Of a DNA stretch of 64,000 bases, positions 1 through 64,000 are shown piece by piece. Position numbers and translations under genes: made by a program. The notes under the pieces were generated by a model. That model ran no database searches. It had not been told where the DNA came from and saw only the letters and a program-made list of their open reading frames with translations. Where the stretch lies: the sequence record OK254198.1. One strand, given 5' to 3'. Positions within the stretch are counted from its first letter, which is position 1; every line of letters starts with the position of its first letter. The DNA is from Escherichia phage PSD2001.

Positions 1-20
1 TCTCCGTTTGTTTATTTGGT

Positions 21-68
21 AACTCAGTATGGGAACATTATACGTCTATCCCATACTGATGTACACTA
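21..68 (-). promoter_or_regulatory. PeSS-like early promoter cassette (-35 TGTACA, -10 TATAAT bracketed by 11-bp inverted repeat TCAGTATGGGA/TCCCATACTGA); drives a gene beyond the window start
   Basis: Read on minus strand: GTGTACA-17nt-TATAAT with perfect inverted repeat around -10; same module recurs >=13 times in window. Confidence 0.6.
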
Positions 69-71
69 CTT

Positions 72-102
72 TTTAAAATAAAAAAGGACCCCGAAAGGTC
101 CT
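72..102 (-). terminator. Intrinsic terminator (hairpin AGGACC-loop-GGTCCT followed by T-run on minus strand)
   Basis: GC stem 85-90/97-102, A-run on plus = U-run on minus, directly after stop of 109..1119. Confidence 0.7.
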
Positions 103-108
103 TAGAAT

Positions 109-1119
109 TTAACGATAATAGGAATTGTGGTTGTCAAGATATACCTCTTCAACAAACTTGTCCCAGAACTTCATGTCCACCTTCGCAGGCATACCATTCT
201 TAGCTGCCCAGATAGCATTAGTTTCGACTTCATCAACGATAGCTTCAAGTTCGGCCTGTACATCTTTAAAAGCATGAAGCCCTTGTTTGATTTCAAGGAT
301 AAATGGCGCTGTACGTAAAGGATATTGGAGGTCGCCAGTCATATAGATTTCCTTCAGCTGATATCCGGCTCGGTAAGCATGACTCAGGGCTTTCCAGTCA
401 ATACCTTCATTGGCTTCTGCCTTACGAGCACGTTCACCATATTCAGCATCAAGTTTATTCAGAGATTGCTTGAGCTCGATTAAAGACAGGGTAGTTTGGT
501 ACTTACGTCCAAGAACAGTATAGAACGTTTGAGGACCTGTTTTCTCGTGGTTATGGAATACCCATTCACAAAACTCGTTTTCAGGGAGTCTGTGTTTGAT
601 ATCTTCTACCTTAGTGCGACGTTGCTTAGTCGAACCGTCTTCTTGATAATCAACCCACTGTTCAGGAATCTGGTTAACGATTGCCAGTACACCACGTAGA
701 GCGGCCAGTCGAGAACCTTTAACACCATATTTGGAAGCTTGCTTACGGACATACCCCAAATAGGCTTTCATGTTAGTTGTATAGAACCGCGAACGGTTAT
801 CCTGAATAAACTTCCATACATCTGGTAAATCGGATTTGACAACCAGGTCAGCCGGTGTGTGAATCATGTCCAGGGCAACGGTTTCGCCATCGGCTGCCAG
901 TTTAAAGAAATATTTCAGGCTGTAAAGCTCATGGTCAACATCGTCTTTAGTGTTTTTAGAAGCAGTGTTATTCGTGTTCAGGTTGGTATGGTTCATCGCC
1001 GTCCCAAGTAGAATATCACGAGGATGTGGAACAAAGATTTCTTTAAAATCAACATCAGATTCCGGAGTACTTGTTCCATAAAGATGGCTACCGAAGTAGC
1101 CTTTCATAACTGTTCTCAT
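109..1119 (-). CDS. Predicted nucleotidyltransferase-fold protein (Pol-beta superfamily motif)
   Basis: 336 aa ORF; N-terminal 'GSHLYGTSTPESDVDF' fits hG[GS]x(9-13)DhD nucleotidyltransferase signature; family not resolved. Confidence 0.55.
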   Translation of the reverse strand: MRTVMKGYFGSHLYGTSTPESDVDFKEIFVPHPRDILLGTAMNHTNLNTNNTASKNTKDDVDHELYSLKYFFKLAADGETVALDMIHTPADLVVKSDLPDVWKFIQDNRSRFYTTNMKAYLGYVRKQASKYGVKGSRLAALRGVLAIVNQIPEQWVDYQEDGSTKQRRTKVEDIKHRLPENEFCEWVFHNHEKTGPQTFYTVLGRKYQTTLSLIELKQSLNKLDAEYGERARKAEANEGIDWKALSHAYRAGYQLKEIYMTGDLQYPLRTAPFILEIKQGLHAFKDVQAELEAIVDEVETNAIWAAKNGMPAKVDMKFWDKFVEEVYLDNHNSYYR

Positions 1120-1568
1120 TTCTTCGCCTCAAAATGGATTACCGGACACATCTTAGATTTACGAGCTTTAATGTATTGAATAACGATGTTTTCTTTAGTT
1201 TCCTTTCCTTCACGTTTGGCTAGAATACGTTGCCATTCCTTTTCTTCTTTACGTAAATCATACCATGCGTGTAAATTCATTGCACCTAATGCCAAACCAA
1301 TGGATAGCGCAATAATAAGAGCTATTGCAATCAACCCTAAAACAAACCCTAGACTCAACAGAACAGGAGTACTTAATACAAAGAAATGCTCTAATACACT
1401 AACCCCCGCGACAGTTAATCCAAAAACCGTACTACCTGCAACAACAGCACAAACAAAACAAGCCCAAACCATTTTCCAGAAGTAAGCACATAAAGAGTGT
1501 GGTCGAGAATTACGGTCATAAAAACGGTCGTGTAATTTAACGTGCCAAGAGTTTGCATTGATAATCAT
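1116..1568 (-). CDS. Hypothetical integral membrane protein
   Basis: 150 aa ORF with several long hydrophobic segments (e.g. VWACFVCAVVAGSTVFGLTVAGV, LGFVLGLIAIALIIALSIGLALGA); 4-nt start/stop overlap with upstream gene. Confidence 0.55.
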   Translation of the reverse strand: MIINANSWHVKLHDRFYDRNSRPHSLCAYFWKMVWACFVCAVVAGSTVFGLTVAGVSVLEHFFVLSTPVLLSLGFVLGLIAIALIIALSIGLALGAMNLHAWYDLRKEEKEWQRILAKREGKETKENIVIQYIKARKSKMCPVIHFEAKK

Positions 1569-1578
1569 AATATTTTCC

Positions 1579-2139
1579 TTAAGAGTTCATAGTTGGGATA
1601 ACAGAGTTCAGATAAGAGACTAAAACTTTTAGCTCGTCTTTAGTAAATACAACTTCACTTTCACCGTCATGTCTTTGGACAATGGACAACAAGTCACGGC
1701 CGTTATGTTGATGCACAGTCAGTTCAGTATTATAATCTAATTCCTCTTCATCGCCTTCAAACGTTTCGCTAGAGCGAATCAGTGCGTCTTGACCAGGGAC
1801 TTTCCATTCAACTTCTGGCTTGCATTCTTCCTGGAACAGTTTGAAAATACAATCAAAGAATTTATCAGAATCGCTGATGCTCAGACATTTTTCATCTGTT
1901 TCAATATTAAACCCAGCGTCGTGCTTATAAATGCGAGCGCATACATCGTCGGTAATATCAAATACACCACTAAAACTACCGTTAAGATATTCATCTTTAT
2001 CCAAAACCATTAAATCATAAAGTGGTTTAATATCAGCGATAGTCAGTACGATTTTATCGTCTTCTTGACAAAGCTCAATTGCGTTATTAACTACTTCAGC
2101 GGTCAGTTCGCCAAACAATTCAGTTGTTTCAATAATCAT
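1579..2139 (-). CDS. Hypothetical acidic protein
   Basis: 186 aa ORF, tightly packed in minus-strand operon. Confidence 0.55.
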   Translation of the reverse strand: MIIETTELFGELTAEVVNNAIELCQEDDKIVLTIADIKPLYDLMVLDKDEYLNGSFSGVFDITDDVCARIYKHDAGFNIETDEKCLSISDSDKFFDCIFKLFQEECKPEVEWKVPGQDALIRSSETFEGDEEELDYNTELTVHQHNGRDLLSIVQRHDGESEVVFTKDELKVLVSYLNSVIPTMNS

Positions 2140-2149
2140 TTTCTGTTCC

Positions 2150-2440
2150 TCAACGGTTATGTTTTAAAATACTATAAAGCGCTTCTACTTGGCTTGCATC
2201 CAGGTAAATAACATCATCATCTTGCTCAATGGAAATCCCGCCAGTATTACCTTTAACAAAATTACATTCGCACACTTCAACTGGGCGGTATACGTCACCA
2301 ACTGGATGCTCAGGCTCCAGAACAATCACACCATTTTCAGAATTACCACTTGGGTCATATAACATTACAGTTTCCTCGCTAACCATGAAAAGAATAAACC
2401 AATTAAAACAGGCCCTACAGCCATTGTTAACCAAGCCCAA
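2150..2440 (-). CDS. Hypothetical protein
   Basis: 96 aa ORF in operon context. Confidence 0.5.
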   Translation of the reverse strand: MGLVNNGCRACFNWFILFMVSEETVMLYDPSGNSENGVIVLEPEHPVGDVYRPVEVCECNFVKGNTGGISIEQDDDVIYLDASQVEALYSILKHNR

Positions 2441-2456
2441 GGTTCAAGATAGTAAA

Positions 2457-2714
2457 TCATCTCATGCTCCTATGCCAACAGTTTCTTGGCTCACGTTTAA
2501 AAATTTCATCATGCATTGATTGACAACCAACACAATATATCACGCCTTTAATCGCTTGTCTCCGCGCTTCAGGAATTTTTTCGTCGCAGTCAAAACAGAA
2601 TTCAGCAGACTCCCTTTCAACTGCAACTTGCGCTCTCGCATGGGTGATAGTGGCTTGGACAACCGCTTCCATCTCTAACTGTTCAGCACCATCTTTTGCA
2701 AATCCAACAGCCAT
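2457..2714 (-). CDS. TraR/DksA-family C4 zinc-finger protein
   Basis: 85 aa; 'CFDCDEKIPEARRQAIKGVIYCVGCQ' = CxxC-x17-CxxC with EARR spacing typical of TraR/DksA zinc fingers. Confidence 0.6.
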   Translation of the reverse strand: MAVGFAKDGAEQLEMEAVVQATITHARAQVAVERESAEFCFDCDEKIPEARRQAIKGVIYCVGCQSMHDEIFKREPRNCWHRSMR

Positions 2715-2896
2715 TATTCTTTCAACTCATTCAGATACTCAACCAAGGCTGCTTTAGAGTTAGCCAAATCTCGTTTACACTGTTCTATTCCAGAATATGA
2801 ATAACCTTCACAATATTCAACAGCCAGGTCATTGGATGCATTTTCAATGTGCCAGGCGAGTTTGATAATTTTTTCAATCTGTTCAGTAGTTAACAT
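2714..2896 (-). CDS. Hypothetical small protein
   Basis: 60 aa ORF, start/stop abutting neighbours. Confidence 0.45.
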   Translation of the reverse strand: MLTTEQIEKIIKLAWHIENASNDLAVEYCEGYSYSGIEQCKRDLANSKAALVEYLNELKE

Positions 2897-2900
2897 AATA

Positions 2901-3137
2901 TCACCAGTATTTTTTGATGATAGAAATTAATTCTTGGACTTGAGTGTTCTTCAGCTTGCACCCACAACCCTTTAAGGTGTCTTTAAGGAGCCATGGTTCC
3001 TTGAGCTCATCCTTTTCCAGGCGAATTCTATATCCTCTGTAATCAGCAAATATGCTTCCGTCATCAAATATCTTAATTTCAAGAATATGATTATTGGTTT
3101 CATATTCCAATGAAACCATGGTATTTGTAAGTTTCAT
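2901..3137 (-). CDS. Hypothetical small protein
   Basis: 78 aa ORF. Confidence 0.5.
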   Translation of the reverse strand: MKLTNTMVSLEYETNNHILEIKIFDDGSIFADYRGYRIRLEKDELKEPWLLKDTLKGCGCKLKNTQVQELISIIKKYW

Positions 3138-3340
3138 TATTCCACCACATATGATAATGAGAAAATTGCTGATGAAAGATGGGTAGCATCTTCTTCACAC
3201 AGTTCAAATGGAGCTTTCTGTAAGAGTTCAACCACTTCTTCATCAGTGGCACTGTCCATAAAGATTGCATAATCATTAAGATAGATAACAACCTCATCAC
3301 CAGTATTAACTGCATCAATCTTGATATTTTTAATTCTCAT
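3137..3340 (-). CDS. Hypothetical small acidic protein
   Basis: 67 aa ORF immediately downstream of a PeSS-like promoter with SD GAGGAG. Confidence 0.5.
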   Translation of the reverse strand: MRIKNIKIDAVNTGDEVVIYLNDYAIFMDSATDEEVVELLQKAPFELCEEDATHLSSAIFSLSYVVE

Positions 3341-3347
3341 TGTGTTC

Positions 3348-3398
3348 TCCTCAGTAGTTGATGGGATAATAGTACACCCTTTTTATGGTGTTGTAAAC
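3348..3398 (-). promoter_or_regulatory. PeSS-like early promoter cassette (-35 GTTTACA, -10 TACTAT, TATCCCATCAACTACTGAGGAG arm)
   Basis: Minus-strand read GTTTACA-17nt-TACTAT-TATCCCATCAACTACTGAGGAG; shares the GATGGGATA/TATCCCATC module with other copies. Confidence 0.55.
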
Positions 3399-3440
3399 CC
3401 CTAAATGAAAAAAGGTCCACCCGAAGGCAGACCTTTTGAA

Positions 3441-3824
3441 TTACTCTAATGTTAACAGATACTTAGTCTGAAAGAAAACTCCAACGATATCGTCCAGAGT
3501 CGATTGAATAGCCTTGGGTACAACTTTATAGACTCTTTCCGAGCTTTTAATCATTTCATCTAAAAACAAAATTGTATCTTTCGGCAAGTCCGAGGCGGAC
3601 GGTAATGCAGCTTTGTATTGTTTCCCGCTGTAACCTAACCATTGCTCACTGAACTGGTCGAGTGGACCTTGGATTTCTGTGAAGTAGAAATCATAAGCTT
3701 TATGGCGGGCGTAACTTTTGGTTTCAAGATGGGCGGACTTAAAATAAGCCAAAGAGACTAACAACCACCCAATATATGAATCCACCTCAGACCCACGACC
3801 CGTTACGAAATCATCAAATTTCAT
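3441..3824 (-). CDS. Hypothetical protein (position of T4 rI.-1)
   Basis: 127 aa ORF directly downstream of rI-like gene. Confidence 0.55.
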   Translation of the reverse strand: MKFDDFVTGRGSEVDSYIGWLLVSLAYFKSAHLETKSYARHKAYDFYFTEIQGPLDQFSEQWLGYSGKQYKAALPSASDLPKDTILFLDEMIKSSERVYKVVPKAIQSTLDDIVGVFFQTKYLLTLE

Positions 3825-4107
3825 CTTCCAATTTTACCTTCATTAATTTAGCGTACTCGACTGCAGCAGCCCGGCCATCAATTTGACATGTGATTTCATT
3901 TACACATTGACTCTTATTGTTCCATTCAGTTTTAATAAAAGCCCAAAATTGTTCGGACTGCTCGACGCTGGGTTCTTTGAATTGCGAATAGATTTGCATC
4001 GCACTATCTGCATACTGGGTAAATTTACCATCTGTAGCAGAGGACATATTTGGGCCTAAACAGCCCATTAGTAATAGACTTAGAGAAAGTCCTCGAATAA
4101 GGTCCAT
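3814..4107 (-). CDS. rI: Lysis-inhibition regulator RI-like (antiholin), signal-anchored
   Basis: 97 aa from internal ATG with SD AAGGAG; hydrophobic N-term; C-terminal 'SVEQSEQFWAF...EYAKLMKVKLE' resembles T4 RI as recalled; sits next to tk as in T4. Confidence 0.7.
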   Translation of the reverse strand: MDLIRGLSLSLLLMGCLGPNMSSATDGKFTQYADSAMQIYSQFKEPSVEQSEQFWAFIKTEWNNKSQCVNEITCQIDGRAAAVEYAKLMKVKLEDEI

Positions 4108-4181
4108 AAAGGACTCCTTATTGTTGGTCATGATTACGCTTTGCAGCCTTAACATAGCGGAATACTAGTTAGTAACTGTAT

Positions 4182-4457
4182 TTATAATCTTTTAAATTTG
4201 AAACAATACATTGCAAATAAATCAGAAAAATGTCTATCAACCCATATTCTTTGCACTGGACTAGTAACAGTCAGCATATAATGTGATTTTTGTAAATTTA
4301 TTCCATTTTTATTTGGGCATTCTTTATTAACAGAATGATACGTGCTTGCTACTATTTCAATTTCCCTTTCATATCTCTCGCTATCTGTTTGTGTGGGGAT
4401 AAATGCAATCCCGGCAATAACAAAAATAGAGATATACGCCCAAATCTTATATATCAT
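4182..4457 (-). CDS. Hypothetical membrane-anchored protein
   Basis: 91 aa; N-terminal TM segment 'IWAYISIFVIAGIAFIP'. Confidence 0.5.
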   Translation of the reverse strand: MIYKIWAYISIFVIAGIAFIPTQTDSERYEREIEIVASTYHSVNKECPNKNGINLQKSHYMLTVTSPVQRIWVDRHFSDLFAMYCFKFKRL

Positions 4458-4464
4458 AAGGACC

Positions 4465-5037
4465 TCAGCTTGTCAATTCGAGCCAATGTTTCCTGCATAA
4501 AGATACGTACGATTCATTCCCACCGACCAATACTTGCTCGCCGTCCTTCACAGCAGCACCGTCGATTACTCGAGTGGTCATGGTTGCTTTCCGGCCGCAA
4601 TGACAGACGCCCTTTAATTCAACCAGTTTATCCGAAATAGCCAGAAGTCTGGCCGAACCGGGAAATAATTGACCCCGAAAATCTGTTCTTAACCCGTAAC
4701 ACATAACGGGGATATTGTAATTATCGACCACTTGAGCTAACTGGTCAATTTGCTCTGGTAACAAAAATTGAGCTTCATCGACCAGGACACAATGGATATC
4801 CTTTTGAGACTCGGCCCATTTATAGAATTCAAACAGGTTCATGTCGGCCGTTACCAGGTTTGCTTCCTGGCTAATACCGATGCGTGATTTAATTTCGCCT
4901 TCCGAGTCCCGATTATCAATAACAGGTTTTAGCAAAAGCACACTCATTCCACGCTCTTTATAGGAATAAGCTGCAGTCAGCAATGAAGCTGTTTTGCCTG
5001 CATTCATTGCTGCGTAATGATAAATTAAACTCGCCAT
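4465..5037 (-). CDS. tk: Thymidine kinase
   Basis: 190 aa; P-loop 'AAMNAGKTASLL', 'VLVDEAQF', C-terminal Cys cluster 'CHCGRKAT...SLCRKH' typical of type II thymidine kinases. Confidence 0.95.
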   Translation of the reverse strand: MASLIYHYAAMNAGKTASLLTAAYSYKERGMSVLLLKPVIDNRDSEGEIKSRIGISQEANLVTADMNLFEFYKWAESQKDIHCVLVDEAQFLLPEQIDQLAQVVDNYNIPVMCYGLRTDFRGQLFPGSARLLAISDKLVELKGVCHCGRKATMTTRVIDGAAVKDGEQVLVGGNESYVSLCRKHWLELTS

Positions 5038-5046
5038 ATCACCTTC

Positions 5047-5232
5047 TTATTCTGTAATACTTTCCAGATAATTTTCTAAATCGTCTGAAGCCTTATTAAG
5101 GGCTTCTAGCGCTTTATAATAGTCTTCACGGGAGTAATATTCTGTATGAAGTTCTTCGTCGTATTCGCTTTTAGCATCAACAACAGTTTCAATCATATCC
5201 AGAATTTTATTTTTCTGTTCTTTAGTAATCAT
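5047..5232 (-). CDS. Hypothetical small acidic protein (tandem paralog 1)
   Basis: 61 aa; N-term 'TKEQKNKILDMIE' parallels 'SKEQKDKLFELIHE' of next gene. Confidence 0.5.
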   Translation of the reverse strand: MITKEQKNKILDMIETVVDAKSEYDEELHTEYYSREDYYKALEALNKASDDLENYLESITE

Positions 5233-5240
5233 AATATACC

Positions 5241-5426
5241 TTAAAGAGTATTCACATAAGCAATTAATTTGTTTTCTTTCTCATCAAACCGATTAGCAAA
5301 TTCTTCCTGATGTTCGGCATCTATCGGGCCATATTCATCATAAAAAGCGTTTGCTTCCGTATGCTCATCCAAAAGCTCATGAATAAGCTCAAACAATTTA
5401 TCTTTTTGTTCTTTACTTAGGCTCAT
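5241..5426 (-). CDS. Hypothetical small acidic protein (tandem paralog 2)
   Basis: 61 aa from internal ATG preceded by SD AAAGGTG. Confidence 0.5.
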   Translation of the reverse strand: MSLSKEQKDKLFELIHELLDEHTEANAFYDEYGPIDAEHQEEFANRFDEKENKLIAYVNTL

Positions 5427-5635
5427 AACCATTGCACCTTTAAACAATATTCATCTACGTGTTGGACACGTTTGTTTTTGTCAATAAAAGTATATTCAAC
5501 ATACTCGCCGATATACCACTTATCTACATTGTGAGGACTTTTTATAGGACACTTGGTTACCCGTGTTTCGGACCAGTGTCGAATAATTGTAGCTTTATTT
5601 TTAGGGTCAAACGGATGTGGGTAATGTGCTTTCAT
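5423..5635 (-). CDS. Hypothetical protein
   Basis: 70 aa ORF, overlaps neighbours by a few nt. Confidence 0.5.
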   Translation of the reverse strand: MKAHYPHPFDPKNKATIIRHWSETRVTKCPIKSPHNVDKWYIGEYVEYTFIDKNKRVQHVDEYCLKVQWL

Positions 5636-6086
5636 AATCCACCACTATCAAATCAATATCAGGAGTAAACATATCAATTAACCGGGAAACCTTATCCCAA
5701 TCACCACCTGCAATACCACATCCAATCCTGGGAATATAAATCACGGGCTTGAACAAAAGTGATTCTGCTTGTCGATTTAATTCTATCATGCAATTTACTA
5801 AAGCGCCATAATCCAGATTTGGACCCGGTTCATACTGTGTATAAAGGTTATAGCACATACCAAATCCAGTTGGCTTATGTTTAAAAACGATAGACATATC
5901 ACCGAGTTTTTCTCGGGAACCGTATTCAGTTGATGTCTTATCCATTTCTAAAATTTTTGGGTAAGCCTTTGCCAGTTGGCCAGCGACGCCTGAACCCATT
6001 GTGTGAAAGCAGTTGCAACCATGTGCAATAATATTGCCTTGAAGAAAGAGGGCGACGATATCGCCCTTAATATAGTTAACAATCAT
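5607..6086 (-). CDS. Macro-domain protein (putative ADP-ribose binding/processing)
   Basis: 159 aa; 'GDIVA...AHGCNCFHTMGSGVAGQLAKAYP' and 'IPRIGCGIAGGDW' match the two glycine-rich macro-domain motifs. Confidence 0.65.
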   Translation of the reverse strand: MIVNYIKGDIVALFLQGNIIAHGCNCFHTMGSGVAGQLAKAYPKILEMDKTSTEYGSREKLGDMSIVFKHKPTGFGMCYNLYTQYEPGPNLDYGALVNCMIELNRQAESLLFKPVIYIPRIGCGIAGGDWDKVSRLIDMFTPDIDLIVVDYESTLPTSV

Positions 6087-6442
6087 TTAGAGTTCAATCC
6101 TCTGTTATAGGAATCGACTAACCTGTCCACCATACTGGTGCAGGCCGCCTTATATTTTGCACTTGATAAAATGCAATCCATTTCAAATAATTTCTTTTCA
6201 TATTTGTTGGATAATACATTCTTTTTCAAAAGCGTATGTTCAACATCATTTTGACCATCTTTATAGGCTGCGGTGAGCTTGGCACTGAACTGGATTATAC
6301 AATCCACATTGCTTGCTGCACAATAATCTTTAGCCGTCCTCGTTGCATATTCTATGATGCTGTTGTTGTCGTCGCTCTGTACTGAAGCTATTCCTCCCAT
6401 GCTGAATACTAACCCTATGGCTAAAGTGATAACTCTTACCAT
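6083..6442 (-). CDS. Hypothetical secreted protein
   Basis: 119 aa; N-terminal signal peptide 'MVRVITLAIGLVFSMGGIASVQS'; four Cys. Confidence 0.55.
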   Translation of the reverse strand: MVRVITLAIGLVFSMGGIASVQSDDNNSIIEYATRTAKDYCAASNVDCIIQFSAKLTAAYKDGQNDVEHTLLKKNVLSNKYEKKLFEMDCILSSAKYKAACTSMVDRLVDSYNRGLNSK

Positions 6443-6444
6443 TT

Positions 6445-6987
6445 TTAATCCACCGTTTTTAATAGGCCTCGTGATTTTAAGTAGTTAGCTTTTTCTAGGA
6501 CCTGTGAAGCATACTTATTACCAGCTTTCACATTCCACCCTGCGTTATATGATGATAGTGTTTTCCTTATATCCCCCTTATGAATATTCAACCAGTATGA
6601 AAGCTCAATATAAGCCCAGCGTGCACTGTTCTCTCTCTTGCTTATCATCTTGATTATTTCTTTATCTGTCATTGTCCACCCAACCTGTTTCACGCGTTCG
6701 CGGACGGTTGGAAGATAATTTTGGAATATACCATATGCGTGATGCTTATCTTTATTTAATCCAGTATTAACCCCAGCAGAACTTTCCTGCCAGGTTAAAC
6801 CAGCCATGATATATCCCAAACCATTATGTTGGTGCGGATTTTCTTTGTACTTACCATTTTTCTGGAACTGTTCTCCAAACGCATAAGCATATTGGAGGTT
6901 CTCCATTTGTTCATTACTGAAAGTAGGCTCTACGCTATGGGCAGACATACTAACTGTCAATAGTAAGGTGGCGATTACTTTTTTCAT
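6445..6987 (-). CDS. Secreted lytic transglycosylase-like protein (SLT/lysozyme-like domain)
   Basis: 180 aa; signal peptide 'MKKVIATLLLTVSMSAHS'; 'TWQESSAG...AYGIFQ' matches SLT catalytic E-S ... A-x-G-hh-Q motif. Confidence 0.65.
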   Translation of the reverse strand: MKKVIATLLLTVSMSAHSVEPTFSNEQMENLQYAYAFGEQFQKNGKYKENPHQHNGLGYIMAGLTWQESSAGVNTGLNKDKHHAYGIFQNYLPTVRERVKQVGWTMTDKEIIKMISKRENSARWAYIELSYWLNIHKGDIRKTLSSYNAGWNVKAGNKYASQVLEKANYLKSRGLLKTVD

Positions 6988-6997
6988 GAATTCCCCA

Positions 6998-7456
6998 TTA
7001 GATATAAATCACTTTTGTGCTAATTTTTCCTTCCAGACGATTAGAGTTAACAAACGCCATACGGCAACACATGGTCGGAGACTTCCCAGGAAGAGCTGGG
7101 TTAACTGTCATTCCTAACCATAGGTTCTTGTCTGTGATTTCCAGACGAAGTGGACGATAGTTCACATTCGGGTCAATTTGTGCTTCAACTTCCGGGAGTG
7201 GTTTCATCTCCAGGAATTCAACGATTTCTTTTACATGTGGTGTGATTTTTCCAAACAAATCAAAAACATATTGTTCATCAATTTCACGTTGGATTGCACG
7301 GTCCAACAGGTGTGGACTGTACTTAATGAAGAATGCTTCAAGGCCTGCTTCTTTACAAGCCTTGTTGATAGCATTATTAATTTTGAGGAACTCCGTTTCA
7401 AAAATGCGACGAAGTTTATTGCGGCGAATGTAAACACTTGAATCGATAGTAGTCAT
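6998..7456 (-). CDS. regB: RegB-like endoribonuclease
   Basis: 152 aa from ATG with SD AAGGAG; 'IRRNKLRRIFETEF...KYSPHLLDRAIQREIDEQYVFDLF...LRLEITDKNLWLG' closely parallels T4 RegB as recalled. Confidence 0.85.
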   Translation of the reverse strand: MTTIDSSVYIRRNKLRRIFETEFLKINNAINKACKEAGLEAFFIKYSPHLLDRAIQREIDEQYVFDLFGKITPHVKEIVEFLEMKPLPEVEAQIDPNVNYRPLRLEITDKNLWLGMTVNPALPGKSPTMCCRMAFVNSNRLEGKISTKVIYI

Positions 7457-7461
7457 GATTA

Positions 7462-7512
7462 TCTCCTTTTGTTTGATGGGATAATCATAACTCATTTCAA
7501 TCTGCTTGTACA

Positions 7513-7514
<2 letters not shown>
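7462..7514 (-). promoter_or_regulatory. PeSS-like early promoter (-35 GTGTACA, -10 TATGAT, TATCCCATC arm)
   Basis: Minus-strand read GTGTACAAGCAGATTGAAATGAGTTATGATTATCCCATCAAAC upstream of regB start. Confidence 0.55.
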
Positions 7515-8092
<578 letters not shown>

Positions 8093-8096
<4 letters not shown>

Positions 8097-8326
8097 TTCA
8101 CTTCCTCGCCAGTTGCGATATCATATTCTACCAAACGAAGGCCTTCAGTCCAACCTTGCACGGAGATATAGGTAGACGGGTAAATCATTTCTTTACCATT
8201 CCACCGACCGCCATCCCAGACTTCCAGAAAGTCTTGTTCACCTGGTCCATTAAACCATTCAACAAATCTTTTCAGAGCTTCATCAGAGCCTTCAATTGTC
8301 AATTTAGACATATTTTTTCCAGTCAC
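8093..8326 (-). CDS. Hypothetical protein
   Basis: 77 aa ORF. Confidence 0.45.
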
Positions 8327-8600
8327 TAATTAATCGCACATCCTGGTCATAGGTCAGGAGGCTACGAGTGATAATACCCTTACACGGTCCAGAAATAAAT
8401 TCCAGAGTAAAGTAAGGAACCTGTTTCATTAATCGGATGCTTGGCGCATGGCATCTAAAACGAGAGCCCTTAAAGGGCCCTGTCATGAATACATATTCTA
8501 ATGGATAGAAATAAGCATATTCGAAATTTGTAGTAAGGTCCTCTCTTCGGACCTTACGTGAGAAATAACAGAACTCAAAAAGTTCTTCATCAGTCATCAT
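8304..8600 (-). CDS. Hypothetical protein
   Basis: 98 aa ORF. Confidence 0.5.
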   Translation of the reverse strand: MMTDEELFEFCYFSRKVRREDLTTNFEYAYFYPLEYVFMTGPFKGSRFRCHAPSIRLMKQVPYFTLEFISGPCKGIITRSLLTYDQDVRLISDWKKYV

Positions 8601-9142
8601 TGCATTCCTATCACAAAGAACAGAGGACGTGTGGTTTCATTGGTTTCTTCACATGATGCACGACAGCAATGTTGCACTACCTTTATATGGGCATCATAAA
8701 TCTTGTCCATATCAGGAGCTTTAATAGGTTCATCAATTATATACAATACGCGTGAAAGCGCAAGGCCACGGAATTTAGAACCTTCATTACCAATAAAGCT
8801 ACGTAATGAATCATGAAATAGGCGATGGCGAATATCTTCGTCATTAAAACGAATAAAATCATTTTTGATAGAATTGTATGAAACTCTGGCATATGCTGAA
8901 GTATTGGACAAGACAATTACCGTGCCACCGTTATAAAGCCAATTGTAAGCAAAATCAGTTACTGCGGTAGACTTACCTGATTGTCGCCCGCCATCCATAC
9001 GGAGTGTGCAGTATTCTTTGAGCAAGACTTCCATTGGAGGAATATAACAATCGGTCTTACAAAGTTCTTCTATTCGAGCATCAGAATGGTGGGTAAAAGC
9101 ATTCATCAGGGATAGATAAGGTCCAGTTAAAAAAGTTCTCAT
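8597..9142 (-). CDS. Predicted P-loop NTPase
   Basis: 181 aa; Walker A 'DGGRQSGKST', Walker B-like 'VLYIIDEP'. Confidence 0.55.
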   Translation of the reverse strand: MRTFLTGPYLSLMNAFTHHSDARIEELCKTDCYIPPMEVLLKEYCTLRMDGGRQSGKSTAVTDFAYNWLYNGGTVIVLSNTSAYARVSYNSIKNDFIRFNDEDIRHRLFHDSLRSFIGNEGSKFRGLALSRVLYIIDEPIKAPDMDKIYDAHIKVVQHCCRASCEETNETTRPLFFVIGMQ

Positions 9143-9304
9143 ATTGTTTCTCTTAAGGTTTTGGGCCATTCCTTGGCACATAATTCATCCGTGCATCCGT
9201 ATGTAAACCCTTTACCGCACTTGGGCTCGACCTTATTACAGGTAGGGAAAGGTCCATCACTCAGAGGACACGAAGTTCATGAGGAGAGGGTCGGCTTGCC
9301 TTTA

Positions 9305-9604
9305 TTAGAAAGAACCAGAACCTTTAATTGTGTTCTGGCGACCTTTATTTTCCAATTCAGAATGGTCAATTTCATATGCTTGTGCCACGCCAAAAGCCTT
9401 TTTAACTTTAGCTAAAGAACCTTTAGATGTAACAATATTAAAAGTATTACCTTTGGTAAAATCAACCAAATCCACTTGCACACCCTGTTTACCGAGGCTT
9501 GCTACAATGGCATCAACATATTGTTGGTCTAAATTGCCTTGAACCCCAATTTGAAATGCTTTAGGAGCTTTGGCTTCAGTAATAAATTCTTGATAAGTTT
9601 TCAT
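9305..9604 (-). CDS. Internal-protein-like, capsid-targeting N-terminus (MKTYQEFITE)
   Basis: 99 aa; first 10 aa match the T4 internal-protein CTS decapeptide ending in I-x-E (gp21 site); preceded by PeSS promoter. Confidence 0.7.
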   Translation of the reverse strand: MKTYQEFITEAKAPKAFQIGVQGNLDQQYVDAIVASLGKQGVQVDLVDFTKGNTFNIVTSKGSLAKVKKAFGVAQAYEIDHSELENKGRQNTIKGSGSF

Positions 9605-9609
9605 TTTAT

Positions 9610-9662
9610 TCTCTCTAAGTTGATGGGATAATTATGCACTATCCCATCAAAAAGTAAACAGT
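9610..9662 (-). promoter_or_regulatory. PeSS-like early promoter (-35 TGTTTAC, -10 CATAAT inside GATGGGATAG/TATCCCATC inverted repeat)
   Basis: Inverted repeat brackets -10; 17-nt spacer. Confidence 0.6.
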
Positions 9663-9925
9663 TATGCTTTACCGCCAGAAACAATACCAAAGGTCTCAAA
9701 GTCCCATTCAATATCGTCAACATCAACTTTCTTACCAGCAACCACGAATGCGATTTCGCGACGTTTTGCATAGGTGACAATTTCTTTACCATCGCCGCCA
9801 AAGAAAGAATAACCATTGCGCTTCATGGTGCCAAAGTCTTCAGCATCACCAGCGAATGCGCGGACTTTAAAGGAACCAGCAGGAGCTTTGGCAGATTCAG
9901 TAATAAATTCTTGATAAGTTTTCAT
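9662..9925 (-). CDS. Internal-protein-like, capsid-targeting N-terminus (MKTYQEFITE)
   Basis: 87 aa from internal ATG; 35 nt at the 5' end identical to 9305..9604 gene start; mature region differs. Confidence 0.7.
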   Translation of the reverse strand: MKTYQEFITESAKAPAGSFKVRAFAGDAEDFGTMKRNGYSFFGGDGKEIVTYAKRREIAFVVAGKKVDVDDIEWDFETFGIVSGGKA

Positions 9926-9973
9926 TTTATATTCCATTGTTTGGTTGATAAAATCATTATACAACCTTTTTAG

Positions 9974-10390
9974 TTAAGCGTACACAGCTTTCCCATAGTA
10001 TTTGTACCAGGTAGGTTTTTGAGAAATTTTCTCATTCAGTCTGGCTTGACTGATTTCAATTGACCAGATTGATGGTTGATAATCATTTTTCCATTCATCA
10101 GGAATATCACTTAAATCTTGGGTAGAAATATCTTTTATGTTAAACCCTCGCTTTAAACATTCTGCAATAAGTTCTTGATGACGGTTTTTAAGGAACAAAA
10201 GTTTATCATAAAAGAAGGTAACATGACCAGTCCCTAAAAGAAAAGATGATGGAATTTTAAAGTCAGAAACCTTTTTACCATTTTGTACATGCTTACGAAC
10301 AGCACCAAAAACGCGAGGAAGTTCACGATATTCAGCCATAAGATGTTGGTCAGCAAGTTCAGATACCAGGGTCAAATTAATGCGAGTCAT
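9974..10390 (-). CDS. denV: Endonuclease V (pyrimidine-dimer DNA glycosylase)
   Basis: 138 aa from '[31 protein letters not shown]...', near-identical to T4 EndoV N-terminus as recalled. Confidence 0.95.
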
Positions 10391-10418
10391 GTTTGTTCTC
10401 CTATGTTTGTAGGAGAAC

Positions 10419-10447
10419 ATTATATCACACGTATCGTGGAAGTAAAC
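10419..10447 (-). promoter_or_regulatory. T4-type early promoter upstream of denV (-35 GTTTAC, -10 TATAAT)
   Basis: Minus-strand GTTTAC-17nt-TATAAT about 30 nt upstream of ATG. Confidence 0.5.
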
Positions 10448-10449
10448 TG

Positions 10450-10752
10450 TTATTTACCTTTAATTGCTTTAGCTGCTTCGATAGCCGCTTGCTGAAGGTC
10501 ATCCATAGACATACCGAACTTAGAAGCAAAGTTATCAATTTTCTTTTCGACAGAATTCAAAGGCTTGGCCTGTTTACCTTCATTAGCGCCAGGGAGAGCT
10601 AGAATACGCTCTTTGTCAATATAAAGGCTTACAAGTTTCTTACGGTCTTTATCTGGTAAATCATGAAATGAATGGGCCTTTTTATTTACAGCGGCTTCTA
10701 ATTTACCTGCACTTACGCGCGCTTCGGTGATAAATTCTTTATACGTTTTCAT
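10450..10752 (-). CDS. Internal protein II-like ([23 protein letters not shown])
   Basis: 100 aa; CTS N-terminus; located between e and denV exactly where T4 carries ipIII/ipII. Confidence 0.75.
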
Positions 10753-10760
10753 ATTTTACC

Positions 10761-11252
10761 TTATTTGTATGCGCTAAAAGTTCCGGTACGGAACGTTTCT
10801 ATAACTCGTTTGGCTCGGTTCGGAGTCTGGACTTTATACCATCTCGAGTCAGCCAGTTCCTTGGCGGCGGCTTCCCACGATTTGGCCTTCAACAATCGCA
10901 TACCCTTAGGAAAACCAGCAACACCAGCAACACCCATCTGGAATACCATATTAATGAGTGCACAACGACGAACTTCATCTAGCACATCATAAACAGGTTT
11001 TAAGACAGGGTGTCTCAAGATTCCGGCTTTAGCTTTTTCGACCGAACGGTTAAACAATGTTTCAGCTTCGTGCTGGGTTATGCGACCATTACAGACGCGA
11101 CCCATGAGCTTGTCGAGCTCGGCACGAGCAACATCTTTTGATGGGTTCTTAGTTATCAGTTGCCCGATACCAATGGTCCAATAGCCTTCAGTATCTTTAT
11201 ACAAATCCAACTTACAACCTTCATCTATACGTAACATTTCGAATATATTCAT
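10761..11252 (-). CDS. e: Endolysin (T4 lysozyme family)
   Basis: '[35 protein letters not shown]...' matches T4 lysozyme incl. catalytic E11/D20/T26 context. Confidence 0.97.
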
Positions 11253-11254
11253 AA

Positions 11255-11274
11255 TACCCCCTTATATAGGGGTA
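11255..11274 (-). promoter_or_regulatory. RNA hairpin sequestering the gene e Shine-Dalgarno, with late-promoter-like AATAAATA just upstream
   Basis: Minus strand TACCCC-TATATAAG-GGGGTA-TT-ATG; SD AAGGGGG lies in the 3' arm. Confidence 0.5.
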
Positions 11275-11278
11275 TTTA

Positions 11279-11734
11279 TTATCCGAAAATTTGAGTCATT
11301 ACCTTGTACATCGATTTGCCCATCACATACTGCCATTGACTCGGTTTAATCAGAGCAAATGCATCGAACTCTGGAACTGTACTACCATCCGGAAAGGTAT
11401 GATAGGCAGAGCATTTACTATGTCTGAACTGCTCATGCTCGACCGGGACCGTGTACAAAAACAGGTGAAGGTTTTTATTATCTGAATAACGGAACTCACC
11501 CAGGTCTTTTAAGAATGCTGGGTCATATTGGGTAAATCCAGTTTCTTCTTCGGTTTCACGAATAGCAGCTTCAATCGGGGATTCACCAGCTTCAACGTGA
11601 CCCTTAGGGATGTCCCATTTGTGCGCAGGCGCACCTGGTTTACGAGAACCGGTCACACGACCCATGAATAACTCTTTATCTTCAGTCATGAAAATAATGC
11701 CAGCAGATAATTCCTTCACTTTCTTACTCATCAT
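11279..11734 (-). CDS. nudE: Nudix hydrolase
   Basis: Nudix box 'GHVEAGESPIEAAIRETEEETG'; adjacent to e as in T4. Confidence 0.85.
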   Translation of the reverse strand: MMSKKVKELSAGIIFMTEDKELFMGRVTGSRKPGAPAHKWDIPKGHVEAGESPIEAAIRETEEETGFTQYDPAFLKDLGEFRYSDNKNLHLFLYTVPVEHEQFRHSKCSAYHTFPDGSTVPEFDAFALIKPSQWQYVMGKSMYKVMTQIFG

Positions 11735-11960
11735 CGCGTTTCCATGATTGGTTAAAAATATCACTCATTAAAAATTCAAGTCTATTTTCCAATGAAGGAC
11801 TTTCACTATCGGATACTTGAATCATATAATCGGAAATAGGTCGGAACATATCCAAGTCGCTTTCCAAATCTTCTTTGATTTTCTCTTCTGATGTTCCGGT
11901 GTCATAGGAATACAGATAAGAATCACATGACTCGGATTTAATATAAATTGCAATACTCAT
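11724..11960 (-). CDS. Hypothetical acidic protein
   Basis: 78 aa ORF. Confidence 0.5.
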   Translation of the reverse strand: MSIAIYIKSESCDSYLYSYDTGTSEEKIKEDLESDLDMFRPISDYMIQVSDSESPSLENRLEFLMSDIFNQSWKRDDE

Positions 11961-12541
11961 TTACGGCATTCCTCAATAAAAGAATTTAATGTATTTTTCT
12001 TAGCGATATCGTCGTATACCTTTTTAACTTTAGAAATACGAAAAGGTACTTCAATAGCCATAGTCCATAAAAATGATGCAATAAGTCCAACAGCAGCAGA
12101 AGAAATGCACGCGCCCATTACAGCCACAGGTGCTTCATTTTTACCTGTCAAGAAAAACAACAGGATTGGTAAAAATAAGATTCCAGCCCACACATAAAAC
12201 CTGGAACAAATTAACTTATCAAATTCATCTTTCCAGGTACGAAATCCATATTTCTTGCTATAAGAAATTAATGGGTCGGGTGTCTGTTCTTTGAGTGGTT
12301 CCGGTTGATACCCATTAACAATATATCCCATTTTATATTCCTTAATTAAAAGCTCTTTCACATGACGATTGCATCGCGACCAATCAACGTTTTCCACCTT
12401 GATTCCTTCATCACCATCGTCAAGGTTCGCCCAATATTTTTTGGTAATCATAAATTCATCTCTTGATACAATTATACCTGCATTTTCTGCCCGACGGATG
12501 AAGTTTACATCAACACCCATACAACCAGGTTCATACAGCAT
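11957..12541 (-). CDS. Hypothetical membrane protein, C-terminal ...LNSFIEECRK tail family
   Basis: 194 aa; two C-proximal TM helices then basic tail shared with 15640..15993 and 15980..16339. Confidence 0.55.
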   Translation of the reverse strand: MLYEPGCMGVDVNFIRRAENAGIIVSRDEFMITKKYWANLDDGDEGIKVENVDWSRCNRHVKELLIKEYKMGYIVNGYQPEPLKEQTPDPLISYSKKYGFRTWKDEFDKLICSRFYVWAGILFLPILLFFLTGKNEAPVAVMGACISSAAVGLIASFLWTMAIEVPFRISKVKKVYDDIAKKNTLNSFIEECRK

Positions 12542-13227
12542 TACCAGCCCTCCATAGGAAATTCCAGATATACTTGAGCATTAACGCGGATTTCATTGGT
12601 GATTTTATTAACGCGGTCAGTTTTACGAGATACGCGACCAAACCAGCGCCAACCATTACCAACCGTTTTTGTTCCAGTATGCCAGGTCTGCCAGTTGAAT
12701 TCACACAACGTGCGGTCAGGAGCTTCTTGAACTAAAAGTTCACCCGCCTTGATTTTTTCCAGAACTTCCTGGTGCCACTGGCGATAGATAAGTTCGCCAT
12801 CAGGAATCTGACTGAATTCTGAAGTTCCCAGAGCAAAATGAGTAGGGCAAACAGAAGCGTTAACCAGACCCAGGATGTGTTCAGAATGGTAACGAGGGTT
12901 ATCATAATCAGGTTGTCCTGCTGTAATAAAATGTTGTCCTGCTGGAATATCTGGACGTGGTACATCATCATGGTGATACCCAGGGATAGCAGGATACCAA
13001 CCAGGCATCAACATATGGACGCGAGAGTCAAATACAACATCACGATTGGTCCAGTCCAGTGGTAATGCAGCAATAAAGCTACGGGTAATTAAACCGCCTT
13101 TATCCCAGGCAAAACTTAAATCACAATTAAAGAACATCGGTTCATTTTTGATTTCGTCATTACTGACATATTGAGCAAATTGACCAACTTCACGCATTTG
13201 ACTATTAAAAGTTTTTGAGCTATTCAT
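12541..13227 (-). CDS. Hypothetical protein, His/Trp-rich (GYHHDD motif)
   Basis: 228 aa from ATG with SD GAGGA; no confident family. Confidence 0.55.
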   Translation of the reverse strand: MNSSKTFNSQMREVGQFAQYVSNDEIKNEPMFFNCDLSFAWDKGGLITRSFIAALPLDWTNRDVVFDSRVHMLMPGWYPAIPGYHHDDVPRPDIPAGQHFITAGQPDYDNPRYHSEHILGLVNASVCPTHFALGTSEFSQIPDGELIYRQWHQEVLEKIKAGELLVQEAPDRTLCEFNWQTWHTGTKTVGNGWRWFGRVSRKTDRVNKITNEIRVNAQVYLEFPMEGW

Positions 13228-13237
13228 GATATTTTCC

Positions 13238-13474
13238 TCAGTATTCTTCATCATATTCAAAGTCTTCATCAAACTCGGGTTCCAGAGAAATTTCTTCTTC
13301 CGGGTGGAATTCACAAGGGAAGTATTCCACTTCACCACAATCGGCGTCATAGGACTGGAAATCAATTTGGATTACGGTTTCGGATACAACAATAACTTCA
13401 GCAACCAAGTCACCTGCAATTTCCATTCCAACTTTAACATCTTTAGCTTTGATAGTATTCATTTTATTCTCCAA
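13238..13474 (-). CDS. Hypothetical highly acidic small protein
   Basis: 78 aa; C-term 'EPEFDEDFEYDEEY'; PeSS promoter directly upstream. Confidence 0.55.
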   Translation of the reverse strand: MENKMNTIKAKDVKVGMEIAGDLVAEVIVVSETVIQIDFQSYDADCGEVEYFPCEFHPEEEISLEPEFDEDFEYDEEY

Positions 13475-13487
13475 TTTGGTAACTCAG

Positions 13488-13538
13488 TATGGAATCATTA
13501 TGCACTGACTCCATACTGATGTACACACTTATTTTGTG
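13488..13538 (-). promoter_or_regulatory. PeSS-like early promoter (-35 GTGTAC, -10 CATAAT, inverted repeat TCAGTATGGA/TCCATACTGA)
   Basis: Same architecture as copy at 21..68. Confidence 0.6.
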
Positions 13539-14488
13539 AAAGGACGAATTAAATGTTGGTTAGCCTTAAAGCGTTTAACATAGTCTTCGCGACCCAGGGT
13601 GTTGTACATATTAACCACTTCCTGGTAATGTTCCCAGGCATACTCGCGGAACCATCCAGAAGTAATGGAGGTACAGACTTTTTCCAGCGCAATATGGAAG
13701 CTCACAGATGGAGAGATATTGAACTCATTAGGAACCTGCGAACGCTCCAGAGCGAGCACACATGCTTCTTCATAAACCCCTGCCAGTTTAATAATCTCAG
13801 GGAGTGCTTCAAATTTTTCACGCGAGGTCATGACTTCTGAATCATCCTTCATATAAAACTTATATGCAGGCTTATCAGCAAGCGCCACAGCCTCGTGGAT
13901 GGAGTCATGGTCAAGGGTGTAGATTGTATCATTAAAGAAAGTTTTCTTGCCCACGTCTAGTTTAGGGTGACTGTATGACAGTGTTTCTGCCTGACGCTGC
14001 AGCATGATTTTCTGCAGTTCATCATTAAGAACAACACCCTTATTGCGAAGATAATTAATATGACTCATGGTCTTCAGGAAGAATGGGTTGTTCTTCAGGT
14101 AACGATGAGACAATTTAATCGCCAGACAAATATCAGGCGTCGCCCAATAGAAACCTGTAAGACGGTCTTTCTGAATATTTGCCTTCGCATATTTGAGCAG
14201 ACGATAACTTGAGGTGAAATCTTCGTCTTGAAGCTCACCAGTAATTTCTCGTACGTTGGTCAGGGCACGGACAATATAAGCTTCAAAATAGGTTTCTTTG
14301 CCATTGTACATACATTTAAAAGCTTGGACATCAGGGTTATCTACAGGAACATGAGCACCGAACATACGTGCTTTAAAGTGGTTCCAAGAACCCTGGTCAG
14401 CGATAAAGTCCCAATCAGAGTTTTCAATTTTCTGACTTTCAATCAGACCAGCGTTATGTAATGCACGAGAACCAATAACTAACATCAT
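13529..14488 (-). CDS. Hypothetical protein, possible nucleotidyltransferase-like N-terminus
   Basis: 319 aa; 'LVIGSRALHNAG...SDWDF' loosely resembles GS...DxD; weak. Confidence 0.55.
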   Translation of the reverse strand: MMLVIGSRALHNAGLIESQKIENSDWDFIADQGSWNHFKARMFGAHVPVDNPDVQAFKCMYNGKETYFEAYIVRALTNVREITGELQDEDFTSSYRLLKYAKANIQKDRLTGFYWATPDICLAIKLSHRYLKNNPFFLKTMSHINYLRNKGVVLNDELQKIMLQRQAETLSYSHPKLDVGKKTFFNDTIYTLDHDSIHEAVALADKPAYKFYMKDDSEVMTSREKFEALPEIIKLAGVYEEACVLALERSQVPNEFNISPSVSFHIALEKVCTSITSGWFREYAWEHYQEVVNMYNTLGREDYVKRFKANQHLIRPFTK

Positions 14489-14502
14489 AATATTTTCCTC
14501 AT

Positions 14503-14548
14503 TAGTTGACGGGATAATGATACTACGTTTCTTTAGACTTGTACACTA
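14503..14548 (-). promoter_or_regulatory. PeSS-like early promoter (-35 GTGTACA, -10 TATCAT, TATCCCGTCAAC arm)
   Basis: Minus-strand read upstream of 13529..14488. Confidence 0.5.
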
Positions 14549-14590
14549 AATTTCTGCACAAAGTCCTCCTATCACATCCTTGTGATAATT

Positions 14591-14824
14591 TTAGCAGCTA
14601 CTCGGATACCAGATTTTACCATCGGCACGAGCAACGAAGGTACGACCAGCTTCTTCACCATAACAAGAGCTGTTCAACCAGTCTTCAAGACGGACTTCGC
14701 CGTCATAATCATCAAGCTCAACACCAAAATCTTGAGCAGAAGCCATATCTTTTACTTTCTTATACAGTGCAGCCAGTTCAAGGGCAGCTTTTTCTAATTC
14801 AGCATGTTCAACAGCAGTAATCAT
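14591..14824 (-). CDS. Acidic small protein, W-x-SS-C tail paralog D
   Basis: 77 aa; '...EDWLNSSCYGEE...YPSSC'. Confidence 0.55.
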   Translation of the reverse strand: MITAVEHAELEKAALELAALYKKVKDMASAQDFGVELDDYDGEVRLEDWLNSSCYGEEAGRTFVARADGKIWYPSSC

Positions 14825-14833
14825 TTTATCACC

Positions 14834-15052
14834 TTAGCAAGACATAGAGGAGTTAAACCAGAAACCTTCACCTTCTGGAATACAATATTCATCACGAACC
14901 CATTCATAATCGTCATATTCCGGACTGGAAGCTGGAATATATTCTTCACCCCCGGCGTGAAAGTGTTCGCCGGTTTCATCCGCCGCAGTCAGACCTTCAC
15001 AGATTAGTGCACGGATTTGTTTTTCAATTTCTTTAACAGTTTTAGCAGTCAT
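14834..15052 (-). CDS. Acidic small protein, W-x-SS-C tail paralog C
   Basis: 72 aa; ends 'GFWFNSSMSC'. Confidence 0.55.
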   Translation of the reverse strand: MTAKTVKEIEKQIRALICEGLTAADETGEHFHAGGEEYIPASSPEYDDYEWVRDEYCIPEGEGFWFNSSMSC

Positions 15053-15061
15053 TTTATTTCC

Positions 15062-15343
15062 TTAGCATTCAGAAGAGGAAGACACCCAACCGCCTTTTTC
15101 CAGGCTGGTAGTGTAATCATGTTGGTTTACAATAGCGTACTGGGCTTCGCCGTATTCTTCCCAATGGGCAAGGTCAGCTTTCAGGGCGCCAGGAGAATAA
15201 TAGTCACCGCCCATACCGCGAGCAGGGTATATATTAAAATGAGTCTCATATTTGTCTGCAATTTCCTCGGCACGACGAATAGCTTTATGGATGTCATTTA
15301 CTGCGTTAGCCAGTTCTTTATTTTTACGGTAATCATTCATCAT
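15062..15343 (-). CDS. Acidic small protein, W-x-SS-C tail paralog B
   Basis: 93 aa; 'EEIADKYETHF...GGWVSSSSEC'. Confidence 0.55.
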   Translation of the reverse strand: MMNDYRKNKELANAVNDIHKAIRRAEEIADKYETHFNIYPARGMGGDYYSPGALKADLAHWEEYGEAQYAIVNQHDYTTSLEKGGWVSSSSEC

Positions 15344-15352
15344 AACGTTTCC

Positions 15353-15643
15353 TTAGCACATTGCCGAAGAGGAGACCCAAGCACCAACTGTAACGACACC
15401 GTTTTCAACTTCACCGCCGTTGTTTTCAATTTCATCTTTAAACCACTGGGAGCATTCATAACCGACAGGATAATATGTACGGCCTGAACCATAATCACCG
15501 GTACCAAATTGGATACCATATTCATCTGCGATTTCTTCACAGTGTTTTTCAATTTCAGAGGTCTTATTTAGAAGAGAATAGATAGCTTTTTCTGCAGATT
15601 TCTCATCATAATACTTGGGGATAGCAATTTCAATTTTATTCAT
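15353..15643 (-). CDS. Acidic small protein, W-x-SS-C tail paralog A
   Basis: 96 aa; 'EEIADEYGIQF...GAWVSSSAMC'. Confidence 0.55.
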   Translation of the reverse strand: MNKIEIAIPKYYDEKSAEKAIYSLLNKTSEIEKHCEEIADEYGIQFGTGDYGSGRTYYPVGYECSQWFKDEIENNGGEVENGVVTVGAWVSSSAMC

Positions 15644-15993
15644 GATTTACATTCCTTAATAAAGGTTTCAAGGTCATTACGTTTTGTTTTGTTCAGGAAC
15701 TTATTATACTCAGCCATTGCTGAAGCATATCTCTTCCGACTAGGAGCATTCACGGCGTTTGTGTGACAGATATCATACACAACAGGGATAAAATAAGACA
15801 CAACAGCCGGAGCGATTATCATAAAGAAACCCATCTCAATAGGCATCACTCCTTCGATTGCAGCCATAACCGTGGTCATTACCAGACCAACCAAACCACC
15901 AAGCATGGCAGTGACAATCCCGAATAATAAATTGGCACCAATATCATATTCAGCCAATTGATAAACATGCGAGGCAAGACTAGGCCGTTCCAT
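15640..15993 (-). CDS. Small two-TM membrane protein, ...LETFIKECKS tail
   Basis: 117 aa from ATG with SD AAGGAGG; two TM helices. Confidence 0.55.
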   Translation of the reverse strand: MERPSLASHVYQLAEYDIGANLLFGIVTAMLGGLVGLVMTTVMAAIEGVMPIEMGFFMIIAPAVVSYFIPVVYDICHTNAVNAPSRKRYASAMAEYNKFLNKTKRNDLETFIKECKS

Positions 15994-16339
15994 TACGAAC
16001 CTCCTTAATAAATTCTTCGGCACATTTAATTTTGTGCTCTTCTTGTAGGGAAACACATTTTTGTTCCCACTCTTTAACTCGCCCACGATATCCTTTATTC
16101 ATATGATTTTGATGCCACACGTTTATCAATATCATACCCAGGACTGTAATAAAAGGTGCTGCAATTATTAGTGACCAGGCGACTCCGACACTAATGATAT
16201 CCATATCCCCACAAAGCACCATCATTATAACCCCAACGATGCACATGGACAAAGCTCCAAATGGAGGCATCAAGTCTTTATCAATCTTGTTCGCGTATAC
16301 AAATTTTTCTGGTTTACTTGGCAGATATAACGTTCGCAT
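15980..16339 (-). CDS. Small two-TM membrane protein, ...EEFIKEVRNG tail
   Basis: 119 aa from internal ATG with SD AAGGGG; two TM helices. Confidence 0.55.
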   Translation of the reverse strand: MRTLYLPSKPEKFVYANKIDKDLMPPFGALSMCIVGVIMMVLCGDMDIISVGVAWSLIIAAPFITVLGMILINVWHQNHMNKGYRGRVKEWEQKCVSLQEEHKIKCAEEFIKEVRNGTA

Positions 16340-16868
16340 TTTGAACCCCTTTAGCATATTCACGACATTCAGCAATAAAACGATTAAGCTTTCGTTTTTG
16401 TTTATGACTTTCTAATGTGTACTCAGCCGTCAAATCAAGAAGCTCAGCTTTATCATAATTTTTAATATCAGTATAAGCTGGGCGGCGGTCAACCATTCCA
16501 AATACATCACCATTCTCTAGCGTCACATAACATACTAAATGGTAATCATCATCTGCCGCATTAAGGAGTACGCAATCATTGCTCTCGTTTAAAGCATACA
16601 CTGAATAACGTAGTCCAGCGAATTCTGCTTGTTGGATACCCAGATTTACGTCAATAATTTCCAAGGCATCTGCGAAAGAAAGGTCTTCAGCTAAAGCAAA
16701 AATAAAAGGCAATTTAGTAGTATCGCCGCGACTTGTTGTTCTTCTTAAGAAATCATTGGAATAACCCAAGTCACCACGGATTCTATAAAGAACTGTATTA
16801 GTTTCAGTAGCAAGACCACTACCGCCAAACCAGTCTACATTTGATATAAGGTCGGTATATAAGCTCAT
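16314..16868 (-). CDS. Hypothetical protein with ...LNRFIAECREY C-terminal motif
   Basis: 184 aa from ATG with SD GGAGAGGAG. Confidence 0.55.
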   Translation of the reverse strand: MSLYTDLISNVDWFGGSGLATETNTVLYRIRGDLGYSNDFLRRTTSRGDTTKLPFIFALAEDLSFADALEIIDVNLGIQQAEFAGLRYSVYALNESNDCVLLNAADDDYHLVCYVTLENGDVFGMVDRRPAYTDIKNYDKAELLDLTAEYTLESHKQKRKLNRFIAECREYAKGVQNANVISAK

Positions 16869-16911
16869 AATATTCTCCTCTCCCAATTAGGGGGCAAAGC
16901 CCCCTTTTATC

Positions 16912-17505
16912 TTACTTAAGTGAATTGATGTATTCTTCAATGTCAGCGGACGTGGTATCCACACCAACCTGTGGGCCTTTGAAGGTTTCAACACGCATCA
17001 GAGTGTCTTCAATATCAATCTTAGTCAATGCAGCGATTTCAACAACATCATCTGCGGTCGCAATACCCAGAGCAGATACTTTACGGGTTTCTCGGATGTA
17101 TTCCAGTTTAACAGCTAGTTCCTGACGAGAGTCATCTAGCTCTTTAACTTTCAATTTAATTTCATTACGCATTTCAACATAATCATCTGCCTTCTTACGA
17201 AGTTGTTTAGCAGTGCGACGATACAGGAGACCCAGTTTAGCATGGACCTGGACATCTGCACCATCAGCAATCAGTTTGCGGATTTCACGCTCTTTTGAAG
17301 CGGCGAGTTGGTCTTTTTCATTCGCTAACTCGCGGATGCGTTTTTCTTCATTAACAGACTTAACGTGGGCAGTCTGGAGCTCAGTAATCTTGTCAATCAG
17401 GGTAGAAGCCGCTTGAGTATATTGGTCTTCAATAGACAGGTTTTTTGTCATTGCAGTACCCAGTTTGGAGCGGATGAATTCAACAAGTTTCTTTAAAGTA
17501 TTCAT
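16912..17505 (-). CDS. Hypothetical coiled-coil protein
   Basis: 197 aa, heptad-rich charged sequence; family not established. Confidence 0.55.
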
Positions 17506-17577
17506 GGTATTTCCTTCAGTTGGTTAATGTTTTATTATCCAGGGAACATACTATCATGTTCCCATTAAAGCACTAAT

Positions 17578-17883
17578 TTAGATTTTGTTTTCCTGCACAC
17601 CATAGTAAAGTTCATCAGACACAATATCCAGGATGCGGCGAACATATTCATCATGGTATTGGCAGTCAAAATCAAATGCAACAGTAGTTTCCGCTTCACG
17701 AGTGAATTTAACTTGTACATTCAGGTGATTAACAATGTTAGTTAATTTATCAGTAAAGAACTCTTTTGCTACCGCCTGTTGGACTTGCACTTTGAACTTG
17801 GTGTTACGAATCATATTTTCAGCAGATGCGAAATTACCAGTTTTATCAAAGTCAACAAGTGCCAGGTTGATGATGAATTTCAT
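17578..17883 (-). CDS. Hypothetical protein
   Basis: 101 aa; downstream of partial PeSS. Confidence 0.5.
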   Translation of the reverse strand: MKFIINLALVDFDKTGNFASAENMIRNTKFKVQVQQAVAKEFFTDKLTNIVNHLNVQVKFTREAETTVAFDFDCQYHDEYVRRILDIVSDELYYGVQENKI

Positions 17884-17894
17884 TTTATTCTCCA

Positions 17895-17930
17895 GTGTTT
17901 TATTTGGTAACTCAGTATGGAATCATTATG
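17895..17930 (-). promoter_or_regulatory. Partial PeSS (-10 CATAAT + TCCATACTGAGTTACC arm; -35 half replaced by hairpin)
   Basis: 3' half of PeSS identical to other copies; upstream half is a G5/C5 hairpin 17941-17958. Confidence 0.45.
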
Positions 17931-17965
17931 CCTTAAAGCAGGGGGCTTGTATACCCCCTTTTTAA

Positions 17966-18409
17966 TTAAATTTCAAATTCTTTGCGGAAGTTGGAAGCAT
18001 AAGACTGAACTGATGCTTTGTTGAATCCAAACTCACGCACAATCATATCAATAACAGCTCTACGGGCAGCACCATTAGACATATTAACAGTTTTGAACAT
18101 ATCATAGCATAAATCTTTGTTGCTCATGCCGGAGCGTTTAGGTGCCTTACGTTCAGCTTTTGGTTCAGCTTTAGGAGTAGGTTTAACTTCTGGTTTAACC
18201 TGTCCATCATTCAGACCTTTAAAAATTTTACCTGCCAGCGTTGCCAGTTTAGCAGCTTCGCCACGAGTGATACCAAATACTGCCGGGTTAAATGAAATAC
18301 CTTCAGCTGTCAGACGTTTGAAGAACATACGTGCTGCGGATTGTGCTTCAGCTTCAGAAGAGTTGTTTAATGCCAGTTTAATGTACTTAACCAGTTTTGA
18401 AGTTTTCAT
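17966..18409 (-). CDS. Hypothetical protein, C-terminal 'AARRAVID...VQSYASNFRK' domain
   Basis: 147 aa; C-terminal ~40 aa shared with 18863..19288. Confidence 0.55.
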   Translation of the reverse strand: MKTSKLVKYIKLALNNSSEAEAQSAARMFFKRLTAEGISFNPAVFGITRGEAAKLATLAGKIFKGLNDGQVKPEVKPTPKAEPKAERKAPKRSGMSNKDLCYDMFKTVNMSNGAARRAVIDMIVREFGFNKASVQSYASNFRKEFEI

Positions 18410-18411
18410 TT

Positions 18412-18470
18412 TATTATCCCGTTTGTTTATTTGGTAACTCAGTATGGAATCATTATGTCTTAGTTAAATT
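18412..18470 (-). promoter_or_regulatory. PeSS-like early promoter (-35 GTGTAC, -10 CATAAT; left repeat arm absent)
   Basis: GTGTAC-18nt-CATAAT-GATTCCATACTGAGTTACC upstream of 17966..18409. Confidence 0.5.
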
Positions 18471-18482
18471 CCAAAGTACACA

Positions 18483-18779
18483 TTAATTTTCAGAAGTTGG
18501 GAAATAAACTTCAAAGTCATACATGTTTACTACCGCAGACGCGATTGCCTGGTACTGCATACCTAAGAAAGTTTTCTTATTCTTGCGCCACAAGTTAACC
18601 ATTTCTGTTTTGATGCATGCCAGGGAATAGTTGGATGCAGGATACTGTTTGATGATTGCAACAACTTCTTCAGAAGCAGTTTCGCACAATTCATTCAGTT
18701 GAGCTTCAATTTTAGCAGAAATGATTGCTTTGTTTTCTTTTTGAGCTTGGGTAGCGTGCCACGCAGGTGCGTTAAACAT
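18483..18779 (-). CDS. Hypothetical protein
   Basis: 98 aa; PeSS upstream. Confidence 0.5.
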   Translation of the reverse strand: MFNAPAWHATQAQKENKAIISAKIEAQLNELCETASEEVVAIIKQYPASNYSLACIKTEMVNLWRKNKKTFLGMQYQAIASAVVNMYDFEVYFPTSEN

Positions 18780-18789
18780 TTTTATTCTC

Positions 18790-18848
18790 CAGTGTTTTAT
18801 TTGTTAACTCAGTATGGGATAATTATACACTATCCCACCTGGAAGTAA
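18790..18848 (-). promoter_or_regulatory. PeSS-like early promoter (-10 TATAAT inside GGGATAG/TATCCC inverted repeat)
   Basis: Minus-strand read TTTACTTCC-AGGTGGGATAGTG-TATAAT-TATCCCATACTGAG. Confidence 0.55.
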
Positions 18849-18862
18849 AACACTTTTCTCAA

Positions 18863-19288
18863 TTATTTTTGAGCTTTGCGGAAGTTGGAAGCATATGACT
18901 GAACAACAGTCTTTTTGATATCATGGGTGTTAACCAGAACATCAATCAGAGCGCGGCGGGCAGCATTATCATTCATATCAATTTCTGCAAATGCCTGGAA
19001 GCAAATTTCACGAGCGTTACCAGATTTGGACTGGATTTTTTCTTCTTTAACTTCTTCAATTGGGAATTCAATCATTTCAGCTTTGATTAATTCAATGATG
19101 GATTCTTTTGACTGTTTGGTGTTTACCTTCAGTTCAGAATTAAGGGACTTAGCGATGGCAACAATCTGGGTTGAAGTCAGATGGATAAGTGCATCTTCAC
19201 GAATGCAGATTTCGCATACTTCGTCAGCAACCATTTTGTTGGTGATGCGGGTAACAGAGAATGCAGAGGTCAGGGTCAGAAAGTTCAT
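18863..19288 (-). CDS. Hypothetical protein, C-terminal 'AARRALID...VQSYASNFRK' domain
   Basis: 141 aa from internal ATG with SD GGAGAAA; paralogous C-terminus to 17966..18409. Confidence 0.55.
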   Translation of the reverse strand: MNFLTLTSAFSVTRITNKMVADEVCEICIREDALIHLTSTQIVAIAKSLNSELKVNTKQSKESIIELIKAEMIEFPIEEVKEEKIQSKSGNAREICFQAFAEIDMNDNAARRALIDVLVNTHDIKKTVVQSYASNFRKAQK

Positions 19289-19317
19289 TTTATTTCTCCA
19301 AAGTTTTGTTTGATTCA

Positions 19318-19372
19318 GTGTGTAACTCAGTATGGAATCATTATGCACCCGGTCAATTCGGATGTACACTAC
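19318..19372 (-). promoter_or_regulatory. PeSS-like early promoter (-35 GTGTACA, -10 CATAAT)
   Basis: GTAGTGTACA-...-CATAATGATTCCATACTGAGTTAC. Confidence 0.55.
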
Positions 19373-19404
19373 TTTTTGAAGAAAATTTCAAATTTATTCG
19401 GGGT

Positions 19405-19436
19405 ATAAAAAAGCCCCAACCTTTCGGGAGGGGCTA
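19405..19436 (-). terminator. Intrinsic terminator closing the tRNA-region transcript
   Basis: GC-rich hairpin AGCCCC...GGGGCT followed by T-run on minus strand. Confidence 0.6.
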
Positions 19437-19739
19437 TACCTTGTCGGGGTTCCACCTGCAAGGCAAGTGTTTGTACGAAACGCCGGGGTTCGAACCCGGT
19501 TATTAAGTAGTTGACGCTACCCAATATTTTTAAAAGGCCATATCTCGACCATATCCGAACGTTCCGTCAAAAACGCCACTCGGCTTACGGCAAAGATATT
19601 TCCTCGAATCGATAATTCGGTGCGCCGTTTCTGCTGTGATGTAAGGGGATATTAACAAATCGTAAAGATTTATTAAGACCAGTCCTTACGCAGGGAACAT
19701 CAGTCCGACGACTTACCGGTAGCGACCCGGTTTCTTGTT

Positions 19740-19815
19740 TGGTACCTCTAGAAGGACTCGAACCCTCACCTTTAACCTTAGAACGATTATATGCTATCCG
19801 TTACACTATAGAGGC
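19740..19815 (-). tRNA. tRNA-Arg (anticodon TCT), CCA encoded
   Basis: Manual fold: acceptor GCCTCTA/TAGAGGT (one G-U), D-arm, anticodon stem TAATC/GGTTA with loop GTTCTAA, T-arm GAGGG-TTCGAGT-CCTTC, then ACCA. Confidence 0.8.
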
Positions 19816-20466
19816 AATTAAATTATTTACAATATCATCTTTATAAACTTCGGCATAATGCAGTTCATAAATTTTCCAACCTGCGGCTTTTATGATATCA
19901 TGTCTTTCTTTATAATATGGGGCCAAAATCTTTTGTTTTGGATTGGAATAATGTTGATTTCCATTAACTTCAATAATTATTTTCTTATCTATTAAAGCAA
20001 TATCACAAGAATATGCTCGGTTTTCAACTGCCTGATATTCTTCGACAAATATAATACCAGCTTCAAGCAGTTTGGTTTTTAAAAATTCACACGGCACCGA
20101 TTTAAATTTAGTATTCTTTTTCCAAGGGTGTTTATCGGGATTTTCTTTTAACCATTTCTTTCTTCCATCAGAAATTCGTTTTATAGATTCGGGAGAGTGT
20201 TCTCTGCCTAGCGAAGCGACTGATAATTTTTCTCGAGTTTCCGCAGAAACGACAAACGGGACACCTGTCTTTTTAGCTACTACAAATTGATTTAAATTCC
20301 CAGATTCTATACGAGCTTTATTCATCGCAGCAACTGCAGTTTTAGAACCCTCTTTATAGGAATCTAACTTAGGGTTAGATGGACACCATCTTGTATGATT
20401 AGCCATCCAGCCTTTAGGCTTGTTAGAAGTATCAAATTCTTTATTACAATGTTTGCAGATGCTCAT
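19801..20466 (-). CDS. Putative homing endonuclease: N-terminal Zn-finger, NUMOD3-like motif, C-terminal Vsr-like (PD-(D/E)xK, DUF559-type) nuclease
   Basis: 221 aa; 'CKHCNKEF...HTRWC'; 'SAETREKLSVASLGREHSPESIKRIS'; C-term 'IIEVNGNQHY...ERHDIIKAAGWKIYEL'; lies between two tRNAs. Confidence 0.6.
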   Translation of the reverse strand: MSICKHCNKEFDTSNKPKGWMANHTRWCPSNPKLDSYKEGSKTAVAAMNKARIESGNLNQFVVAKKTGVPFVVSAETREKLSVASLGREHSPESIKRISDGRKKWLKENPDKHPWKKNTKFKSVPCEFLKTKLLEAGIIFVEEYQAVENRAYSCDIALIDKKIIIEVNGNQHYSNPKQKILAPYYKERHDIIKAAGWKIYELHYAEVYKDDIVNNLIASIV

Positions 20467-20492
20467 CAAAAATCTCCTATTAAGTATAGGAG

Positions 20493-20500
20493 TATTTATA
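20493..20500 (-). promoter_or_regulatory. Late-promoter TATAAATA upstream of the tRNA-region nuclease gene, followed by an SD-sequestering hairpin
   Basis: Minus strand TATAAATA-CTCCTATACTTAATAGGAG-ATTTTTG-ATG; SD AGGAG is in the 3' arm. Confidence 0.5.
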
Positions 20501-20527
20501 ATTGGACAGAGCACCATTCTAAAAATA

Positions 20528-20602
20528 TGACCCAGACCAGATTTGAACTGGTAACCTTTCCCTTATGAGGGGACTGCTGCTAACCAATTGAGCTACAGGG
20601 CC
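20528..20602 (-). tRNA. tRNA with anticodon CAT (Met or Ile2)
   Basis: Manual fold: acceptor GGCCCTG, anticodon loop CTCATAA, perfect T-arm ACCAG-TTCAAAT-CTGGT; one acceptor mismatch and a 3-bp D-stem. Confidence 0.7.
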
Positions 20603-20607
20603 TAAAA

Positions 20608-20883
20608 TTAAATTACAAATCCAGCAGGAGCATTATCATCTTTAACCATATGCTGAATTGTATGATAAGTCATTTCTTCTGGTGCAACCAGATAAGCCGC
20701 CGTATTAACCAACGGGATTAATTTGACTTTATTGAATGTTGAACAACCAATTGACATAAAGGTTTCGCCCGTTGGATGCTGAATTTCGCCAAATTGACAC
20801 TCATACGAAATAGAGCAACGTTTGGTAGTGGTTGTCTTTGTTTTAGGGTCATAAAAAGCTAATTTTAATACTAACATAAACAC
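20608..20883 (-). CDS. Hypothetical protein
   Basis: 91 aa ORF. Confidence 0.5.
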   Translation of the reverse strand: MFMLVLKLAFYDPKTKTTTTKRCSISYECQFGEIQHPTGETFMSIGCSTFNKVKLIPLVNTAAYLVAPEEMTYHTIQHMVKDDNAPAGFVI

Positions 20884-20998
20884 CTCATGTAAAATTAAGT
20901 AAAGTAAGTTTGATTAATAGCACATGCTATTATGAAAGGTTCTTTGAGGGAAGAACCTTTGGTAATAGAGGGTACTTATTAATAATAACGCGTTTTTA

Positions 20999-21475
20999 TT
21001 AAAGCATATCAAGCGCTTTAACAGATGGGATTTGGATTTCTTCTTCGATTATATATAGCTTAACATAAGAAATTACACGCATGAAATCGCCATCATATTC
21101 GCAAGCCATACCAAGGAGCTCAGTAAGGGCTTCATTCAAATAGTATGCTTCTTCATCATCATTCAGCAAGGCTTCTAAGTCTTGGATACCAAGAACTTTA
21201 TCCAAAAATTCATAAGTCAACTGGCCAGATTTTACACCAGATTCAATGTGGGCTATAACCAAGTGCTTAACCACATCCCATTCTGAATTACCACATTTAT
21301 TGCGGTTGTTACAATGCGAACCATGGAAAAGTTCTAGGATATATTTGTACTGTTGGATTTCTTGTTCTTCTACGCCAAATACCGTTTGGGTTTTATAGTT
21401 GTCACCATCATTTTCCCAGGTTTCAATTTCAATCACATAACCTTTAGGGATGGTCTGACCAAATTTGATATTCAT
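20999..21475 (-). CDS. Hypothetical acidic protein
   Basis: 158 aa ORF. Confidence 0.55.
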   Translation of the reverse strand: MNIKFGQTIPKGYVIEIETWENDGDNYKTQTVFGVEEQEIQQYKYILELFHGSHCNNRNKCGNSEWDVVKHLVIAHIESGVKSGQLTYEFLDKVLGIQDLEALLNDDEEAYYLNEALTELLGMACEYDGDFMRVISYVKLYIIEEEIQIPSVKALDML

Positions 21476-21477
21476 AA

Positions 21478-21858
21478 TCAGCCCTCATCAACAATAGTAT
21501 GGGTATTGGCATTAACAATCTGCCACCAGTCAAAACGGTTGGAACCGTAACAAGGCTTATTCTCGTTTTCTTTAATTATATCACGCAGTTCATCTTCAGT
21601 CGCAGCTTTTGCAATTAAATCAGCATAACCGCCACGAGGATAATAGTTATCACCAGCAAAGAGCAAAAAGTTTGTTTTGATATTCTTAAATTCTTCAAGA
21701 GTAATAACTGTTCCATTGGGTTGAACAATATCCACATAACTATATCCTAATTTCTGGGCTTCAGCTACCGCTTCAAGCAGGGTGTCATGCGCCCACCCAA
21801 TTTGACAATCTGGTTTTTCAGATGGATTTGCTTGATAATCCGCATACACTTTATACAT
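21478..21858 (-). CDS. Hypothetical protein
   Basis: 126 aa from internal ATG with SD AAGGTGAG. Confidence 0.5.
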   Translation of the reverse strand: MYKVYADYQANPSEKPDCQIGWAHDTLLEAVAEAQKLGYSYVDIVQPNGTVITLEEFKNIKTNFLLFAGDNYYPRGGYADLIAKAATEDELRDIIKENENKPCYGSNRFDWWQIVNANTHTIVDEG

Positions 21859-21859
21859 T

Positions 21860-22045
21860 TTACTCACCTTTGGAGATTTTATCCATAACGAAAGAGATTG
21901 AACCAATTAAAAATGCAACTACTAAAGAGATTATATTCTCAGAAGTTGAAAGCATATTCAACATAAAGCCAGCAAACATGCTAAAACCAAAAGCGGTAAC
22001 AGCAACAATGGCAGTAACATTTCTAATTAATTCGCAACGTTTCAT
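21860..22045 (-). CDS. Hypothetical small membrane protein
   Basis: 61 aa with two hydrophobic helices; PeSS upstream. Confidence 0.5.
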   Translation of the reverse strand: MKRCELIRNVTAIVAVTAFGFSMFAGFMLNMLSTSENIISLVVAFLIGSISFVMDKISKGE

Positions 22046-22047
22046 TT

Positions 22048-22100
22048 TATTCTCCTCAGTAGTTGATGGGATAATTATACTGCAACTATCCCATCACGTA
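22048..22100 (-). promoter_or_regulatory. PeSS-like early promoter (GTGTAC ... GATGGGATAG-TTGCAG-TATAAT-TATCCCATC)
   Basis: Near-identical to copy at 22384..22438. Confidence 0.6.
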
Positions 22101-22102
22101 CA

Positions 22103-22381
22103 CTAAATTTTTGTATATTGTCCAGCTTTAACTTTTTTCAGTTCACGAGGGCTTACCGCGTAAGTGAATGGAGCATTCCAGGAAGAACTGACTTTGTAAC
22201 CTTTAGTCAACATCATTGCTGAAACTTTCTTGTTATCAGGACCGTTTTCGCCTTTAACAAGAAACAACTCAAATGCGCCACCATCAACCGGTCTGGCCTT
22301 AACCATCAGATGTCCTTTCAGGTCTTCCAGCATATCCGGGTGATTAATTGATTCGTTAATAAATTCTTGATAAGTTTTCAT
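22103..22381 (-). CDS. Internal-protein-like, CTS N-terminus (MKTYQEFINE)
   Basis: 92 aa; CTS decapeptide with I-N-E cleavage motif; PeSS upstream. Confidence 0.7.
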   Translation of the reverse strand: MKTYQEFINESINHPDMLEDLKGHLMVKARPVDGGAFELFLVKGENGPDNKKVSAMMLTKGYKVSSSWNAPFTYAVSPRELKKVKAGQYTKI

Positions 22382-22383
22382 TA

Positions 22384-22438
22384 GTAGCTCCAGTAGTTGA
22401 TGGGATAATTATACTGCAACTATCCCATCGTGTACATT
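22384..22438 (-). promoter_or_regulatory. PeSS-like early promoter (duplicate of 22048..22100 copy)
   Basis: GTACAC-GATGGGATAGTTGCAG-TATAAT-TATCCCATCAACTACTGGAG. Confidence 0.6.
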
Positions 22439-22736
22439 ACATTTTTGAACCACGAATTACACCATAAGCGGCGAAGTCGTCAGAAATATCTTTAGGAGAG
22501 TTCTTACCAGTTTCAATGAAGGCAATGCTTGACTTCTGACTAAAAGAGGTAATTTTGTTATAGTTGGAGTCAAGGAAGGTATAACCATTTTTACGCAGCT
22601 GGTCAAAGTCTTCAGCGTCGCCTTTACCTTTGAAGTCAACCCATTTGTAGGTGTTTTTCTTCTGAAGACCCAGAGGCCAGGTTTTTGCTTCTGCCAGGTA
22701 ATTGTTTTCTACCAAAAATTCATGAAAAGTTTGCAT
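22437..22736 (-). CDS. Internal-protein-like, degenerate CTS (MQTFHEFLVE)
   Basis: 99 aa; N-terminus matches the CTS pattern M-x-T-[YF]-x-E-F-h-x-E. Confidence 0.6.
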   Translation of the reverse strand: MQTFHEFLVENNYLAEAKTWPLGLQKKNTYKWVDFKGKGDAEDFDQLRKNGYTFLDSNYNKITSFSQKSSIAFIETGKNSPKDISDDFAAYGVIRGSKM

Positions 22737-22744
22737 TTGAAATC

Positions 22745-23017
22745 CTATTTTAGATAAATTGCGTATTTTTTATAACCAGCCGTCTCATGACGGAGACCCT
22801 TGTCATTGGCAAAACGCTCAATGTTATTAATTTGGTTCTGGTCAAGTTCTGAAATGTCAAACGCGAAAAAGTTGCGTTTGTTGCCAATTGTTATATGGTC
22901 AGTTAAGTCAATGCTATACAGGTGATTGATATTGTCAATCATAGCTTTGACTGCTTTACTAATTTTTACTTCTTCATTCAGTTGTGACTCGTTGAAAAGT
23001 TCATTGAAAGTTTTCAT
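22745..23017 (-). CDS. Internal-protein-like, degenerate CTS (MKTFNELFNE)
   Basis: 90 aa. Confidence 0.55.
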   Translation of the reverse strand: MKTFNELFNESQLNEEVKISKAVKAMIDNINHLYSIDLTDHITIGNKRNFFAFDISELDQNQINNIERFANDKGLRHETAGYKKYAIYLK

Positions 23018-23025
23018 AAGAAACC

Positions 23026-23358
23026 TTATTTATAAAGTTTTGCCAGTTCTTTACGTCCGCGAGCAGACATAATAAATTGTTCATCGCCAATTTTAAAATA
23101 AGCCATACCACCGTCAACAGCGATACCAATTTCTTTAGTACCTTCTTTGCCTTTCCACTTGCCACCAGATTTCAGGACAGCTTCAACTGCAGCTTTGGAA
23201 TATTTGGACGTTTGAAAACGTTCATTACCAATCTGAAAGAAAACACCATCTGCGTTTTTGGTTAAACCAAATTTCAGAGAGCCTTCACTATCATCAATTG
23301 ATTTGGTCTCATTGATGGCGGATTCGGCTAAAAACTCGTTATAAGTTTTGATGTTCAT
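23026..23358 (-). CDS. Internal-protein-like, CTS variant (MNIKTYNEFLAE)
   Basis: 110 aa from internal ATG; adjacent to 57B where T4 has ipI. Confidence 0.6.
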   Translation of the reverse strand: MNIKTYNEFLAESAINETKSIDDSEGSLKFGLTKNADGVFFQIGNERFQTSKYSKAAVEAVLKSGGKWKGKEGTKEIGIAVDGGMAYFKIGDEQFIMSARGRKELAKLYK

Positions 23359-23359
23359 T

Positions 23360-23415
23360 TTAACTCCGTTTGTTCGTTGGTGTAGGAGCATAATACTGCA
23401 CCTACACTCATTTGT
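23360..23415 (-). promoter_or_regulatory. PeSS-like early promoter (-35 GTGTACA, -10 TATTAT bracketed by TGTAGGTG/CCTACACC inverted repeat)
   Basis: Same promoter-in-hairpin architecture with a different stem sequence. Confidence 0.55.
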
Positions 23416-23418
23416 ACA

Positions 23419-24109
<691 letters not shown>

Positions 24110-24110
<1 letters not shown>

Positions 24111-24787
24111 TATATTACCTTATTAATTTTATCAAAAAGTTCTTCGAGTGTGCCATCGTTTTTAATAACAATGTCACTAGCTAGTGGTGGAAGTCCAGCT
24201 TCCGTAATGTGTGTATCAGTAGAATGATTTGCTTCATCGCGTTCTACAAAGATTATTGTAGCACCCATCGCCCGAAGCGAATCAAGTTCGTTCTTTTGGC
24301 GAACATCTGGGACAACGTAATATTTATATCCAGAATAGAGGTTGTCAAGATAGTCGCAGGCAAAAGTTTTAATCCAAAACATGCTGTCGAACTCTGTACA
24401 AACAATATCAGTTCCAAGGGTCTGCATGAAACGTCTAACTGTCCAGGGCTCAACATTATTTAGTGTGTGAAATTCAATAATTTTACGAACCATATCCGGA
24501 TTCGGAAGGTCAAGATTGTATTGTTGTTTCAACCATTCAAGAGCATCAACCAGAAGAATATAAGCTTCGGTGTTGTTCATTATTAAGGTTTTTTCACGGT
24601 CGTAACCTTGTCCATCAAAATTTTCCAGGGTCAAATTGTGTGGCAGGTCTTGACGAATCCACGCGTTATAAAGCGCTTCTTTAATCGGACCTGCAAGCTG
24701 CCACTTTGTTCCATTTTGACTAATAACATAATCAGCAGTCGTATCTTTACCACTGCGTTTTTTACCCACAATCGCAATTAATTTCAT
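24110..24787 (-). CDS. 1: Deoxynucleoside monophosphate kinase (gp1)
   Basis: P-loop 'GKKRSGKDTTADY'; 'YQLAGPIKEAL', 'TDTHITEAGLP' as in T4 gp1. Confidence 0.93.
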
Positions 24788-25383
24788 ACGTTTCTCATAG
24801 ATGGATGCATTGACTTAGACCGGATTTCCTGTTGCATTGCTGCATTACTATCAATCTGTGGTCTACCTTCTATTATTATACCATCAATTTCTACAGCAAA
24901 AGACTTAAAGTTAAAAGTCGCTGTTGCATTGATAGCCGGGTCAGAATCTTCTTTATATGAATACTGAATCTCTGACAAGTCGGACGGCCATGCCCCATAG
25001 TAATGGATTGACATGACAATTTTGTCCTTGTTGTTATCTAAGATATGAAGCGTGACCGCTTCGGGACGACCCTTTGGATGCCATGCTTTTGATTCGTGTG
25101 TGATGTAGTTGTTGAGCGAGAGCATCCATTTATAGATATCAAGCCATGCTCTTAGGTCTTTGTCACACAGAAAGTTAACAATCAGCGGGTCGAATTCTAT
25201 TGTACTACCAGGAAGACTGGAGCGATTTATACCTTGTGTTCCCCCAGGGACATCCGTCACAGGAATGTGAACTCCTGGGAGGGTAACGTCTTGAACGTTG
25301 AGTTTAAAGGTCTGTGTGAGGTTTGAATCGCTTACCTCTAATATAAAGTTAGTCGTGTTAGTTTGATTATATAAACCTGACAT
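24784..25383 (-). CDS. 3: Tail tube terminator / sheath stabiliser gp3
   Basis: 'MSGLYNQTNTTNFILEV...' matches T4 gp3 N-terminus; ORF-track N-extension rejected. Confidence 0.85.
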   Translation of the reverse strand: MSGLYNQTNTTNFILEVSDSNLTQTFKLNVQDVTLPGVHIPVTDVPGGTQGINRSSLPGSTIEFDPLIVNFLCDKDLRAWLDIYKWMLSLNNYITHESKAWHPKGRPEAVTLHILDNNKDKIVMSIHYYGAWPSDLSEIQYSYKEDSDPAINATATFNFKSFAVEIDGIIIEGRPQIDSNAAMQQEIRSKSMHPSMRNV

Positions 25384-25468
25384 AGTGCGCCTTGTTTGCT
25401 TTAAAACAATCAGTGTTATAATGGTTCTAGACCTTTTGTCCATACCAATAACACTGACCGATAATAGA

Positions 25469-26293
25469 TTATGAATTTCTCCATACTTTCTGGGAAGAGA
25501 ATCTTTTGCCTTTCGACATAAATTGTTGCAACGGAAGCATAACAACGTTTGCCCAGTCGCTGGGCTTGATTTCAGTAATAGTACCTTTTATATTGCCAGG
25601 TATATATGCTTTAATCATCTGGTCAGCCCCTTTAAATCCCTTCACTTTTGACCAATCAATCTTCAGATGAGTCTTGTTCGTAATCGTAGGAGTATTAGCA
25701 TATTGCTTAAGAAGTTCCTCAAGGAACTCTTGACGTGCCTTCGGTGGAATATAGTGCAAGTTCAAACCATACATCAAATTATGCTTACCTAGCCCAAGAT
25801 AAATGATTAACGGATATTTGTCCCAGTACGGAAGAGTATCCTTATGCTTTGCATCATAGATATAAGCATAAATCTTACCTGGTTGAGGTTTAGCCGTTAC
25901 GTGGCCACGAACTGATTTCTTAATTGTCTCAGCGAACCATCTGGCAGATTTGGTGTTGCTTGCAGCGCCTTCGTTAGCAATCTTATCTCTTATGCTCTTT
26001 CTAAAGCTATTCACCATTATCAGCTGGCGTTCAGCCTTCGTAAGTTTACCAGCAGGTTTCTTTTTGAGCTTGGATACTTTATAAGCAGTCTGAATTCTCG
26101 AATGGTATCTTGACATGCTTTTGGTAAAGGTCGAATAGTTGATTCCTTTCTCTTCAGCAAACTTCTTCGAGGTCATTCCCTTTTCTTTTGCTGTATAAAA
26201 TTCAACCCCTATCTCAACCCATTGTTGTTCGGATTTACTGGGTTTCGGACCTGGTTTATCTGCAGATTCATTGATAAATGTAAAAATACTCAT
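25469..26293 (-). CDS. 2: DNA end-protector protein gp2
   Basis: 274 aa from 'MSIFTF'; position between 3 and 4 and length as in T4. Confidence 0.8.
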
Positions 26294-26937
26294 CCTTTCC
26301 TCGCTTTGCAATTATCGCCATGCCATCTTTTAAATGGGGCTGGTTTGCATTCTAATCCACAGTGTGGGCATATTTTGGTAGGTGTATTTAGAAAACCAAT
26401 TCTCATATTATTTTTATGTTCTTCTTTACGAGGAACTCCTAATAAATGTTGCCTAACCGCTTCATTTGCACTTTCAGGGCGCTTTTTACCACGGCCCGCA
26501 TTGCCAATTTTTATCTTATGTTCTTCGGATAATTTTTTACCCTTGTGGGCTAAACTCATTTTTAAACGAGATTCTTTTGACGGTTTTTTACCGGGTTTTC
26601 CTCGCTGGGCATCACCAATACGTTTTCTAACAGAAGCGGAACGGCCGCGACCTCCTCTGCCTCCCAAATCAATGTTGTATGTGTCAGGTCGATTAACAAA
26701 TTCTTGGTCGACCAAATCAGCCTCTTTAGCAAAGGCTAAATTTTCGTTCTCTGATTCATTGATGGAATCAAAAACAAATAAAATATCCTTTTGAAAATTT
26801 TCAATACCGTATTTTTTATGAGCTTTTAATATCAATTTCCCTGTACCCATATACTTGTCATCGATATTGTCGGTTTTGTGCACACCGATGTAAATTTTGT
26901 TATTAATTTTATTTGTTATTTGATATACCGTGTACAT
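26290..26937 (-). CDS. GIY-YIG homing endonuclease (Seg-like) with NUMOD3 repeats and C-terminal Zn finger
   Basis: '[17 protein letters not shown]...YMGTGKL'; basic '[28 protein letters not shown]' repeats; inserted between genes 4 and 2. Confidence 0.85.
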
Positions 26938-27389
26938 TATAAACCCTTATAACCCATTTTTCTAAGTGCATCTTCAGTAATCAATCTAAACTGGATGCCC
27001 ATTTTATCAGCCACAGCTTGAGCAGCTTTCCATTTATCCGAATTAACAGCCCAAACATACATTTCGTTCATGAATCTCTTCTTGCTCGCGGCAGTCGTAT
27101 TAACTGGTTTTGCTGGAGGTCTTGTTTCCTTTTTGGGTTTAACCTCAAAGAAAAATTGTTGACCATTTGAAAATTTTACCCACATATCCATGTAATACCT
27201 GCGTTTTTTACCATCCGCATTACTAAAATACGGAATGATAACGGTCTCTGACCCCCATTGCACCACATCTGGATGATTATCCAACCAGTTAAATACAAAT
27301 TTTTCCCAGTTTGACCTGTAGGTGATTTTCTTCCAGTCTCCTTTGTACTTTGCAACGTTTTTCGGTTGCCATTTCCCGGAGTATGCCAT
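26937..27389 (-). CDS. 4: Head completion protein gp4
   Basis: 150 aa; 'MAYSGKWQPKN...ITYRSNWEKF...IPYFSNADGKKRRYYMD' as in T4 gp4. Confidence 0.92.
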   Translation of the reverse strand: MAYSGKWQPKNVAKYKGDWKKITYRSNWEKFVFNWLDNHPDVVQWGSETVIIPYFSNADGKKRRYYMDMWVKFSNGQQFFFEVKPKKETRPPAKPVNTTAASKKRFMNEMYVWAVNSDKWKAAQAVADKMGIQFRLITEDALRKMGYKGL

Positions 27390-27405
27390 ATAGCCTCCTA
27401 ATAAA

Positions 27406-27413
27406 TATTGATA
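27406..27413 (-). promoter_or_regulatory. Late promoter TATAAATA for gene 4 (near-consensus TATAAATG for gene 53 overlaps on plus strand)
   Basis: Exact TATAAATA on minus strand ~20 nt upstream of gp4 ATG. Confidence 0.6.
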
Positions 27414-27437
27414 TACTTATTTATAAATGGAGGCTTT

Positions 27438-28040
27438 ATGCTTTTTTCATTTTTTAACCCAATTGATTATGATGCTAAAACAATCAGAAAAAACTCGGCA
27501 TCATTAACGAAAGAAGACGTCTTAAGCATCCCAATGACTGACATCTTCAGAAACTATCGCGCCTATTTTGATAAGGTTGCGGTTAATTATACACCGAAAA
27601 CATATTACATCGCTGGAGCTCCAAGACCTGAAGAACTTGCATATCAGCTCTATGGTAATACTCAACTCTATTGGGTTCTCCTTATGCTTAATGATATCTA
27701 TGACCCGTATTATGGTTGGCTCGGCTCTCAGGAATCATCCTATCAGGCATCTATTCAGAAATATTCGAATGTCGGAGGTAACCAGGTCCTTTATCATGTG
27801 AATGAAGATGGTGAGAAGTTCTGGAACCTTGTATCTTATCCTGATAATCCATACACCTGGTACGATAAAGGTGACCGCAACAGATTATATCCGCAATACG
27901 AAGGCCCATTGGCTGCAGTGGATATCTATGAAGATGCTATCCGTAAAAATGAATACAAACGCGAAATAAAAATAATTGACCCAGAAGATATTGAGTCATT
28001 TATTTCTGCGCTTATCCGTGAAATGGAAAAGGCACTCTAA
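27438..28040 (+). CDS. 53: Baseplate wedge protein gp53
   Basis: 'MLFSFFNPIDYDAKTI...IPMTDIFRNY...QLYWVLLM...DPYYGW' as in T4 gp53. Confidence 0.9.
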   Translation: MLFSFFNPIDYDAKTIRKNSASLTKEDVLSIPMTDIFRNYRAYFDKVAVNYTPKTYYIAGAPRPEELAYQLYGNTQLYWVLLMLNDIYDPYYGWLGSQESSYQASIQKYSNVGGNQVLYHVNEDGEKFWNLVSYPDNPYTWYDKGDRNRLYPQYEGPLAAVDIYEDAIRKNEYKREIKIIDPEDIESFISALIREMEKAL

Positions 28041-28675
28041 TGTTTTATTATGTATATAAAATAACCAATAATATTAACGGCAAATTTTATATCGGGGCGC
28101 ATAGTACATCAAATATGGATGATGGATATATGGGCTCAGGTAAATTAATTAAACGTGCCATACTAAAATATGGCATTGAAAATTTCAAAAAAGAAATATT
28201 AAAATTTGTTGATTCCAAACAAGAAATGTATGAACTTGAAAAGGAACTTGTTGTTCTTAATGAAAACTCATACAATTTAAAACCAGGCGGCTCCGGTGGA
28301 TTTTTAAAACATGATAACTTTAAAGGTCGAAAACATAGCCAGAAAACTAAAGATATTATGAGTGCAAATAACTCAGGTAAAAATAATCCCATGTATGGAA
28401 AAAAGCGAGACCAGCATGGAGTAAATGCACCAAATTATGGCAAAAAATGTTCAGAAGAGAAAAAGAAGATTCTTTCTGATAAGCTTAAAAAGCATTTTGA
28501 AAATGAGCAGACAATAACTAAGAACATGGGGTTTATACCAACGTCGGTTGAAACCCGTTATGTGTCTCGACATATTAAAAAGTTAGGATTTGATTTTTAC
28601 CAATTCAATCGAAATATATGTGAGCATAATATTTCCATAGTTAAAAATATTTTAAAACAGAGGAAGGCTCTATGA
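28040..28675 (+). CDS. GIY-YIG homing endonuclease (Seg-like), paralog of 26290..26937
   Basis: 'VYKITNNINGKFYIGAH...YMGSGKL'; start overlaps gp53 stop (TAATG) and stop overlaps gene 5 start (ATGA). Confidence 0.85.
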   Translation: MFYYVYKITNNINGKFYIGAHSTSNMDDGYMGSGKLIKRAILKYGIENFKKEILKFVDSKQEMYELEKELVVLNENSYNLKPGGSGGFLKHDNFKGRKHSQKTKDIMSANNSGKNNPMYGKKRDQHGVNAPNYGKKCSEEKKKILSDKLKKHFENEQTITKNMGFIPTSVETRYVSRHIKKLGFDFYQFNRNICEHNISIVKNILKQRKAL

Positions 28676-30414
28676 TTAACATGTCAGATAATGTAAGTTG
28701 GTTCGTCGGGGTTGTCGAAGACCGAATGGACCCACTTCAGCAAGGTCGTGTTCGTGTTCGTGTATGGGGTATGCATCCATATGAGAAAGCACAAGGGCCC
28801 GTTAAAGGTATCAGAACCGAAGACCTTCCTTGGATGTCTGTATTGATGCCGACATCATCTGCATCAGTTTCTGGGATTCAAACTGCCATGACTGGTATGG
28901 TCCCAGGTACTCAAGTATATGGTCACTTTTTAGACAAGTGGAAGCTCAACGGTCTTGTTATTGGTACGTATGGTTCAGCCTCAAGACAAAAAGCAAATCC
29001 TAACGAAGGTTTCTCTGACCCCACAGGGCAATACCCACTTTATGTTGGTAATGATGCTGCGGCGCTTAACCGTGGTGGTGAAGTCGGTTATGATGCAACT
29101 TCGAACGTAATTCAGGATGCAAACCTTGACCTTGGTATTAACCCCGATGGCCTTGATTTGAGTCAGGTTAAACCAGATGATAATCCTAATTTCACAATTG
29201 AAAATATGCTCCACCGTGATGAAGGTCTTCGACTGAAGGTATATTGGGACACCGAAGGTTATCCTACTATAGGTATAGGGCACTTAATTGCACCACAACC
29301 TATTAGAGATATGAATCAGATAAACAAAATATTATCTAATCAAATAGGCCGCGAAGTTAAAGGTAACCCTGGTGCAATATCAATGGACGAGGCTTCTAAG
29401 TTATTCCAAGAAGACCTTAAAAAAGTCCAAAACGATATAGGTAAGCATAGTGTTGTGGGTCCGGTTTATAATAAAGAAAACCGTTCGAGACAAATGGCTC
29501 TTGAAAACATGGCTTTCCAAATGGGATTAGGCGGATTGGCTAAATTCCGTGGAATGCTTAGCGCAATGTTAGCCGGAGATTATAAGAAAGCATTTGATGC
29601 CGCTCGTGATTCTGTATGGTTTAACCAAACTAAAGGCCGTGCATCAAGGGTGTCAATGATTATCCTCACAGGTAACATGGAATCATATGGTATTATGGCC
29701 CCTAAAGAAAGGTCATTTAAAGGGCGTTCATATAGGATGATTCAAACCTTTGCAGCTCCTGCAAATTCTGACCCAGCCGACCCGTGGACCCCAGAAGATA
29801 CAAGGATTCTATTTAAAGAGCCAGAATCAAGTTACAAGGGCGAATATCCTTACGTGCAGACAATGCAAACTGAAGGCGGTCATATTCAGGAATTCGATAA
29901 TACCCCTGGACAAGAACGTTATCGACTGATTCACCCGACCGGTTCCTACGAGGAAGTTGCACCAGATGGTCGTAAGACTTCGAAGACTGTAGCTGATGGT
30001 TATTATATGACCCAGGGCGATTCGAGTACTTACGTTGGTGGTAATAATAAAGTCAACGTTGGTGGTGATGAAACCTATTATAATATGGCTAACGTTCGCC
30101 GTCAGACCGATGGAAACGAAACCATCCATATTCGTGGTAACGAAGAGAAAACTGTAGAAGGTAATGGGACTCTTCGTGTTAAAGGCAACGTTACTGTTAT
30201 TGTTGAAGGAAATGCTGATGTTACTGTTAAGGGGGATGCGACTACAATGGTAGAAGGCAACGAAACTCGCACAACTAATGGTAATTTAAATTGGACTGTA
30301 AATGGTACCGTATCGTGGACTTGTGCAGGTGCTTGGTCCGAGACTATGGCTTCAATGAGTTCTATTGCATCGGGTCAATATACTATTGATGGTTCGAGGA
30401 TTGACATTGGCTAA
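28672..30414 (+). CDS. 5: Baseplate hub / tail lysozyme gp5
   Basis: 580 aa; internal T4-lysozyme-like domain 'LKVYWDTEGYPTIGIGHL'; beta-helix repeats at C-term. Confidence 0.95.
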   Translation: MINMSDNVSWFVGVVEDRMDPLQQGRVRVRVWGMHPYEKAQGPVKGIRTEDLPWMSVLMPTSSASVSGIQTAMTGMVPGTQVYGHFLDKWKLNGLVIGTYGSASRQKANPNEGFSDPTGQYPLYVGNDAAALNRGGEVGYDATSNVIQDANLDLGINPDGLDLSQVKPDDNPNFTIENMLHRDEGLRLKVYWDTEGYPTIGIGHLIAPQPIRDMNQINKILSNQIGREVKGNPGAISMDEASKLFQEDLKKVQNDIGKHSVVGPVYNKENRSRQMALENMAFQMGLGGLAKFRGMLSAMLAGDYKKAFDAARDSVWFNQTKGRASRVSMIILTGNMESYGIMAPKERSFKGRSYRMIQTFAAPANSDPADPWTPEDTRILFKEPESSYKGEYPYVQTMQTEGGHIQEFDNTPGQERYRLIHPTGSYEEVAPDGRKTSKTVADGYYMTQGDSSTYVGGNNKVNVGGDETYYNMANVRRQTDGNETIHIRGNEEKTVEGNGTLRVKGNVTVIVEGNADVTVKGDATTMVEGNETRTTNGNLNWTVNGTVSWTCAGAWSETMASMSSIASGQYTIDGSRIDIG

Positions 30415-30448
30415 TATACTTCCAATGAGCACTGACTTAGGAGACTCC

Positions 30449-30946
30449 ATGGAAGGAGCTTCAATCGATGTTACGTTTACAGCTCAATTAGAAACAAACG
30501 AAACATTAGTCGAAATAAATATAACTGAATATGAGGCCACCCCTGGCGTTAATGTTGAGGGTAATCATCTTTATGGTGTTTATGAATCCGTGTTCGGATT
30601 TGCAGATGATGCGCTTAAATACCGACTTAACGATGAATTTGAAACTGCCGGTTCATGGGAAGACCTTCCTGCAGATAAGAGTACTCAATTGTATCTCTGG
30701 AGGGCTCCAGCGAGCCTCCAGAAGGTCTTTTCATACACGGTAACCCTAACCTATGACTTTCAAGAAGAGAGCTCTGGTGGAGACACAGGGAGCTCTGGCG
30801 GAAGTAATAGCCGTGCAGGTAATGAGACCGACCCACCTCCTGCTCCAGTAAGAAAGACAATGACAAAAGTTTACACAAAAACTATCGTTGGTAACTGGTC
30901 AAGATGGGCAGATAAATTGCGTTCATACGTATACGCGAGGGATTAA
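30449..30946 (+). CDS. Hypothetical baseplate-region protein (position of T4 5.1)
   Basis: 165 aa from ATG with SD AGGAG after gene 5 stop. Confidence 0.6.
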
Positions 30947-31239
30947 TGGCTGGATTAAGTTTTAATCAATGTGTTACAGCAGGCCACGAAGCATGGCCAC
31001 CGACTGTAATTAATGCAACTCAAGGTAAAGTATTCACCGGGGGAATTCCAGTATTAGTTGCCGGAGACCCTATTACCGAACATACCGAAATTAAAAAACC
31101 ATATGAAACTCACGGCGGAGTAACACAACCGCGCACATCAAAAGTATTCGTTACCGGTAAGAAAGCTGTTCAAATGGCAGACCCGATTTCATGTGGTGAT
31201 ACTGTGGCTCAAGCCTCATCAAAAGTCTTTATAAAATAG
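30946..31239 (+). CDS. 5.4: Baseplate spike-tip PAAR-like protein gp5.4
   Basis: 97 aa; '[19 protein letters not shown]...[17 protein letters not shown]'. Confidence 0.85.
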
Positions 31240-31247
31240 GAAATAAA

Positions 31248-33194
31248 ATGGCTACTCCTACGAATTACCAATTAACAAGAACCGTTAACGCTATCCCAAA
31301 AGTATTTGTGGGAGCTACGTTTGAAGAAATTAAAAAGAACATCATCGACTGGTTATCAAGCCAGGATGAATTTAAGGATTATGATTTCGTAGGTTCGCGA
31401 ATGAATATCCTGATTGATATGCTTGCATACAATACATTGTATATGCAACAGTTTGCTAACACGGCAGTTTACGAATCATTTATCGGAACTGCAAACCTAA
31501 GGTCTTCGGTTGTTCAGGCTGCACAGGATAATGGTTATCTTCCATCTTCACGTTCGGCCGCAAAGACTTCGGTTATGCTGACATGTTCTCATGCTCTGCA
31601 ACCATCGAATATTGAAATCCCACGAGGAACTAAATTCCTGGCATATGCTCGTGATACATCAGCTGACCCTTATGTTTTTGTTACCACGGAAAACGTTATC
31701 GCGGTTAAAGACATTAACAATCAATACCTTCCGATTGTATCCCTAGCACAGGGTCGTATTATTCGTACAGAACTTTTATATGACCCGAAACAACCTATTC
31801 TTATTCGCGACCCGGATATCGACCGCAAAGAAGTTAAGCTTTTTGTGAACGGCATCGAGTGGACTGACTGGACAAACAAATCAATGGTTCATGCTGGTTC
31901 AACGTCCACTATTTTCTATATGCGTGAAACTGTTGATGGTAATACCGAATTCTTCTTCGGTGAAGGTGAATCGACCAAATCTGTTGCCGGTGGCGTATTG
32001 GAAGCAAACTATATTGGTGGGCTGAAACCTGTACAGGATTCGACAATTGTTATCGAATATCTTCGTACATCAGGGGCTGATGCAAATGGTGCAGTTGATT
32101 TCAGCTATGCTGACTCCTTGTCTTATATCACAGTGGATAAAATTACTGAAAACTACAACGACGACCCTGATTATGTCGGTGCTGATGGTGGTGGTGACCC
32201 GGAAGATATCGAACGAATCCGTGAACTGGCTGTTGTTAAACGTGAAGCACAGATGCGTGCTGTCACCGGGACGGATTATGATACCTTCGTATCCGAAAGA
32301 TTTGGCTCAATCGTGCAAGCCGTACAGACGTTTACAGACGCAAATAAACCTGGGTATGCGTTTATATCAGTTAAGCCTAAATCGGGCTTGTATCTCACCG
32401 CAGTGCAACGTGAGGACATCCAGAACTACCTTAGCGAGTTCAACGTATCAACAATTACACCATCGGTTATTTCTCCGGATTATTTGTTCCTTAAACATAA
32501 TATCAAAGTATCTTATGCGCTGAACAAATTACAAGAATCTGAACAATGGTTGCAAGCACAAATCATTAATCAGATTGACCGTTATTATATCGATGAAGTT
32601 GAAATCTTTAACAGAAGTTTTGCTAAGTCAAAAATGCTTACGTATGTGGATAATACTGACCATAGTATTCTTGGTTCATCTGCAACCATTTCGATGGTGC
32701 GTGAAGTCCTGAACTTCTTTAAGACTCCAGAATCCGGCATTAAATACTATAACCAGTATGGCAACCGTTCAGTCGAATCAAGTGAATTTGAATTTGTTCC
32801 GACCACGGGTGAAGCCTATAACGTTCGCATTGTTGCAACTGATAAAGATTCTCGTGGTGATGGTAAAATGGTAATTGGTCCATTCCGTCCAGGCGATGTT
32901 ATTGAAAATGTAAACATCCAGCCTTACCTGCAAGATGACTTTAATAAAATGGAAGCTCCGGCTGACCAAACAGTTTATTACGCAATTGGCGAAATTGACT
33001 ATTACTCTGATTATATTTTTTGGGATATCGCTGCGATTGGATTGACCTCCGACCGCTTTGAAGTTCAATCAATCGAACTTTATGCAAGTCCCAACCAAGA
33101 TAATATATACACGCAAGATGGTTCACTGATTGTATTTGAGAATGACCTTCGTCCGCAATATACAAAGATTGACCTTGAACCAATTACACTATAA
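31248..33194 (+). CDS. 6: Baseplate wedge protein gp6
   Basis: 648 aa; size and order as in T4. Confidence 0.9.
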   Translation: MATPTNYQLTRTVNAIPKVFVGATFEEIKKNIIDWLSSQDEFKDYDFVGSRMNILIDMLAYNTLYMQQFANTAVYESFIGTANLRSSVVQAAQDNGYLPSSRSAAKTSVMLTCSHALQPSNIEIPRGTKFLAYARDTSADPYVFVTTENVIAVKDINNQYLPIVSLAQGRIIRTELLYDPKQPILIRDPDIDRKEVKLFVNGIEWTDWTNKSMVHAGSTSTIFYMRETVDGNTEFFFGEGESTKSVAGGVLEANYIGGLKPVQDSTIVIEYLRTSGADANGAVDFSYADSLSYITVDKITENYNDDPDYVGADGGGDPEDIERIRELAVVKREAQMRAVTGTDYDTFVSERFGSIVQAVQTFTDANKPGYAFISVKPKSGLYLTAVQREDIQNYLSEFNVSTITPSVISPDYLFLKHNIKVSYALNKLQESEQWLQAQIINQIDRYYIDEVEIFNRSFAKSKMLTYVDNTDHSILGSSATISMVREVLNFFKTPESGIKYYNQYGNRSVESSEFEFVPTTGEAYNVRIVATDKDSRGDGKMVIGPFRPGDVIENVNIQPYLQDDFNKMEAPADQTVYYAIGEIDYYSDYIFWDIAAIGLTSDRFEVQSIELYASPNQDNIYTQDGSLIVFENDLRPQYTKIDLEPITL

Positions 33195-33214
33195 GCCTCT
33201 TCGGAGGCTTTTTA
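33194..33214 (+). terminator. Hairpin AGCCTCTTCGGAGGCT + T-run between genes 6 and 7 (possible attenuator)
   Basis: Perfect 6-bp GC-rich stem with TTCG loop then TTTTT. Confidence 0.45.
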
Positions 33215-33222
33215 AGGAAACC

Positions 33223-36200
33223 ATGATGAGTGTTAAAGCCCCTTATGTAACCAGCTTACGGATTGATAAACTATCTGCTAACCAGGTTAGCATAAAATGG
33301 GATAATGTTGGCGCCAACTTTTATTATTTTGTTGAGATTGCTACGACAAAAGAAAATGGTGTTGCTATTCCAGAAGAAAATCTGTTATGGAGGAATTTAG
33401 GTTATACTCCAGACAATGAATGGTTCGAACAAGATTTTATTCGTCCAGTATCATTTTACAAAATGCGTGTTGCTGTTGCAGCAATGGGTTTTGAACAATC
33501 TGATTGGGTTTATACCGAAGAATTTGAAACCTTTGCAACTAACGCATACACATTTGAACACATGCGTGAGTTTACATTAACAAATAAATTCATCGAAGAA
33601 AAATTTACAAACAATAACCAAGCTTATATCAACTTTAATAATGATGCAATTATGGCATCGCTGATGTCTGAAGATTTTAGCTTTACTCCTGCATATTCTC
33701 ATTTGTCTTCAATTTCAAACTATGTATTAAAAGAAGACCAATACCACGAAATCCAGGGTAGCATTCAGCCAGTATGTAACGATGTTAATCGTACGATGAT
33801 TGCTGAACTCGGTGGTGTACTGTATTTGTTTGAACGATTCCAGACAACTGTCAAAGTCTCCAATGATAAAGGGCAGAACTGGTATTATGTAAAATTGTTT
33901 AATGACCGCATCGGCAACCCAGTATCGCGCACAATTTATTATCAATCAGATACGACAACTTATGTACTCGGATATGACCGAATTTTTTACGGCCGCAAAT
34001 CAAGTGACATAAGATGGTCTGCTGATGATGTTCGATTCAGTTCTCAGGATATAACATTTGCAAAAATTGGTTCGGATATCAATCTCGGATTTGATATTGA
34101 AATATTTGGCACATACGCAAGACTCCCGGCATACATCTCGACAATCGCTGAAGCAATTACTACGACCGATTCCATGATTTATGTTGCTGGTCGTGACCGC
34201 GTATACAAGGCTAAATCTTCTGATGCTCCAATTGATAACGACCCTAACTCCCCAACATTCGGTGAAAAATTATTTGAAGCTGGATATAGCACAATAAGCG
34301 GCAACCCAAAAGCTGTTTGTTACAAGATGGATTCAATTGACGGTGAAGTGTTTGCATTAATCACGGGTGAAGTAAAGGAAGAACGTCAAGACCCGACTAA
34401 GCCTGAAAACGTTGTCGATTCATTATCAAAGGGCGTTTATAAATTAAATACCGATACCGATACATGGACACGAGTTTTTGGCAATACAGAGGATGAACGC
34501 CGTCGTATTGAACATGGTTACACAAGCATGTCAACTGATGGAATTGAACTTTTTATCAGTTCAAGTAACTTTCGCTATTCCGTTGAGCCAGATACCGAAC
34601 TCCCTGCTAAGTATCCTGAAGAAGTTAACGAAGCAGTCAAATATGTGTATGATGAACAATGGATACATGACAAGCATTATTTGATGATGAGTTTTAGGTC
34701 GAATAAAGATTCAGGTTGGGAAGAGTTTAAACCTGGACGTATGTCATATTACGCTGAACCGTTCTTTAACTGGTCTCGCCGTGATGATACTCGTTGTTGG
34801 ATTACCACATCAGACAGAGCTCTGGTTGTATATAATGACATGCTGTATCAAAAGATTATCGATACCTTTGGTGGTTCATCCCCTGAACGTATTGTGCACG
34901 AATACTGGAATAAAGGTCAAGTAAAAGTTACTTCTCCTAACATCGAATTCAATGGCTTTAAAAAATATGCCTCGGGTATTATGTTACATAAAAATACTGG
35001 TGAGCTTATTGGTTATTTTGAATTTGACTATCGTATGCGTGATGAAGTTAGATTAATCTGGAAACCGAAAGAAGTTATGTTCACTGCAGAATTACAGAAC
35101 CAGGAACATGATATTCCATGGACCCCGGATAATGATGAACAAGAGAAAGACCCGGACTTGCGTCCTCTTTTAACAAAGATGGTTCCGGATAGTTATTTGC
35201 TCCAGGATAGCAACTTCGAAAAATTCTGTGAATATTATTTACAGTTTATCAGTGATGGTTCTGGCACATATTATAACAACCTTTTGAACTTGATTCGCAA
35301 CCAGTACCCACGCGAGGAAGATGCATGGGAATACCTTTGGAGTGAAATGTACAAAAGAAATATATATTTGTCAAAGACCAAGCGTGACGAAGTAGTTCGT
35401 TTCTTTGAAGCAAGACAGTCTGATTTTTGGGCAACCAAGGGGACTGAAGCATCCTATAAGTTTTTATTCAAATTGTTATATAATGAAGACGTTGAAATCG
35501 ATATTGAATCCAAGAACGGAACCGAGTATGACATAATCGTCGAATCTGATAATATCAGCGAAGATATTGTTGGGCAAACAATTTACACACCAACTGGCCG
35601 CAGTAACGTTACCTATATGGAGCGTGACTACAAACAGGGTAAATTGAGATGGCGTATCACAATTCATAACTTGCTTGGTCGCTTTATTGTTGGGCAAGAA
35701 ATTAAATCCGAAAGGACTTCCTTTGAAGGCATGATTGTTCAGGGCGTTCGCGGGAAAGAATTACTTAGCAATAACATCGATTATATCAACCGAAATCGTT
35801 CTTACTATGTAATGACCATTAAATCAAGTCTCCCAACATCTCGTTATCGTAATGACGTATTGCGATTTGTTCATCCGGTTGGATTTGGATTCGTTGGAAT
35901 TACATTATTGACAATGTTTGTTAATGCTGGTCTGTCATTAAAACACACAGAAACCATTATCAATAAACTGAACAACTATCGTTGGTCGTCGGGTATTCCG
36001 TCAGAATGGTGTGACCGTATCGCAGTTATTGGAGCCGATGGAAACATTGAGCATAATGCTGTTACAGGCGAAGCAGTATATAATATTGCTCCTAACGCAG
36101 GTTTACCGTTCCCATTACCGGCAGATTATGATGCCGAAAACGATTTTTCAGATTTTCATGGGACTCTCCCGTCTGAACGTCGTAAAAAATACAGTCCATT

Positions 36201-36321
36201 GTTTGACCAGTCCGCCGTGACTTTTGCTAACTGGCGCAATTTGGTTAATCAACGTCTTAAGGATGATATTGGTAATCCACGCGACCCGAAAGACCCAACA
36301 CAGGTAAAGGTAAATGAATAA
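33223..36321 (+). CDS. 7: Baseplate wedge protein gp7
   Basis: 1032 aa from ATGATG with SD AAGGAAA (T4 gp7 is 1032 aa); ORF-track N-extension rejected. Confidence 0.9.
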   Translation: MMSVKAPYVTSLRIDKLSANQVSIKWDNVGANFYYFVEIATTKENGVAIPEENLLWRNLGYTPDNEWFEQDFIRPVSFYKMRVAVAAMGFEQSDWVYTEEFETFATNAYTFEHMREFTLTNKFIEEKFTNNNQAYINFNNDAIMASLMSEDFSFTPAYSHLSSISNYVLKEDQYHEIQGSIQPVCNDVNRTMIAELGGVLYLFERFQTTVKVSNDKGQNWYYVKLFNDRIGNPVSRTIYYQSDTTTYVLGYDRIFYGRKSSDIRWSADDVRFSSQDITFAKIGSDINLGFDIEIFGTYARLPAYISTIAEAITTTDSMIYVAGRDRVYKAKSSDAPIDNDPNSPTFGEKLFEAGYSTISGNPKAVCYKMDSIDGEVFALITGEVKEERQDPTKPENVVDSLSKGVYKLNTDTDTWTRVFGNTEDERRRIEHGYTSMSTDGIELFISSSNFRYSVEPDTELPAKYPEEVNEAVKYVYDEQWIHDKHYLMMSFRSNKDSGWEEFKPGRMSYYAEPFFNWSRRDDTRCWITTSDRALVVYNDMLYQKIIDTFGGSSPERIVHEYWNKGQVKVTSPNIEFNGFKKYASGIMLHKNTGELIGYFEFDYRMRDEVRLIWKPKEVMFTAELQNQEHDIPWTPDNDEQEKDPDLRPLLTKMVPDSYLLQDSNFEKFCEYYLQFISDGSGTYYNNLLNLIRNQYPREEDAWEYLWSEMYKRNIYLSKTKRDEVVRFFEARQSDFWATKGTEASYKFLFKLLYNEDVEIDIESKNGTEYDIIVESDNISEDIVGQTIYTPTGRSNVTYMERDYKQGKLRWRITIHNLLGRFIVGQEIKSERTSFEGMIVQGVRGKELLSNNIDYINRNRSYYVMTIKSSLPTSRYRNDVLRFVHPVGFGFVGITLLTMFVNAGLSLKHTETIINKLNNYRWSSGIPSEWCDRIAVIGADGNIEHNAVTGEAVYNIAPNAGLPFPLPADYDAENDFSDFHGTLPSERRKKYSPLFDQSAVTFANWRNLVNQRLKDDIGNPRDPKDPTQVKVNE

Positions 36322-37318
36322 TTCATCTGTAGTTTATCGTTCGATAATTACCTCGAAATTTCGAACTGAAAAAATGTATAACTTTTATAAAATGATTGGT
36401 AATGAGCCCGACCAGAATACGATGTATGTAACGTTCGGTCGTGCTGAACCCTGGGCTTCGAATGAGAATGACCCGGGGTTCGCCCCTCCTTATCCGGTTG
36501 ACACAGCACAAGGTGTTGAAGATACTTGGACAAATATGATGGGTGCAGTCAAAGTTTATAAGTCAATGCTTGATTGTGTTGTCCCACGTAAAGACTGGGG
36601 CGATATCAGATATCCTAATCCGCTTAACTTCCAGGTAGGGGAAATTGTTGTAGCTAACAGTGCTCCATATAACCGAACTGATGTTGGTAAAGGTTGGATG
36701 GTTTATCGTTGTGTAGACGTTCCTGATGTTGGGACTTGCTCCATTTATTCTATTATCAATAAAGAAGAGTGTTTAAAACTCGGTGGTAAATGGACTGCAG
36801 AATATAACTCGACGAGAGCTCCAGCTGGGACTGGTGATACAGAAGGACGAGTAGATATGGGCGATGGTTATCTCTGGGAATATTTGTATGAGATTCCACC
36901 TGATGTATCCATCAACCGTTGTACTAACGAATATATTGTTGTTCCATGGCCTGAAGAAATCGAAGAAGACCCATCACGTTGGGGCTACAAAGACAATATC
37001 AGCTGGCAACAAGATGATTTCGGTTTAATATACAGAATCAAAGGATATACAATCAGATTTAAAGCATTTATGGATTCCATTTATTTCCCAGAGTTCAGCC
37101 TCCCGGGGAACAAAGGCTTCCGCCAGCTGTCGATTATATCCAACCCACTTGAAGTTAAAGTACATCCTAATGACCCAAATATCAAAGCAATCAAAGAATA
37201 CTACGATGCAATTGATTTGGACCGTCATTCCGGGGAAATGATTTATATGGAAAACCGTCCACCGATTATTCGTGCAATGGACCAGACAGAAGAAGTTAAC
37301 ATTATTTTTGAATTCTAA
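36314..37318 (+). CDS. 8: Baseplate wedge protein gp8
   Basis: 334 aa; order and size as in T4. Confidence 0.9.
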   Translation: MNNSSVVYRSIITSKFRTEKMYNFYKMIGNEPDQNTMYVTFGRAEPWASNENDPGFAPPYPVDTAQGVEDTWTNMMGAVKVYKSMLDCVVPRKDWGDIRYPNPLNFQVGEIVVANSAPYNRTDVGKGWMVYRCVDVPDVGTCSIYSIINKEECLKLGGKWTAEYNSTRAPAGTGDTEGRVDMGDGYLWEYLYEIPPDVSINRCTNEYIVVPWPEEIEEDPSRWGYKDNISWQQDDFGLIYRIKGYTIRFKAFMDSIYFPEFSLPGNKGFRQLSIISNPLEVKVHPNDPNIKAIKEYYDAIDLDRHSGEMIYMENRPPIIRAMDQTEEVNIIFEF

Positions 37319-37321
37319 CAA

Positions 37322-37344
37322 GGGACCTTCGGGTCCCTTTTTTA
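37322..37344 (+). terminator. Intrinsic terminator after gene 8
   Basis: GGGACCTTCGGGTCCC hairpin + TTTTTTAT. Confidence 0.8.
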
Positions 37345-37347
37345 TTC

Positions 37348-37355
37348 TATAAATA
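37348..37355 (+). promoter_or_regulatory. Late promoter TATAAATA (gene 9)
   Basis: Exact T4 late consensus ~28 nt upstream of ATG. Confidence 0.7.
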
Positions 37356-37382
37356 TAGCTATATCAATAACGAGGCTTACCT

Positions 37383-38252
37383 ATGATTAATCAAACCCCA
37401 AAATTATTAGTAGACATCGGCGAGATTGGTAACGCCAGCACCGGTGATATTCTATATGAAGGCGGTCGTAAACTGAACGTGGATTTAGACAGTTTGTATA
37501 ATACATTCGGCGACCAGCGTCTGTACTCTGTGAACAATGGAGAAAACTCCCAGGTACTTCATGCGACTGGCTACTATCAAAAAGCCACAAATATCATCGA
37601 ATGGAACTCGACTGTTGCTCTCGGTTCTATGCGAGATGTCAATACTGCCGAAGGTGTTATCACTGCAAGAATTGCAAAAGGTAAAGCAGGCGAAGGTGTT
37701 ATCTTTATTAACTCCAATGGTTCATTATCCACCTCGATGCCTCTGGAAGTTGAATTACAAGGCACGGATTCATTCCTGACTGCTGCAACGAACAAAATGA
37801 AATTTACTCAGCCTTATACAAAAATTACATTGTGGTGTATTGACGATGCTAACGGTGTAGGGACCTGGGACTACAAAATTGAAAGTATGTTTGGCAACCA
37901 ATCTGTATTGCTCGACAAAACATACAATATGAGCTCGGTTGTTCGTGATATTCCACTTGCTTTCCGCGCAGATTATAAAACTATCAAATTGATGCTGACA
38001 GCTATTTCAACAGACGAAACTAAATACAAAGCATCAGAAATATTACTTTACATCGACCTTAAGGACCGCAAGGTATATAGCACAGAATACGCTGTAATCA
38101 GACGTGGACAAACTAATGAAGAAGATGAGATATATGCCATCGATTTTAGAATTGATAACCAGGATATCATTCAGGCGGCTATAAGCTCACCCACTGCCAT
38201 GAAGCTCGCTATTAAAGTAATTTCCGCCCAAACAATCGGAGTACCGGTATAA
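37383..38252 (+). CDS. 9: Baseplate wedge / long tail-fiber socket gp9
   Basis: 289 aa; order and size. Confidence 0.9.
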   Translation: MINQTPKLLVDIGEIGNASTGDILYEGGRKLNVDLDSLYNTFGDQRLYSVNNGENSQVLHATGYYQKATNIIEWNSTVALGSMRDVNTAEGVITARIAKGKAGEGVIFINSNGSLSTSMPLEVELQGTDSFLTAATNKMKFTQPYTKITLWCIDDANGVGTWDYKIESMFGNQSVLLDKTYNMSSVVRDIPLAFRADYKTIKLMLTAISTDETKYKASEILLYIDLKDRKVYSTEYAVIRRGQTNEEDEIYAIDFRIDNQDIIQAAISSPTAMKLAIKVISAQTIGVPV

Positions 38253-40063
38253 TGAAACAGAATTTAAAAATTGGCAATATGGTTGATGATGGTACTGGTG
38301 ATTACCTTCGTCTCGGCGGTCAAAAAATAAACAATAACTTTGACGACCTTTATTATCAGCTGGGTGACGGTGAAAATCCTCATGCGGCTGGTGCATGGAA
38401 AACTTGGACTACACAAGAAGGCACCGAGTTGTCTGCTGTTATGGGTCGAAGCTATACTATCGATACATCAGCCGGTGCGGTTCGAGTCGTCCTCCCGAAA
38501 GGAACAACTCAAGAATACAATTATGTAATTCGATTGCGTGATGTGTTTGCTACCTGGCAAATCAACCCGGTGACAATTGTTCCTGCAGTCGGGGATACGA
38601 TTAAAGGCTCACCAAATCCAGTAGAAATTAAACGCAACTTAGCTGACCTTGAACTTGTATATTGTTCACCAGGTCGTTGGGAATATATCGATAATAAACA
38701 AGTCGATAAAATTTCAAATAACGACGTTGCTACGGTTGCATCCCAACAGTTTATTGCTACCGAAGGGCAAACTGACTTTATCAATGTGTTTGGTGCTATT
38801 CCGTATAGCGTATCGAACTTAGAAGTCAAACATCGTGGTAACGACCTGTTTTATGGTAAAGATGATATTTTCGACCCGGTGAATGCTGAATTTGGTTCCC
38901 CTGGTGCAAACCCTGGTGAAATCGTTGCGCTTGATGGTAAAAGCATCCGTCTGAAAATGCCATGTGCTGAAGGTGATACTGTTATCATCCGAACATTTAA
39001 TGATGGTATTGCTCAATGGCGTAGTTCGTATAATCGTCGTGATATACTTGTTCGTAGTCAAGACAGGGCCAAAGAAACAACAATTAATGGCTCTTTGATT
39101 GTTACGGATTTGACAACCAAACACACCTTTACAATTGAAGAACTTGGTATTTCTCCGGGTAGCCCAATTAACCCAAACGCATGTCAGGTATTCATTAACA
39201 GTATTTTACAACACCAAGCCGGGACCGCAGGAACTCCAGTATTTTATTGCGAAGGTGCACAAGGTTCTACTGCTGCAGAATGTAGTGCAAATGGTGGTAG
39301 CTGGTCTGAATCGACCCAGGATTATTTGCTGCAATTTGATGATGATAACCGTATCGAAGGCATTAGCATTTATCGTGAATTTGAAGACGGTGATATTCTG
39401 TCGGTCATTTGGTACAATAACGATATCGGCACAACTATGACCATGGATGAAATCCGTGATGAGACTGATACTCTTTATGTTTCTCAGGGAAATACATTGA
39501 GCCTAACCGGTCGTGTGCGTATCACAGATTTTGATAATCCGTTTGCACCAAACGTTGAACCAGTCGGTCTTCAGGAAGTTGTTCCATCTTCTGTTGGCGC
39601 TATCTTTGAATTATTCTATCCGGTTGGCACAATTTACGAAAATACGGTTAACCCGAATAACCCGGTTACTTATATGGGATTCGGTTCATGGAAACGTTTG
39701 AAAGAACGTGTAATCGTTGCCTGGTCTGATGACCCTGCCTCAAACTTCCATACAAACAATAATGACCTGGATTCTGGTGGTAACCCACAAGCGACAGCGG
39801 GTGGCACAGGTGGTAGTGTTGAAGTTCATATTAAAGATATAAATGTACCTAAACTTGAAACCGATGAGAAAGTATTAGTTGTTGATGATAATGGTCCGAT
39901 TGTTGTCGGCGGTTGTCAGGTAGACCCAGATGCACAAGGTCCAGCCTATACCAAATACAGAGAAGACAAAGTCACTATTAATCAGGCACAAGACCCTCAA
40001 GCTCAACCGGTTTATACAATGCCTCCATATTTGATTGCTCATCGCTGGGTAAGGATTGCTTAA
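38252..40063 (+). CDS. 10: Baseplate wedge protein gp10
   Basis: 603 aa; order and size. Confidence 0.9.
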   Translation: MKQNLKIGNMVDDGTGDYLRLGGQKINNNFDDLYYQLGDGENPHAAGAWKTWTTQEGTELSAVMGRSYTIDTSAGAVRVVLPKGTTQEYNYVIRLRDVFATWQINPVTIVPAVGDTIKGSPNPVEIKRNLADLELVYCSPGRWEYIDNKQVDKISNNDVATVASQQFIATEGQTDFINVFGAIPYSVSNLEVKHRGNDLFYGKDDIFDPVNAEFGSPGANPGEIVALDGKSIRLKMPCAEGDTVIIRTFNDGIAQWRSSYNRRDILVRSQDRAKETTINGSLIVTDLTTKHTFTIEELGISPGSPINPNACQVFINSILQHQAGTAGTPVFYCEGAQGSTAAECSANGGSWSESTQDYLLQFDDDNRIEGISIYREFEDGDILSVIWYNNDIGTTMTMDEIRDETDTLYVSQGNTLSLTGRVRITDFDNPFAPNVEPVGLQEVVPSSVGAIFELFYPVGTIYENTVNPNNPVTYMGFGSWKRLKERVIVAWSDDPASNFHTNNNDLDSGGNPQATAGGTGGSVEVHIKDINVPKLETDEKVLVVDDNGPIVVGGCQVDPDAQGPAYTKYREDKVTINQAQDPQAQPVYTMPPYLIAHRWVRIA

Positions 40064-40728
40064 TGAAAACATTAACGAATAAAAAGGCTGGAGTAATTTC
40101 CCGCCTTGCTAGTTACTTAGAATTTCAAAATACATCAAAAAATATTACGGCTGTCATGGGTCAACGAGCAATCGGCGGCCCATCCGCAACACAAACAACC
40201 GAGGGTATTTTTTATCCAACAGTTCAGAGCGCAATAGATGATATTGCGTTTCGATATGAGCTTCCGGTTGGCAGTGTAATTACTAATACGAATAACCTTT
40301 CTCCTGCAGCAATCAGCCAGTCGGATAAAATTAAATTTACCGGGTCTATTTCTGGTGCTGGGGTTGGTGATACTGTTTTGTTTTTCATTTTTGGTATTCC
40401 AGTTGAGGTTATTGTCGGGGATTCGGCTGTATTAGTTGCTTCCAAGGTTAACGATGCTTTGCTGACGGCTGTTGCTGATAGCTTAATCGTGTCAAGCTCT
40501 GCAATTGATAGTGTGGACCAGTCTATATTAAATATTACATATAACGACTACCAAAACCATAATTTTGCACCTTTTGCTCAATATGGTTGTACGCTTAGCC
40601 AGACTATTACACAGCAACCGCGCGGTGGTTATGGTTCCTGGGAATATCTTGGAACTTCAACCCAGACATTATCAGGTGGCACAGCAAATGGCGCAATTTC
40701 ACTTTACCATTATAAGCGAGTATCGTAA
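40063..40728 (+). CDS. 11: Baseplate wedge protein gp11 (short tail-fiber attachment)
   Basis: 221 aa; 'KAGVISRLA' N-terminus as in T4 gp11. Confidence 0.9.
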   Translation: MKTLTNKKAGVISRLASYLEFQNTSKNITAVMGQRAIGGPSATQTTEGIFYPTVQSAIDDIAFRYELPVGSVITNTNNLSPAAISQSDKIKFTGSISGAGVGDTVLFFIFGIPVEVIVGDSAVLVASKVNDALLTAVADSLIVSSSAIDSVDQSILNITYNDYQNHNFAPFAQYGCTLSQTITQQPRGGYGSWEYLGTSTQTLSGGTANGAISLYHYKRVS

Positions 40729-42278
40729 TGACAACGACTAACACGCTAAAACACATTAGCGATAAATCCGAATATAAAACATTCGACCCGACGGGAACAG
40801 CTTTCCCGTCGACTGTTACCAACGTACAAGAGGCTTTAGGGTCTCTTAATAAAATTGCGTTAGATGGATATATCCCAGCCTCTTCCGAAACGACCGCAGG
40901 GCTCATCAGACTAGCCACCACACAAGAAGTTATTGATGGTATTAGTCCAGACTCTGCAGTTACTCCAGCGACCTTAAAAGCTCGTTTAGACATCCCTACG
41001 CAAGCCACAGAAACTTATGTCGGTATTACCCGTTATGCAACTAATGCCGAAGCAATTGCCGGAACAGTAACCGATGCGGCTATTGTTCCATCTTCATTAA
41101 AAGCAACAATTGATGATGTTTTTACTGTTCGTGTCGGTACTGAAAATAACCTGGGTGTTCTTCGTATTAGTACCGAGGATGCAGCTTTAGCTGGTACAGA
41201 TGATACAACCGCTATGTCTCCGTTGAAAGTTGCTCTGGCAATTGGCAAAGCAACAGCAGCTCTTCCGACTTATTCAACTGCCACACAAACTGTTTCTGGT
41301 TTAGTACGAATTGCTACAAATGCTGAAGTGCAAGCAGGAACCCTGGGCGACGGTGTAGCAATTTCTCCGGCAGGTTTAAATGCTCGCACAGCAACACAAG
41401 ACCGCACAGGGATTATTCGTCTGGGCAACCAGTCAGAGATTAATAACAGTGCTGATGGTGTTGCAGTAACTGGCGCAACTCTTAATGGTCGTGGTGCTAC
41501 AACCGATATTCGTGGCGTTGTTAGATTAACTACTCAGGCTGGGGTTGCTCCTGGTGGTGATGGTGCCGGTGCACTGGCTTGGAACGCAGATGTAATCAAC
41601 ACTCGCGGTGGTCAACGAATTAATGGAAGTCTTTCTTTAGATTATATTTCCACCGGCAATTTTGATTCCAATACAGCTCATATGGGCGGTCAATTACTTT
41701 CGACACAGCGTTATGCTTCTGAACGGGTTCCAGTTGGAACGGTGATGATGTTCGCAGGTGATAGTGCTCCTCCTGGCTGGATTATGTGTCATGGTGGCAC
41801 CGTTAATGGTGACCAATTCCCTGACTATCGAAATACTGTTGGAACTCGTTTCGGTGGCGATTGGACCAACGTCGGTATTCCTGATATGCGTGGTTTGTTT
41901 GTTCGTGGTGCTGGTACCGGTGGACATATTCTGAATAACCGCGGTCAAGATGGTTATGGCAAAGACCGTTTGGGTGTTGGTTGTGATGGTTCATGGGTCG
42001 GTGGTGTACAAGCTCAGCAAATGTCATATCATAAACACGCGGGTGGTTGGGGTGAATACCAACGTAACGAAGCCCCATTTGGTGCATCAGTTTATCAGGG
42101 TTATCTGGGCACAAGAAAATATGCAGACTGGGATAACGCTTCATATTTTACTAACGATGGATTTGAACTCGGTGGCGGCAGAGATGCTTTAGGTACGTTA
42201 AACCGTGAAGGTCTTATTGGTTATGAAACTCGCCCATGGAATATGTCTTTAAACTATATTATCAAAATTCATTACTAA
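40728..42278 (+). CDS. 12: Short tail fiber gp12
   Basis: 516 aa; 'IGYETRPWNMSLNYIIKI' C-terminus and repeated ...AIAG... units as in T4 gp12. Confidence 0.92.
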   Translation: MTTTNTLKHISDKSEYKTFDPTGTAFPSTVTNVQEALGSLNKIALDGYIPASSETTAGLIRLATTQEVIDGISPDSAVTPATLKARLDIPTQATETYVGITRYATNAEAIAGTVTDAAIVPSSLKATIDDVFTVRVGTENNLGVLRISTEDAALAGTDDTTAMSPLKVALAIGKATAALPTYSTATQTVSGLVRIATNAEVQAGTLGDGVAISPAGLNARTATQDRTGIIRLGNQSEINNSADGVAVTGATLNGRGATTDIRGVVRLTTQAGVAPGGDGAGALAWNADVINTRGGQRINGSLSLDYISTGNFDSNTAHMGGQLLSTQRYASERVPVGTVMMFAGDSAPPGWIMCHGGTVNGDQFPDYRNTVGTRFGGDWTNVGIPDMRGLFVRGAGTGGHILNNRGQDGYGKDRLGVGCDGSWVGGVQAQQMSYHKHAGGWGEYQRNEAPFGASVYQGYLGTRKYADWDNASYFTNDGFELGGGRDALGTLNREGLIGYETRPWNMSLNYIIKIHY

Positions 42279-42286
42279 GGACCAAA

Positions 42287-43912
42287 ATGATTAATAAACT
42301 CAGTCTCAAAGAACTGCCGTATAGCATCGGTATTCCAGACGAAGGTCAACAGAGAATTCGTTGGATACAAAACGGCGATTGTATGACTGCGGCCAGTACC
42401 AAATATGGTTATGATGGTAATTTGAACGCCGCTGCAGTTGGCGTTCAAACAAACGTAGATACACTCGACGACAACTCAAATGCATCTAAAGAAAAAATCA
42501 ACGAAATTATTGATAATGTCAATAATATTCAGGAAGCTTTGGATATAACAACTAACACAGAAGTTGTTAAACAAATTGAAAAAAACCGTACGGACATTCT
42601 TGACCTTGATGAACGTCAATTTAATACCGAATTGCTGTCAAGTGAAACATCCGAAGGTCTTAAAACGTTAAAAGAAGATGTTGGTGCTTATGACCCGTTA
42701 ACCGATTCATATTATCGCACAGTTCGTAATGACCTCGTATGGATTAAAAATGAATTAGGCCAGTATGTTGACCAAGATATAAATGGTCTCCAGGTTATCG
42801 ACAATCCGTCAAAAGGCATGAAACGCCGCATCATCGATAACAGTTCGGCTATTGTTGCTCATGGAGTTCGTATTAAGACTCTTGAAGATAACTATCATGA
42901 TTCTGATGTTGGTTCTCTTAACATAAAAGTAATTAAAATTCGTGAAGAATTAGGTGAGTCTACTTTAGCAACAGGTAAACCGGCTGTATTTGTTAGACTG
43001 AATACTCTTGATGGTAAAGCGGTCGAAATTGATGAAGATATTACCAACATTCAAGAAGCTATTGGTTTTGGTACAGGGATTGCAATCACAACTCGCGTTG
43101 AAAATCTTGGTGGACGTGTTTCGGTCAATGAAACAGATATTGCGAATATCAAACCAAGACTTGCTAAGGTTGAAGCTGATATCGGCACCGCTCTGGAACC
43201 ATTAACAATTAATGGTCGAATCAGTGCTTTGCGCTCGGATGTTAATGGCTTACAGGTTGTTGTTGGTCAGGATTCAAGCTCTGGTTTACGCGGAACCACT
43301 GCATGGCTTTCTCAGAGAATTGGTACAGAGCAATCTCCGGAGCCAAACACTATCACGTATAAGTTGAATGCGACCACTACACTGGCTAATGAAACCGCAT
43401 CAGGTCTTCAGGATGTACAAGCCGAAATCGGTACAAATAACACTGGTATGAAAGGTTCTATTTTGACTTTAACTAGTCAGATGAACGGAACTAACCCTAA
43501 CGGTGCTACCGTGGCTGAACGTGGTGTTCTTCCGGTTGTAATTAACTTGGATATGCTGATGGCGTCCAAGCTGAACGATGCACCATTGGACAATAAGTTA
43601 TATGGTCGCAAGCAAGGAACCTGGACTGAAATTATCGATACCAAAACCGAGATTGATGCAATTAAACTCGATACTGCGAAAATTGCACCATTAACCACTC
43701 GCGTGACAACCCTTGAAGGTACAGTAACTCCGCTCCCTGGTCGCCTGGATGCGGCCGAGGCGAAGATAACTACTTTAGAAGGTAAAGTATCAGCCTTAGA
43801 AACAGAGCTCGCCAAAAGGCCTCCTGTCGCTCCTGCAGCTGATGGTCTCCCTTATGTGCTCGTTGATAATGCATGGGTTCTTTTGTCTACATTCGTGACT
43901 GTTGGACCATAA
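42287..43912 (+). CDS. wac: Fibritin (whisker) Wac
   Basis: 541 aa from ATG with SD AAGGACC; coiled-coil repeats; C-terminal foldon-like 'GLPYVLVDNAWVLLSTFV'. Confidence 0.88.
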   Translation: MINKLSLKELPYSIGIPDEGQQRIRWIQNGDCMTAASTKYGYDGNLNAAAVGVQTNVDTLDDNSNASKEKINEIIDNVNNIQEALDITTNTEVVKQIEKNRTDILDLDERQFNTELLSSETSEGLKTLKEDVGAYDPLTDSYYRTVRNDLVWIKNELGQYVDQDINGLQVIDNPSKGMKRRIIDNSSAIVAHGVRIKTLEDNYHDSDVGSLNIKVIKIREELGESTLATGKPAVFVRLNTLDGKAVEIDEDITNIQEAIGFGTGIAITTRVENLGGRVSVNETDIANIKPRLAKVEADIGTALEPLTINGRISALRSDVNGLQVVVGQDSSSGLRGTTAWLSQRIGTEQSPEPNTITYKLNATTTLANETASGLQDVQAEIGTNNTGMKGSILTLTSQMNGTNPNGATVAERGVLPVVINLDMLMASKLNDAPLDNKLYGRKQGTWTEIIDTKTEIDAIKLDTAKIAPLTTRVTTLEGTVTPLPGRLDAAEAKITTLEGKVSALETELAKRPPVAPAADGLPYVLVDNAWVLLSTFVTVGP

Positions 43913-43914
43913 CA

Positions 43915-43935
43915 AAAGGGCTTCGGCCCTTTTTT
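43915..43935 (+). terminator. Intrinsic terminator after wac
   Basis: AAGGGCTTCGGCCCTT hairpin + TTTTT. Confidence 0.8.
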
Positions 43936-43937
43936 CG

Positions 43938-43945
43938 TATAAATA
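43938..43945 (+). promoter_or_regulatory. Late promoter TATAAATA (gene 13)
   Basis: Exact consensus 19 nt upstream of ATG. Confidence 0.7.
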
Positions 43946-43963
43946 CAGTAAAGAGGAAAACAT

Positions 43964-44902
43964 ATGGCAACTGAATCATACAACCCGAAACAATTAAAAG
44001 ATGCAATCCTTCGTCGTCTTGGTGCTCCAATCACGAATATCGAAGTTACAACCGAACAGGTTTATGATTGCATCCAGCGCGCATTAGAATTATATGGTGA
44101 ATATCATTATAATGGTTATAACAAAGGTTATCAGGCTTTTTATATCGGTCATGATGAAGTTTCACAACAGAAATTCCGTGATGGTGTTTTCGATTTAAAA
44201 GGACGTAATATTTTTGCAGTAACGCAGATTATTCGTACTAACGTCGGTTCATTAACTTCGATGGACGGACAAGCCACATATCCGTGGTTCACAGATTTTG
44301 TTCTGGGGCTGGCCGGGATTAACGGTGGAATGGGTAGCTCATGTAACAGCTTTGGTCCAAATGCTTTTGGTGCGGACCTTGGTTATTTTACACAGCTTAT
44401 GCAATACCGTTCAATGATGCAAGACCTGATGGTTCCGCTGCCAGATTACTGGTATAATGACGATACCGAACAACTTAAAATTATGGGCAACTTCCGCCAG
44501 GGAGATGTGATTGTAATTGAAGTTTATACCAAATCGTATAACGGTGTGGATTCAATGGTAGGCAATACAGCTGGCTATGGTTTTGCTTCAGCCGATTGTG
44601 ATAATCCGTGGAATGCTGGCGCACAGTGGGATAACCCAGCGCGCAGAATAAGCGGTATGAGAGCCGGTGAGGACCTTGGACTTCAAGATGGTGCATACAA
44701 CAACCGTTGGGTGAAAGACTATGCCACAGCGCTCGTTAAGGAAGTTAACGGCAACGTATTGGCTAAACACCAGGGAATGATGATGCCAGGTGGCGTCACA
44801 GTTGATGGTGTTCGTTTAATTGAAGAAGCTCGTATGGAAAAAGAACGTCTTCGTGAAGAACTTGACCTGCTGGATGCACCGACTCCTATATTGGTGGGCT
44901 AA
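43964..44902 (+). CDS. 13: Neck protein gp13
   Basis: 312 aa; order and size. Confidence 0.9.
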
Positions 44903-45687
44903 TGGCTACTTATGACTCAAGATTATTCGCCCGGCTCGAAGACGGGACCGGGTATGACAATACTAATGCTACAGAGATATTAAACCCTTATGTAAACTTT
45001 ATGCATCATGAAAATACCCAGACTTTAGCTGATGCTATTGTTGCCGAAAGTATTCAGATGCGCGGAATGTCTCTCTATTATATCCCAAGACAATTCGTTA
45101 AGCCGGATTTGTTATTCGGTGAAGACCTCCAGAGTAAATTTGATAAAGCATGGAAATTTGCAGGTTATCTGGATACGTTTGATGCATATCAGGGTGATGG
45201 TTCTATCTTTAGTAAATGGGGTATGTCTGTGAACGATGAAATCACAATATCGATTAACCCTAATCTGTTTAAACATCAATGCAACGGAACCGAACCTATT
45301 GCCGGGGATTTGATTTATTTCCCTCTTGATAACAGTCTGTTCGAAATTACATGGGTGCAACCTTACGACCCATTCTATCAGGTAGGTCAAAACGCCATTC
45401 GTAAAATCACCGCGAGCAAATACATTTACTCCGGGGAAGAACTTAAACCTGAATTGCAACGGAATGAAGGTATTAATATTTCAGAATTCAGCGAGCTCGA
45501 TTTACAACCAATCCACAATATCGATGGCCTTACAGATATCAGCGATATCCCTTATGCAGAATCTGATGAGATTAACGCAGAAGCAGCTGAATATGTTAAA
45601 CCATATTTTGTGCAGAATGGCCGTGGACTTGAGGCTCCTCCGAAGGCAAAACAGGATAGCTTTGACGATAGTTTCTTTGATGAATAA
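44902..45687 (+). CDS. 14: Neck protein gp14
   Basis: 261 aa; order and size. Confidence 0.9.
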
Positions 45688-45730
45688 ATACATTTATTAA
45701 TGCGCCCGAATTGGGCGCCTGGAGGTTACT

Positions 45731-46602
45731 TTGTTTGGGCATTTTTATAATTCGTCTCTGCGTCGCTATATCGTTTTAATGGGCGATTTATTTTCCCATG
45801 TACAAGTGGCCAGAACCAGAGAAGACACTGGACTTAAATATATTAAGGTCCCTATTTCTTATGCTTCAAAAGAAAAATTCATGATGCAGCTTGGAAAATG
45901 GACCGCTATTCAGAATACACCTACTCCTGACATGACACCGCAAGAACGTGCTGCTCAGAAGGCTAAAATCGAGACCGTATTGCCCCGTATGAACCTACAT
46001 ATGGTTGACTTGATGTATAACGGGCAATATAAAACGGCTCTCCAGAATCACACACAGGCGCGATTTGCTAATAACGACCCTCGCAAGCAGATATCTCAAT
46101 ATTCTCCGGTGCCGGTCAAAATGATTTTCGAGCTTGGAATATATACAAGGCATCAAGATGATATGTTCCAGATTATCGAACAAATCATGCCTTACTTCCA
46201 GCCACATTTTAATACAACCATCACCGAACTTTATACGAATGAAATTACGTTCGAACGTGATATAAGAATCGTGCTTCAGTCCATTGCTATGGATGAGCAA
46301 ATTGAAGGTGATGCAATGACTCGCCGTAGACTCGAATGGTCCATTATGTTCGAAGTCAACGGTTGGTTGTATCCACCGGTTAAGGAAGTGGCCGGGGAAA
46401 TCCGTACTATCTATCTTGACTTCTTTGCAAATTCCAGAGAGCTTGCACCGGAAGGTAATTTCGAATCTGTTGACTCGGAAGCCGTTCCACGAGACGTCGA
46501 CCAAGAAGACTGGCAAGGTGAATCTGTTCAAACCTACTCGCAGGATATTCCTGTACCGGTTGACCCAGCACCGTCAGCCCCAAGAAAAAATAGGGTACCA
46601 CT

Positions 46603-46606
<4 letters not shown>
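45731..46606 (+). CDS. 15: Tail sheath stabiliser / completion protein gp15
   Basis: '[13 protein letters not shown]...[19 protein letters not shown]' as in T4 gp15. Confidence 0.9.
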
Positions 46607-48913
<2,307 letters not shown>

Positions 48914-48942
48914 AAGTAAAGCAAACTATTAGAGGACTCAAA

Positions 48943-50922
48943 ATGGCTTTATTATCTCCGGGCATTGAGCTCAAAGAAACAACGGTCCAAAGCACTGTTG
49001 TTCGTAACGCGACGGGTCGTGCGGCGCTGGTTGGTAAATTCCAGTGGGGCCCAGCTTTCCAGGTAACTCAGATTACAAACGAAGTTGAACTTGTTGATTT
49101 GTTTGGTGGCCCGAATAATGAAACAGCAGATTACTTTATGAGTGGGATGAACTTCCTGCAATATGGTAATGACCTCCGTACTGTACGTGTTGTTAACCGT
49201 GACGAAGCTAAAAACGCATCCCCTATTGCTGGCAATATTGAAACTACCATCGTAACTGCTGGTACAAACTATGCTGTCGGTGATGTTATTCAGGTTAAAC
49301 ACAACCAGACTGTTGTTGAACCGGCTGGCCGTGTGACCAAGGTCGACGTTGATGGTAAAATTCAGGCAATCTTTATTCCTACCGATAAGATTATTGCATT
49401 TGCCAAAACTATTAACCAGTATCCTAATTTAGGTAGTGCATGGACCGCAGAAGTTACGACCACTTCTTCCGGTGTATCTGGTACCATCACTGTCGGAAAA
49501 ATTGTTACTGATTCTGGCATTCTGTTGACTGAAGCAGAAAACAGTGAAGAAGCAATTACTTCTCTGGAATTCCAGGCATCATTGGCAAAATATGCAATGC
49601 CAGGTGTTGTTGCTCTTTATCCTGGTGAAATTGGTTCGACTCTTGAAGTTGAAATCGTATCCAAAGCTGAATTTGAAAAAGGCGCAACTGCAAATCTGGA
49701 TATTTTCCCCGGTGGTGGTTCCCGTGCTTCTATAGCTCGTGCAGTGTTTAACTATGGTCCTCAGACCGAAAACCAATATGCAATTATCGTTCGCCGCGAT
49801 GGTGCAATCGTCGAAAACGTTGTTTTGTCTACCAAGCAGGGCGAAAAAGATGTTTATGGTAATAACATTTACCTGGATGACTACTTTGCAAAAGGTACTT
49901 CCAACTACATCTATGCAACATCTCGCAACTGGCCTGTAGGCTTCAGTGGTATCATCAATCTGTCTGGTGGTATTTCTGCAAACGATAAGATTACCGCTGG
50001 TGATTTGATGCAAGGTTGGGACCTGTTCGCTGACCGTGAAGCTCTGCATATCAACCTGCTTATCGCTGGTGCAGTAGCTGGTGAAGGCGATGCGACCGCT
50101 TCCACTGTTCAGAAGCACGTAGTTTCTATCGCTGATGAACGTCAGGATTGCCTGGCATTTATCTCTCCACCGAAAGGTCTGTTGGTTAACGTTCCTCTGA
50201 CCCGTGCAGTGGATAACCTGATTGACTGGCGTACAGGTGCTGGTGCATTTGATACTGATAATATGAATATCAGCACGACTTATGCAGCAATTGATGGCAA
50301 CTATAAATATCAGTATGATAAATATAACGACGTTAACCGTTGGGTTCCTCTGGCAGCTGATATGGCTGGGCTGTGTGCTCGTACTGATGATGTTTCTCAG
50401 CCTTGGATGTCTCCGGCCGGCTATAACCGTGGTCAGATTCTGAACGTTCTGAAATTGGCTGTTGAACCACGTCAGACCCAGCGTGACCGCATGTATCAGG
50501 AAGCTATCAACCCGGTTGTTGGTTTCGCAGGTGGTGATGGTTTTGTTCTGTATGGTGATAAGACTGCAACTAAAGTTCCATCTCCGATGGACCATATCAA
50601 CGTTCGCCGTCTTACGAATATGCTGAAGAAAAATATCGGTGACGCATCCAAATATAAACTGTTTGAGCTTAACGATAACTTCACTCGTGCATCATTCCGT
50701 ATGGAAACTTCTCAATACTTGGATGGTATTCGTGCGCTCGGTGGCATTTATGAAGGTCGTGTGGTTTGTGATACTACTAACAACACCCCGTCGGTCATAG
50801 ACCGAAATGAGTTTGTTGCGAGCATTTATTTCAAACCTGCACGCAGCATCAACTACATCACGCTTAATTTCGTAGCAACAAGCACCGGTGCTAATTTCGA
50901 TGAGCTGATTGGGCCACAATAA
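48943..50922 (+). CDS. 18: Tail sheath protein gp18
   Basis: 659 aa (T4 gp18 659 aa); order. Confidence 0.95.
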   Translation: MALLSPGIELKETTVQSTVVRNATGRAALVGKFQWGPAFQVTQITNEVELVDLFGGPNNETADYFMSGMNFLQYGNDLRTVRVVNRDEAKNASPIAGNIETTIVTAGTNYAVGDVIQVKHNQTVVEPAGRVTKVDVDGKIQAIFIPTDKIIAFAKTINQYPNLGSAWTAEVTTTSSGVSGTITVGKIVTDSGILLTEAENSEEAITSLEFQASLAKYAMPGVVALYPGEIGSTLEVEIVSKAEFEKGATANLDIFPGGGSRASIARAVFNYGPQTENQYAIIVRRDGAIVENVVLSTKQGEKDVYGNNIYLDDYFAKGTSNYIYATSRNWPVGFSGIINLSGGISANDKITAGDLMQGWDLFADREALHINLLIAGAVAGEGDATASTVQKHVVSIADERQDCLAFISPPKGLLVNVPLTRAVDNLIDWRTGAGAFDTDNMNISTTYAAIDGNYKYQYDKYNDVNRWVPLAADMAGLCARTDDVSQPWMSPAGYNRGQILNVLKLAVEPRQTQRDRMYQEAINPVVGFAGGDGFVLYGDKTATKVPSPMDHINVRRLTNMLKKNIGDASKYKLFELNDNFTRASFRMETSQYLDGIRALGGIYEGRVVCDTTNNTPSVIDRNEFVASIYFKPARSINYITLNFVATSTGANFDELIGPQ

Positions 50923-50975
50923 TTATCATCGCTTAGAATTAATCAGTTAGAAACCGTAGAACCATTATACAGTGT

Positions 50976-50983
50976 TATAAATA
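50976..50983 (+). promoter_or_regulatory. Late promoter TATAAATA (distal, gene 19)
   Basis: Exact consensus in 18-19 intergenic region. Confidence 0.55.
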
Positions 50984-51062
50984 AAAGCATAATCGGTTCT
51001 ACGGACTCCTGTGATTGATTCTGGGAAGCCATTATCTTGAGATGATGAATCATATTACCTAG

Positions 51063-51070
51063 TATAAATA
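51063..51070 (+). promoter_or_regulatory. Late promoter TATAAATA (proximal, gene 19)
   Basis: Exact consensus ~50 nt upstream of gene 19 ATG. Confidence 0.6.
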
Positions 51071-51122
51071 CATGCATCAGGGACGCGTTCACGCGACCTG
51101 TGTCTATAAAGAGGATTCCTTA

Positions 51123-51614
51123 ATGGAGTTGACCGATATCACACGTGCTTTCGAATCCGGCGACTTTGCTCGCCCTAACCTGTTCGAAGTCGAAATCCCA
51201 TTCCTGGGTAAAAACTTTGCTTTCCATTGTAAAGCAGCCCCGATGCCTGCTGGCATTGTAGAAAAAGTTCCTGTCGGTTACATGAACCGTAAAATCAACG
51301 TTGCGGGCGACCGTACATTTGATGACTGGACTATTACGATTTATAACGACGATGCTCATAAAGTTCGTCAAGCAATTGTTGATTGGCAAAATCTGTGTCA
51401 CGGTATGACTAACGAAATCACCGGTGCAGCTCCTGCTGATTATAAGAAAACTGCTACTGTCCGCCAGTTCCATCGTGATGGCAAGACCGTTACGAAAGAA
51501 GTTGTTATTACCGGCATGTGGCCAACCAACGTTGGGGAAGTCCAGATGGATTGGGACAGTAATAATGAGATTGAGACGTTCGAAGCGACGTTCGCAATTG
51601 ACTGGTGGGAATAA
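51123..51614 (+). CDS. 19: Tail tube protein gp19
   Basis: 163 aa from 'MELTDITRAFESGDFARPNLFEVEI' (T4 gp19 163 aa); ORF-track N-extension rejected. Confidence 0.93.
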   Translation: MELTDITRAFESGDFARPNLFEVEIPFLGKNFAFHCKAAPMPAGIVEKVPVGYMNRKINVAGDRTFDDWTITIYNDDAHKVRQAIVDWQNLCHGMTNEITGAAPADYKKTATVRQFHRDGKTVTKEVVITGMWPTNVGEVQMDWDSNNEIETFEATFAIDWWE

Positions 51615-51615
51615 G

Positions 51616-51623
51616 TATAAATA
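51616..51623 (+). promoter_or_regulatory. Late promoter TATAAATA (gene 20)
   Basis: Exact consensus; followed by GAGGCTTCGGCCTC hairpin. Confidence 0.6.
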
Positions 51624-51671
51624 AAGTTATTATGAGGCTTCGGCCTCATTTCCCAAACTTCGGAGACTCTA

Positions 51672-53246
51672 ATGGCAGGTTTTAACACAATACTAAATTT
51701 TCTTAAGCCTTGGGCTAAAGAAGATGAACAAGAATATAAGCAACAAGAAAAAAATAATTTAGAGTCAATGACCGGGCCGAAGTTTGATGATGGGGCTCGC
51801 GAAATTGAGTCACAAGAACAAAACGTCCCGTATAATGCATTGATGCAACAGATGTTCGGGAGCAATGAACCTGAAGTAAAAAATACCAGGGAATTAATTG
51901 ACACTTACCGCAACCTACTAAATAATTATGAAGTTGATAACGCGGTGCAAGAAATTGTGTCTGATGCTATCGTTTTTGAAGACGGTAAAGATGTTGTAGC
52001 TCTTAACCTTGATGCTACCGAATTTAGTCAGAAAATTAAAGACCGAATCCTCGAAGAATTCGCGGAAGTTAATAACCTCCTTAATTTCGAGCGTAAAGGT
52101 TCTGACCACTTTAAACGTTGGTATGTGGATTCTCGAATTTTCTTCCACAAAATTATCAACCCATCAAAACTTAAAGATGGAGTTCAAGAACTTCGTCGCC
52201 TTGACCCAAGACAAATCCAGTTCATCCGTGAAATCGTTACACGCATGGAAAATGGTACAAAAATTGTCGATGGTTACAGAGAATATTTTGTATACGATAC
52301 GGGCCATGAAAGTTATTGTGCCGATGGTCGTATATATGAAGCAGGTACTAAAATAAAAATTCCTCGTGCGGCAATTGTATATGCGCATTCTGGATTACTT
52401 GATTGCTGCGGCAAGAATATCATCGGATACTTGCAACGAGCAATTAAACCTGCAAACCAATTAAAACTATTAGAAGATGCTTTAGTCATTTATCGTATAA
52501 CTCGTGCTCCAGACCGCCGAGTCTTTTATATCGATACCGGGAATATGCCGTCTCGTAAAGCAGCAGCACACATGCAACATATTATGAACACGATGAAAAA
52601 CCGTGTCGTATATGATGCAACTACGGGTAAAATCAAAAACCAACAGCACAACATGTCAATGACAGAAGACTATTGGTTGCAACGTCGTGATGGTAAAGCA
52701 GTCACTGAAGTTGATACCCTCCCGGGTGCACAAGGCATGTCGGATATGGACGATGTTCGCTGGTTTAAGAACAACCTATATCAGGCTCTCCGAATTCCAT
52801 TATCTCGTATCCCTAATGACCAAAACAGTGGCGTTATGTTTGATGCGGGCGCGACAATTACTCGCGATGAATTGAATTTCTCTAAATGGATTCGACAGCT
52901 ACAGAATAAATTTGAAGAAGTTTTCCTCGACCCGCTTAAAACCAACCTTATCCTGAAAAAAATTATTTCAGAAGAGGAATGGGAAAAGGAACTAAATAAT
53001 ATTAAAGTTACGTTCAACCGTGATAGCTATTTCACCGAAATGAAAGATGCAGAAATCATGGAACGCAGAATCAATATGCTAACGATGGCTGAACCGTTTA
53101 TCGGTAAATATATTTCGCATCAAACGGCTATGAAGGATTTCCTCCAGATGTCTGATGAAGAAATTAATCAAGAAGCTAAGCAAATTGAATTGGAGTCCAA
53201 AGAGGCTCGTTTCCAAAACCCTGAAGAAGAAGAAGAGGATTTCTAA
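51672..53246 (+). CDS. 20: Portal protein gp20
   Basis: 524 aa (T4 gp20 524 aa); order. Confidence 0.95.
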
Positions 53247-53500
53247 TGGATGATTTATTTGAAGCCATTAAATCAAACGACCTCGTAGCCGTTCGCAAAT
53301 ATTTTGCTGAAAACATTGGCCCAGTATGCGGTAGTTTGATTGAAGAACGTAAGATTGAAATTGCACGTTCCATCATGATTGAAGGCGAAGAGCCTAAAGA
53401 TGATGAAGATGAAGACGACGGTAAAGCAGAAAAGAAAGACAAAAAAGAATCTGATGACGCTGACGAAGGCGACGATGATGAAGATGAGGACGATGAATAA
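53246..53500 (+). CDS. 67: Prohead core protein gp67
   Basis: 84 aa with poly-acidic C-tail; order. Confidence 0.85.
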
Positions 53501-53928
53501 TGTTTATTATCCCTGATGATTACGAATTAACTCTTGAAAACATCGAAAGTGTTTCCGAAGAAGCTCAGGGACAATTTGATTCATTATCTGAAGCCTTAGA
53601 AAAAGACGATATAAATATTATTGTAGAAAACATGTTTGCAGCCGGTGAATACGAAAAAGCAACGGTTATCGGCGCTCTGAATGAAGGTGTTCAGCTTAAC
53701 GAATTTATCGTTAAACATGTATCGTCTCGCGGTGAGTTAACCCGCACAAAAGACCGAGCTACTCGTAAGCGTAATGCTTTCCAAACAACTGGTCTTTCTA
53801 AAGCTAAACGTCGTCAAATTGCCCGTCTGGCTACTAAAACGAAAAGAGCAAACCCATCTACGCAAATTAGAGCAGAGCGCAAGCGCAAAAAAGCTCGAGC
53901 TAAGCGTAAAGCATTCGGACTTGATTAA
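53500..53928 (+). CDS. 68: Prohead core protein gp68
   Basis: 142 aa, basic C-terminus; order. Confidence 0.85.
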
Positions 53929-54566
53929 TGGAACAGAAACCAGAGTTACTAATCGAACACTGGGGTCAACCGGGCGAAATTAAAGATGGTGTACCGATGT
54001 TGGAATCTCATGATGGTTCCAGCAGCGGTTTAAAGCCAGGACTTTATATTGAAGGTATTTTCCTACAAGCTGAAGTTGTTAACCGTAATAAACGACTTTA
54101 TCCTAAACATATTTTGGAAAAAGCTGTTGCGGACTATATCGCCGAACAGGTTGAAACCAAGCAGTCTCTTGGAGAATTAAACCATCCACCTCGTGCAAAC
54201 GTTGACCCTATGCAGGCGGCAATTATTATCGAGGAAATGTGGTGGAAAGGGAATGATGTATATGGCCGCGCGCGTATTATCGAAGGCGACCATGGCCCAG
54301 GTGATAAACTTGCTGCGAATATAAGAGCAGGTTGGATTCCTGGCGTATCTAGTCGTGGACTTGGTTCCCTGACTAAATCAGCAAAAGGTTATAGCATCGT
54401 TAATGAAGGTTTTAAATTGACGGTTGGAGTAGACGCAGTATGGGGGCCAAGTGCTCCGGACGCTTGGGTCAAACCAAAGCAGATTACAGAATCACAAACG
54501 GCTGTTGCCGATACCAGTGCCGATGACGCCTTTATGGCTCTCGCAGAGGCTTTAAAGACGTTATAA
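53928..54566 (+). CDS. 21: Prohead core protease gp21
   Basis: 212 aa (T4 gp21 212 aa); order. Confidence 0.92.
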   Translation: MEQKPELLIEHWGQPGEIKDGVPMLESHDGSSSGLKPGLYIEGIFLQAEVVNRNKRLYPKHILEKAVADYIAEQVETKQSLGELNHPPRANVDPMQAAIIIEEMWWKGNDVYGRARIIEGDHGPGDKLAANIRAGWIPGVSSRGLGSLTKSAKGYSIVNEGFKLTVGVDAVWGPSAPDAWVKPKQITESQTAVADTSADDAFMALAEALKTL

Positions 54567-54569
54567 ATA
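54562..54569 (+). promoter_or_regulatory. Late promoter TATAAATA (gene 22)
   Basis: Exact consensus 30 nt upstream of ATG. Confidence 0.65.
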
Positions 54570-54598
54570 AATGTATATCTTAACAACAGGACTACAAA

Positions 54599-55417
54599 AT
54601 GCTTAAAGAACAACTCATTTCTGAAGCTCAGAATATCGATGCTTCCGTTGCTCTCGATAGTATTTTCGAATCAGTTAATTTGTCCCCGGAAGCGAAAGCT
54701 ACCTTCGGCACTGTATTCGAAGCTACCGTCAAGCAACACGCCATCAAACTGGCAGAATCTCACATTCACGCCATCGCTGAAAAAGCTGAAGAAGAAGTCG
54801 AAAAGAATAAAGAAGAATCCGACGAAAAAGCAGAGAAAAAACTGAAAGAATCTGCAGCTAAATTCCTGGACCACGTTGCTAAAGAATGGCTCGCTGAAAA
54901 TAAACTGGCTGTCGACCGCGGCATTAAAGCTGACCTGTTCGAATCCATGTTCACCGGCATGAAAGAACTGTTCGTTGAGCACAACGTTGTTGTTCCAGAA
55001 GAATCTGTCGATGTTGTTGCAGAAATGCAGGAAGAACTGGCTGAACAGAAAGAAGAAACCGCTAATCTGTTCGAAGAAGTTGCTAAGCGTGATGCTTATA
55101 TCAATTATGTCCAACGTGAAGTTGCGTTGACTGAAGCGACTAAAGACCTGACTGAATCCCAAAAAGAAAAAGTTGGTTCTCTGGTAGAAGGCATGGAATA
55201 CTCTGATGCATTCGGTACCAAAATTGGCGCTATCGTTGAAATGGTTAAAGGTCAGGTAGAACCCACCAACAAACCAATCACCGAAGCCGCTATAAATAAA
55301 AATGTAGACGATGCTGCGGCACTGAATTACATTTCAGAAGCAGTTGAAGAAAAAGGCGCCAAGCCTACCCTGTCCTTCGCGGACTTGTCTGCTCTCGCAG
55401 CATCACGAATTTCTTAA
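54599..55417 (+). CDS. 22: Prohead core scaffold protein gp22
   Basis: 272 aa, highly acidic coiled-coil; order. Confidence 0.92.
   Translation: MLKEQLISEAQNIDASVALDSIFESVNLSPEAKATFGTVFEATVKQHAIKLAESHIHAIAEKAEEEVEKNKEESDEKAEKKLKESAAKFLDHVAKEWLAENKLAVDRGIKADLFESMFTGMKELFVEHNVVVPEESVDVVAEMQEELAEQKEETANLFEEVAKRDAYINYVQREVALTEATKDLTESQKEKVGSLVEGMEYSDAFGTKIGAIVEMVKGQVEPTNKPITEAAINKNVDDAAALNYISEAVEEKGAKPTLSFADLSALAASRIS
55291..55298 (+). promoter_or_regulatory. Late promoter TATAAATA inside gene 22 (gene 23)
   Basis: Exact consensus ~140 nt upstream of gene 23 ATG. Confidence 0.55.
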
Positions 55418-55438
55418 TTTAATAAGGTTATACAACAC

Positions 55439-56998
55439 ATGAAAAAGAATGCATTAGTTCAAAAATGGTCCGCTCTGTTGGAAAACGAAGCTCTTCCGGA
55501 AATCGTTGGTGCTTCTAAACAAGCTATCATCGCTAAAATCTTTGAAAACCAGGAACAAGATATTCTGACCGCTCCTGAATACCGTGACGAAAAAATCTCC
55601 GAGGCATTTGGTTCTTTCCTGACCGAAGCTGAAATCGGTGGTGACCATGGTTATGATGCTACCAATATTGCTGCTGGCCAGACCTCTGGTGCAGTAACTC
55701 AGATTGGGCCGGCAGTTATGGGCATGGTTCGTCGTGCTATCCCGCATCTGATTGCGTTTGATATTTGCGGCGTACAGCCTCTGAACAACCCGACTGGCCA
55801 GGTATTTGCACTGCGTGCAGTATACGGTAAAGACCCTGTCGCTGCTGGTGCTAAAGAAGCTTTCCATCCGATGTATGCTCCGAACGCTATGTTCTCTGGT
55901 CAGGGCGCTGCTAAGACTTTTGAAGCACTGGCTGCAAGCAAAGTTCTGGAAGTTGGTAAAATTTATTCTCACTTCTTCGAAGCAACTGGTTCCGCGCACT
56001 TCCAGGCTGTTGAAGCTGTAACCGTTGATGCTGCTGCTACTGATGCTGCTAAACTTGACGCTGAAGTTACCAAACTGCTCGAAGCTGGTAAGCTGGCTGA
56101 ATTGGCTGAAGGTATGGCTACCTCCATCGCCGAACTGCAAGAAGGTTTTAACGGTTCCTCTGATAACCCGTGGAACGAAATGGGCTTCCGCATCGACAAA
56201 CAAGTTATCGAAGCTAAATCCCGTCAGCTGAAAGCAAGCTACTCCATCGAACTGGCACAGGACCTCCGCGCTGTTCATGGTATGGATGCTGATGCCGAAT
56301 TGAGTGGTATTCTGGCTACCGAAATTATGCTGGAAATCAACCGCGAAGTTATCGATTGGATTAACTACTCCGCACAGGTTGGTAAATCTGGTATGACCAA
56401 CACCGTTGGCGCTAAAGCTGGTGTGTTTGACTTCCAGGACCCGATTGATATCCGTGGTGCTCGTTGGGCTGGTGAAAGCTTCAAAGCTTTACTGTTCCAG
56501 ATTGATAAAGAAGCCGCTGAAATCGCTCGTCAGACCGGTCGTGGTGCAGGTAACTTCATCATCGCTTCCCGTAACGTAGTTAACGTGCTGGCTGCTGTTG
56601 ATACTTCTGTTAGTTATGCTGCTCAGGGTCTGGGTAAAGGTTTCAACGTTGACACCACTAAAGCTGTGTTCGCTGGTGTTCTGGGTGGCAAATACCGTGT
56701 CTATATCGACCAGTATGCTCGTGCAGATTACTTCACCATCGGTTACAAAGGCGCTAACGAAATGGATGCTGGTATCTACTACGCACCATATGTTGCACTG
56801 ACCCCGCTGCGTGGTTCTGACCCGAAAAACTTCCAGCCGGTTATGGGCTTCAAAACCCGTTACGGTATCGGTATCAACCCGTTTGCTGACCCTGCTGCTC
56901 AGGCTCCGACCAAGCGCATTCAGAACGGCATGCCGGACATCGTTAACAGCCTTGGCTTGAACGGTTACTTCCGCCGCGTATATGTTAAAGGAATTTAA
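55439..56998 (+). CDS. 23: Major capsid protein gp23
   Basis: 519 aa; long identical stretches to T4 gp23 (e.g. 'AIIAKIFENQE', 'GYDATNIAAGQTSGAVTQIGPAVMGMVRRAIP'). Confidence 0.97.
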   Translation: MKKNALVQKWSALLENEALPEIVGASKQAIIAKIFENQEQDILTAPEYRDEKISEAFGSFLTEAEIGGDHGYDATNIAAGQTSGAVTQIGPAVMGMVRRAIPHLIAFDICGVQPLNNPTGQVFALRAVYGKDPVAAGAKEAFHPMYAPNAMFSGQGAAKTFEALAASKVLEVGKIYSHFFEATGSAHFQAVEAVTVDAAATDAAKLDAEVTKLLEAGKLAELAEGMATSIAELQEGFNGSSDNPWNEMGFRIDKQVIEAKSRQLKASYSIELAQDLRAVHGMDADAELSGILATEIMLEINREVIDWINYSAQVGKSGMTNTVGAKAGVFDFQDPIDIRGARWAGESFKALLFQIDKEAAEIARQTGRGAGNFIIASRNVVNVLAAVDTSVSYAAQGLGKGFNVDTTKAVFAGVLGGKYRVYIDQYARADYFTIGYKGANEMDAGIYYAPYVALTPLRGSDPKNFQPVMGFKTRYGIGINPFADPAAQAPTKRIQNGMPDIVNSLGLNGYFRRVYVKGI

Positions 56999-57020
56999 TC
57001 CTAGATTAAGTTAAATAAAA

Positions 57021-57049
57021 AGGGACCCTTGAGGTCCCTTTCTTGTTTT
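57021..57049. terminator. Bidirectional intrinsic terminator between gene 23 and the minus-strand small gene
   Basis: AGGGACC-CTTGA-GGTCCCT hairpin flanked by A-run and T-run. Confidence 0.8.
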
Positions 57050-57330
57050 CATACCATACCATTTAAATGAACTTCTACCCGGCGCTTGATGAGGTCTCTG
57101 AAGTTAACATTGTTTTCTTGAAGTTTCAACCAGTTACCATTTTTATCTTTAGTGTGAGTAGAATAATTACCATTCCACCAGAAATCAGTGTCATATGCTA
57201 AGTTTTCATATTTTTTAACTAATTTGTTCAGAGCATTACCATTAACACCATTTGGGTATTTGTTGACCAATGCAATAACTTCAATTTCCAATTTTTTAAA
57301 GGTGTTCAGAAGGAAAGTTGATTTGTTCAT
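57049..57330 (-). CDS. Hypothetical early protein inserted between genes 23 and 24
   Basis: 93 aa ORF; PeSS upstream, terminator downstream; T4 has segD here. Confidence 0.55.
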   Translation of the reverse strand: MNKSTFLLNTFKKLEIEVIALVNKYPNGVNGNALNKLVKKYENLAYDTDFWWNGNYSTHTKDKNGNWLKLQENNVNFRDLIKRRVEVHLNGMV

Positions 57331-57336
57331 TTTAAA

Positions 57337-57390
57337 CTCCAGGTTTTGTTTGTTAACTCAGTATGGAATCATTATGTCTTATCTTAATCT
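57337..57390 (-). promoter_or_regulatory. PeSS-like early promoter (-35 GTTTACA, -10 CATAAT, TCCATACTGAGTTAAC arm)
   Basis: GTTTACA-17nt-CATAAT-GATTCCATACTGAG. Confidence 0.6.
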
Positions 57391-57396
57391 GGTTGT

Positions 57397-57404
57397 AAAC
57401 AACT
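57397..57404 (+). promoter_or_regulatory. Late promoter TATAAATA (gene 24)
   Basis: Exact consensus 37 nt upstream of ATG. Confidence 0.7.
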
Positions 57405-57440
57405 TTTATAAATAAAGTATATCACAAAAGGAAAGCGCAA

Positions 57441-58721
57441 ATGGCAAAGATTAACAAATTACTGCGCGAGTCAACTACCACTACCAGCAACTCCTTGGGC
57501 CGCCCGAATCTTGTTGCTTTGACCCGCGCTACAACCAAATTGATTTACCGCGATATTATCGCTGAACAACGTACGAACCAGCCAGTTGCGGCTCTGTACG
57601 GTGTTAAATATCTTACTCCTGATAATGAATTCAGTTTCCAAACTGGTGCCGTTTATGGTGGTGAAGTTGGTTCTAAAGACCGTGAAACTATCCCGGAATT
57701 TACAACCCCAACTCAAGCCGTAGCTAAAGGTGGATACATTAAATTCCAGAATATCGTTTATAAAGCTCTGGTTGATAATCCATTTGCATCGACTACCGAA
57801 ACTGTATTATCCGATGTTCTGCAAGAAGGTCTTATTGCATTAACTATTCGTTTGGTTCCTGATGCGGCGCACACCGAGAAATTTGAAGCCGGGGATGTTG
57901 AGATTAGTAATGCTGTATTCCAGGTCAACAAATGGAATGCTCCGGTTAAAACACGTAAATTGAAAACTGCATTAACTGTTGAGCTTGCTCAGGATATGGA
58001 AGCAAATGGGTTTAATGCTCCTGCTTTCCTGGAAGACTTGCTTGCCACTATTATGGCAGATGAAATTAACAAAGATGTTCTTCAGTCTCTTATTACCGTT
58101 TCCAAGCGTTATAAAGTAACTGGTGTTTCTGACAATGGCGTCATCGATTTAACATATGATGCAGCTCCAGAAGGCGCACGTAAACTGTACGAACTAGTTT
58201 GTGAAATGAACTCCGAGATTCAGAAAACTACATCTTATTCCGGTACCTTTGTTGTTGCCTCTAGCCGTGTTGCTGCTATGTTGGCTGGCTCTGGCTGGCT
58301 GAAACATAAACCAGAAGATGAACAATGGCTTCCTGAAACAGCGTACGGTTATTTGATTAATGGCCTCCCTGTATTCTGTGATGTTAACAGTCCATTAGAT
58401 TATGTAACCGTTGGCGTTAAAGAAAATTACGGCGGAAACGAAGTCGTAGGCTCAATCTTCTATGCTCCTTATACCGAAGGTCTGGACTTAGATGATGAAG
58501 AGCATGTAGGCGCGTTTAAGGTCATTGTGGACCCTGACAGTTTGCAACCAGCTATCTCTTTGATGGTTCGTTATGCACTTTCAGCTAACCCGTACACCGT
58601 TGCTAAAGACGATAAAGAAGCTCGTATTATCGACGCAACCAATATGGATTTAATGGCCGGTCAGAGCAATATGTCTTATCTGCTCGGTGTTAAACTTCCG
58701 CCAATCATTTATGAGGCGTAA
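57441..58721 (+). CDS. 24: Capsid vertex protein gp24
   Basis: 426 aa; 'MAKINKLLRESTTTTSNSLGRPNLVALTRATTKLIY' matches T4 gp24; gp23-like fold. Confidence 0.95.
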   Translation: MAKINKLLRESTTTTSNSLGRPNLVALTRATTKLIYRDIIAEQRTNQPVAALYGVKYLTPDNEFSFQTGAVYGGEVGSKDRETIPEFTTPTQAVAKGGYIKFQNIVYKALVDNPFASTTETVLSDVLQEGLIALTIRLVPDAAHTEKFEAGDVEISNAVFQVNKWNAPVKTRKLKTALTVELAQDMEANGFNAPAFLEDLLATIMADEINKDVLQSLITVSKRYKVTGVSDNGVIDLTYDAAPEGARKLYELVCEMNSEIQKTTSYSGTFVVASSRVAAMLAGSGWLKHKPEDEQWLPETAYGYLINGLPVFCDVNSPLDYVTVGVKENYGGNEVVGSIFYAPYTEGLDLDDEEHVGAFKVIVDPDSLQPAISLMVRYALSANPYTVAKDDKEARIIDATNMDLMAGQSNMSYLLGVKLPPIIYEA

Positions 58722-60005
58722 ATGCAAAAGATTAACGCACTAATTCACGAATCAACATTAACGGCGGCCAACCAGGTCGCCCGTCCTAATTTACTTTCTT
58801 ATACTCAGGCTACGAATAAACGAATTTTTAAAGCGCTCGTGGCTGAACAGAAAACTACCCAGCCTGTTGCTGCGTTGTATGGTGTTCGTGTTCTGAACCC
58901 AGATGATAAAATGACTTATCTTGGCGGAGCAACATTTGCAGGTCAGATTGGTATGTTCGAGCGTAAGAATATCCCAGAATTTACGAACAAAGACGAAGAT
59001 TATGCAGTCGGTGATATGTTCCAGTTTGAAAGTGTTGTGTTCAAAGTTTTGGAAGCATCACCATTCGCCGGGACTCTCGAAACTGATTTGGGTGAAGTTA
59101 TTTCTGAAGCCATTGCGGCTGGCCATATAAGAATGATGTCAGATGCAGCTTTCACTGATAAATTTGAAAAAGGTCATCCTGAAATTGCTGAAGCTGGTTT
59201 TCGTATTGATAAATGGCAGACTGAAGTTAAATCCAGAAAGCTGAAAACTTCTTTAACTGTTGAGCTTGCTCAAGACCTGGAAGCAAACGGTTTCGATGCA
59301 ACAGACTTCATCGATAATATTCTCGGCATTCAAATGGCAGAGGAAATTAATAAGGATGTACTGCAATCCCTTATTACTGTCAGTTCTCGCTTCAAGGTGC
59401 AAGGTGTTTCTGAAAAAGGTGTATTGAATCTAACTGACCCGAAATATGATAATGCTCAGGACCGTGCGCGAACCCTGTATTATTATATGTGTGAAATGAA
59501 CTCTGCAGTTCAACGTCAGACTTCGTTTGCTGGCACATATGCAGTCGCTTCTTCCCGTTGTGCAGCTATTTTAGCAGCTTCTGGTTGGGTTGAGAAAAAG
59601 GAAGACCAGGATGAATTAGCCTATGGCGTTCTGAAGAACGGTTTACCACTTTATGCAGATATGAATAGTCCATGTGATTATGTTATTGTCGGTGTAAATG
59701 CTGATATGGGTGAAGGTCAGACGGTCGCATCTTTGTATTATGCGCCTTATACGGAAGGTCTTAGCGAAGTTGATGATGAGGGTGATACCTCGGTCGGGGA
59801 ATTCAAGGTTATTGTTGACCCTGAAAGCTTGCAGCCTACTGTTGCGCTATTAGCTCGTTATGCATTGACAGCGAACCCTTATACGGTTGCGAAAGATGAT
59901 AAAGAAGCTCGCATTATTGATGGTGCTGATATGGATAAGATGGCTAACCAAAGCCAATTGAGTTCTTATCTTGGTGTTAAACTTCCACCACTGGAAAAAG
60001 AATAA
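58722..60005 (+). CDS. Capsid vertex protein gp24 paralog (tandem duplicate)
   Basis: 427 aa; colinear with upstream gp24 but diverged; starts 1 nt after its stop. Confidence 0.9.
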   Translation: MQKINALIHESTLTAANQVARPNLLSYTQATNKRIFKALVAEQKTTQPVAALYGVRVLNPDDKMTYLGGATFAGQIGMFERKNIPEFTNKDEDYAVGDMFQFESVVFKVLEASPFAGTLETDLGEVISEAIAAGHIRMMSDAAFTDKFEKGHPEIAEAGFRIDKWQTEVKSRKLKTSLTVELAQDLEANGFDATDFIDNILGIQMAEEINKDVLQSLITVSSRFKVQGVSEKGVLNLTDPKYDNAQDRARTLYYYMCEMNSAVQRQTSFAGTYAVASSRCAAILAASGWVEKKEDQDELAYGVLKNGLPLYADMNSPCDYVIVGVNADMGEGQTVASLYYAPYTEGLSEVDDEGDTSVGEFKVIVDPESLQPTVALLARYALTANPYTVAKDDKEARIIDGADMDKMANQSQLSSYLGVKLPPLEKE

Positions 60006-60027
60006 GGGCCTTGCGGCCCTTTTTTTT
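60006..60027 (+). terminator. Intrinsic terminator after second gene 24
   Basis: GGGCCTTGCGGCCC hairpin + TTTTTTTT. Confidence 0.8.
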
Positions 60028-61033
60028 ATTCACTAACTAATGCAATCCAAACGTGTCTTAATGTTTCTCTTACATTTGCGATGAGTTGCTTTTTAACTTC
60101 AACAGGATTTTCCGCCAGGGTCAATTCAAGGCCTTCGCGCCCGGCTTCTTCCAGAATATCTTGAACTGTTAGCCCCATTACCTTTCCAAAATCCTTCGGT
60201 GTTACTTCCCCAATTTTACTGATAACATTGTTGATACGGTTAACAGTCACATAATCAGTGAAATTCCACAGTAAATCCATATCATTTTGGCTCAGAACCA
60301 CTGCAGCCTTAATAGGCTTATCAGACTTTTTCTTTTCACTGAATTTAGAGTTCTTACATTTAATCGCTACACGCTCGCCGTTAGGTAACCATGCAGGAAC
60401 ATCAGGTTTTAATACAAATCCTTCAGCAGTGAATACTTTACCTTCCACCTTTGCATCAAAATCAGTGGTATTTGCTGTAGTCAATCCTGCGTTATCCACT
60501 GTAAAATTGTAATCAGGGACCACAGAATCCAGGTCATTAGGTAGCTTAATTAATTCTTCAAAACTACCTGTAGCCAGGCGCGGGGCAACTTTAAACTTAT
60601 GAATAATACAAAAGGCTTCCATAAGTGTGTCAGTCAGGACGGATTCAGAGCCATCTTCCTTAGTAACGCGGATATCAAACACATAGAAATCTTTATCGCC
60701 GTAATTCACATTCTTCTGAATACCTGTACCAGCAAACTCACCATAAATCTGATATGCCTGATAATTAATATCCTGCAAAAGTTTCTGCACAGATTTAATA
60801 GAATCTGCATAGTTCTTTAATACAATTTCATAACCATAGAAATCTTCTGCAGGTAGGATAGGTCCAGTGCGTTTCGCACATGTCACATTGTCTTGTTCAA
60901 TGATTAATGAAAAGTTGGTACCATGAATCTTCTCGCGAGCTACCCATTCACCGCTGGTGAAGCCTTGCAGGCGAATCTTTTCAATGAACTTGTTGTTATA
61001 GTGATTTTCAAGGCTGTTGTATTTCTTAAACAT
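60026..61033 (-). CDS. rnlB: RNA ligase 2
   Basis: 335 aa; '[19 protein letters not shown]...[12 protein letters not shown]' incl. ligase motif I K-x-H-G. Confidence 0.95.
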
Positions 61034-61163
61034 AATCTCTCACTTTTGATGTTATAAATATCATTATAAATTAGACCCACTATACTTTCTTTCTTTGAAA
61101 GGAATTAATAGTCGCAAAGGGGTCTAGAACCATTATACCACAATTTTATTTGAAGCAAAAAGG

Positions 61164-61427
61164 TCAGAATTTTACATACAATGTTGGCTTGTTTTCTTGC
61201 CAGTCATAATTCCAGGTAAATGATGTAAATTTTTCTGCTCGCAGAAATTCAGATATCTTTGCGCGGTTTCCTTCTTCATACTCTTTTTCAGAAACTGCCA
61301 TATTAACAGCATCTTTGCCATTTTCAGCGGCGGCAATAGCCACTTTGCGAAATATAGCAATAAAGTCATTTGCAACTTTATCTTGTGACTCTTTGGCTAT
61401 TTGGCGTAGTTCTTCTGCAAATGTCAT
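61164..61427 (-). CDS. Hypothetical protein (position of T4 24.2)
   Basis: 87 aa ORF. Confidence 0.5.
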   Translation of the reverse strand: MTFAEELRQIAKESQDKVANDFIAIFRKVAIAAAENGKDAVNMAVSEKEYEEGNRAKISEFLRAEKFTSFTWNYDWQENKPTLYVKF

Positions 61428-61627
61428 TTCTTCACCTTTTTGTTATTCAAACGTTTACGATAAACAATCTTTTCTTTCGCTTTAAATTTAGCTTTGGCTT
61501 GTTCTACATCAACCCAGGCTTTTGCCATCTCTTTAGCAGTCCCGCCTAATACCTTGGCGATTTCAATAAATGTCATACCAGATTCATGCAGAAAATGTAC
61601 TTTAACCTTATCCATAATGATTCTCAT
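61424..61627 (-). CDS. Hypothetical small basic protein with HTH-like segment (position of T4 24.3)
   Basis: 67 aa; 'MTFIEIAKVLGGTAKEMAKAW'. Confidence 0.5.
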   Translation of the reverse strand: MRIIMDKVKVHFLHESGMTFIEIAKVLGGTAKEMAKAWVDVEQAKAKFKAKEKIVYRKRLNNKKVKK

Positions 61628-61644
61628 GTTGAGTTAGTGAAGCT

Positions 61645-61674
61645 ATCTTAACATGGAATTTTTAACTTGTAAAC
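61645..61674 (-). promoter_or_regulatory. T4-type early promoter (-35 GTTTACA, -10 TAAGAT)
   Basis: 17-nt spacing, ~20 nt upstream of the 61627 start. Confidence 0.5.
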
Positions 61675-61772
61675 AGGAGTTTTATGCCAGATGGACAATT
61701 GTTATGGTATGACCACAAAGACTCACTGGAGAAAGGGCCCAAGACAACGTTTGCTCAGTACCATAAAAACAA

Positions 61773-61799
61773 AGGGACCCGAAGGTCCCTTTTTAATTA
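61773..61799. terminator. Bidirectional intrinsic terminator downstream of hoc
   Basis: AGGGACC-CGAA-GGTCCCT hairpin flanked by A-run and T-run. Confidence 0.8.
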
Positions 61800-62930
61800 A
61801 TAAACGTAATCGTATATAATACCAGCTTCTAAAGCGGTGCGATGAATAATTCGACCATTACGAGATTCTTGTACATCAACCTCTGGATAGTCGGTAATCA
61901 TTTTTTGAAGGGTATATCGGTGCAAATAATACGGGCTATCTGGAGCATCAGTTTTCCAGTCTTGTCCAGCAAGAGTCATTTTCTGAATTTCGTCCATAAC
62001 CCACCAACCACACCAGATATAAGCTGAATTACGAACTGGCAGCGGATGAACGTAAGGTAATTCGCCATCTGGAACAGGTGCTACTTTAGCTGTGATAGTT
62101 ACATTACCAGTTTTTGTGACAGTCGCCGGGTTATAATCTGTAGCAGATACAACAACAGAAACTTCAATTACCTGTGAACCTTCAGCGCTTGTATCGATTG
62201 CTAGAGTATCCGTGGTGCCAACTACAGGAGAACCGTCTTTCTTCCAAGAATAGGCAAAAGTAGCTCCACTCGGTGCGCCAACTACATCTGCTTTAAATGA
62301 AGCTAGGGTGTCTTCCGGAACATTAATCGAAGCTGGGGTTAATGTCACAGAAACACCTGTCATAGTTTTCTTAACAAAAGTTACCGCAGCTCCTTTAGTT
62401 GCGGTGCCATTATTATAATCGGGTGCAGAAACAGTAACTTCACAGTTCAATGTATAATTTGCTTCTGCTGATTCGGTAACAGTAATAGTTTTACCGGTTT
62501 GACCTGGGATTACGCTAGTGTTACGTTTCCAAACATAAGCGATTGTTGCACCAGAAGGAGCGCCTGTCACGTTAGCAGTAACAACTTGAGATTGCCCCAC
62601 TTCTTTAGTAACAGAGGCCGGGTCTAAAGTCAATGTAATAGCAGGCATTGTTTTATTCTGGATAGTTAAAGTTGTCTCAGCTTCAGCTGTTTCTGGTTCG
62701 CCGTCCGCTGGTGTAGTTGTTGCAACAACTTTAATAGTCTTACTGCCTGCTGGACCAACAGCAATATAATCCATTGCAGCAGTCACAGAAGATTGAGGAA
62801 CGCCATCAACGGTCCAGACAAATGATTCGGTACCTTCAGCTGCAGCACCAGAACCGGTCGCAGTGAAATTGGTTGTTGCTCCAATAACGGCCGTAGCCGC
62901 CAAAGGAGCAATAGTTACGGTATAAGCCAT
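61797..62930 (-). CDS. hoc: Highly immunogenic outer capsid protein Hoc
   Basis: 377 aa; Ig-like repeats; C-terminal capsid-binding 'ELPYVHPLP...YIWCGWWVMDEIQKMT...YYLHRYTLQKM' as in T4 Hoc. Confidence 0.9.
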   Translation of the reverse strand: MAYTVTIAPLAATAVIGATTNFTATGSGAAAEGTESFVWTVDGVPQSSVTAAMDYIAVGPAGSKTIKVVATTTPADGEPETAEAETTLTIQNKTMPAITLTLDPASVTKEVGQSQVVTANVTGAPSGATIAYVWKRNTSVIPGQTGKTITVTESAEANYTLNCEVTVSAPDYNNGTATKGAAVTFVKKTMTGVSVTLTPASINVPEDTLASFKADVVGAPSGATFAYSWKKDGSPVVGTTDTLAIDTSAEGSQVIEVSVVVSATDYNPATVTKTGNVTITAKVAPVPDGELPYVHPLPVRNSAYIWCGWWVMDEIQKMTLAGQDWKTDAPDSPYYLHRYTLQKMITDYPEVDVQESRNGRIIHRTALEAGIIYDYVY

Positions 62931-62939
62931 AATAAACCC

Positions 62940-63605
62940 TTATTTTAAAGTGACAAAAGATGAGTTACGAGTTTCTCGTACTAGAACAGACCCATTACGA
63001 TTGATGTAATAAATCAAACTGAATAGGGTTTGATGCGCGGTAGGATGTGGGAAAGCAGTTGGACGTTCTTTCCAATCTGGAGTCTCGGCAATCCACTGAT
63101 AAATCCACCATGGAACAGTACAGAATCCAGGGTTCTTACCAATAAGCATTAAATTAGGGCTAAAGTTTTTTGGCAAAGTAAATACAGGTTTTTCAGATTC
63201 GATAACCTTAGCAACAGCTGCTTCGAACTTTTCTTCGACAAAAGGAACATCTTCTTCAACCACAACAACTGGTTCTTCGATTTCTACAACTTCAACCTTT
63301 GCTTCGGTTGGAGCATCAAATAATAGTTTGGCTTCTTCTTTAGCAGACTCATCGCCATCAAATTTAGCACCTGACAATTCATCATCGGCATCGATAAGGT
63401 CAGTGATGCTCAGGCCTTCATTATCATCAGGCATAGGCATGTCAGCAAATGCTTTAAGTCCTGCTTCCAGGTCAGCCAACATATTATCAAAGGTTTTTGT
63501 TTTCTTAACATCAACACCAAGTGATGCTGCATATTCGGCTAATTTTTCTTTGGCTTCTTTTTTCTCGAGGACACGAATTTCCTCAATATAGTTCTTGTCA
63601 ATCAT
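62940..63605 (-). CDS. inh: Inh-like protein (prohead protease inhibitor) by position
   Basis: 221 aa acidic ORF immediately after hoc as in T4; sequence not verified. Confidence 0.55.
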   Translation of the reverse strand: MIDKNYIEEIRVLEKKEAKEKLAEYAASLGVDVKKTKTFDNMLADLEAGLKAFADMPMPDDNEGLSITDLIDADDELSGAKFDGDESAKEEAKLLFDAPTEAKVEVVEIEEPVVVVEEDVPFVEEKFEAAVAKVIESEKPVFTLPKNFSPNLMLIGKNPGFCTVPWWIYQWIAETPDWKERPTAFPHPTAHQTLFSLIYYINRNGSVLVRETRNSSFVTLK

Positions 63606-63623
63606 GATGAACCTCGGTTAGTG

Positions 63624-63631
63624 TATAAATA
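63624..63631 (+). promoter_or_regulatory. Late promoter TATAAATA (uvsW)
   Basis: Exact consensus 19 nt upstream of ATG at 63650. Confidence 0.65.
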
Positions 63632-63649
63632 TAGATATATTTATTACCT

Positions 63650-64000
63650 TGGAATCATCATGGATATTAAAATCAACTTTCTAAATTTTAGTCACGTGCA
63701 TGTTGAATGTGAAGATGGAATCTTCTACGAACTCCGTGATTACTTCAGCTTCGAAGCTGAAAACTATCGCTTCAATCCAAAGTTCAAGCAGGGAGTTTGG
63801 GACGGACGAATCCGCCTCCTGGATTACAATCGTAAATTACCATACGGTTTGGTTAATCAAATTAAAAAGTTCGCTGACCAGTTTGGTTATTCATTCTGGA
63901 TTGACCCGCAAATCACCGAGAAAGAAGAAATCTCTCGCGAAGAATTCGACAAATGGGTCGAGTCAAAAGAAATCTATTCAGGCAATACCAAGATAACGCC
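63650..64000 (+). CDS. uvsW: UvsW helicase, N-terminal fragment (truncated by window end)
   Basis: 'MDIKINFLNFSHVHVECEDGIFYELRDYFSFEAENYRFNPKFKQGVWDGRIRLLDYNR' matches T4 UvsW N-terminus as recalled; absent from ORF track because it runs off the window. Confidence 0.85.

Follow-up and report, generated by a model that had tools for sequence, protein, structure and literature searches.

RNA repair as a means by which phages counter host defence has its founding example in the Pnkp/Rnl1 pathway of bacteriophage T4. RloC, which excises the wobble nucleotide, has been proposed to defeat this Pnk/Rnl1 repair by that excision (PMC2610378), and Iyer et al. predicted that phage RlaP proteins restore the nucleotides lost to RloC-type trimming before ligation takes place (PMC7824862). 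In jumbo phages, RlaP is the most prevalent repair nucleotidyltransferase (NTase), with a distribution that follows the one of RNA ligases (PMC7824862). Two Pseudomonas RlaPs, PfRlaP and PaRlaP, extend RNA at its 3'-OH by one or two NMPs (or dNMPs), prefer Mn2+ and leave both E. coli proteins and DNA unlabelled (Carruthers, Fatma and Huang; bioRxiv 10.64898/2025.12.29.696909). In the same study, RlaPs labelled the 3' ends of full-length tRNAs and rRNAs in vitro and discriminated little between NTPs. Offered a cleaved-tRNA mimic, PfRlaP preferred its 5' half to the acceptor end of its 3' half. RlaP treatment also partially rescued aminoacylation of a tRNA lacking one anticodon-loop nucleotide (bioRxiv 10.64898/2025.12.29.696909). 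The RlaP product carries a 3'-OH, which together with a 5'-P is what T4-type ligases require, whereas RtcB requires a 3'-P end and is incompatible with that product (bioRxiv 10.64898/2025.12.29.696909). This RtcB-type end incompatibility does not arise with the ATP-dependent ligases of T4.

T4 itself encodes a member of the family, NrdC.11. Orthologues of nrdC.11 were assigned to the COG3541 nucleotidyltransferases in 2006 (PMC1524935), and 'T4NrdC.11' was recently placed in cluster 5 of the PF10127 sequence similarity network (SSN) (bioRxiv 10.64898/2025.12.29.696909). The gene is dispensable on laboratory hosts, since a viable genome-reduced T4 had lost the block nrdC.11–mobD.3 (PMC9825161), and the deletable block fits with an accessory, host-dependent function. 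The T4 protein goes by several database names, being 'NrdC.11 conserved hypothetical protein' in the AAD42-series, 'nucleotidyltransferase' in RefSeq and phrog_388 in PHROGs. Here we describe the NrdC.11 orthologue of another T4-like phage and its relation to bacterial RlaPs. The gene is already known in the sense that it is an orthologue of T4 nrdC.11 and an ordinary, catalogued member of the RlaP family.

Results

The window, the whole stretch of 64,000 nucleotides analysed here, belongs by DNA similarity to a T4-like phage related to Gaprivervirus. Its first 3 kb match 608 phage records and are 95% DNA-identical to Escherichia phage CJ20 and Shigella phage SP18, both Straboviridae, Tevenvirinae, Gaprivervirus. 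The remaining content is standard for T4-like phages and comprises tk, the rI antiholin, the Macro-domain protein Tk.4, baseplate and head genes and rnlB, together with two tRNAs beyond which an Rfam scan of the whole window returned nothing. The NTase gene occupies positions 109..1119 of the minus strand, stop codon included, as a single long open reading frame of 336 aa with an ATG start and a TAA stop at 111..109. This agrees with the protein length and position given in a first-pass annotation, to which the strand is added here. A Shine-Dalgarno-like GAGG, read from the sequence, lies at 1127..1130 (minus) and is separated from the ATG of M1 by a 7-nt spacer; homologues share this start position in the alignment. 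Some database records take M5 as the start, which gives a protein of 332 aa.

The encoded protein is almost certainly NrdC.11, a PF10127-type NTase. The ORF itself, the PF10127 and phrog_388 matches described below and the identity to T4 all bear on this assignment. It is 97–99% identical to proteins in public phage genomes and 82.4% identical (82–83%) to T4 NrdC.11 over 100% of its length (tblastn; AF158101.6 55438-56445), and the two proteins are of the same length and align across all 336 residues. Homologues were found by tblastn in 1712 phage records, among them T4-like phages that infect many hosts as well as jumbo phages, Bacillus phages and mycobacteriophages, and N-domain homologues occur in the mycobacteriophages and jumbo phages. 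The genomic setting is equally T4-like. The SP18 counterpart is annotated nrdC.11, 'nucleotidyltransferase', between nrdC.x ORFs and the mobD.x/tk block, the same place as is held in T4 and in the window, and comparison with SP18 and CJ20 gives the gene order nrdC.11 - mobD.1 - mobD.3 - tk. Many phage records name the protein 'thioredoxin'. This is an annotation error, as no thioredoxin family matched at E<=1 in Pfam or NCBIfam, and the label is also contradicted by the NTase fold of the predicted model; it appears to have been inherited from the gene name nrdC.11.

The phage neighbourhood of the gene contains an ORF for a membrane protein, MobD.1 (y05I-like) and a zinc finger resembling TraR. 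Directly upstream lies a hydrophobic ORF of 150 aa (1116..1568, minus), a 'membrane protein' in RefSeq SP18, at the place where T4 has the HNH homing endonuclease mobD. The TGA of the 150-aa ORF overlaps the NTase ATG (ATGA, 1119..1116), and because of this overlap the two genes are probably co-transcribed and translationally coupled. The TraR-like ORF (zf-dskA_traR, E 5.8e-9, Pfam) is found at 2457..2714, so that the location downstream of a membrane protein and a TraR-like gene, as first annotated, is borne out. An intrinsic-terminator-like hairpin with T-run at 74..103 (minus; AAGGACC-TTTCGG-GGTCCTT) closes the transcription unit. It begins 6 nt after the NTase stop codon and consists, at 103..84 (minus), of an 8-bp stem, four pairs of which are G-C, and a loop of 4 nt, with TTTTTATTTTA coming after it. 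While its shape is canonical, the earlier description of this terminator as strong was somewhat generous, given a folding z-score of only -1.96 in a 66-nt context.

Residues 9-25, FGSHLYGTSTPESDVDF, conform exactly to hG[GS]-x(9-13)-Dh[DE]h, the classical Pol-beta pattern. The peptide that had originally been quoted as the NTase signature, GSHLYGTSTPESDVDF, corresponds to aa 10-25 (1045..1092, minus). Taken alone the motif is suggestive of NTase identity, because the pattern occurs just twice in the ~128,000 residues of the six-frame translation of the 64-kb window. The main support for the family comes instead from profile matches to PF10127 and, over the full length of the protein, to phrog_388 'nucleotidyltransferase' (E 3.7e-132, PHROGs), both of which uphold the proposed Pol-beta-type signature. 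PF10127 (RlaP), described as the 'RNA repair pathway DNA polymerase beta family', is matched with 41.6 bits where the gathering score is 23 (E 1.5e-10, Pfam), the match spanning residues 8-134 only, or profile positions 25-142 of 249. The subfamily had initially been left undecided with PF10127 named first for a profile search, and it is this family that the protein joins. The other families that had been named fared differently. In NCBIfam no family scored above cut-off, and MntA, one of the MNT type VII antitoxin NTases, reached 13.4 bits, well short of its cut-off of 60, in a match of just 18 residues. CD-NTases were matched neither in PADLOC, where no defence system or CD-NTase was found at E<=1, nor in Pfam, which returned no CD-NTase/SMODS family and no class II CCA-adding family.

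An exhaustive HMMER search of 1.84 billion cluster representatives identified 3042 related 50%-identity clusters, and E<=1e-30 was reached by 771 of these. Among the 3042, the best 150 align end to end at 35–55% identity, and the whole 336-aa architecture is therefore a conserved unit. Across 66 homologues with 34–83% identity to the window protein, G10, S11, S21, D22, D24, Y131, K243, H247, R250, P267, K278 and G280 do not vary, and conservation is at least 90% at D60, D62 and D84. In a 13-sequence alignment the N-terminal core residues G10, S11, S21, D22, D24, D60, D62 and D84 are all invariant. Loss of the catalytic aspartates in homologues had been put forward as an observation that would overturn the assignment. 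D22 and D24 are instead invariant and D62 at least 90% conserved among the 66 homologues. As judged from this conservation, the catalytic centre (G10, S11, D22, D24, D62) is intact; a pseudoenzyme reading is ruled out because every catalytic residue is conserved.

An AlphaFold2 model built from the 66-homologue alignment (mean pLDDT 93.6, pTM 0.78) describes four segments. The predicted N-terminal alpha/beta NTase core (~aa 1-98; 826..1119, minus) holds G10-S11, D22-x-D24 and D62, the last of which is likely to be the third carboxylate of the core. Basic linker helices follow at residues 99-150 (pI 10.5). They lead into a beta-rich insert at ~aa 151-211 (487..669, minus) with modelled strands at 154-158, 164-168, 184-191, 195-202 and 205-208. 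The C-terminal helical domain, aa 212-336 (112..486, minus), extends over 213-335 in the model and carries the invariant K243-x3-H247-x2-R250, P267, K278 and G280. The long helical C-terminal region that was first proposed thus holds as far as its helical segments are concerned, but in the model they are interrupted by the beta-rich insert at ~154-208. The insert varies in sequence and length among NrdC.11 homologues, is gap-rich in the 13-sequence alignment and is missing from canonical RlaPs (250-270 aa; example 269 aa). Comparison with known structures gave little: phmmer with the window protein found nothing in the PDB at E<=10, the sole match of the 66-sequence profile to the PDB was spurious at 0.2, and Foldseek of the predicted model against the PDB found nothing below E 1e-3.

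Pfam searches with the C-terminal fragments 132-336, 212-336 and 149-218 matched no family, and hhalign against 18 canonical RlaPs aligned residues 2-91 only, with low probability. Because both methods miss the C-terminal half, the substrate-binding half appears to have strongly diverged from that of the assayed RlaPs. The C-terminal halves of the two groups are linked indirectly in two ways. A homologue of 338 aa from Deferribacter aligns with residues 10-280 of the NrdC.11 orthologue (E 4e-15), an alignment that takes in K-x3-H-x2-R (GIDWKALSHAYR against GYDTKFSMHYHR), and itself matches PF10127 positions 2-246 of 249. In an alignment to a home-built HMM of canonical RlaPs that is statistically insignificant, K243-x3-H247-x2-R250 falls exactly on KsylYalR of canonical RlaP and D62 on the conserved Asp of the latter. 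Homology between NrdC.11 and canonical RlaP over the full length is probable on these sequence comparisons, and we read NrdC.11 as a divergent 'long' RlaP with a putatively acquired insert of ~60 residues.

Full-length homologues in cellular genomes were sought in 185,579 species genomes with the 13-sequence alignment. This yielded 80 loci at 33-51% identity, which come from Desulfobacterota, Nitrospirota, Alphaproteobacteria, Bacteroidota and Planctomycetota and from some archaeal MAGs. Marker proteins were searched for in the neighbourhoods by tblastn, and neighbouring ORFs were clustered and the cluster representatives run against Pfam, with Rsr (Ro60) recognised as TROVE plus vWA. A canonical RlaP lies directly downstream on the same strand in 21 of the 72 loci with enough downstream sequence. 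A repair marker (Pnkp/Pnk, Hen1, RtcB, ATP-dependent RNA ligase or Rsr/Ro60) is present in the flanks of 18 of the 80 loci and lies within 3 kb in 14 of these 18; the remaining 62 carry none in flanks followed as far as the sequence reached. Of the 45 loci that have 5 kb or more of sequence on each side, 11 have a marker. We read the repair markers beside long-RlaP loci as a strong enrichment because RNA-repair marker genes are rare, a judgement made from that rarity rather than against a background rate. The closest plasmid homologue, on Asticcacaulis pASDW145_1 (37% identity, E 5e-56), sits in an operon ordered Hen1 - Pnkp - NrdC.11-like NTase - second NTase, whose last gene encodes an RlaP of the textbook kind (PF10127 236.5 bits, positions 4-235 of 249). 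The Deferribacter homologue is located 2.6 kb downstream of RtcB. ORF clustering across the 80 loci revealed no widely shared neighbour besides canonical RlaP and the repair genes. Clusters of histidine kinases, ABC ATPases and helicases, in 5-8 loci each, look incidental or phage-derived.

The phage lineage possesses the full T4 healing and sealing set. Within the window, rnlB (60026..61033, minus), a T4 RNA ligase 2 homologue (RNA_ligase E 3.1e-20, T4_Rnl2_C E 1.2e-17), is a candidate sealing partner at a distance of 59 kb from the NTase gene. In SP18, the closest RefSeq genome, pseT and rnlA are present ~88 kb from nrdC.11. No RNA-ligase or repair gene is adjacent to the NTase gene in either the window or SP18, and a search for a canonical RlaP in the 64-kb window found none.

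Discussion

Orthology, the family HMM match, catalytic conservation, fold and the repair-operon linkage of the bacterial clade were all computed here. They are best explained, with confidence a little above even, if the window encodes an NrdC.11 orthologue that is an intact long RlaP and restores nucleotides on cleaved tRNA during infection. The parts of this explanation differ in strength. We infer that NrdC.11 shares the 3'-end activity of the Pseudomonas RlaPs, and by analogy with them NMP addition to RNA 3' ends by NrdC.11 is reasonably probable. An in vivo role in tRNA repair, that is nucleotide restoration directed against nucleases, is more tentative and falls somewhat short of an even chance. 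RNA repair or tailing was among the functions suggested for the protein at the outset and agrees with both the context of the bacterial homologues and the biochemistry of the family (bioRxiv 10.64898/2025.12.29.696909).

In the proposed mechanism two metal ions would be held by D22, D24 and D62, and NrdC.11 would move one or two untemplated NMPs from NTPs onto an RNA 3'-OH. Substrates would be host or phage tRNAs that have been cut and trimmed by a host ribonuclease such as RloC, which excises the wobble nucleotide. Phage Pnkp (PseT) would convert the 3'-phosphate or cyclic end to a 3'-OH, NrdC.11 would then add back the lost nucleotide or nucleotides, one or two in number, and Rnl1 or Rnl2 would finally seal the break between 3'-OH and 5'-P. 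Several observations count against this scheme. The substrate-binding half appears strongly diverged from that of the RlaPs assayed, and the long form is often accompanied by a canonical RlaP in bacteria. Untemplated and NTP-unspecific addition of the PfRlaP kind would place the correct nucleotide in a fraction of molecules only, which weighs on the restoration role. For repair more generally, the NTase gene is unlinked to the phage repair genes and the bacterial loci are for the most part, 62 of 80, markerless.

Other substrates have to be weighed against cleaved tRNA. NrdC.11 might repair or mature the acceptor (CCA) ends of phage or host tRNAs, either trimmed by host defences or made with an incomplete CCA, rather than breaks in the anticodon loop, which we consider unlikely. 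Consistent with such a function, there are phage tRNA genes in the window and N-domain homologues in mycobacteriophages and jumbo phages, which carry many tRNA genes. The loose substrate preference of RlaPs, which label the 3' ends of full-length tRNA and rRNA, points the same way, but PfRlaP prefers the 5' half of a cleaved tRNA (bioRxiv 10.64898/2025.12.29.696909). Bacterial homologues, moreover, are found near Pnkp/Hen1, RtcB and Rnl and not near CCA-adding enzymes, and the protein itself matches no class II CCA-adding family in Pfam. Protein or small-molecule targets are suggested by remote structural resemblance only. MntA modifies HEPN toxins, and KNTase and LinB modify antibiotic-like small molecules; an NrdC.11 that nucleotidylylates a protein in the MntA manner, or a small molecule in the KNTase/LinB manner, would serve in anti-defence or regulation. 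That it does so is quite doubtful given an MntA score of 13.4 bits against 60 and a length of 336 aa against the 100-140 aa of MntA. The R-x(4-6)-H motif is absent from the protein, no HEPN or toxin gene is adjacent, the clade is linked to RNA-repair operons, and PfRlaP and PaRlaP label no E. coli protein (bioRxiv 10.64898/2025.12.29.696909).

The possibility that NrdC.11 makes, caps or modifies a nucleotide signal, either as a Hailong HalB/CD-NTase-like enzyme or by acting on host immune signals, is very improbable. The resemblance amounts to 11% identity confined to the generic NTase core, with Foldseek E no better than 6e-3, and no PADLOC, CD-NTase or SMODS match was obtained. Close similarity to HalB combined with a HalA membrane-effector partner was not found. 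No effector or sensor partner is conserved nearby, and the context of the family is RNA repair. A further view keeps the repair function and holds that NrdC.11-type long RlaPs are a functionally distinct subfamily in which the insert and the C-terminal domain, with K243-x3-H247-x2-R250, recognise a particular damaged RNA. The target might be an anticodon loop minus its wobble base, with addition of the right nucleotide favoured. We regard this as speculative and unlikely. If true, it would explain why long and canonical RlaPs occur side by side in bacteria, and it would make NrdC.11 a dedicated T4-like counter-measure to RloC-type, nucleotide-excising anticodon nucleases, whose lesion was proposed in 2008 as being beyond phage repair (PMC2610378).

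Returning to nucleotide restoration on cleaved tRNA, NrdC.11 is conserved and, by sequence, catalytically intact in nearly all T4-like phages, which makes it the obvious candidate for the missing repair step. This idea is already in print (PMC7824862; bioRxiv 10.64898/2025.12.29.696909), and the window therefore adds another orthologue and not a new concept. The additions made here are modest: we define a long subtype that carries an insert domain, and we note that in bacteria it frequently lies in tandem with canonical RlaP beside Pnkp/Hen1, RtcB and Ro60.

NrdC.11 resembles the Pseudomonas enzymes PfRlaP and PaRlaP (PF10127 cluster 1a) in belonging to the same Pfam family and in placing a Pol-beta NTase core, with its three acidic residues, at the N terminus and a helical domain at the C terminus. 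Relatives are linked to RtcB and other RNA ligases. A K-x3-[Y/H]-x2-R motif is common to NrdC.11 and the bacterial canonical RlaPs compared, a set that does not include PfRlaP and PaRlaP. NrdC.11 differs in forming a separate sequence cluster, cluster 5 of the preprint network, and in having the beta-rich insert at aa 151-211, which makes it longer by ~60-70 residues than the canonical RlaPs from bacteria used for comparison. It also stands alone in the phage genome, unlike RlaP relatives that lie within repair operons. A more distant likeness, of a minimal Pol-beta domain with a helical (HEPN-like) C-terminal bundle, extends to kanamycin nucleotidyltransferase/ANT(4') and the NTases of MNT-HEPN systems. 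Another bacterial parallel is the tandem cassette of long and canonical RlaP. The product of its first gene is homologous to the phage protein along the full length (33-51% identity, with E as low as 1e-103) and shares its invariant residues, whereas for the second, a canonical RlaP, no equivalent was found in the phage window. Because the long form is often paired with canonical RlaP in bacteria, the two proteins of such pairs could do different jobs. Minor though it is, the tandem arrangement is a new observation and gives a hint of divided labour.

Neighbours of NrdC.11-like genes in cellular genomes

In bacteria, the NrdC.11-like 'long' RlaP, which carries a beta-rich insert, is often followed 24-105 nt downstream by a canonical 250-270-aa RlaP (PF10127, 236 bits) that lacks the insert. 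This long-to-canonical pair is present at locus L002 (7001..8790) and at 21 loci among L004-L083, the set from the species-genome scan (21 of the 72 with enough downstream sequence), for example L073, L059 and L067. Pnkp/Hen1 or RtcB adjoins the two-paralogue cassette in some loci and is absent beside others. The arrangement suggests that the long and canonical RlaP proteins either form a heterodimer or divide the labour between them.

Six loci have a Ro60/Rsr-like gene (TROVE and vWA_Ro60) upstream of the NrdC.11-like one, immediately so in L019, L047, L057 and L062 and at a distance of ~2-3 kb in L043 and L072, and it is often accompanied by RtcB. This recurrent placement ties the NrdC.11 clade to Ro/Y-RNA-type RNA quality control. 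In L006, a 4-kb contig from a Bathyarchaeota MAG, directly after the NrdC.11-like gene come those for a T4-type Pnk, 37% identical to PseT, and for an Rnl1-like ligase, a gene order that is a compact heal-fill-seal cassette. The contig may be viral and binned into an archaeal MAG.

The nrdC.11 locus in PSD2001

Many GenBank and UniRef records label the NrdC.11-type protein encoded at 109..1119 'thioredoxin' and one database record calls it an 'HNH homing endonuclease'; neither name has support in Pfam, NCBIfam or the fold, and the misnaming looks like a propagated error that goes back to the name of the gene, nrdC.11.

A 12-bp terminator-like hairpin (3437..3410, minus strand) is immediately followed by a promoter-like site (3397..3369, minus strand), and a second such site (65..37, minus strand) lies beyond the nrdC.11 terminator, both sites being consensus matches only. 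Together with the terminator at 103..84, the sites at 3437..3369 would bound a putative eight-gene unit of ~3.3 kb with nrdC.11 last. The terminator scan also picked up a hairpin whose 6-bp stem pairs perfectly around a TTCG loop (GGCTAC-TTCG-GTAGCC; 1086..1101, minus strand) within the coding region, 18 nt past the nrdC.11 start codon and spanning the G-Y-F-G-S codons, though a T-run is absent there. Lacking this, the hairpin may be coincidental or may influence translation initiation.

Elsewhere, the window has just two tRNA genes, Arg-TCT and Met-CAT (19740..20602), against eight in T4. Between them lies a 238-aa ORF (19801..20517, minus strand) with a C-terminal RAP/DUF559 (Vsr-like endonuclease) domain; it may be a homing endonuclease, and the equivalent position in T4 is taken by segB. 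The Tk.4 homologue (5607..6086, minus strand), annotated as 'phosphatase' in Shigella phage SP18, contains a Macro domain (E 1.5e-8). Domains of this type process ADP-ribose and 1''-phosphate products. They have been discussed in relation to RNA-repair by-products (PMC7824862).

Upstream of nrdC.11, a 150-aa hydrophobic ORF (1116..1568) with a weak Oleosin-like match has a stop codon that overlaps the NTase start codon. T4 carries the HNH homing endonuclease gene mobD between nrdC.11 and mobD.1, whereas in PSD2001 this hydrophobic ORF takes its place.

Follow-up and report, generated by a model that had tools for sequence, protein, structure and literature searches.

A small zinc-finger protein of the TraR/DksA superfamily, apparently YbiI-type, encoded by the T4-like Escherichia phage PSD2001

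The zinc-finger gene and its neighborhood

The stretch of Escherichia phage PSD2001 DNA analyzed here (record OK254198.1; 64,000 nucleotides, referred to below as the window) contains a minus-strand gene for a small zinc-finger protein within a tightly packed group of short open reading frames (ORFs). The features of the locus, with the evidence for each where it applies, are as follows.

2457..2714, minus strand: coding sequence of the zinc-finger protein, a putative YbiI-type C4 finger of the TraR/DksA superfamily (ORF, PF01258, PHROG_54 and orthologs)
2679..2714, minus strand: N-terminal tip, codons 1 to 12, MAVGFAKDGAEQ (alignments and codon comparison)
2523..2597, minus strand: C4 zinc knuckle, codons 40 to 64, CFDC-x17-CVGC including IPEARR (Pfam and alignment)
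2460..2501, minus strand: basic C-terminal tail, codons 72 to 85, FKREPRNCWHRSMR (alignments and codon comparison)
2365..2460, minus strand: hydrophobic 31-aa ORF, MIYYLEPWAWLTMAVGPVLIGLFFSWLARKL, absent from the ORF list, whose ATG overlaps the zinc-finger stop codon
3369..3398, minus strand: T4-early-type promoter-like site, GTTTAC-N18-TACTAT, a consensus match only
3410..3437, minus strand: intrinsic-terminator-like hairpin with a 12-bp stem and a T run, closing the upstream rI/rI.-1 unit

The ORF starts with ATG and encodes 85 amino acids followed by a stop codon (MAVGFAKDGAEQLEMEAVVQATITHARAQVAVERESAEFCFDCDEKIPEARRQAIKGVIYCVGCQSMHDEIFKREPRNCWHRSMR). The translation agrees with the first-pass annotation, which had described an 85-aa protein with a CxxC-x17-CxxC finger and an EARR sequence and had left the strand unstated. 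The cysteines are arranged as C40-x2-C43, 17 intervening residues and C61-x2-C64, and IPEARR corresponds to residues 47 to 52. Since all homologs begin with MAVGFAKDGAEQ, the assigned start codon is correct. The start of the gene overlaps the stop codon of the upstream gene (TAATG), and its own stop codon overlaps the start of the next gene (ATGA). Close packing of this kind is usual in T4-type early gene clusters. A codon comparison of six phages reveals purifying selection on the ORF, which is confirmed as a real gene.

The first 8 kb of the window are 92 to 96% identical to the Gaprivervirus phages CJ20, SP18, VR7 and VR20, and judged by sequence, the window derives from a Gaprivervirus, that is, a VR7/SP18-like relative of T4 (Straboviridae, Tevenvirinae). 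The ortholog in phage VR7 is ORF106c ("hypothetical protein, similar to JS98 ORF095c"), and JS98 ORF095c is an ortholog as well. VR7 ORF106c is located between mobD.3 and mobD.1, in the variable stretch from nrdC.11 to rI/tk. T4 retains mobD.5, mobD.3 and mobD.1 at the syntenic locus, and tblastn of the syntenic T4 region (nrdD to vs.1) found no zinc-finger counterpart (best E = 5) and likewise no trace of the 31-aa ORF or of the next downstream gene. The T4 genes mobD.2 and mobD.2a were considered as relics of the zinc-finger gene and rejected, as neither gave a tblastn match better than E = 5. T4 as a whole lacks the gene according to the 2015 genome note on phage Moon (PMC4319498). As T4 has no such gene at the syntenic locus, the zinc-finger gene is dispensable for the T4 programme.

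The neighboring genes encode DUF7438 and DUF7189 domains and a MobD.1/y05I-like protein. Downstream, the strand that carries the zinc-finger gene also encodes two uncharacterized proteins: a NrdC.11 homolog (109-1119, minus), which matches Pfam RlaP (RNA-repair-pathway polymerase-beta-type nucleotidyltransferase), and a MobD.1 homolog (1579-2139, minus), in which both "y05I-like putative transcription factor" domains match. The window further contains two tRNA genes, tRNA-Arg(tct) and tRNA-Met(cat), at 19740-19815 and 20528-20602, both minus. The AGGAG ribosome-binding site of the 31-aa ORF lies inside the last zinc-finger codons; this ORF is conserved in VR7 (ORF105c) and as SA35RD_102, and it had no match in the fetched T4, PEi20 and CF1 loci. 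A conserved partner gene, in the style of VP882 TraR-QisA, was sought by tblastn with six neighbors against Kanagawavirus, Moonvirus and two jumbo-phage loci, and none of the six co-travels; no partner is co-conserved within 1.5 kb. Given that no neighbor follows the zinc-finger gene into other genera, the gene behaves as a single-gene module.

The terminator-like hairpin has the sequence AAAAGGTCTGCC-TTCG-GGTGGACCTTTT followed by the T run, and the promoter-like site lies within about 10 nt of it, both on the coding strand. Together, these elements (3369-3437) mark the boundary between the rI/rI.-1 unit and a mobD-type small-gene unit. The promoter pattern has 2 matches in the window against 0.63 expected. 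The site is 650 nt upstream of the zinc-finger gene, which is the fourth ORF after it, and no terminator intervenes; the annotation of phage SA35RD puts an early promoter behind a terminator at the syntenic position. From its sequence and position, the site is likely the start of the transcription unit that holds the zinc-finger gene. The earlier suggestion that the protein acts early in infection is therefore plausible, because the early-like promoter directly follows a terminator and no further terminator separates it from the gene. A MotA-type middle promoter was also considered; the coding strand has none near the gene, and the window as a whole shows no enrichment of the pattern. In the jumbo phages TH47 and fENko-Kae01, near-consensus sigma70 promoters (TTGACA ... 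TATAAT) lie directly 3' of the zinc-finger gene, which suggests that this is an early region there too. The fENko-Kae01 homolog (L011, 1501-1761) is located within a 19.7-kb direct terminal repeat and is thus present in two copies per genome.

Family assignment and distribution

Residues 38 to 66 of the protein match Pfam PF01258 (zf-dskA_traR) with 36.2 bits and E = 5.8e-9, against a gathering cut-off of 24.9 bits, and the protein matches PHROG_54, "DksA-like zinc-finger protein" (E = 5.7e-20). Matches to the Pfam families ArfGap, DZR and C1_4 were all under their cut-offs and were dismissed as generic zinc-ribbon similarity, and a defense or anti-defense role was set aside after a PADLOC search gave no match; no other family or defense model in Pfam or PADLOC matched. 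The first-pass annotation had proposed a profile search as the check on its assignment, with an unrelated family as the outcome that would speak against it. No such family was found, and the Pfam, PHROGs, NCBIfam and PDB sequence and fold searches all led to the TraR/DksA superfamily. Membership in this superfamily is supported.

The subfamily is less clear-cut. The top NCBIfam model is the YbiI-type NF008243, which covers residues 1 to 71 and scores 74.9 bits against a cut-off of 96. The TraR models are likewise below their cut-offs (TIGR02419, 52.2 versus 59.7; NF010268, 30.3 versus 108), and the DksA model NF033459 scores 13.2 against a cut-off of 105, the protein having a single predicted N-terminal helix and 85 residues. 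In the PDB sequence search, E. coli YbiI (2KGO) was matched with E = 3.9e-9 and RNA polymerase-bound TraR (5W1S/6N57) with about 1e-4. Since the scores are under the curated threshold of each named subfamily, the protein is a superfamily member without a strict subfamily. Its sequence nevertheless points to a YbiI-type rather than a TraR-type protein, with the tip FAKDGA and no DxxDxA. Hence, the original "TraR/DksA type" label holds at the level of the superfamily and needs amending below it: the protein resembles chromosomal YbiI more than it does TraR or DksA, and its tip half-matches DxxDxA.

By tblastn, the protein was found in 685 phage records, mostly of T4-like phages of Klebsiella, Escherichia, Acinetobacter and Aeromonas, but also of Escherichia/Klebsiella jumbo phages and of 250- to 360-kb phages of Erwinia, Serratia, Yersinia and Dickeya. 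Gaprivervirus orthologs are 96 to 99% identical. [quoted passage not shown] The Pfam domain had already been tabulated for Aeromonas phage 44RR in 2006. As near-identical GenBank proteins are already annotated, the family assignment itself is not new. A literature search found no experiment on any T4-like or YbiI-type member, and on the function of YbiI it found a single "data not shown" remark.

In Mosigvirus phages, a chimera of 49 to 64 aa replaces the full gene (SA35RD_103, at L002 2459-2623; other members are P0047, P0049, P0057, P0059 and P0063; phrog_25948). The first ~25 residues of the chimera resemble the N terminus of the downstream DUF7189 gene (52% identity, E = 5e-4), and its last 29 residues correspond to the C-terminal end of the zinc-finger protein and comprise the second CxxC only, together with an intact FKREPRNCWHRSMR tail; the matching regions of the window are 2150-2365 and 2457-2540. 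One member has a C-to-Y change in the remaining CxxC. The chimera may be a leftover of recombination or else a mini-protein reduced to the tail.

Conserved residues, fold and constraint on the two termini

The tip MAVGFAKDGAEQ contains the motif G-[FW]-A-x-D-G-A-x-Q and, counted from the start, the YbiI N-terminal motif M-A-x-G-[FW]-A-x-D-G-A-x-Q. Among 211 retrieved relatives, a start of the form M-x-x-G-[FWY]-A-x-D-G-A-x-Q is present in 140 and DxxDxA in 27, with both in 3. In the PSD2001 protein, DxxDxA is only partial (F5-A-K-D8-G-A10): the second Asp and the Ala are kept, and the residue corresponding to TraR D3, three positions before D8, is F5; F or W stands there throughout the YbiI clade. 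In a MAFFT alignment, D8 and A10 align with D6 and A8 of TraR and lambda Orf73, although matching D8 to D6 of TraR shifts the register by one residue with respect to the zinc knuckle. The distance from this Asp to the first Cys is 32 residues here and 30 to 34 in the family (mode, 31); counted directly, the distance is 31 residues in TraR and 29 in lambda Orf73, which is fully active, and an equivalent placement of D8 is therefore compatible with the range of 29 to 34. The tip is two residues longer than that of TraR, in which S2 is already 4.3 Å from the catalytic Mg.

TraR-like activity needs DxxDxA in the N-terminal helix, R48/R49 of the globular domain and the C-terminal helix (PMC9239242). 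The second of these elements is conserved: R51 and R52 align with TraR R48 and R49, which contact the rim helices and beta'Si3, and both are among the residues invariant in 57 sequences (C40, C43, I47, P48, R51, R52, G57, C61, C64 and Q65). On the first, the D3N change cripples lambda Orf73, and X. bovienii Gp34, which lacks D3, binds RNA polymerase as well as TraR does and inhibits rrnB P1 more weakly (PMC9239242).

An AlphaFold2 model built from the 57-sequence alignment (mean pLDDT, 73) has a helix at residues 5 to 33, the zinc knuckle and a helix at residues 62 to 71 (pLDDT 67 to 86), with a poorly defined tail of low confidence. The best matches of the model in a Foldseek search of the PDB were YbiI, RNA polymerase-bound TraR (6N57_M, TM score 0.60; 5W1S_M, 0.59; both by target) and DksA. 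The protein is thus predicted to have the three-part layout of TraR. In the complex of TraR with RNA polymerase described by Chen et al. 2019 (PMC6970531), the N-terminal helix extends outward from the active site along the secondary channel, while the beta' rim helices support the globular domain and the beta lobe-Si1 supports the C-terminal helix.

Across the 57 homologs, the first 12 and last 14 residues are almost fixed while the middle varies freely. Codons were compared among this window, VR7, Edwardsiella phage PEi20, Citrobacter phage CF1 and the 350-kb jumbo phages TH47 and fENko-Kae01, and the pairwise differences, summed across the six phages, were as follows.

N-terminal 12 codons: 80 synonymous, 0 non-synonymous
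Middle 60 alignment columns: 295 synonymous, 350 non-synonymous
Last 14 codons: 62 synonymous, 9 non-synonymous

These counts bear on whether the ORF might be decaying or hitch-hiking in the hyperplastic mobD region and functionless in PSD2001. The lack of a counterpart at the syntenic T4 locus and the Mosigvirus phages, which hold only a truncated chimera with one CxxC, would fit such a reading. However, the full-length protein is retained in several genera (Gaprivervirus, Kanagawavirus and Moonvirus) and in 350-kb jumbo phages, its four cysteines are invariant, and its termini change only synonymously, so that we regard this reading as extremely improbable and as effectively refuted by the codon comparison.

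The C-terminal tail follows the pattern FKRxPRNCWHRSMR, which is basic, clade-specific and nearly invariant. Its codon differences include switches between AGC and TCT for Ser and between AGA and CGT for Arg. We considered whether its conservation could be due to the next gene, whose ribosome-binding site and start overlap it, and rejected this, as the tail is identical in jumbo phages with unrelated downstream sequence. Because the tail is kept through synonymous switches and despite unrelated downstream DNA, the constraint acts on the protein. The tail of the YbiI family, (Y)NRRGSKDSQLR, is absent and PRNCWHRSMR stands in its place; intermediates such as HNRKVWHRSMR in P0068 make the latter look like a variant derived from the YbiI tail. 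The T4-like phages KP15 and Shark of Klebsiella and Bhz15 of Acinetobacter carry the YbiI tail of bacteria, YNRRGSKDSQLR, unchanged. The proteins concerned are encoded at L012 151-411 (KP15), L014 109-375 (Bhz15) and L015 109-375 (Shark); they share this tail with E. coli ybiI (L005 3191-3457), though identity elsewhere is ~35-40%. A likeness of the YbiI tail to ArfA (GSYMRKGKH versus GYNRRGSK) covers about seven basic, low-complexity residues that are missing from the PSD2001 tail, and was discarded as too weak. The tail and the F-for-D tip are the only new angle that the protein offers.

This pattern of constraint raises the question of whether YbiI-type proteins, that of PSD2001 included, target something other than RNA polymerase, with their likeness to TraR reflecting a shared scaffold. 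In that case, both invariant termini would grip another conserved host machine or a nucleic acid. It is the termini that are most constrained here, and they differ from those of TraR; the YNRRGSKDSQLR tail is identical between bacteria and Klebsiella and Acinetobacter phages at ~35% overall identity, for which TraR biology gives no explanation; ybiI adjoins the fiu-ybiX iron genes; and it has been cautioned that some C4 finger proteins of the family are unlike DksA in action (PMC9239242). However, the protein keeps the IPEARR residues that contact RNA polymerase as well as the acidic and C-terminal helices, over-expressed YbiI has been reported to rescue the auxotrophy of a dksA mutant (data not shown in PMC2613031), and neither a match to another family or defense model nor a co-conserved partner points elsewhere. 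On balance, we consider a target other than RNA polymerase improbable. Equally speculative, and in our view just as improbable, is a broader version of this idea, in which YbiI-type proteins including the phage clade would form a functionally distinct class within the TraR/DksA superfamily that uses the zinc knuckle only as a scaffold. The ends, G-[FW]-A-x-D-G-A and a basic tail ending in R, would then do something beyond TraR, for example, hold RNA polymerase at two points and so extend to nucleic acid or a second site, or engage a different conserved host machine. YbiI would have been taken up by virulent T4-like and jumbo phages and given a new tail (NRRGSKDSQLR to RNCWHRSMR) for host takeover.

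Possible action on RNA polymerase and comparison with known systems

[quoted passage not shown] It would bind host RNA polymerase without DNA, as TraR and lambda Orf73 do. With its acidic N-terminal helix (residues 5 to 33) inserted into the secondary channel, the protein would bring its invariant tip, G4-F5-A6-K7-D8-G9-A10, close to the active site. The zinc knuckle (IPEARR, R51/R52) would dock onto the beta' rim helices, with the C-terminal helix (residues 62 to 71) pointing towards the beta lobe; the basic tail may contribute as well. An invariant tip fits insertion beside an active site that is itself invariant in the host. We infer that initiation kinetics would be shifted independently of ppGpp, such that promoters with short-lived open complexes (rRNA and ribosomal-protein promoters) are disfavored, and that host DksA and Gre factors would be kept from the channel, freeing polymerase for phage promoters. 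Against this reading stand the incomplete DxxDxA (with the effect of D3N in lambda Orf73), the one-residue register shift and the subfamily scores under their cut-offs, as well as the invariant basic tail without a TraR counterpart, the iron-related role favored for YbiI by Blankschien et al., the lack of the gene at the syntenic T4 locus and the mean pLDDT of only 73 for the model.

An unlikely, though not far-fetched, variant is that the protein is a channel plug or competitor and not a TraR-like allosteric regulator, and that it excludes DksA/ppGpp or GreA/GreB, or blocks the active site with its longer tip; phage transcription would then be insulated from the host stringent response. This variant draws on the same fold and rim-helix residues as the favored reading, and the tip lacks the first Asp of DxxDxA and extends two residues further than in TraR. 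Moreover, the tip aspartates of DksA are required for function and not for binding (PMC9239242), and in Rnk there is already an example of a channel binder whose only action is to compete. However, Gp34 inhibits rrnB P1 despite its lack of D3 (PMC9239242), the reported complementation of dksA by YbiI speaks for a DksA-like activity beyond mere occupancy (PMC2613031), and a passive plug would not obviously require an invariant tip.

Should the favored reading as a TraR-like regulator prove right, virulent T4-like phages would possess a modulator of host RNA polymerase that works independently of ppGpp, alongside the classical T4 tools Alt/Mod, AsiA/MotA and Alc. All phage TraR homologs tested experimentally so far come from temperate phages or prophages. 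The practical value of the present assignment is modest, because the family is already named in GenBank and in the literature; what is sharpened is the hypothesis of a YbiI-type protein with both termini constrained and a conserved tail that TraR lacks. The PSD2001 protein may also serve as a convenient small model for the function of the uncharacterized YbiI family.

E. coli YbiI (b0803; 2KGO; NF008243/PRK11019), the best match in both the PDB and NCBIfam, is of similar size (88 versus 85 aa) and shares the start M-A-x-G-[FW]-A-x-D-(G/D)-A, the IPxARR finger and a basic tail ending in R. However, the two proteins are only 35% identical and end differently (YNRRGSKDSQLR versus PRNCWHRSMR), and ybiI is chromosomal, next to the fiu-ybiX iron-uptake genes, whereas the PSD2001 gene is phage-borne. 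Blankschien et al. thought an iron-related role for YbiI more likely (PMC2613031). The Moon and UPEC01 proteins are direct orthologs with no material difference from the PSD2001 protein.

With F-plasmid TraR (5W1S, 6N57), the protein is predicted to share a small, single-helix, ppGpp-independent type of architecture without a coiled coil, but identity is 29%, DEADEA of TraR is FAKDGA here, and the 14-residue conserved tail is missing from TraR. The phage TraR homologs that have been tested, namely, lambda Orf73, P2 Orf82, VP882 Orf61, VHML Orf8 and X. bovienii Gp34, are likewise phage-encoded proteins of 70 to 85 aa with the same domain, and all five bound RNA polymerase and inhibited rrnB P1 (PMC9239242). 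These five have TraR-type termini and belong to temperate phages or prophages, whereas the PSD2001 protein appears to be YbiI-type and belongs to a virulent T4-like phage; furthermore, VP882 TraR works with the partner QisA, and no conserved neighbor of the PSD2001 gene was seen. DksA, finally, has the zinc-finger domain in common with the PSD2001 protein, and its tip, D74-R-A76, resembles D8-G-A10, but at 151 aa it is larger, has a two-helix coiled coil and is ppGpp dependent. DksA and TraR share one site on RNA polymerase.

What the first reader, a model, noticed from the sequence alone, without database searches (positions are those of the whole stretch)
5607..6086. Macro-domain protein in the early region
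The ORF carries both diagnostic glycine-rich macro motifs ('AHGCNCFHTMGSGVAGQL', 'IPRIGCGIAGGDW'). Macro domains bind or hydrolyse ADP-ribose adducts. In a T4-like phage this could reverse ADP-ribosylation, either host defensive modification (e.g. DarT-type DNA ADP-ribosylation) or the phage's own ADP-ribosyltransferase marks, or degrade ADP-ribose-derived immune signals.
Basis: partly seen in the sequence, partly recalled or inferred. Interest (0 to 1): 0.65.

Follow-up and report, generated by a model that had tools for sequence, protein, structure and literature searches.

The report
Phage macrodomain that counters DarT defence
This is the T4-like phage gene tk.4 (recently named adfM), a small ADP-ribose-removing macrodomain enzyme that most likely strips the host DarT2 toxin's ADP-ribose marks off phage DNA; it is real but already largely explained.

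Summary

The window is a VR7-like T-even phage (Gaprivervirus). The gene is the syntenic ortholog (vs | tk.4 | tk.3) of T4 tk.4, at 58% identity. A 2025 preprint showed T4 tk.4 is the only T4 gene needed to resist DarTG2 and named it adfM.

Three points add to this:
- The family lacks the DarG/TARG1 catalytic lysine. It has an invariant Gln84/Asn25 centre like SCO6735, a proven thymidine-ADPr hydrolase.
- It is only remotely related to PhiKZ "AdfM", which is DarG-type.
- tk.4 exists as two ~58%-identical alleles that swap as a cassette among T-even genera. Only the T4 allele has been tested.

A conserved hairpin lies in codons 7-13. Interest is modest: this is a new member of a known kind.

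The parts
5607..6086 (-). tk.4 / adfM coding sequence: 159 aa plus TGA stop; single macrodomain of the TARG1/ALC1-like class
5973..6026 (-). Loop-1 motif AHGCNCFHTMGSGVAGQL (residues 21-38). Contains invariant H22, G23, N25, C26 and G33. The N25 codon is 6012-6014.
   Evidence: H22 is invariant in 83/83 close relatives and 147/151 representatives; N25 is invariant in 83/83 and 151/151. N25 aligns with SCO6735 N27 (N27S nearly inactive) and PhiKZ AdfM N23 (N23A reduced).
5835..5837 (-). Codon for Gln84, at the position of the catalytic Lys of DarG (K80) and TARG1 (K84) and of the essential Gln85 of SCO6735
   Evidence: HMMER profile alignments place Q84 opposite TARG1 K84 and opposite the K of Mtb/Taq DarG 'FPTK'. 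It aligns with the Q of SCO6735 and Bt_1257 'NMIGQ'. Invariant in 83/83 and 151/151 family members. SCO6735 Q85A/E is inactive.
5697..5735 (-). Loop-2 (diphosphate-binding) motif IPRIGCGIAGGDW (residues 118-130). G122 and G124 are invariant. A126 replaces TARG1 Asp125.
   Evidence: G124 aligns with SCO6735 G128 (G128E reduced activity).
6083..6086 (-). ATGA overlap: the tk.4 start codon overlaps the stop codon of the upstream gene vs, suggesting translational coupling
   Evidence: ORF coordinates: vs 6083..6442, tk.4 5607..6086. T4 and VR7 have the same arrangement.
6098..6102 (-). GAGGA Shine-Dalgarno-like sequence 11 nt upstream of the ATG
   Evidence: Read directly from the sequence.
6049..6067 (-). 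Conserved GC-rich hairpin (AGGGCGAU-AUC-GUCGCCCU) in codons 7-13, followed by a U-rich tract; function unknown
   Evidence: Terminator-like hit. Predicted dG about -12.6 kcal/mol. Stems are nucleotide-identical in VR7, REP4, T4, QL01 and AV108 despite saturated synonymous divergence elsewhere. Absent in Klebsiella and Aeromonas homologs.
5607..5635 (-). 29-nt overlap of the tk.4 3' end (the 4-residue tail that the T4 allele lacks) with the start of tk.3
   Evidence: ORF coordinates. VR7 and REP4 show the same overlap, whereas T4 overlaps by only 4 nt. Residues 157-159 are disordered in the model.

Best explanation
The ORF is the Gaprivervirus ortholog of T4 tk.4/adfM. It is a stand-alone macrodomain ADP-ribosyl glycohydrolase made before or during phage DNA replication.

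Proposed mechanism: when infection releases the host DarT2 toxin, DarT2 ADP-ribosylates thymidines in single-stranded phage DNA (TNTC motifs) and stalls replication. Tk.4 binds the ADP-ribose through its two glycine-rich loops and hydrolyses the thymine-ribose bond, releasing free ADP-ribose and restoring replicable DNA.

Catalysis does not use the Lys of DarG/TARG1. It most likely follows the SCO6735-type water-mediated mechanism. There, Gln (here Q84), held in place by Asn (here N25), positions the distal ribose.

Shown: the ORF, the fold, the class, orthology and synteny, the active-site residue pattern, and purifying selection. Taken from the literature for relatives: T4 tk.4 is needed against DarTG2 (genetics only), and SCO6735 cleaves dT-ADPr and needs Q85/N27. 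Inferred: that this 58%-identical allele does the same, and the chemistry.
For: - Identity and orthology: the window is 94-96% identical in DNA to VR25, VR7 and P896. The gene sits between vs and tk.3 as in T4. It is 58% identical over 155 aa to T4 Tk.4, E 8e-71.
- T4 genetics: tk.4 was the sole DarTG2-specific hit and the knockout is sensitised. T4 lacking adfA and adfN stays DarTG2-resistant, which predicted such a factor.
- Active site: Q84 sits at the DarG K80 / TARG1 K84 / SCO6735 Q85 position. N25 matches SCO6735 N27, and G122/G124 match G126/G128. These residues are invariant in 83/83 and 151/151 homologs.
- SCO6735 biochemistry: it hydrolyses DarT-made dT-ADPr; Q85A is dead and N27S nearly dead.
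- Selection: dN/dS 0.03.
- Independent precedent: PhiKZ AdfM, also a phage macrodomain, removes DarT2 ADPr from DNA in vitro.
Against: - No experiment exists for this allele. It shares only 58% identity with the tested T4 protein.
- The T4 evidence is a preprint and is genetic. Hydrolysis by T4 Tk.4 was inferred, not shown.
- The protein is acidic (pI 5.3) and lacks the SCO6735 DNA-contacting lysines K34 and K89 (here S32 and G88). It also lacks the long 'mobile loop' of SCO6735/Bt_1257. However, PhiKZ AdfM is equally acidic and acts on DNA.
- ALC1's non-catalytic macrodomain also has Gln at this position, though with Asp instead of the Asn. Gln alone therefore does not prove activity.
- SCO6735 and TARG1 also act on protein ADP-ribose, so substrate range is open.
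Confidence: 0.68

Rival explanations
1. The enzyme's main substrate is not DNA but ADP-ribosylated protein (Glu/Asp-linked) or RNA. For example, it could counter other ADP-ribosylating defences or toxins (mRNA ADP-ribosylation of the CmdTAC type, RNA-end ADP-ribosylation), with anti-DarT2 activity only one facet or specific to the T4 allele.
For: SCO6735 and TARG1, the nearest characterised enzymes, also de-modify proteins. The protein is acidic and lacks the SCO6735 DNA-binding lysines. Two strongly diverged alleles are maintained side by side, which could reflect different targets. T-even phages are the targets of CmdTAC (abstract of PMC11618068).
Against: In T4 the only condition that made tk.4 conditionally essential was DarTG2. 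No experiment links any Tk.4 to RNA or protein substrates. The CmdTAC paper does not mention tk.4 and mentions macrodomains only in its reference list. All catalytic-centre residues are identical between the two alleles.
Confidence: 0.15
2. It is a metabolic 'phosphatase' or deacetylase, as many GenBank records say. That means an ADP-ribose-1''-phosphate phosphatase like yeast Poa1p, or an O-acetyl-ADP-ribose deacetylase like YmdB, clearing NAD-derived by-products.
Confidence: 0.07
3. It protects mainly without catalysis. It could bind and block DarT2 (as the DarG C-terminal domain, AdfA and AdfB do, and as catalytically dead SCO6735 can), or it could sequester ADP-ribose-derived signalling molecules.
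For: SCO6735 Q85A still inhibits DarT by interaction. AdfB works by binding DarT. ALC1's Gln-containing macrodomain is a pure binder (its non-catalytic status is my own knowledge).
Against: The whole catalytic constellation (H22, N25, Q84, G122, G124) is invariant across 151 representatives down to 33% identity. That is the pattern expected of an enzyme rather than a binder of a fast-evolving toxin. There is no DarG C-terminal domain (159 aa). No link to Thoeris or other signalling systems was found in the literature searched.
Confidence: 0.07

Closest known systems
T4 Tk.4 = AdfM (anti-DarT factor Macrodomain; bioRxiv 10.1101/2025.11.20.689424)
   Same: Syntenic ortholog with the same vs | tk.4 | tk.3 arrangement and ATGA coupling to vs. 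Same length class, 58% identity, identical catalytic-centre residues, and the same conserved 5' hairpin.
   Different: It is the alternative allele: 159 versus 155 aa, a C-terminal tail overlapping tk.3 by 29 nt, and loop 2 reading GCGIAGGDW versus GAGIGKGNW. Identity falls to about 40-45% outside the first 50 residues. Only the T4 allele has been tested against DarTG2.
SCO6735 (Streptomyces coelicolor) and Bt_1257 (PDB 5E3B, 2FG1/2AFC): Gln-type ALC1-like macrodomains
   Different: Only 26-29% identical. The phage protein has a short post-Gln loop (8 residues against 13-14 on the same count). It lacks K34 and K89. It is acidic (pI 5.3 against 8.4-9.5). It is viral rather than cellular.
DarG / DarG2 antitoxin macrodomain (PDB 5M3I, 5M31, 7OMU)
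   Different: Catalytic Lys80 is replaced by Gln. His22 is Asn in DarG. There is no C-terminal DarT-binding domain and no adjacent darT. The NCBIfam DarG equivalog scores 30 bits against a cutoff of 250.
PhiKZ gp104 'AdfM' (Cell Rep 2026, PMC13309987)
   Same: A stand-alone phage macrodomain that counters DarTG2. De-ADP-ribosylation of DarT2-modified DNA was shown in vitro, and the conserved Asn is important. It is acidic like Tk.4.
   Different: It belongs to a different clade. It is DarG-type with the 'FPTK' lysine (phmmer E 9e-25 to Mtb DarG, no hit to Bt_1257, TARG1 or Poa1p). Its pairwise score with the window protein is only 12 bits. The same name therefore covers two non-orthologous families.
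Human TARG1/OARD1
   Same: Top Foldseek hit (E 9e-10, TM 0.72-0.81), with the same loop motifs (RMGAGIA, PRIGCGLD..W). It can also reverse DarT thymidine ADP-ribosylation.
   Different: TARG1 uses a Lys84/Asp125 dyad. Here those positions are Gln84 and Ala126.
Yeast Poa1p (PDB 6LFQ-6LFU)
   Different: Sequence similarity does not extend through the Gln84 strand. Poa1p is a metabolic phosphatase of the tRNA-splicing by-product. There is no evidence for that substrate in phage infection.
AdfN (T4 30.3, NADAR), AdfA, AdfB
   Same: Functional analogues: phage anti-DarT factors. AdfN is likewise an 'orphan antitoxin-like' ADP-ribosyl hydrolase of T-even phages.
   Different: Unrelated folds. AdfN is specific for guanine-ADPr (DarT1) and does not counter DarTG2. 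AdfA and AdfB act by binding DarT.

Membership tests
Macro domain (Pfam PF01661) | Profile match above the curated gathering score | tested here: met
   35 bits against 22, E 1.5e-8, model positions 2-117 of 118.
Macro domain (Pfam PF01661) | Three-layer alpha/beta/alpha macro fold | tested here: met
Macro domain (Pfam PF01661) | ADP-ribose binding | not testable with these tools
   Only inferred, from conserved loop 1 and loop 2 glycines.
TARG1/ALC1-like macrodomain class | Closest structural and sequence neighbours are TARG1, DarG, SCO6735/Bt_1257, ALC1 and Poa1p rather than MacroD or PARG types | tested here: met
T4 Tk.4 / AdfM orthologous group | Homology plus conserved position between vs and tk.3 in a T-even genome | tested here: met
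   58% identity, E 8e-71. Same synteny in T4, VR7, REP4 and QL01.
T4 Tk.4 / AdfM orthologous group | Confers resistance to DarTG2 | not testable with these tools
   Shown only for the T4 allele, by knockout.
DarG (type II antitoxin, NCBIfam NF048014) | Equivalog profile score above cutoff | tested here: not met
   30.2 bits against a cutoff of 250. PADLOC DarG gives 29 bits over the macro part only.
DarG (type II antitoxin, NCBIfam NF048014) | Catalytic lysine (K80) in the FPTK strand | tested here: not met
   Gln84 aligns with that Lys. Gln is invariant in the family.
DarG (type II antitoxin, NCBIfam NF048014) | C-terminal DarT-binding domain and adjacent darT gene | tested here: not met
   The protein is 159 aa with a single domain. 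The neighbours are vs and tk.3. Distant homologs are also in phage contexts without darT.
SCO6735/Bt_1257 subclass (Gln-type ALC1-like) | Gln at the catalytic-Lys position, positioned by the loop-1 Asn; conserved loop-2 Gly | tested here: met
   Q84, N25 and G124 align with Q85, N27 and G128 and are invariant.
SCO6735/Bt_1257 subclass (Gln-type ALC1-like) | Extended 'mobile loop', about 5 residues longer than in TARG1/DarG | tested here: not met
   The post-Gln loop has 8 residues in the window protein and in 65/83 relatives, against 13-14 on the same count in SCO6735 and Bt_1257. About 14% of the broader representatives have loops of 12 or more.
SCO6735/Bt_1257 subclass (Gln-type ALC1-like) | DNA-contacting lysines K34 and K89; basic surface | tested here: not met
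   S32 and G88 at those positions. pI 5.3 against 9.5.
Poa1p-like ADP-ribose-1''-phosphate phosphatase | Full-length similarity and phosphatase activity | tested here: inconclusive
   N-terminal similarity only by sequence. The fold is similar. Activity was not testable, and the residue at the Q84 position in Poa1p could not be aligned.

The most novel reading that the evidence does not exclude
The two ~58%-identical tk.4 alleles, which are exchanged as a precise one-gene cassette among T-even genera, are specificity variants. Each would be tuned to different DarT2 lineages or to a different ADP-ribosylating defence (for example RNA- or protein-targeting ARTs). On this reading the Gln-type phage family would be an origin of anti-DarT activity independent of DarG, using a lysine-free mechanism. 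The conserved hairpin at the 5' edge would serve as the recombination or regulatory boundary of the cassette.
Probability: 0.2. Interest if true: 0.55.

Novelty: new member of a known kind. Interest (0 to 1): 0.3.

Why it matters
DarTG systems are widespread anti-phage toxin-antitoxin modules. T-even phages carry layered counter-measures against them: AdfA, AdfN and now Tk.4/AdfM. Recognising this ORF as the AdfM ortholog corrects the misleading 'phosphatase' label carried by many phage records. It also predicts that VR7-type phages are DarTG2-resistant.

The added points are directly testable and would refine how this anti-defence family is classified and how it evolves:
- The T-even AdfM family has a lysine-free, SCO6735-like centre.
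- It is not related closely to PhiKZ 'AdfM'.
- It circulates as two swappable alleles.

None of this overturns current understanding.

Tried and rejected
1. DarG membership is rejected. The equivalog score is far below cutoff, the catalytic Lys is absent, and there is no C-terminal domain or darT neighbour.
3. I searched plasmids for a genuine DarG to compare. Only stand-alone macrodomain proteins came back. DarG sequences were instead recovered from PDB alignments using PhiKZ gp104 as bait.
4. I tried to see which residue Poa1p has at the Gln84 position. The alignments stop at about residue 72, and the Poa1p structure paper is not in the library. This is unresolved.
5. MAFFT of the reference set mis-registered TARG1 and PhiKZ by 2-4 columns around the catalytic strand. 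I relied on HMMER profile alignments and the published structural equivalence.
6. Promoter scans found nothing. Sigma-70-like sites were not above shuffles (19 against 22.3), and no MotA-box middle promoter lies within 9 kb upstream. Expression is probably by read-through from upstream early promoters, but this is not established.
7. I looked for a cellular or DarT-linked context in distant homologs. Both contigs examined are phage-like.
8. Other ORFs overlap the locus: plus-strand 5459-5668 and 5759-5884, and the minus-strand alternative frame 5948-6082. I did not pursue them, because the tk.4 frame is well supported and they have no annotated counterpart in related phage records.

Full report
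**1. The observation**

Window 5607-6086 holds, on the minus strand, an ATG-to-TGA ORF of 159 codons.

- The protein matches Pfam Macro (PF01661) over essentially the whole model, at 35 bits against a gathering score of 22.
- It matches PHROG 335 at E 6.9e-71.
- It has 782 detectable database homologs and matches in 2,774 phage records.
- Against close alleles dN/dS is 0.03-0.05, so it is a functional, constrained gene.

**2. Which phage, which gene**

The surrounding DNA is 94-96% identical to Escherichia phages P896, VR25 and VR7 (Gaprivervirus, Tevenvirinae). The ORF corresponds to VR7 gene tk.4, which RefSeq annotates 'phosphatase'. It lies between vs (valyl-tRNA synthetase modifier) and tk.3, inside the minus-strand block rI-tk-tk.2-tk.3-tk.4-vs-vs.1-regB.

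T4 has the same arrangement. The window protein is 58% identical to T4 Tk.4 over 155 residues.

The tk.4 start overlaps the vs stop (ATGA). A GAGGA lies 11 nt upstream. The 3' end overlaps tk.3 by 29 nt. I found no convincing promoter directly upstream: sigma-70-like sites were not above shuffles and no MotA box is nearby.

**3. Fold and class**

An AlphaFold2 model built on 83 homologs is confident (mean pLDDT 93.7, pTM 0.88; only residues 157-159 are disordered).

- Foldseek against the PDB ranks TARG1, Poa1p, Bt_1257 and DarG macrodomains first (E 1e-9 to 6e-7, TM about 0.7-0.8).
- A profile of the family hits the same set by sequence: Bt_1257 1.5e-19, TARG1 1.7e-16, SCO6735 1.1e-15, Poa1p 4.6e-15, DarG 5e-12 and 1.6e-10.

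The protein is therefore a TARG1/ALC1-like macrodomain, not a MacroD/YmdB-type one.

**4. What is already known**

A bioRxiv preprint (10.1101/2025.11.20.689424) screened a T4 transposon library against DarTG2. It found tk.4 as the single significant hit and showed that a clean tk.4 knockout becomes DarTG2-sensitive. It named the gene adfM (anti-DarT factor Macrodomain). Enzymatic removal of ADP-ribose from DNA was proposed, not demonstrated.

This fits earlier work showing that T4 lacking adfA and adfN stays fully DarTG2-resistant (PMC11825919).

Independently, a Cell Reports 2026 paper named PhiKZ gp104 'AdfM'. It showed in vitro that this protein removes DarT2-made ADP-ribose from a TNTC oligonucleotide, with an Asn mutant impaired (PMC13309987).

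**5. The active site is not DarG-like**

HMMER profile alignments place the family's Gln84 opposite the catalytic Lys84 of TARG1 and opposite the 'FPTK' Lys80 of Mtb and Taq DarG. Ala126 sits opposite TARG1 Asp125. The Lys (or Lys/Asp) machinery of DarG and TARG1 is therefore absent.

The same substitution defines SCO6735 and Bt_1257. The SCO6735 study (PMC9411070) reports the following:
- Gln85 occupies the Lys position.
- Q85A/E abolishes activity, N27S nearly abolishes it, and G128E reduces it.
- The enzyme efficiently cleaves DarT-made thymidine-ADPr.
- The authors propose a water-mediated mechanism in which Gln positions the distal ribose.

Using the SCO6735 sequence recovered from PDB alignments, the residues map as follows:

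| SCO6735 | Window Tk.4 |
|---|---|
| H24 | H22 |
| N27 | N25 |
| Q85 | Q84 |
| G126 | G122 |
| G128 | G124 |

N25, Q84, G122 and G124 are invariant in 83/83 close relatives and in 151/151 sequences (the window protein plus 150 representatives, 33-78% identical to it) of a family with 1,137 clusters at E<=1e-30. H22 is invariant in the first set and present in 147/151 of the second.

The phage family differs from SCO6735 and Bt_1257 in three ways:
- The post-Gln 'mobile loop' is short: 8 residues, as in TARG1, rather than 13-14.
- The DNA-contacting lysines K34 and K89 are S32 and G88.
- The protein is acidic (pI 5.3 against 9.5). PhiKZ AdfM is also acidic (pI 5.05), so acidity does not exclude DNA as the substrate.

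**6. Two different 'AdfM' families**

PhiKZ gp104 is a bona fide DarG-type macrodomain. It keeps the motif FPTKDNWRNPS, scores E 9e-25 to Mtb DarG, and has no hit to Bt_1257, TARG1 or Poa1p. Its pairwise phmmer score with the window protein is 12 bits. For comparison, the window protein scores 42 bits with Bt_1257, 35 with SCO6735 and 28 with Mtb DarG.

The T-even Tk.4 family and the chimallivirus family thus share a name and a probable function but are distinct clades with different catalytic residues. This does not support Tk.4 being a DarG-derived 'orphan antitoxin'. Two distant homologs examined on long contigs are also in phage contexts without darT.

**7. Allele cassette**

Among T-even phages tk.4 occurs in two forms.
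- The window form (159 aa) is found at 90% or higher protein identity in 317 phage records. These include many Tequatrovirus genomes (REP4, Sf24, slur04) as well as Gaprivervirus and Dhakavirus.
- The T4 form (155 aa) is found at 90% or higher identity in 224 records, with a further 159 at 80-90%.

Protein identities (%) for the region's genes:

| Comparison | regB | vs.1 | vs | tk.4 | tk.3 | tk |
|---|---|---|---|---|---|---|
| REP4 (Tequatrovirus) vs T4 | 99 | 99 | 98 | 59 | 91 | 99 |
| REP4 vs window | 59 | 67 | 44 | 94 | 73 | 71 |

At the DNA level the diverged REP4/T4 block begins roughly 40-100 nt into tk.4 and ends at the tk.3 start. tk.4 is therefore exchanged as a one-gene cassette. 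That pattern is typical of arms-race genes, but it leaves open whether both alleles have the same target.

**8. Mechanism proposed**

Shown: the gene, its fold and class, its orthology to T4 tk.4, a conserved SCO6735-type catalytic constellation, and strong purifying selection.

Taken from the literature on relatives: the requirement of T4 tk.4 for DarTG2 resistance, and dT-ADPr hydrolysis by a Gln-type macrodomain.

Inferred: this protein binds ADP-ribosylated thymidine on single-stranded phage DNA. It hydrolyses the base-ribose bond through a Gln84/Asn25-positioned, water-mediated mechanism. That releases ADP-ribose and allows replication in DarTG2 hosts. I put this at about 0.68.

Rival explanations:
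- A broader or different macromolecular substrate such as protein or RNA ADP-ribose (0.15).
- The annotated metabolic phosphatase or deacetylase role (0.07).
- A mainly non-catalytic binder or sponge role (0.07).

Erasure of the phage's own Alt/ModA/ModB marks is unlikely. Those marks are arginine-linked, a linkage handled by ARH/DraG-type enzymes rather than macrodomains (my own knowledge).

**9. Verdict**

The finding is real and correctly read. It concerns a gene whose macrodomain nature has long been annotated and whose anti-DarTG2 role was reported for the T4 ortholog in 2025. It is a new member (the alternative allele) of a known kind.

The residual novelty has three parts: the lysine-free active site, the non-orthology with PhiKZ AdfM, and the allele cassette with a conserved 5' hairpin. 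Interest is about 0.3.

Noticed in passing
window 6049-6067 (-), inside tk.4 codons 7-13: An 8-bp GC-rich hairpin (AGGGCGAU-AUC-GUCGCCCU, about -12.6 kcal/mol) is followed by a U-rich tract. The stems are nucleotide-identical, including the synonymous positions GGC and GCC, in VR7, REP4, T4 (the other allele), QL01 (Dhakavirus) and AV108 (Krischvirus). AV108 is only 49% identical in protein, and there G->A turns a U.G pair into U-A. The hairpin is absent from Klebsiella and Aeromonas homologs. One GenBank record (MT682709) annotates a 'terminator' under the tk.4 match. It could be an attenuator or terminator after vs, an RNA-stability element, or the 5' recombination boundary of the allele cassette.
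   Followed up: partly
window 5607-6086 compared with L004 (REP4) 3501-3980 and L002 (T4) 3423-3890: tk.4 is a one-gene mosaic cassette. REP4 and T4 are 98-99% identical in regB, vs.1, vs and tk but 59% in tk.4. REP4's tk.4 is 94% identical to the window's although the flanking genes are only 44-73% identical. Both alleles are common: 317 and 224 phage records at 90% identity or higher.
   Followed up: yes
window 5244-5426 (-) (tk.2) and 23910-24110 (-) (57A): These two small genes are only 70% and 61% identical to their VR7 counterparts, while their neighbours are 95-100% identical. They are further local mosaic patches in an otherwise VR7-like genome.
   Followed up: no
window 11282-11734 (-): A nudE Nudix hydrolase homolog, 96% identical to VR7's, lies about 5 kb upstream in the same transcription direction. 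T4 NudE is reported to hydrolyse ADP-ribose (my own recollection, not checked here). If so, it could dispose of the product of the macrodomain reaction.
   Followed up: no
window 23422-23874 (-): A homolog of T4 57B, 99% identical to VR7's. The HIDEN-SEQ preprint and earlier work identify T4 57B as Acb1, the anti-CBASS cyclic-nucleotide phosphodiesterase. RefSeq labels it 'RNA ligase'. It is a second anti-defence gene in the window.
   Followed up: no
window about 12000-16000 versus VR7 record 60683-61333: VR7ORF135c, annotated 'restriction endonuclease', gave no tblastn hit anywhere in the window. This accessory gene appears to be absent from this phage.
   Followed up: no
window 18866-19288 (-): A homolog of VR7ORF147c, 98% identical. 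The VR7 record notes similarity to a cytidine/deoxycytidylate deaminase. It is an accessory nucleotide-metabolism gene not present in T4's annotation of this region.
   Followed up: no
related proteins P0138-P0256; BFVD hits Q6J2P1, G0YPT3, A0A0N9S0X2: About 13% of the representative family members are 200-300 aa, with the macrodomain fused to an extra N- or C-terminal region. Examples are Acinetobacter phage 133 Tk.4 (245 aa) and Erwinia MM7 gp101 (260 aa). A Marseillevirus SNF2-macro protein also matches, resembling the ALC1 architecture.
   Followed up: no
window 4000-10500: Terminator-like hairpins are more frequent than in shuffles (10 found against 4.1 +/- 2.2). One example is a strong site at 8481-8463 (-). 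Sigma-70-like promoter matches are not enriched.
   Followed up: no

Follow-up and report, generated by a model that had tools for sequence, protein, structure and literature searches.

What is an apparently secreted muralytic enzyme doing in the early region of a T4-like phage, and what is the second secreted protein encoded beside it? The question was raised by a first-pass annotation of the window (the whole 64,000-nt stretch of Escherichia phage PSD2001 analysed here), which read two consecutive ORFs as signal-peptide proteins, one of them an SLT-type lytic transglycosylase, and called the pair unexpected. Its coordinates for both ORFs hold to the nucleotide, stop codons included; the strand, left unstated there, is the minus strand (Table 1). 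Judged by sequence and position, the two are orthologues of the T4 genes vs.1 and vs, both named long ago, which removes the surprise and supplies an identity that had been overlooked: the second ORF is vs, the "valyl-tRNA synthetase modifier" gene. The finding is a re-identification of two named T4 genes and alone adds little, since the literature already contains the SLT similarity of vs.1: a marginal match appeared in 2006, with reference to previous PSI-BLAST work (PMC1524935). What merits follow-up is the strictly co-located partner of vs.1, as the sequence features of Vs contradict its textbook function.

Identity, expression and predicted export of the pair

The window derives from a T4-like phage with ~95% DNA identity to Shigella phage SP18 and likewise 95% to VR7, and the gene order tk.4-vs-vs.1-regB is common to all three. 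The window Vs.1 is 99–100% identical to proteins of SP18/VR7-like phages; among sequenced phages, identical copies (100%) occur in P896 for Vs.1 and in ECML-359 for Vs. T4 Vs.1 (UniProt P13311, Y06E_BPT4) is 66% identical over its full length, shares the regB-vs.1-vs position, the signal peptide and the motifs, and differs by sequence divergence only. The 119-aa Vs matches phrog_1256 (E ~1e-32) and has its orthologue in T4 Vs (UniProt P13310; 46% identity) at the same genomic position. Among the neighbours, the T4 orthologue of tk.4 has lately been named AdfM (anti-DarTG2; Humolli et al. 2025, preprint). No ORF on the plus strand of the region exceeds 49 aa and none is supported, and an Rfam search returned no RNA family within or near vs.1 and vs.

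Table 1. Positions in the window of the vs.1-vs pair, its sequence elements and genes named for context.
Feature	Position	Strand	Description
vs.1 CDS	6445..6987	-	180 aa + stop; precursor of predicted periplasmic single-domain SLT/GH23 lytic transglycosylase
vs CDS	6083..6442	-	119 aa + stop; precursor of predicted exported four-helix, two-disulfide protein, ~10.8 kDa
vs.1 Shine-Dalgarno-like GGGGA	6992..6996	-	4 nt 5' of vs.1 ATG
vs Shine-Dalgarno-like GGTGGA	6449..6454	-	inside final vs.1 codons
vs.1 signal peptide MKKVIATLLLTVSMSAHS	6934..6987	-	codons 1-18, predicted Sec/SPase I; predicted cleavage before V19
vs signal peptide MVRVITLAIGLVFSMGGIASVQS	6374..6442	-	codons 1-23, predicted; cleavage site uncertain: after A19, S20 or S23
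Glu68 codon	6784..6786	-	WQESS; predicted catalytic acid/base
tk.4	5607..6086	-	downstream neighbour, macro domain (Pfam Macro, E 1.5e-8); 4-nt overlap with vs stop; context only, outside module
regB	6998..7513	-	upstream neighbour, endoribonuclease (Pfam REGB_T4, E 5.7e-72); context only
e-type lysozyme	10761..11252	-	without signal peptide; 67% identical to T4 lysozyme

The two genes are tightly spaced, the vs.1 stop codon (6445..6447) lying 2 nt from the vs ATG; the genes overlap by 8 nt in T4 and by 4 nt in Ac42. This arrangement is consistent with coupled expression, but close spacing is common throughout the region and is thus weak evidence for a functional pair. The GGGGA ahead of the vs.1 ATG supports the long start with its signal peptide, and no Shine-Dalgarno-like sequence precedes the internal Met codons of the SP18 RefSeq annotation. 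Truncated starts in RefSeq records are a recurrent annotation error by which the signal peptides are lost. Expression from the early region, as originally proposed, agrees with a prereplicative unit: TATAAATA, and with it a late promoter, is absent from the minus strand over positions 4187-20492, and in T4 both genes give early-class mRNAs and middle-class proteins, each detected by mass spectrometry. A promoter and terminator scan found promoter-like sites to be no commoner than in shuffled sequence (14 observed vs. 15.3), and we therefore claim no promoter.

Both proteins are predicted to be exported by the Sec pathway, on the basis of sequence pattern and its conservation. By hydropathy and the -3/-1 rule, the N-terminus of Vs.1 resembles a canonical Sec signal with predicted cleavage, in keeping with the first reading: MKKVIATLLLTVSMSAHS, followed by VEP, divides into a positive n-region (MKK), an 11-residue hydrophobic core (VIATLLLTVSM) and SAHS before the Val, with A-x-S at -3/-1. 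Its best 9-residue Kyte-Doolittle window scores 2.74 at residue 4, compared with ≤1.48 in the rest of the protein, and model confidence (pLDDT) is 60-65 in the signal peptide and >90 in the domain. Vs, proposed at the outset to be secreted and Cys-containing, likewise bears a signal-peptide pattern, with cysteines at positions 41, 48, 90 and 101; its N-terminus, MVRVITLAIGLVFSMGGIASVQS followed by DD, comprises MVR, VITLAIGLVFSMGGI and ASVQS before the Asp (Kyte-Doolittle 2.86 vs. 1.39 elsewhere). The mature N-termini predicted for the T4 proteins are S19 for Vs.1 (SEHTFSNVQLDNMR) and D21 for Vs (DTSYTEIR).

The tripartite pattern recurs in 42/42 Vs.1 orthologues and, among 129 remote Vs.1 relatives of full length, in 109; every full-length Vs orthologue has it too (the set of 30 Vs sequences includes two with truncated N-termini). 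The signal sequences themselves drift and are poorly conserved among orthologues of either protein, while the pattern is retained. In one Vs lineage, the SPase I site is replaced by a lipobox, LSGC. A lipoprotein reading of the window copies was rejected as neither has a lipobox, that one other Vs lineage being the only one with it, and a Tat signal was rejected for lack of a twin-arginine motif.

A Vs-like ORF directly follows vs.1 in 51/53 IMG/VR loci (≥40% Vs.1 identity) as well as in Ac42, E26, UTI-K4 and PS2; in RB43, it lies two genes further downstream. None of 26 loci with distant Vs.1 homologues outside the T4-like clade has a Vs neighbour, and two loci hold a damaged vs beside an intact vs.1, indicating that Vs is not obligatory for Vs.1. 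Taken together, we consider it probable (~0.7) that the vs.1 and vs orthologues constitute a conserved module whose two products are exported.

Location and role of Vs

An AF2 model of Vs predicts a four-helix bundle (pLDDT 77). Cys41, Cys48, Cys90 and Cys101 are conserved across genera, down to 20% identity, and the topology of the model suggests that they pair as Cys41-Cys48 and Cys90-Cys101. Compared with periplasmic inhibitors of lysozymes and transglycosylases (Ivy, PliC/MliC, PliG and Spackle), Vs showed no similarity of fold or sequence. An obligatory immunity protein against Vs.1 was considered as well; this idea is weakened by the Vs-less distant homologues and the damaged vs copies described above, and by T4 transposon insertions being equally under-represented in vs.1 and vs.

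The documented function of T4 Vs is cytoplasmic, whereas the sequence features of the family to which the window copy belongs point to the periplasm. The best-surviving alternative takes the documented function at face value: Vs would be a cytoplasmic tau factor binding host valyl-tRNA synthetase, functionally unrelated to Vs.1, with a hydrophobic N-terminus that is not or only partly exported and an adjacency of historical origin. The tau factor is a protein of ~10 kDa, and mature T4 Vs, at 11.0 kDa, comes near this figure. Every record annotates vs as "valyl-tRNA synthetase modifier", the experimental assignment as a binder of the cytoplasmic synthetase is long-standing, and classical biochemistry is cited in its favour (PMC8076793). 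In a recent transposon screen, moreover, no T4 gene was needed more in minimal medium than vs, whose insertions were the most depleted, and a vs knockout formed poor plaques on M9 glucose; the authors read this through translation and nutrient supply, noting that the role of valyl-tRNA synthetase modification is not known.

Against a cytoplasmic Vs speak the canonical signal peptides of all full-length orthologues together with the lipobox in one lineage, the placement of the four conserved cysteines, predicted to staple helix hairpins and unusual in the cytoplasm, and the strict synteny with a gene whose product is a predicted exported enzyme. Furthermore, full-length T4 Vs carrying an N-terminal His tag was not soluble in the cytoplasm of E. 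coli. Signal peptide, lipobox variant and the two predicted disulfides thus argue against a cytoplasmic location, and we regard the tau-factor reading as unlikely. The two locations are incompatible in one respect, as a periplasmic Vs could not bind a cytoplasmic synthetase in vivo; if Vs is periplasmic, the synthetase story would reflect either mis-assignment of an ORF in the tk-regB region or binding that occurs only after cell breakage.

Vs.1 as a candidate lytic transglycosylase

Motifs and predicted fold both suggest that Vs.1 is an SLT/GH23-type enzyme bearing a signal peptide, as first proposed. The two SLT motifs named in that proposal are present, WQE68S69S and A84-Y-G-I-F-Q89. Four motifs reportedly define family-1 lytic transglycosylases in the classification of Blackburn and Clarke: I, a catalytic Glu with Ser behind it (E-S) where a helix ends; II, G-[LMI]-[MF]-Q; III, [AS]-Y-N-x-G; and IV, a conserved Tyr. 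Motif I corresponds to W66-Q-E68-S69-S70, of which E68 and S69 are invariant in every alignment, distant homologues included; motifs II to IV correspond to G86-I-F-Q89, S146-Y147-N148-A-G150 and Y159. Among the 42 orthologues, G86, Q89, Y147, N148, G150 and Y159 are invariant, and E68, S69, G86, Y147, N148, G150 and Y159 remain so across Straboviridae, Kuttervirus, Felixounavirus and vibriophage homologues. Two further residues, Q89 and N90, do not vary in the 42 orthologues and are >90% conserved in the wider set, from which the vibriophage homologue deviates.

At the level of domain profiles, the window copy, at 14.9 bits, falls short of the Pfam PF01464 (SLT) gathering threshold, 21.3; the same family is matched by 32/32 orthologues (best E 1.3e-7), and several orthologues carry a precomputed PF01464 match. 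Several databases label Vs.1 a "Transglycosylase SLT domain-containing protein". The model adopts the alpha-helical goose-lysozyme/SLT fold with lytic transglycosylases as its best structural matches and places Glu68 just beyond a helix (residues 58-66); in weak, sub-threshold profile matches, this residue is aligned to RESRAG, the region of the catalytic Glu in goose-type lysozymes. When PDB chain sequences were searched with each protein singly and with three family profiles, no match was significant; apart from these goose-lysozyme alignments, there were chance hits only (metacaspase, IAPP, dynein light chain and CP12). NCBIfam held nothing meaningful for either protein, and profile comparison revealed no relationship between Vs.1 and e lysozyme. 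In the searchable literature, muralytic activity is reported for no member of the Vs.1 family.

Vs.1 would be a minimal representative of its class. Compared with the family-1 enzymes Slt70, Slt, MltC, MltE and MltF of E. coli and Pseudomonas, it is a soluble minimal domain without their extra domains and lipid anchors; the superhelical ring of Slt70 and the ABC-like module of MltF are both absent. Specialised single-domain lytic transglycosylases of secretion systems, such as EtgA of the EPEC type III system and the VirB1/IpgF type, are also among its closest known counterparts, at ~15% identity; Vs.1 differs from them in being phage-encoded, early and without an associated secretion machine. 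EtgA is localised or activated by EscI. As for phage proteins, a conserved exported minimal transglycosylase of this predicted type is carried by >2000 sequenced virulent phages infecting Gram-negative bacteria.

Could Vs.1 be a lysis protein proper, that is, a secreted or signal-anchor-release (SAR) endolysin working alongside e? Such endolysins are an established class, with which Vs.1 has an N-terminal export signal in common. In Cronobacter phage S13 and in one further locus, an i-spanin/o-spanin pair directly follows a Vs.1 homologue, and rI lies three genes from the vs.1-vs cluster in Ac42 and ~2 kb away in T4. These linkages lend mild support to an envelope- or lysis-related role. However, the signal of Vs.1 is short and predicted to be cleavable, its core of ~11 residues being followed by A-x-S, whereas a SAR endolysin has an uncleaved, weakly hydrophobic, Gly/Ala/Ser-rich transmembrane segment of ~16-20 or more residues and is encoded in a late lysis cassette. 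T4 vs.1 belongs to the early class without a late promoter.

The e-type lysozyme is present in the window without a signal peptide, as the first-pass annotation had reported correctly. In T4 transposon data, e is essential (mean count 2.5), from which it follows that Vs.1 is not the endolysin; 46/52 TA sites are hit in vs.1 and 30/32 in vs, both non-essential. T4 e mutants fail to lyse, so with vs.1 dispensable and e essential, Vs.1 alone cannot destroy the sacculus. We consider it improbable that Vs.1 is a lysis protein proper. Within the same data, vs.1 and vs share a similar fitness signature, with mean insertion counts (vs.1/vs) of 75.7/103.3, 15.0/33.9 and 22.6/26.6, and of 180-650 in flanking genes.

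More doubtful still is a GH23 fold without transglycosylase chemistry, i.e. a hydrolytic goose-type muramidase or weakly catalytic peptidoglycan binder. In its favour, GH23 includes both transglycosylase and hydrolase chemistries and E128 is a second invariant acidic residue; against it, all four family-1 motifs are complete, lytic transglycosylases are the best structural matches of the model, and the variable segment after E68, where g-type lysozymes have their second acidic residues, contains no conserved Asp.

A predicted periplasmic module

The mechanism that we favour starts from a 20.6-kDa Vs.1 precursor, which would be made from prereplicative mRNA, exported through Sec and cut by signal peptidase I, probably after Ser18. 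The mature enzyme, basic and of 18.7 kDa, would function in the infected cell's periplasm as a single-domain family-1 (SLT/GH23) lytic transglycosylase; there, Glu68 would promote cleavage of MurNAc-beta-1,4-GlcNAc bonds in the sacculus, a chemistry we infer from fold and motifs. Vs.1 would thereby act as an accessory wall-remodelling enzyme, with the cytoplasmic e lysozyme remaining the endolysin. Vs, its translation starting 2 nt past the vs.1 stop, would be exported likewise and mature to a ~10.8-kDa four-helix bundle stapled by two disulfides, located in the same compartment as Vs.1 and most probably engaged in the same process. A functional analogy, and nothing beyond analogy, exists with T4 Spackle (gp61.3). 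Spackle, an early T4 product that is small and helical and carries a signal peptide, targets a phage muralytic enzyme within the periplasm.

The first-pass annotation put forward cell-wall remodelling, superinfection control and lysis modulation as possible roles of the enzyme. Candidate purposes of the wall remodelling include the timing or inhibition of lysis, upkeep of the envelope when growth is slow, and protection from external attack. Tentatively, Vs may be a periplasmic, disulfide-bonded partner of Vs.1, lipid-anchored in some phages, in a wall-remodelling module that is important in slow-growing hosts. If true, this would account for the poor performance of vs mutants in minimal medium. 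A periplasmic Vs may serve as an alternative hypothesis for why T4 needs vs in minimal medium.

The vs.1–vs gene pair and its neighbourhood

Two adjacent minus-strand ORFs encode proteins of 180 and 119 amino acids, which PHROG profiles assign to phrog_600 (E 1e-67) and phrog_1256 ('valyl tRNA synthetase modifier', E 1e-32), respectively. This placement, the neighbouring genes and the T4 gene order (tk – tk.2/3 – tk.4 – vs – vs.1 – regB – vs.3 ... denV – e) identify the pair as the T4 genes vs.1 and vs. The surrounding 2.1 kb are ~95% identical in Shigella phage SP18, Escherichia phages VR7, VR25 and VR26, and relatives. The ORFs noted at 6083–6987 in the first-pass annotation are confirmed, on the minus strand; its interpretation was largely right, but the genes are known and the domain assignment has been published. 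The T4 orthologue of the adjacent tk.4 protects against DarTG2 and was recently named AdfM (bioRxiv 10.1101/2025.11.20.689424).

Features in and around the vs.1–vs region, with two tRNA genes and a late-promoter motif
Feature	Position	Strand	Remark
tk.4, macro-domain protein	5607..6086	-	neighbour; overlaps vs stop by 4 nt
GC-rich hairpin GGGCGAUAUCGUCGCCC, then CUUUCUU	6049..6067	-	16 nt past vs stop, within tk.4 start
vs	6083..6442	-	
vs.1	6445..6987	-	
RegB	6998..7513	-	neighbour
tRNA genes (two)	19743..19815, 20528..20602	-	Rfam
TATAAATA, exact	20493..20500	-	lies between the two tRNA genes

Time-resolved omics of T4 (PMC9697503 supplements) places both genes in the early RNA and middle protein classes and detects both proteins. 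The late-promoter motif TATAAATA occurs 19 times in the window vs. 5.2 expected, with all matches left of ~27.4 kb on the minus and all those right of ~37.3 kb on the plus strand; this switch marks the passage from the leftward prereplicative region to the rightward late genes. No minus-strand match falls within 4187–20492. The stable hairpin downstream of vs (folding energy –15.4 kcal/mol, z –2.1) may serve as a partial terminator or affect RNA stability.

Predicted signal peptides and the SLT/GH23 fold of Vs.1

Vs.1 begins with MKKVIATLLLTVSMSAHS, followed after the predicted cleavage site by VEP, and Vs with MVRVITLAIGLVFSMGGIASVQS, followed by DD; the T4 proteins carry equivalent signals (MRKALLAGLLAISMMAHS before SEH and MTKILVLCIGLISFSASASA before DTS). 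In both proteins, the top nine-residue hydrophobic window lies at residue 4 (Kyte-Doolittle 2.74 for Vs.1, 2.86 for Vs), with values elsewhere of at most 1.5. In all 42 Vs.1 orthologues and in all 28 full-length members of a set of 30 Vs proteins, the N-terminus combines an uncharged hydrophobic stretch with one to three Lys/Arg and a small-x-small site. As the small-x-small site holds its aligned position while the signal residues drift freely, the segment is read as a signal peptide rather than a buried part of the fold. The earlier assignment of signal peptides to both proteins is thereby borne out at the level of conserved pattern, from which we infer Sec export and cleavage.

The longer in-frame starts of both genes are conserved and, in the window, preceded by Shine-Dalgarno-like sequences, which are missing before the internal Met codons. 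Public annotations start at such internal codons in SP18 (RefSeq; vs 105 aa, vs.1 167 aa; L001 6584-6901, 6946-7449) and, for vs.1, in Ac42 (145 aa; L005 2582-3019), so that the signal peptides have been lost from the records.

Taken alone, Vs.1 of the window scores under the Pfam SLT threshold (14.9 vs. 21.3 bits); all 32 orthologues tested match this family (best E 1.3e-7). E68-S69, G86-x-x-Q89, Y147-N148-x-G150 and Y159, which are family-1 lytic transglycosylase residues, are invariant among orthologues and stay so when homologues from Kuttervirus S118, a Felixounavirus and a vibriophage are added, except for Q89, which is changed in the vibriophage homologue. An AlphaFold2 model built from 42 sequences reached a mean pLDDT of 85, low only at the signal peptide and one loop. 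In weak profile alignments, E68 sits on the catalytic Glu of goose-type lysozymes, and the lack of a conserved Asp after it favours transglycosylation over hydrolysis as the predicted chemistry. By motif and fold, Vs.1 belongs to the proposed SLT (GH23) type, with lytic transglycosylation as the probable activity of the mature protein (predicted 162 aa, 18.7 kDa, pI 9.5, no Cys). Nolan et al. 2006 (PMC1524935) had already reported that vs.1 matches SLT marginally but consistently in six T4-like genomes, and they cite earlier PSI-BLAST evidence. The product appears as 'Transglycosylase SLT domain-containing protein' in UniRef and in some GenBank records. Our literature search found no paper testing Vs.1 activity or discussing its signal peptide.

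Homologues of Vs.1 occur in 2083 phage records (tblastn), spanning Straboviridae of many hosts, Ackermannviridae, Felixounavirus and others. Among 1.84 billion representative proteins, 474 clusters match the Vs.1 profile, nearly all single-domain proteins of 160–200 aa; 109 of 129 full-length members have an N-terminal hydrophobic segment, and the few named matches come from Caudoviricetes contigs. Given this breadth, large virulent phages that infect Gram-negative bacteria widely carry a small SLT protein, predicted to be secreted, as an accessory.

Linkage and mutant phenotypes of vs.1 and vs

The vs ATG lies 2 nt past the vs.1 stop, with its Shine-Dalgarno sequence within vs.1; in T4 and Ac42 the two genes overlap. 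We screened 79 IMG/VR loci with Vs.1 relatives for Vs-like ORFs (signal peptide, 85–140 aa, exactly four mature Cys in a C...C/C...C pattern). Exactly one, always starting at the vs.1 end, was found in 51 of the 53 loci with at least 40% Vs.1 identity, the two exceptions having an internally deleted or frameshifted vs; the same filter found none in the 26 more distant loci. In phage vB_EcoM_005 (L014 3541-3798), an intact vs.1 adjoins an internally deleted vs (85 aa, two of four Cys lost); unless this reflects a sequencing artefact, vs.1 is tolerated without functional Vs.

In Ac42, rI lies three genes after vs.1–vs, and in Cronobacter phage S13 and L065 a Vs.1 homologue directly precedes a spanin pair, placing the family repeatedly among envelope and lysis genes. 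The order there is alc – Vs.1 homologue – i-spanin/o-spanin – pseT (S13, L064/L090, at L090 1969-3151; L065 2917-4215), a lysis-cassette-like arrangement absent from the window and T4. Some phages encode a third signal-peptide protein downstream of vs, in the position of tk.4 in the window (130–139 aa, mature N-terminus WEKLPGYP or WETVAPN; L005 3330-3743, UTI-K4 L009 2863-3255, L044 3873-4292).

Both genes are non-essential in the T4 transposon screen HIDEN-SEQ (TA sites hit, 46/52 in vs.1 and 30/32 in vs). Three control data sets gave mean vs.1/vs insertion counts of 75.7/103.3, 15.0/33.9 and 22.6/26.6, several-fold below the 180–650 of tk.4, regB and vs.3. Insertions in both genes are 3- to 40-fold rarer than in flanking non-essential genes of the control libraries (Extended Data Table 6). 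The two genes share this mild fitness cost, which passes without comment in the HIDEN-SEQ paper. Such similar under-representation is better explained by joint action in one process than by an enzyme–antidote pair, though vs.1 insertions may be polar on vs. In one comparison of the HIDEN-SEQ data, vs.1 is significantly depleted (log2FC –1.20, q 0.015). According to the authors, vs was the most depleted gene in M9 glucose, where its knockout plaques poorly, and the role of synthetase modification is not known. The endolysin gene e is essential in these data; Vs.1 therefore cannot replace it.

Vs as a candidate periplasmic protein

An export signal and four Cys are common to Vs orthologues, the invariant C-terminus SMVDRLVDSYNRGL being restricted to closer ones. 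Divergent relatives (Acinetobacter phage Ac42, RB43, Krischvirus E26, Jiaodavirus UTI-K4, Serratia phage PS2) keep only the signal, C-x5-10-C, C-x8-10-C and a final G-L, and all match phrog_1256. The Vs model is a four-helix bundle (pLDDT 77; helices 24-40, 46-69, 74-90, 95-116) in which Cys pairs 41/48 and 90/101 border two hairpin turns, suggesting two disulfides. In one T4-like lineage (L040-L044, L059, ~3549-3875), a lipobox (MKKLFVLLVVFALSGC, followed by K) replaces the SPase I site, and in L044 a frameshift breaks this vs in two. Structure and sequence searches returned no Vs relative of known function.

Signal pattern and Cys content agree with the earlier reading of Vs as a secreted protein. 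These predicted features are hallmarks of a periplasmic protein, yet Vs is universally annotated as a cytoplasmic valyl-tRNA synthetase binder. The purified factor is reported to be roughly 10 kDa, near the 11.0 kDa predicted for mature T4 Vs. N-terminally His-tagged full-length T4 Vs formed inclusion bodies in E. coli (PMC8076793).

After export and cleavage, Vs.1 and Vs would act jointly in the periplasm, Vs.1 through transglycosylase chemistry at Glu68 and Vs as its putative partner or regulator. Our best estimate is a controlled, non-lethal cutting of glycan strands in the latent period, which may be tied to control of lysis or lysis inhibition, or may help to maintain the envelope when the host grows slowly. 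What stands out about the pair is the conflict between the Vs sequence and its textbook function.
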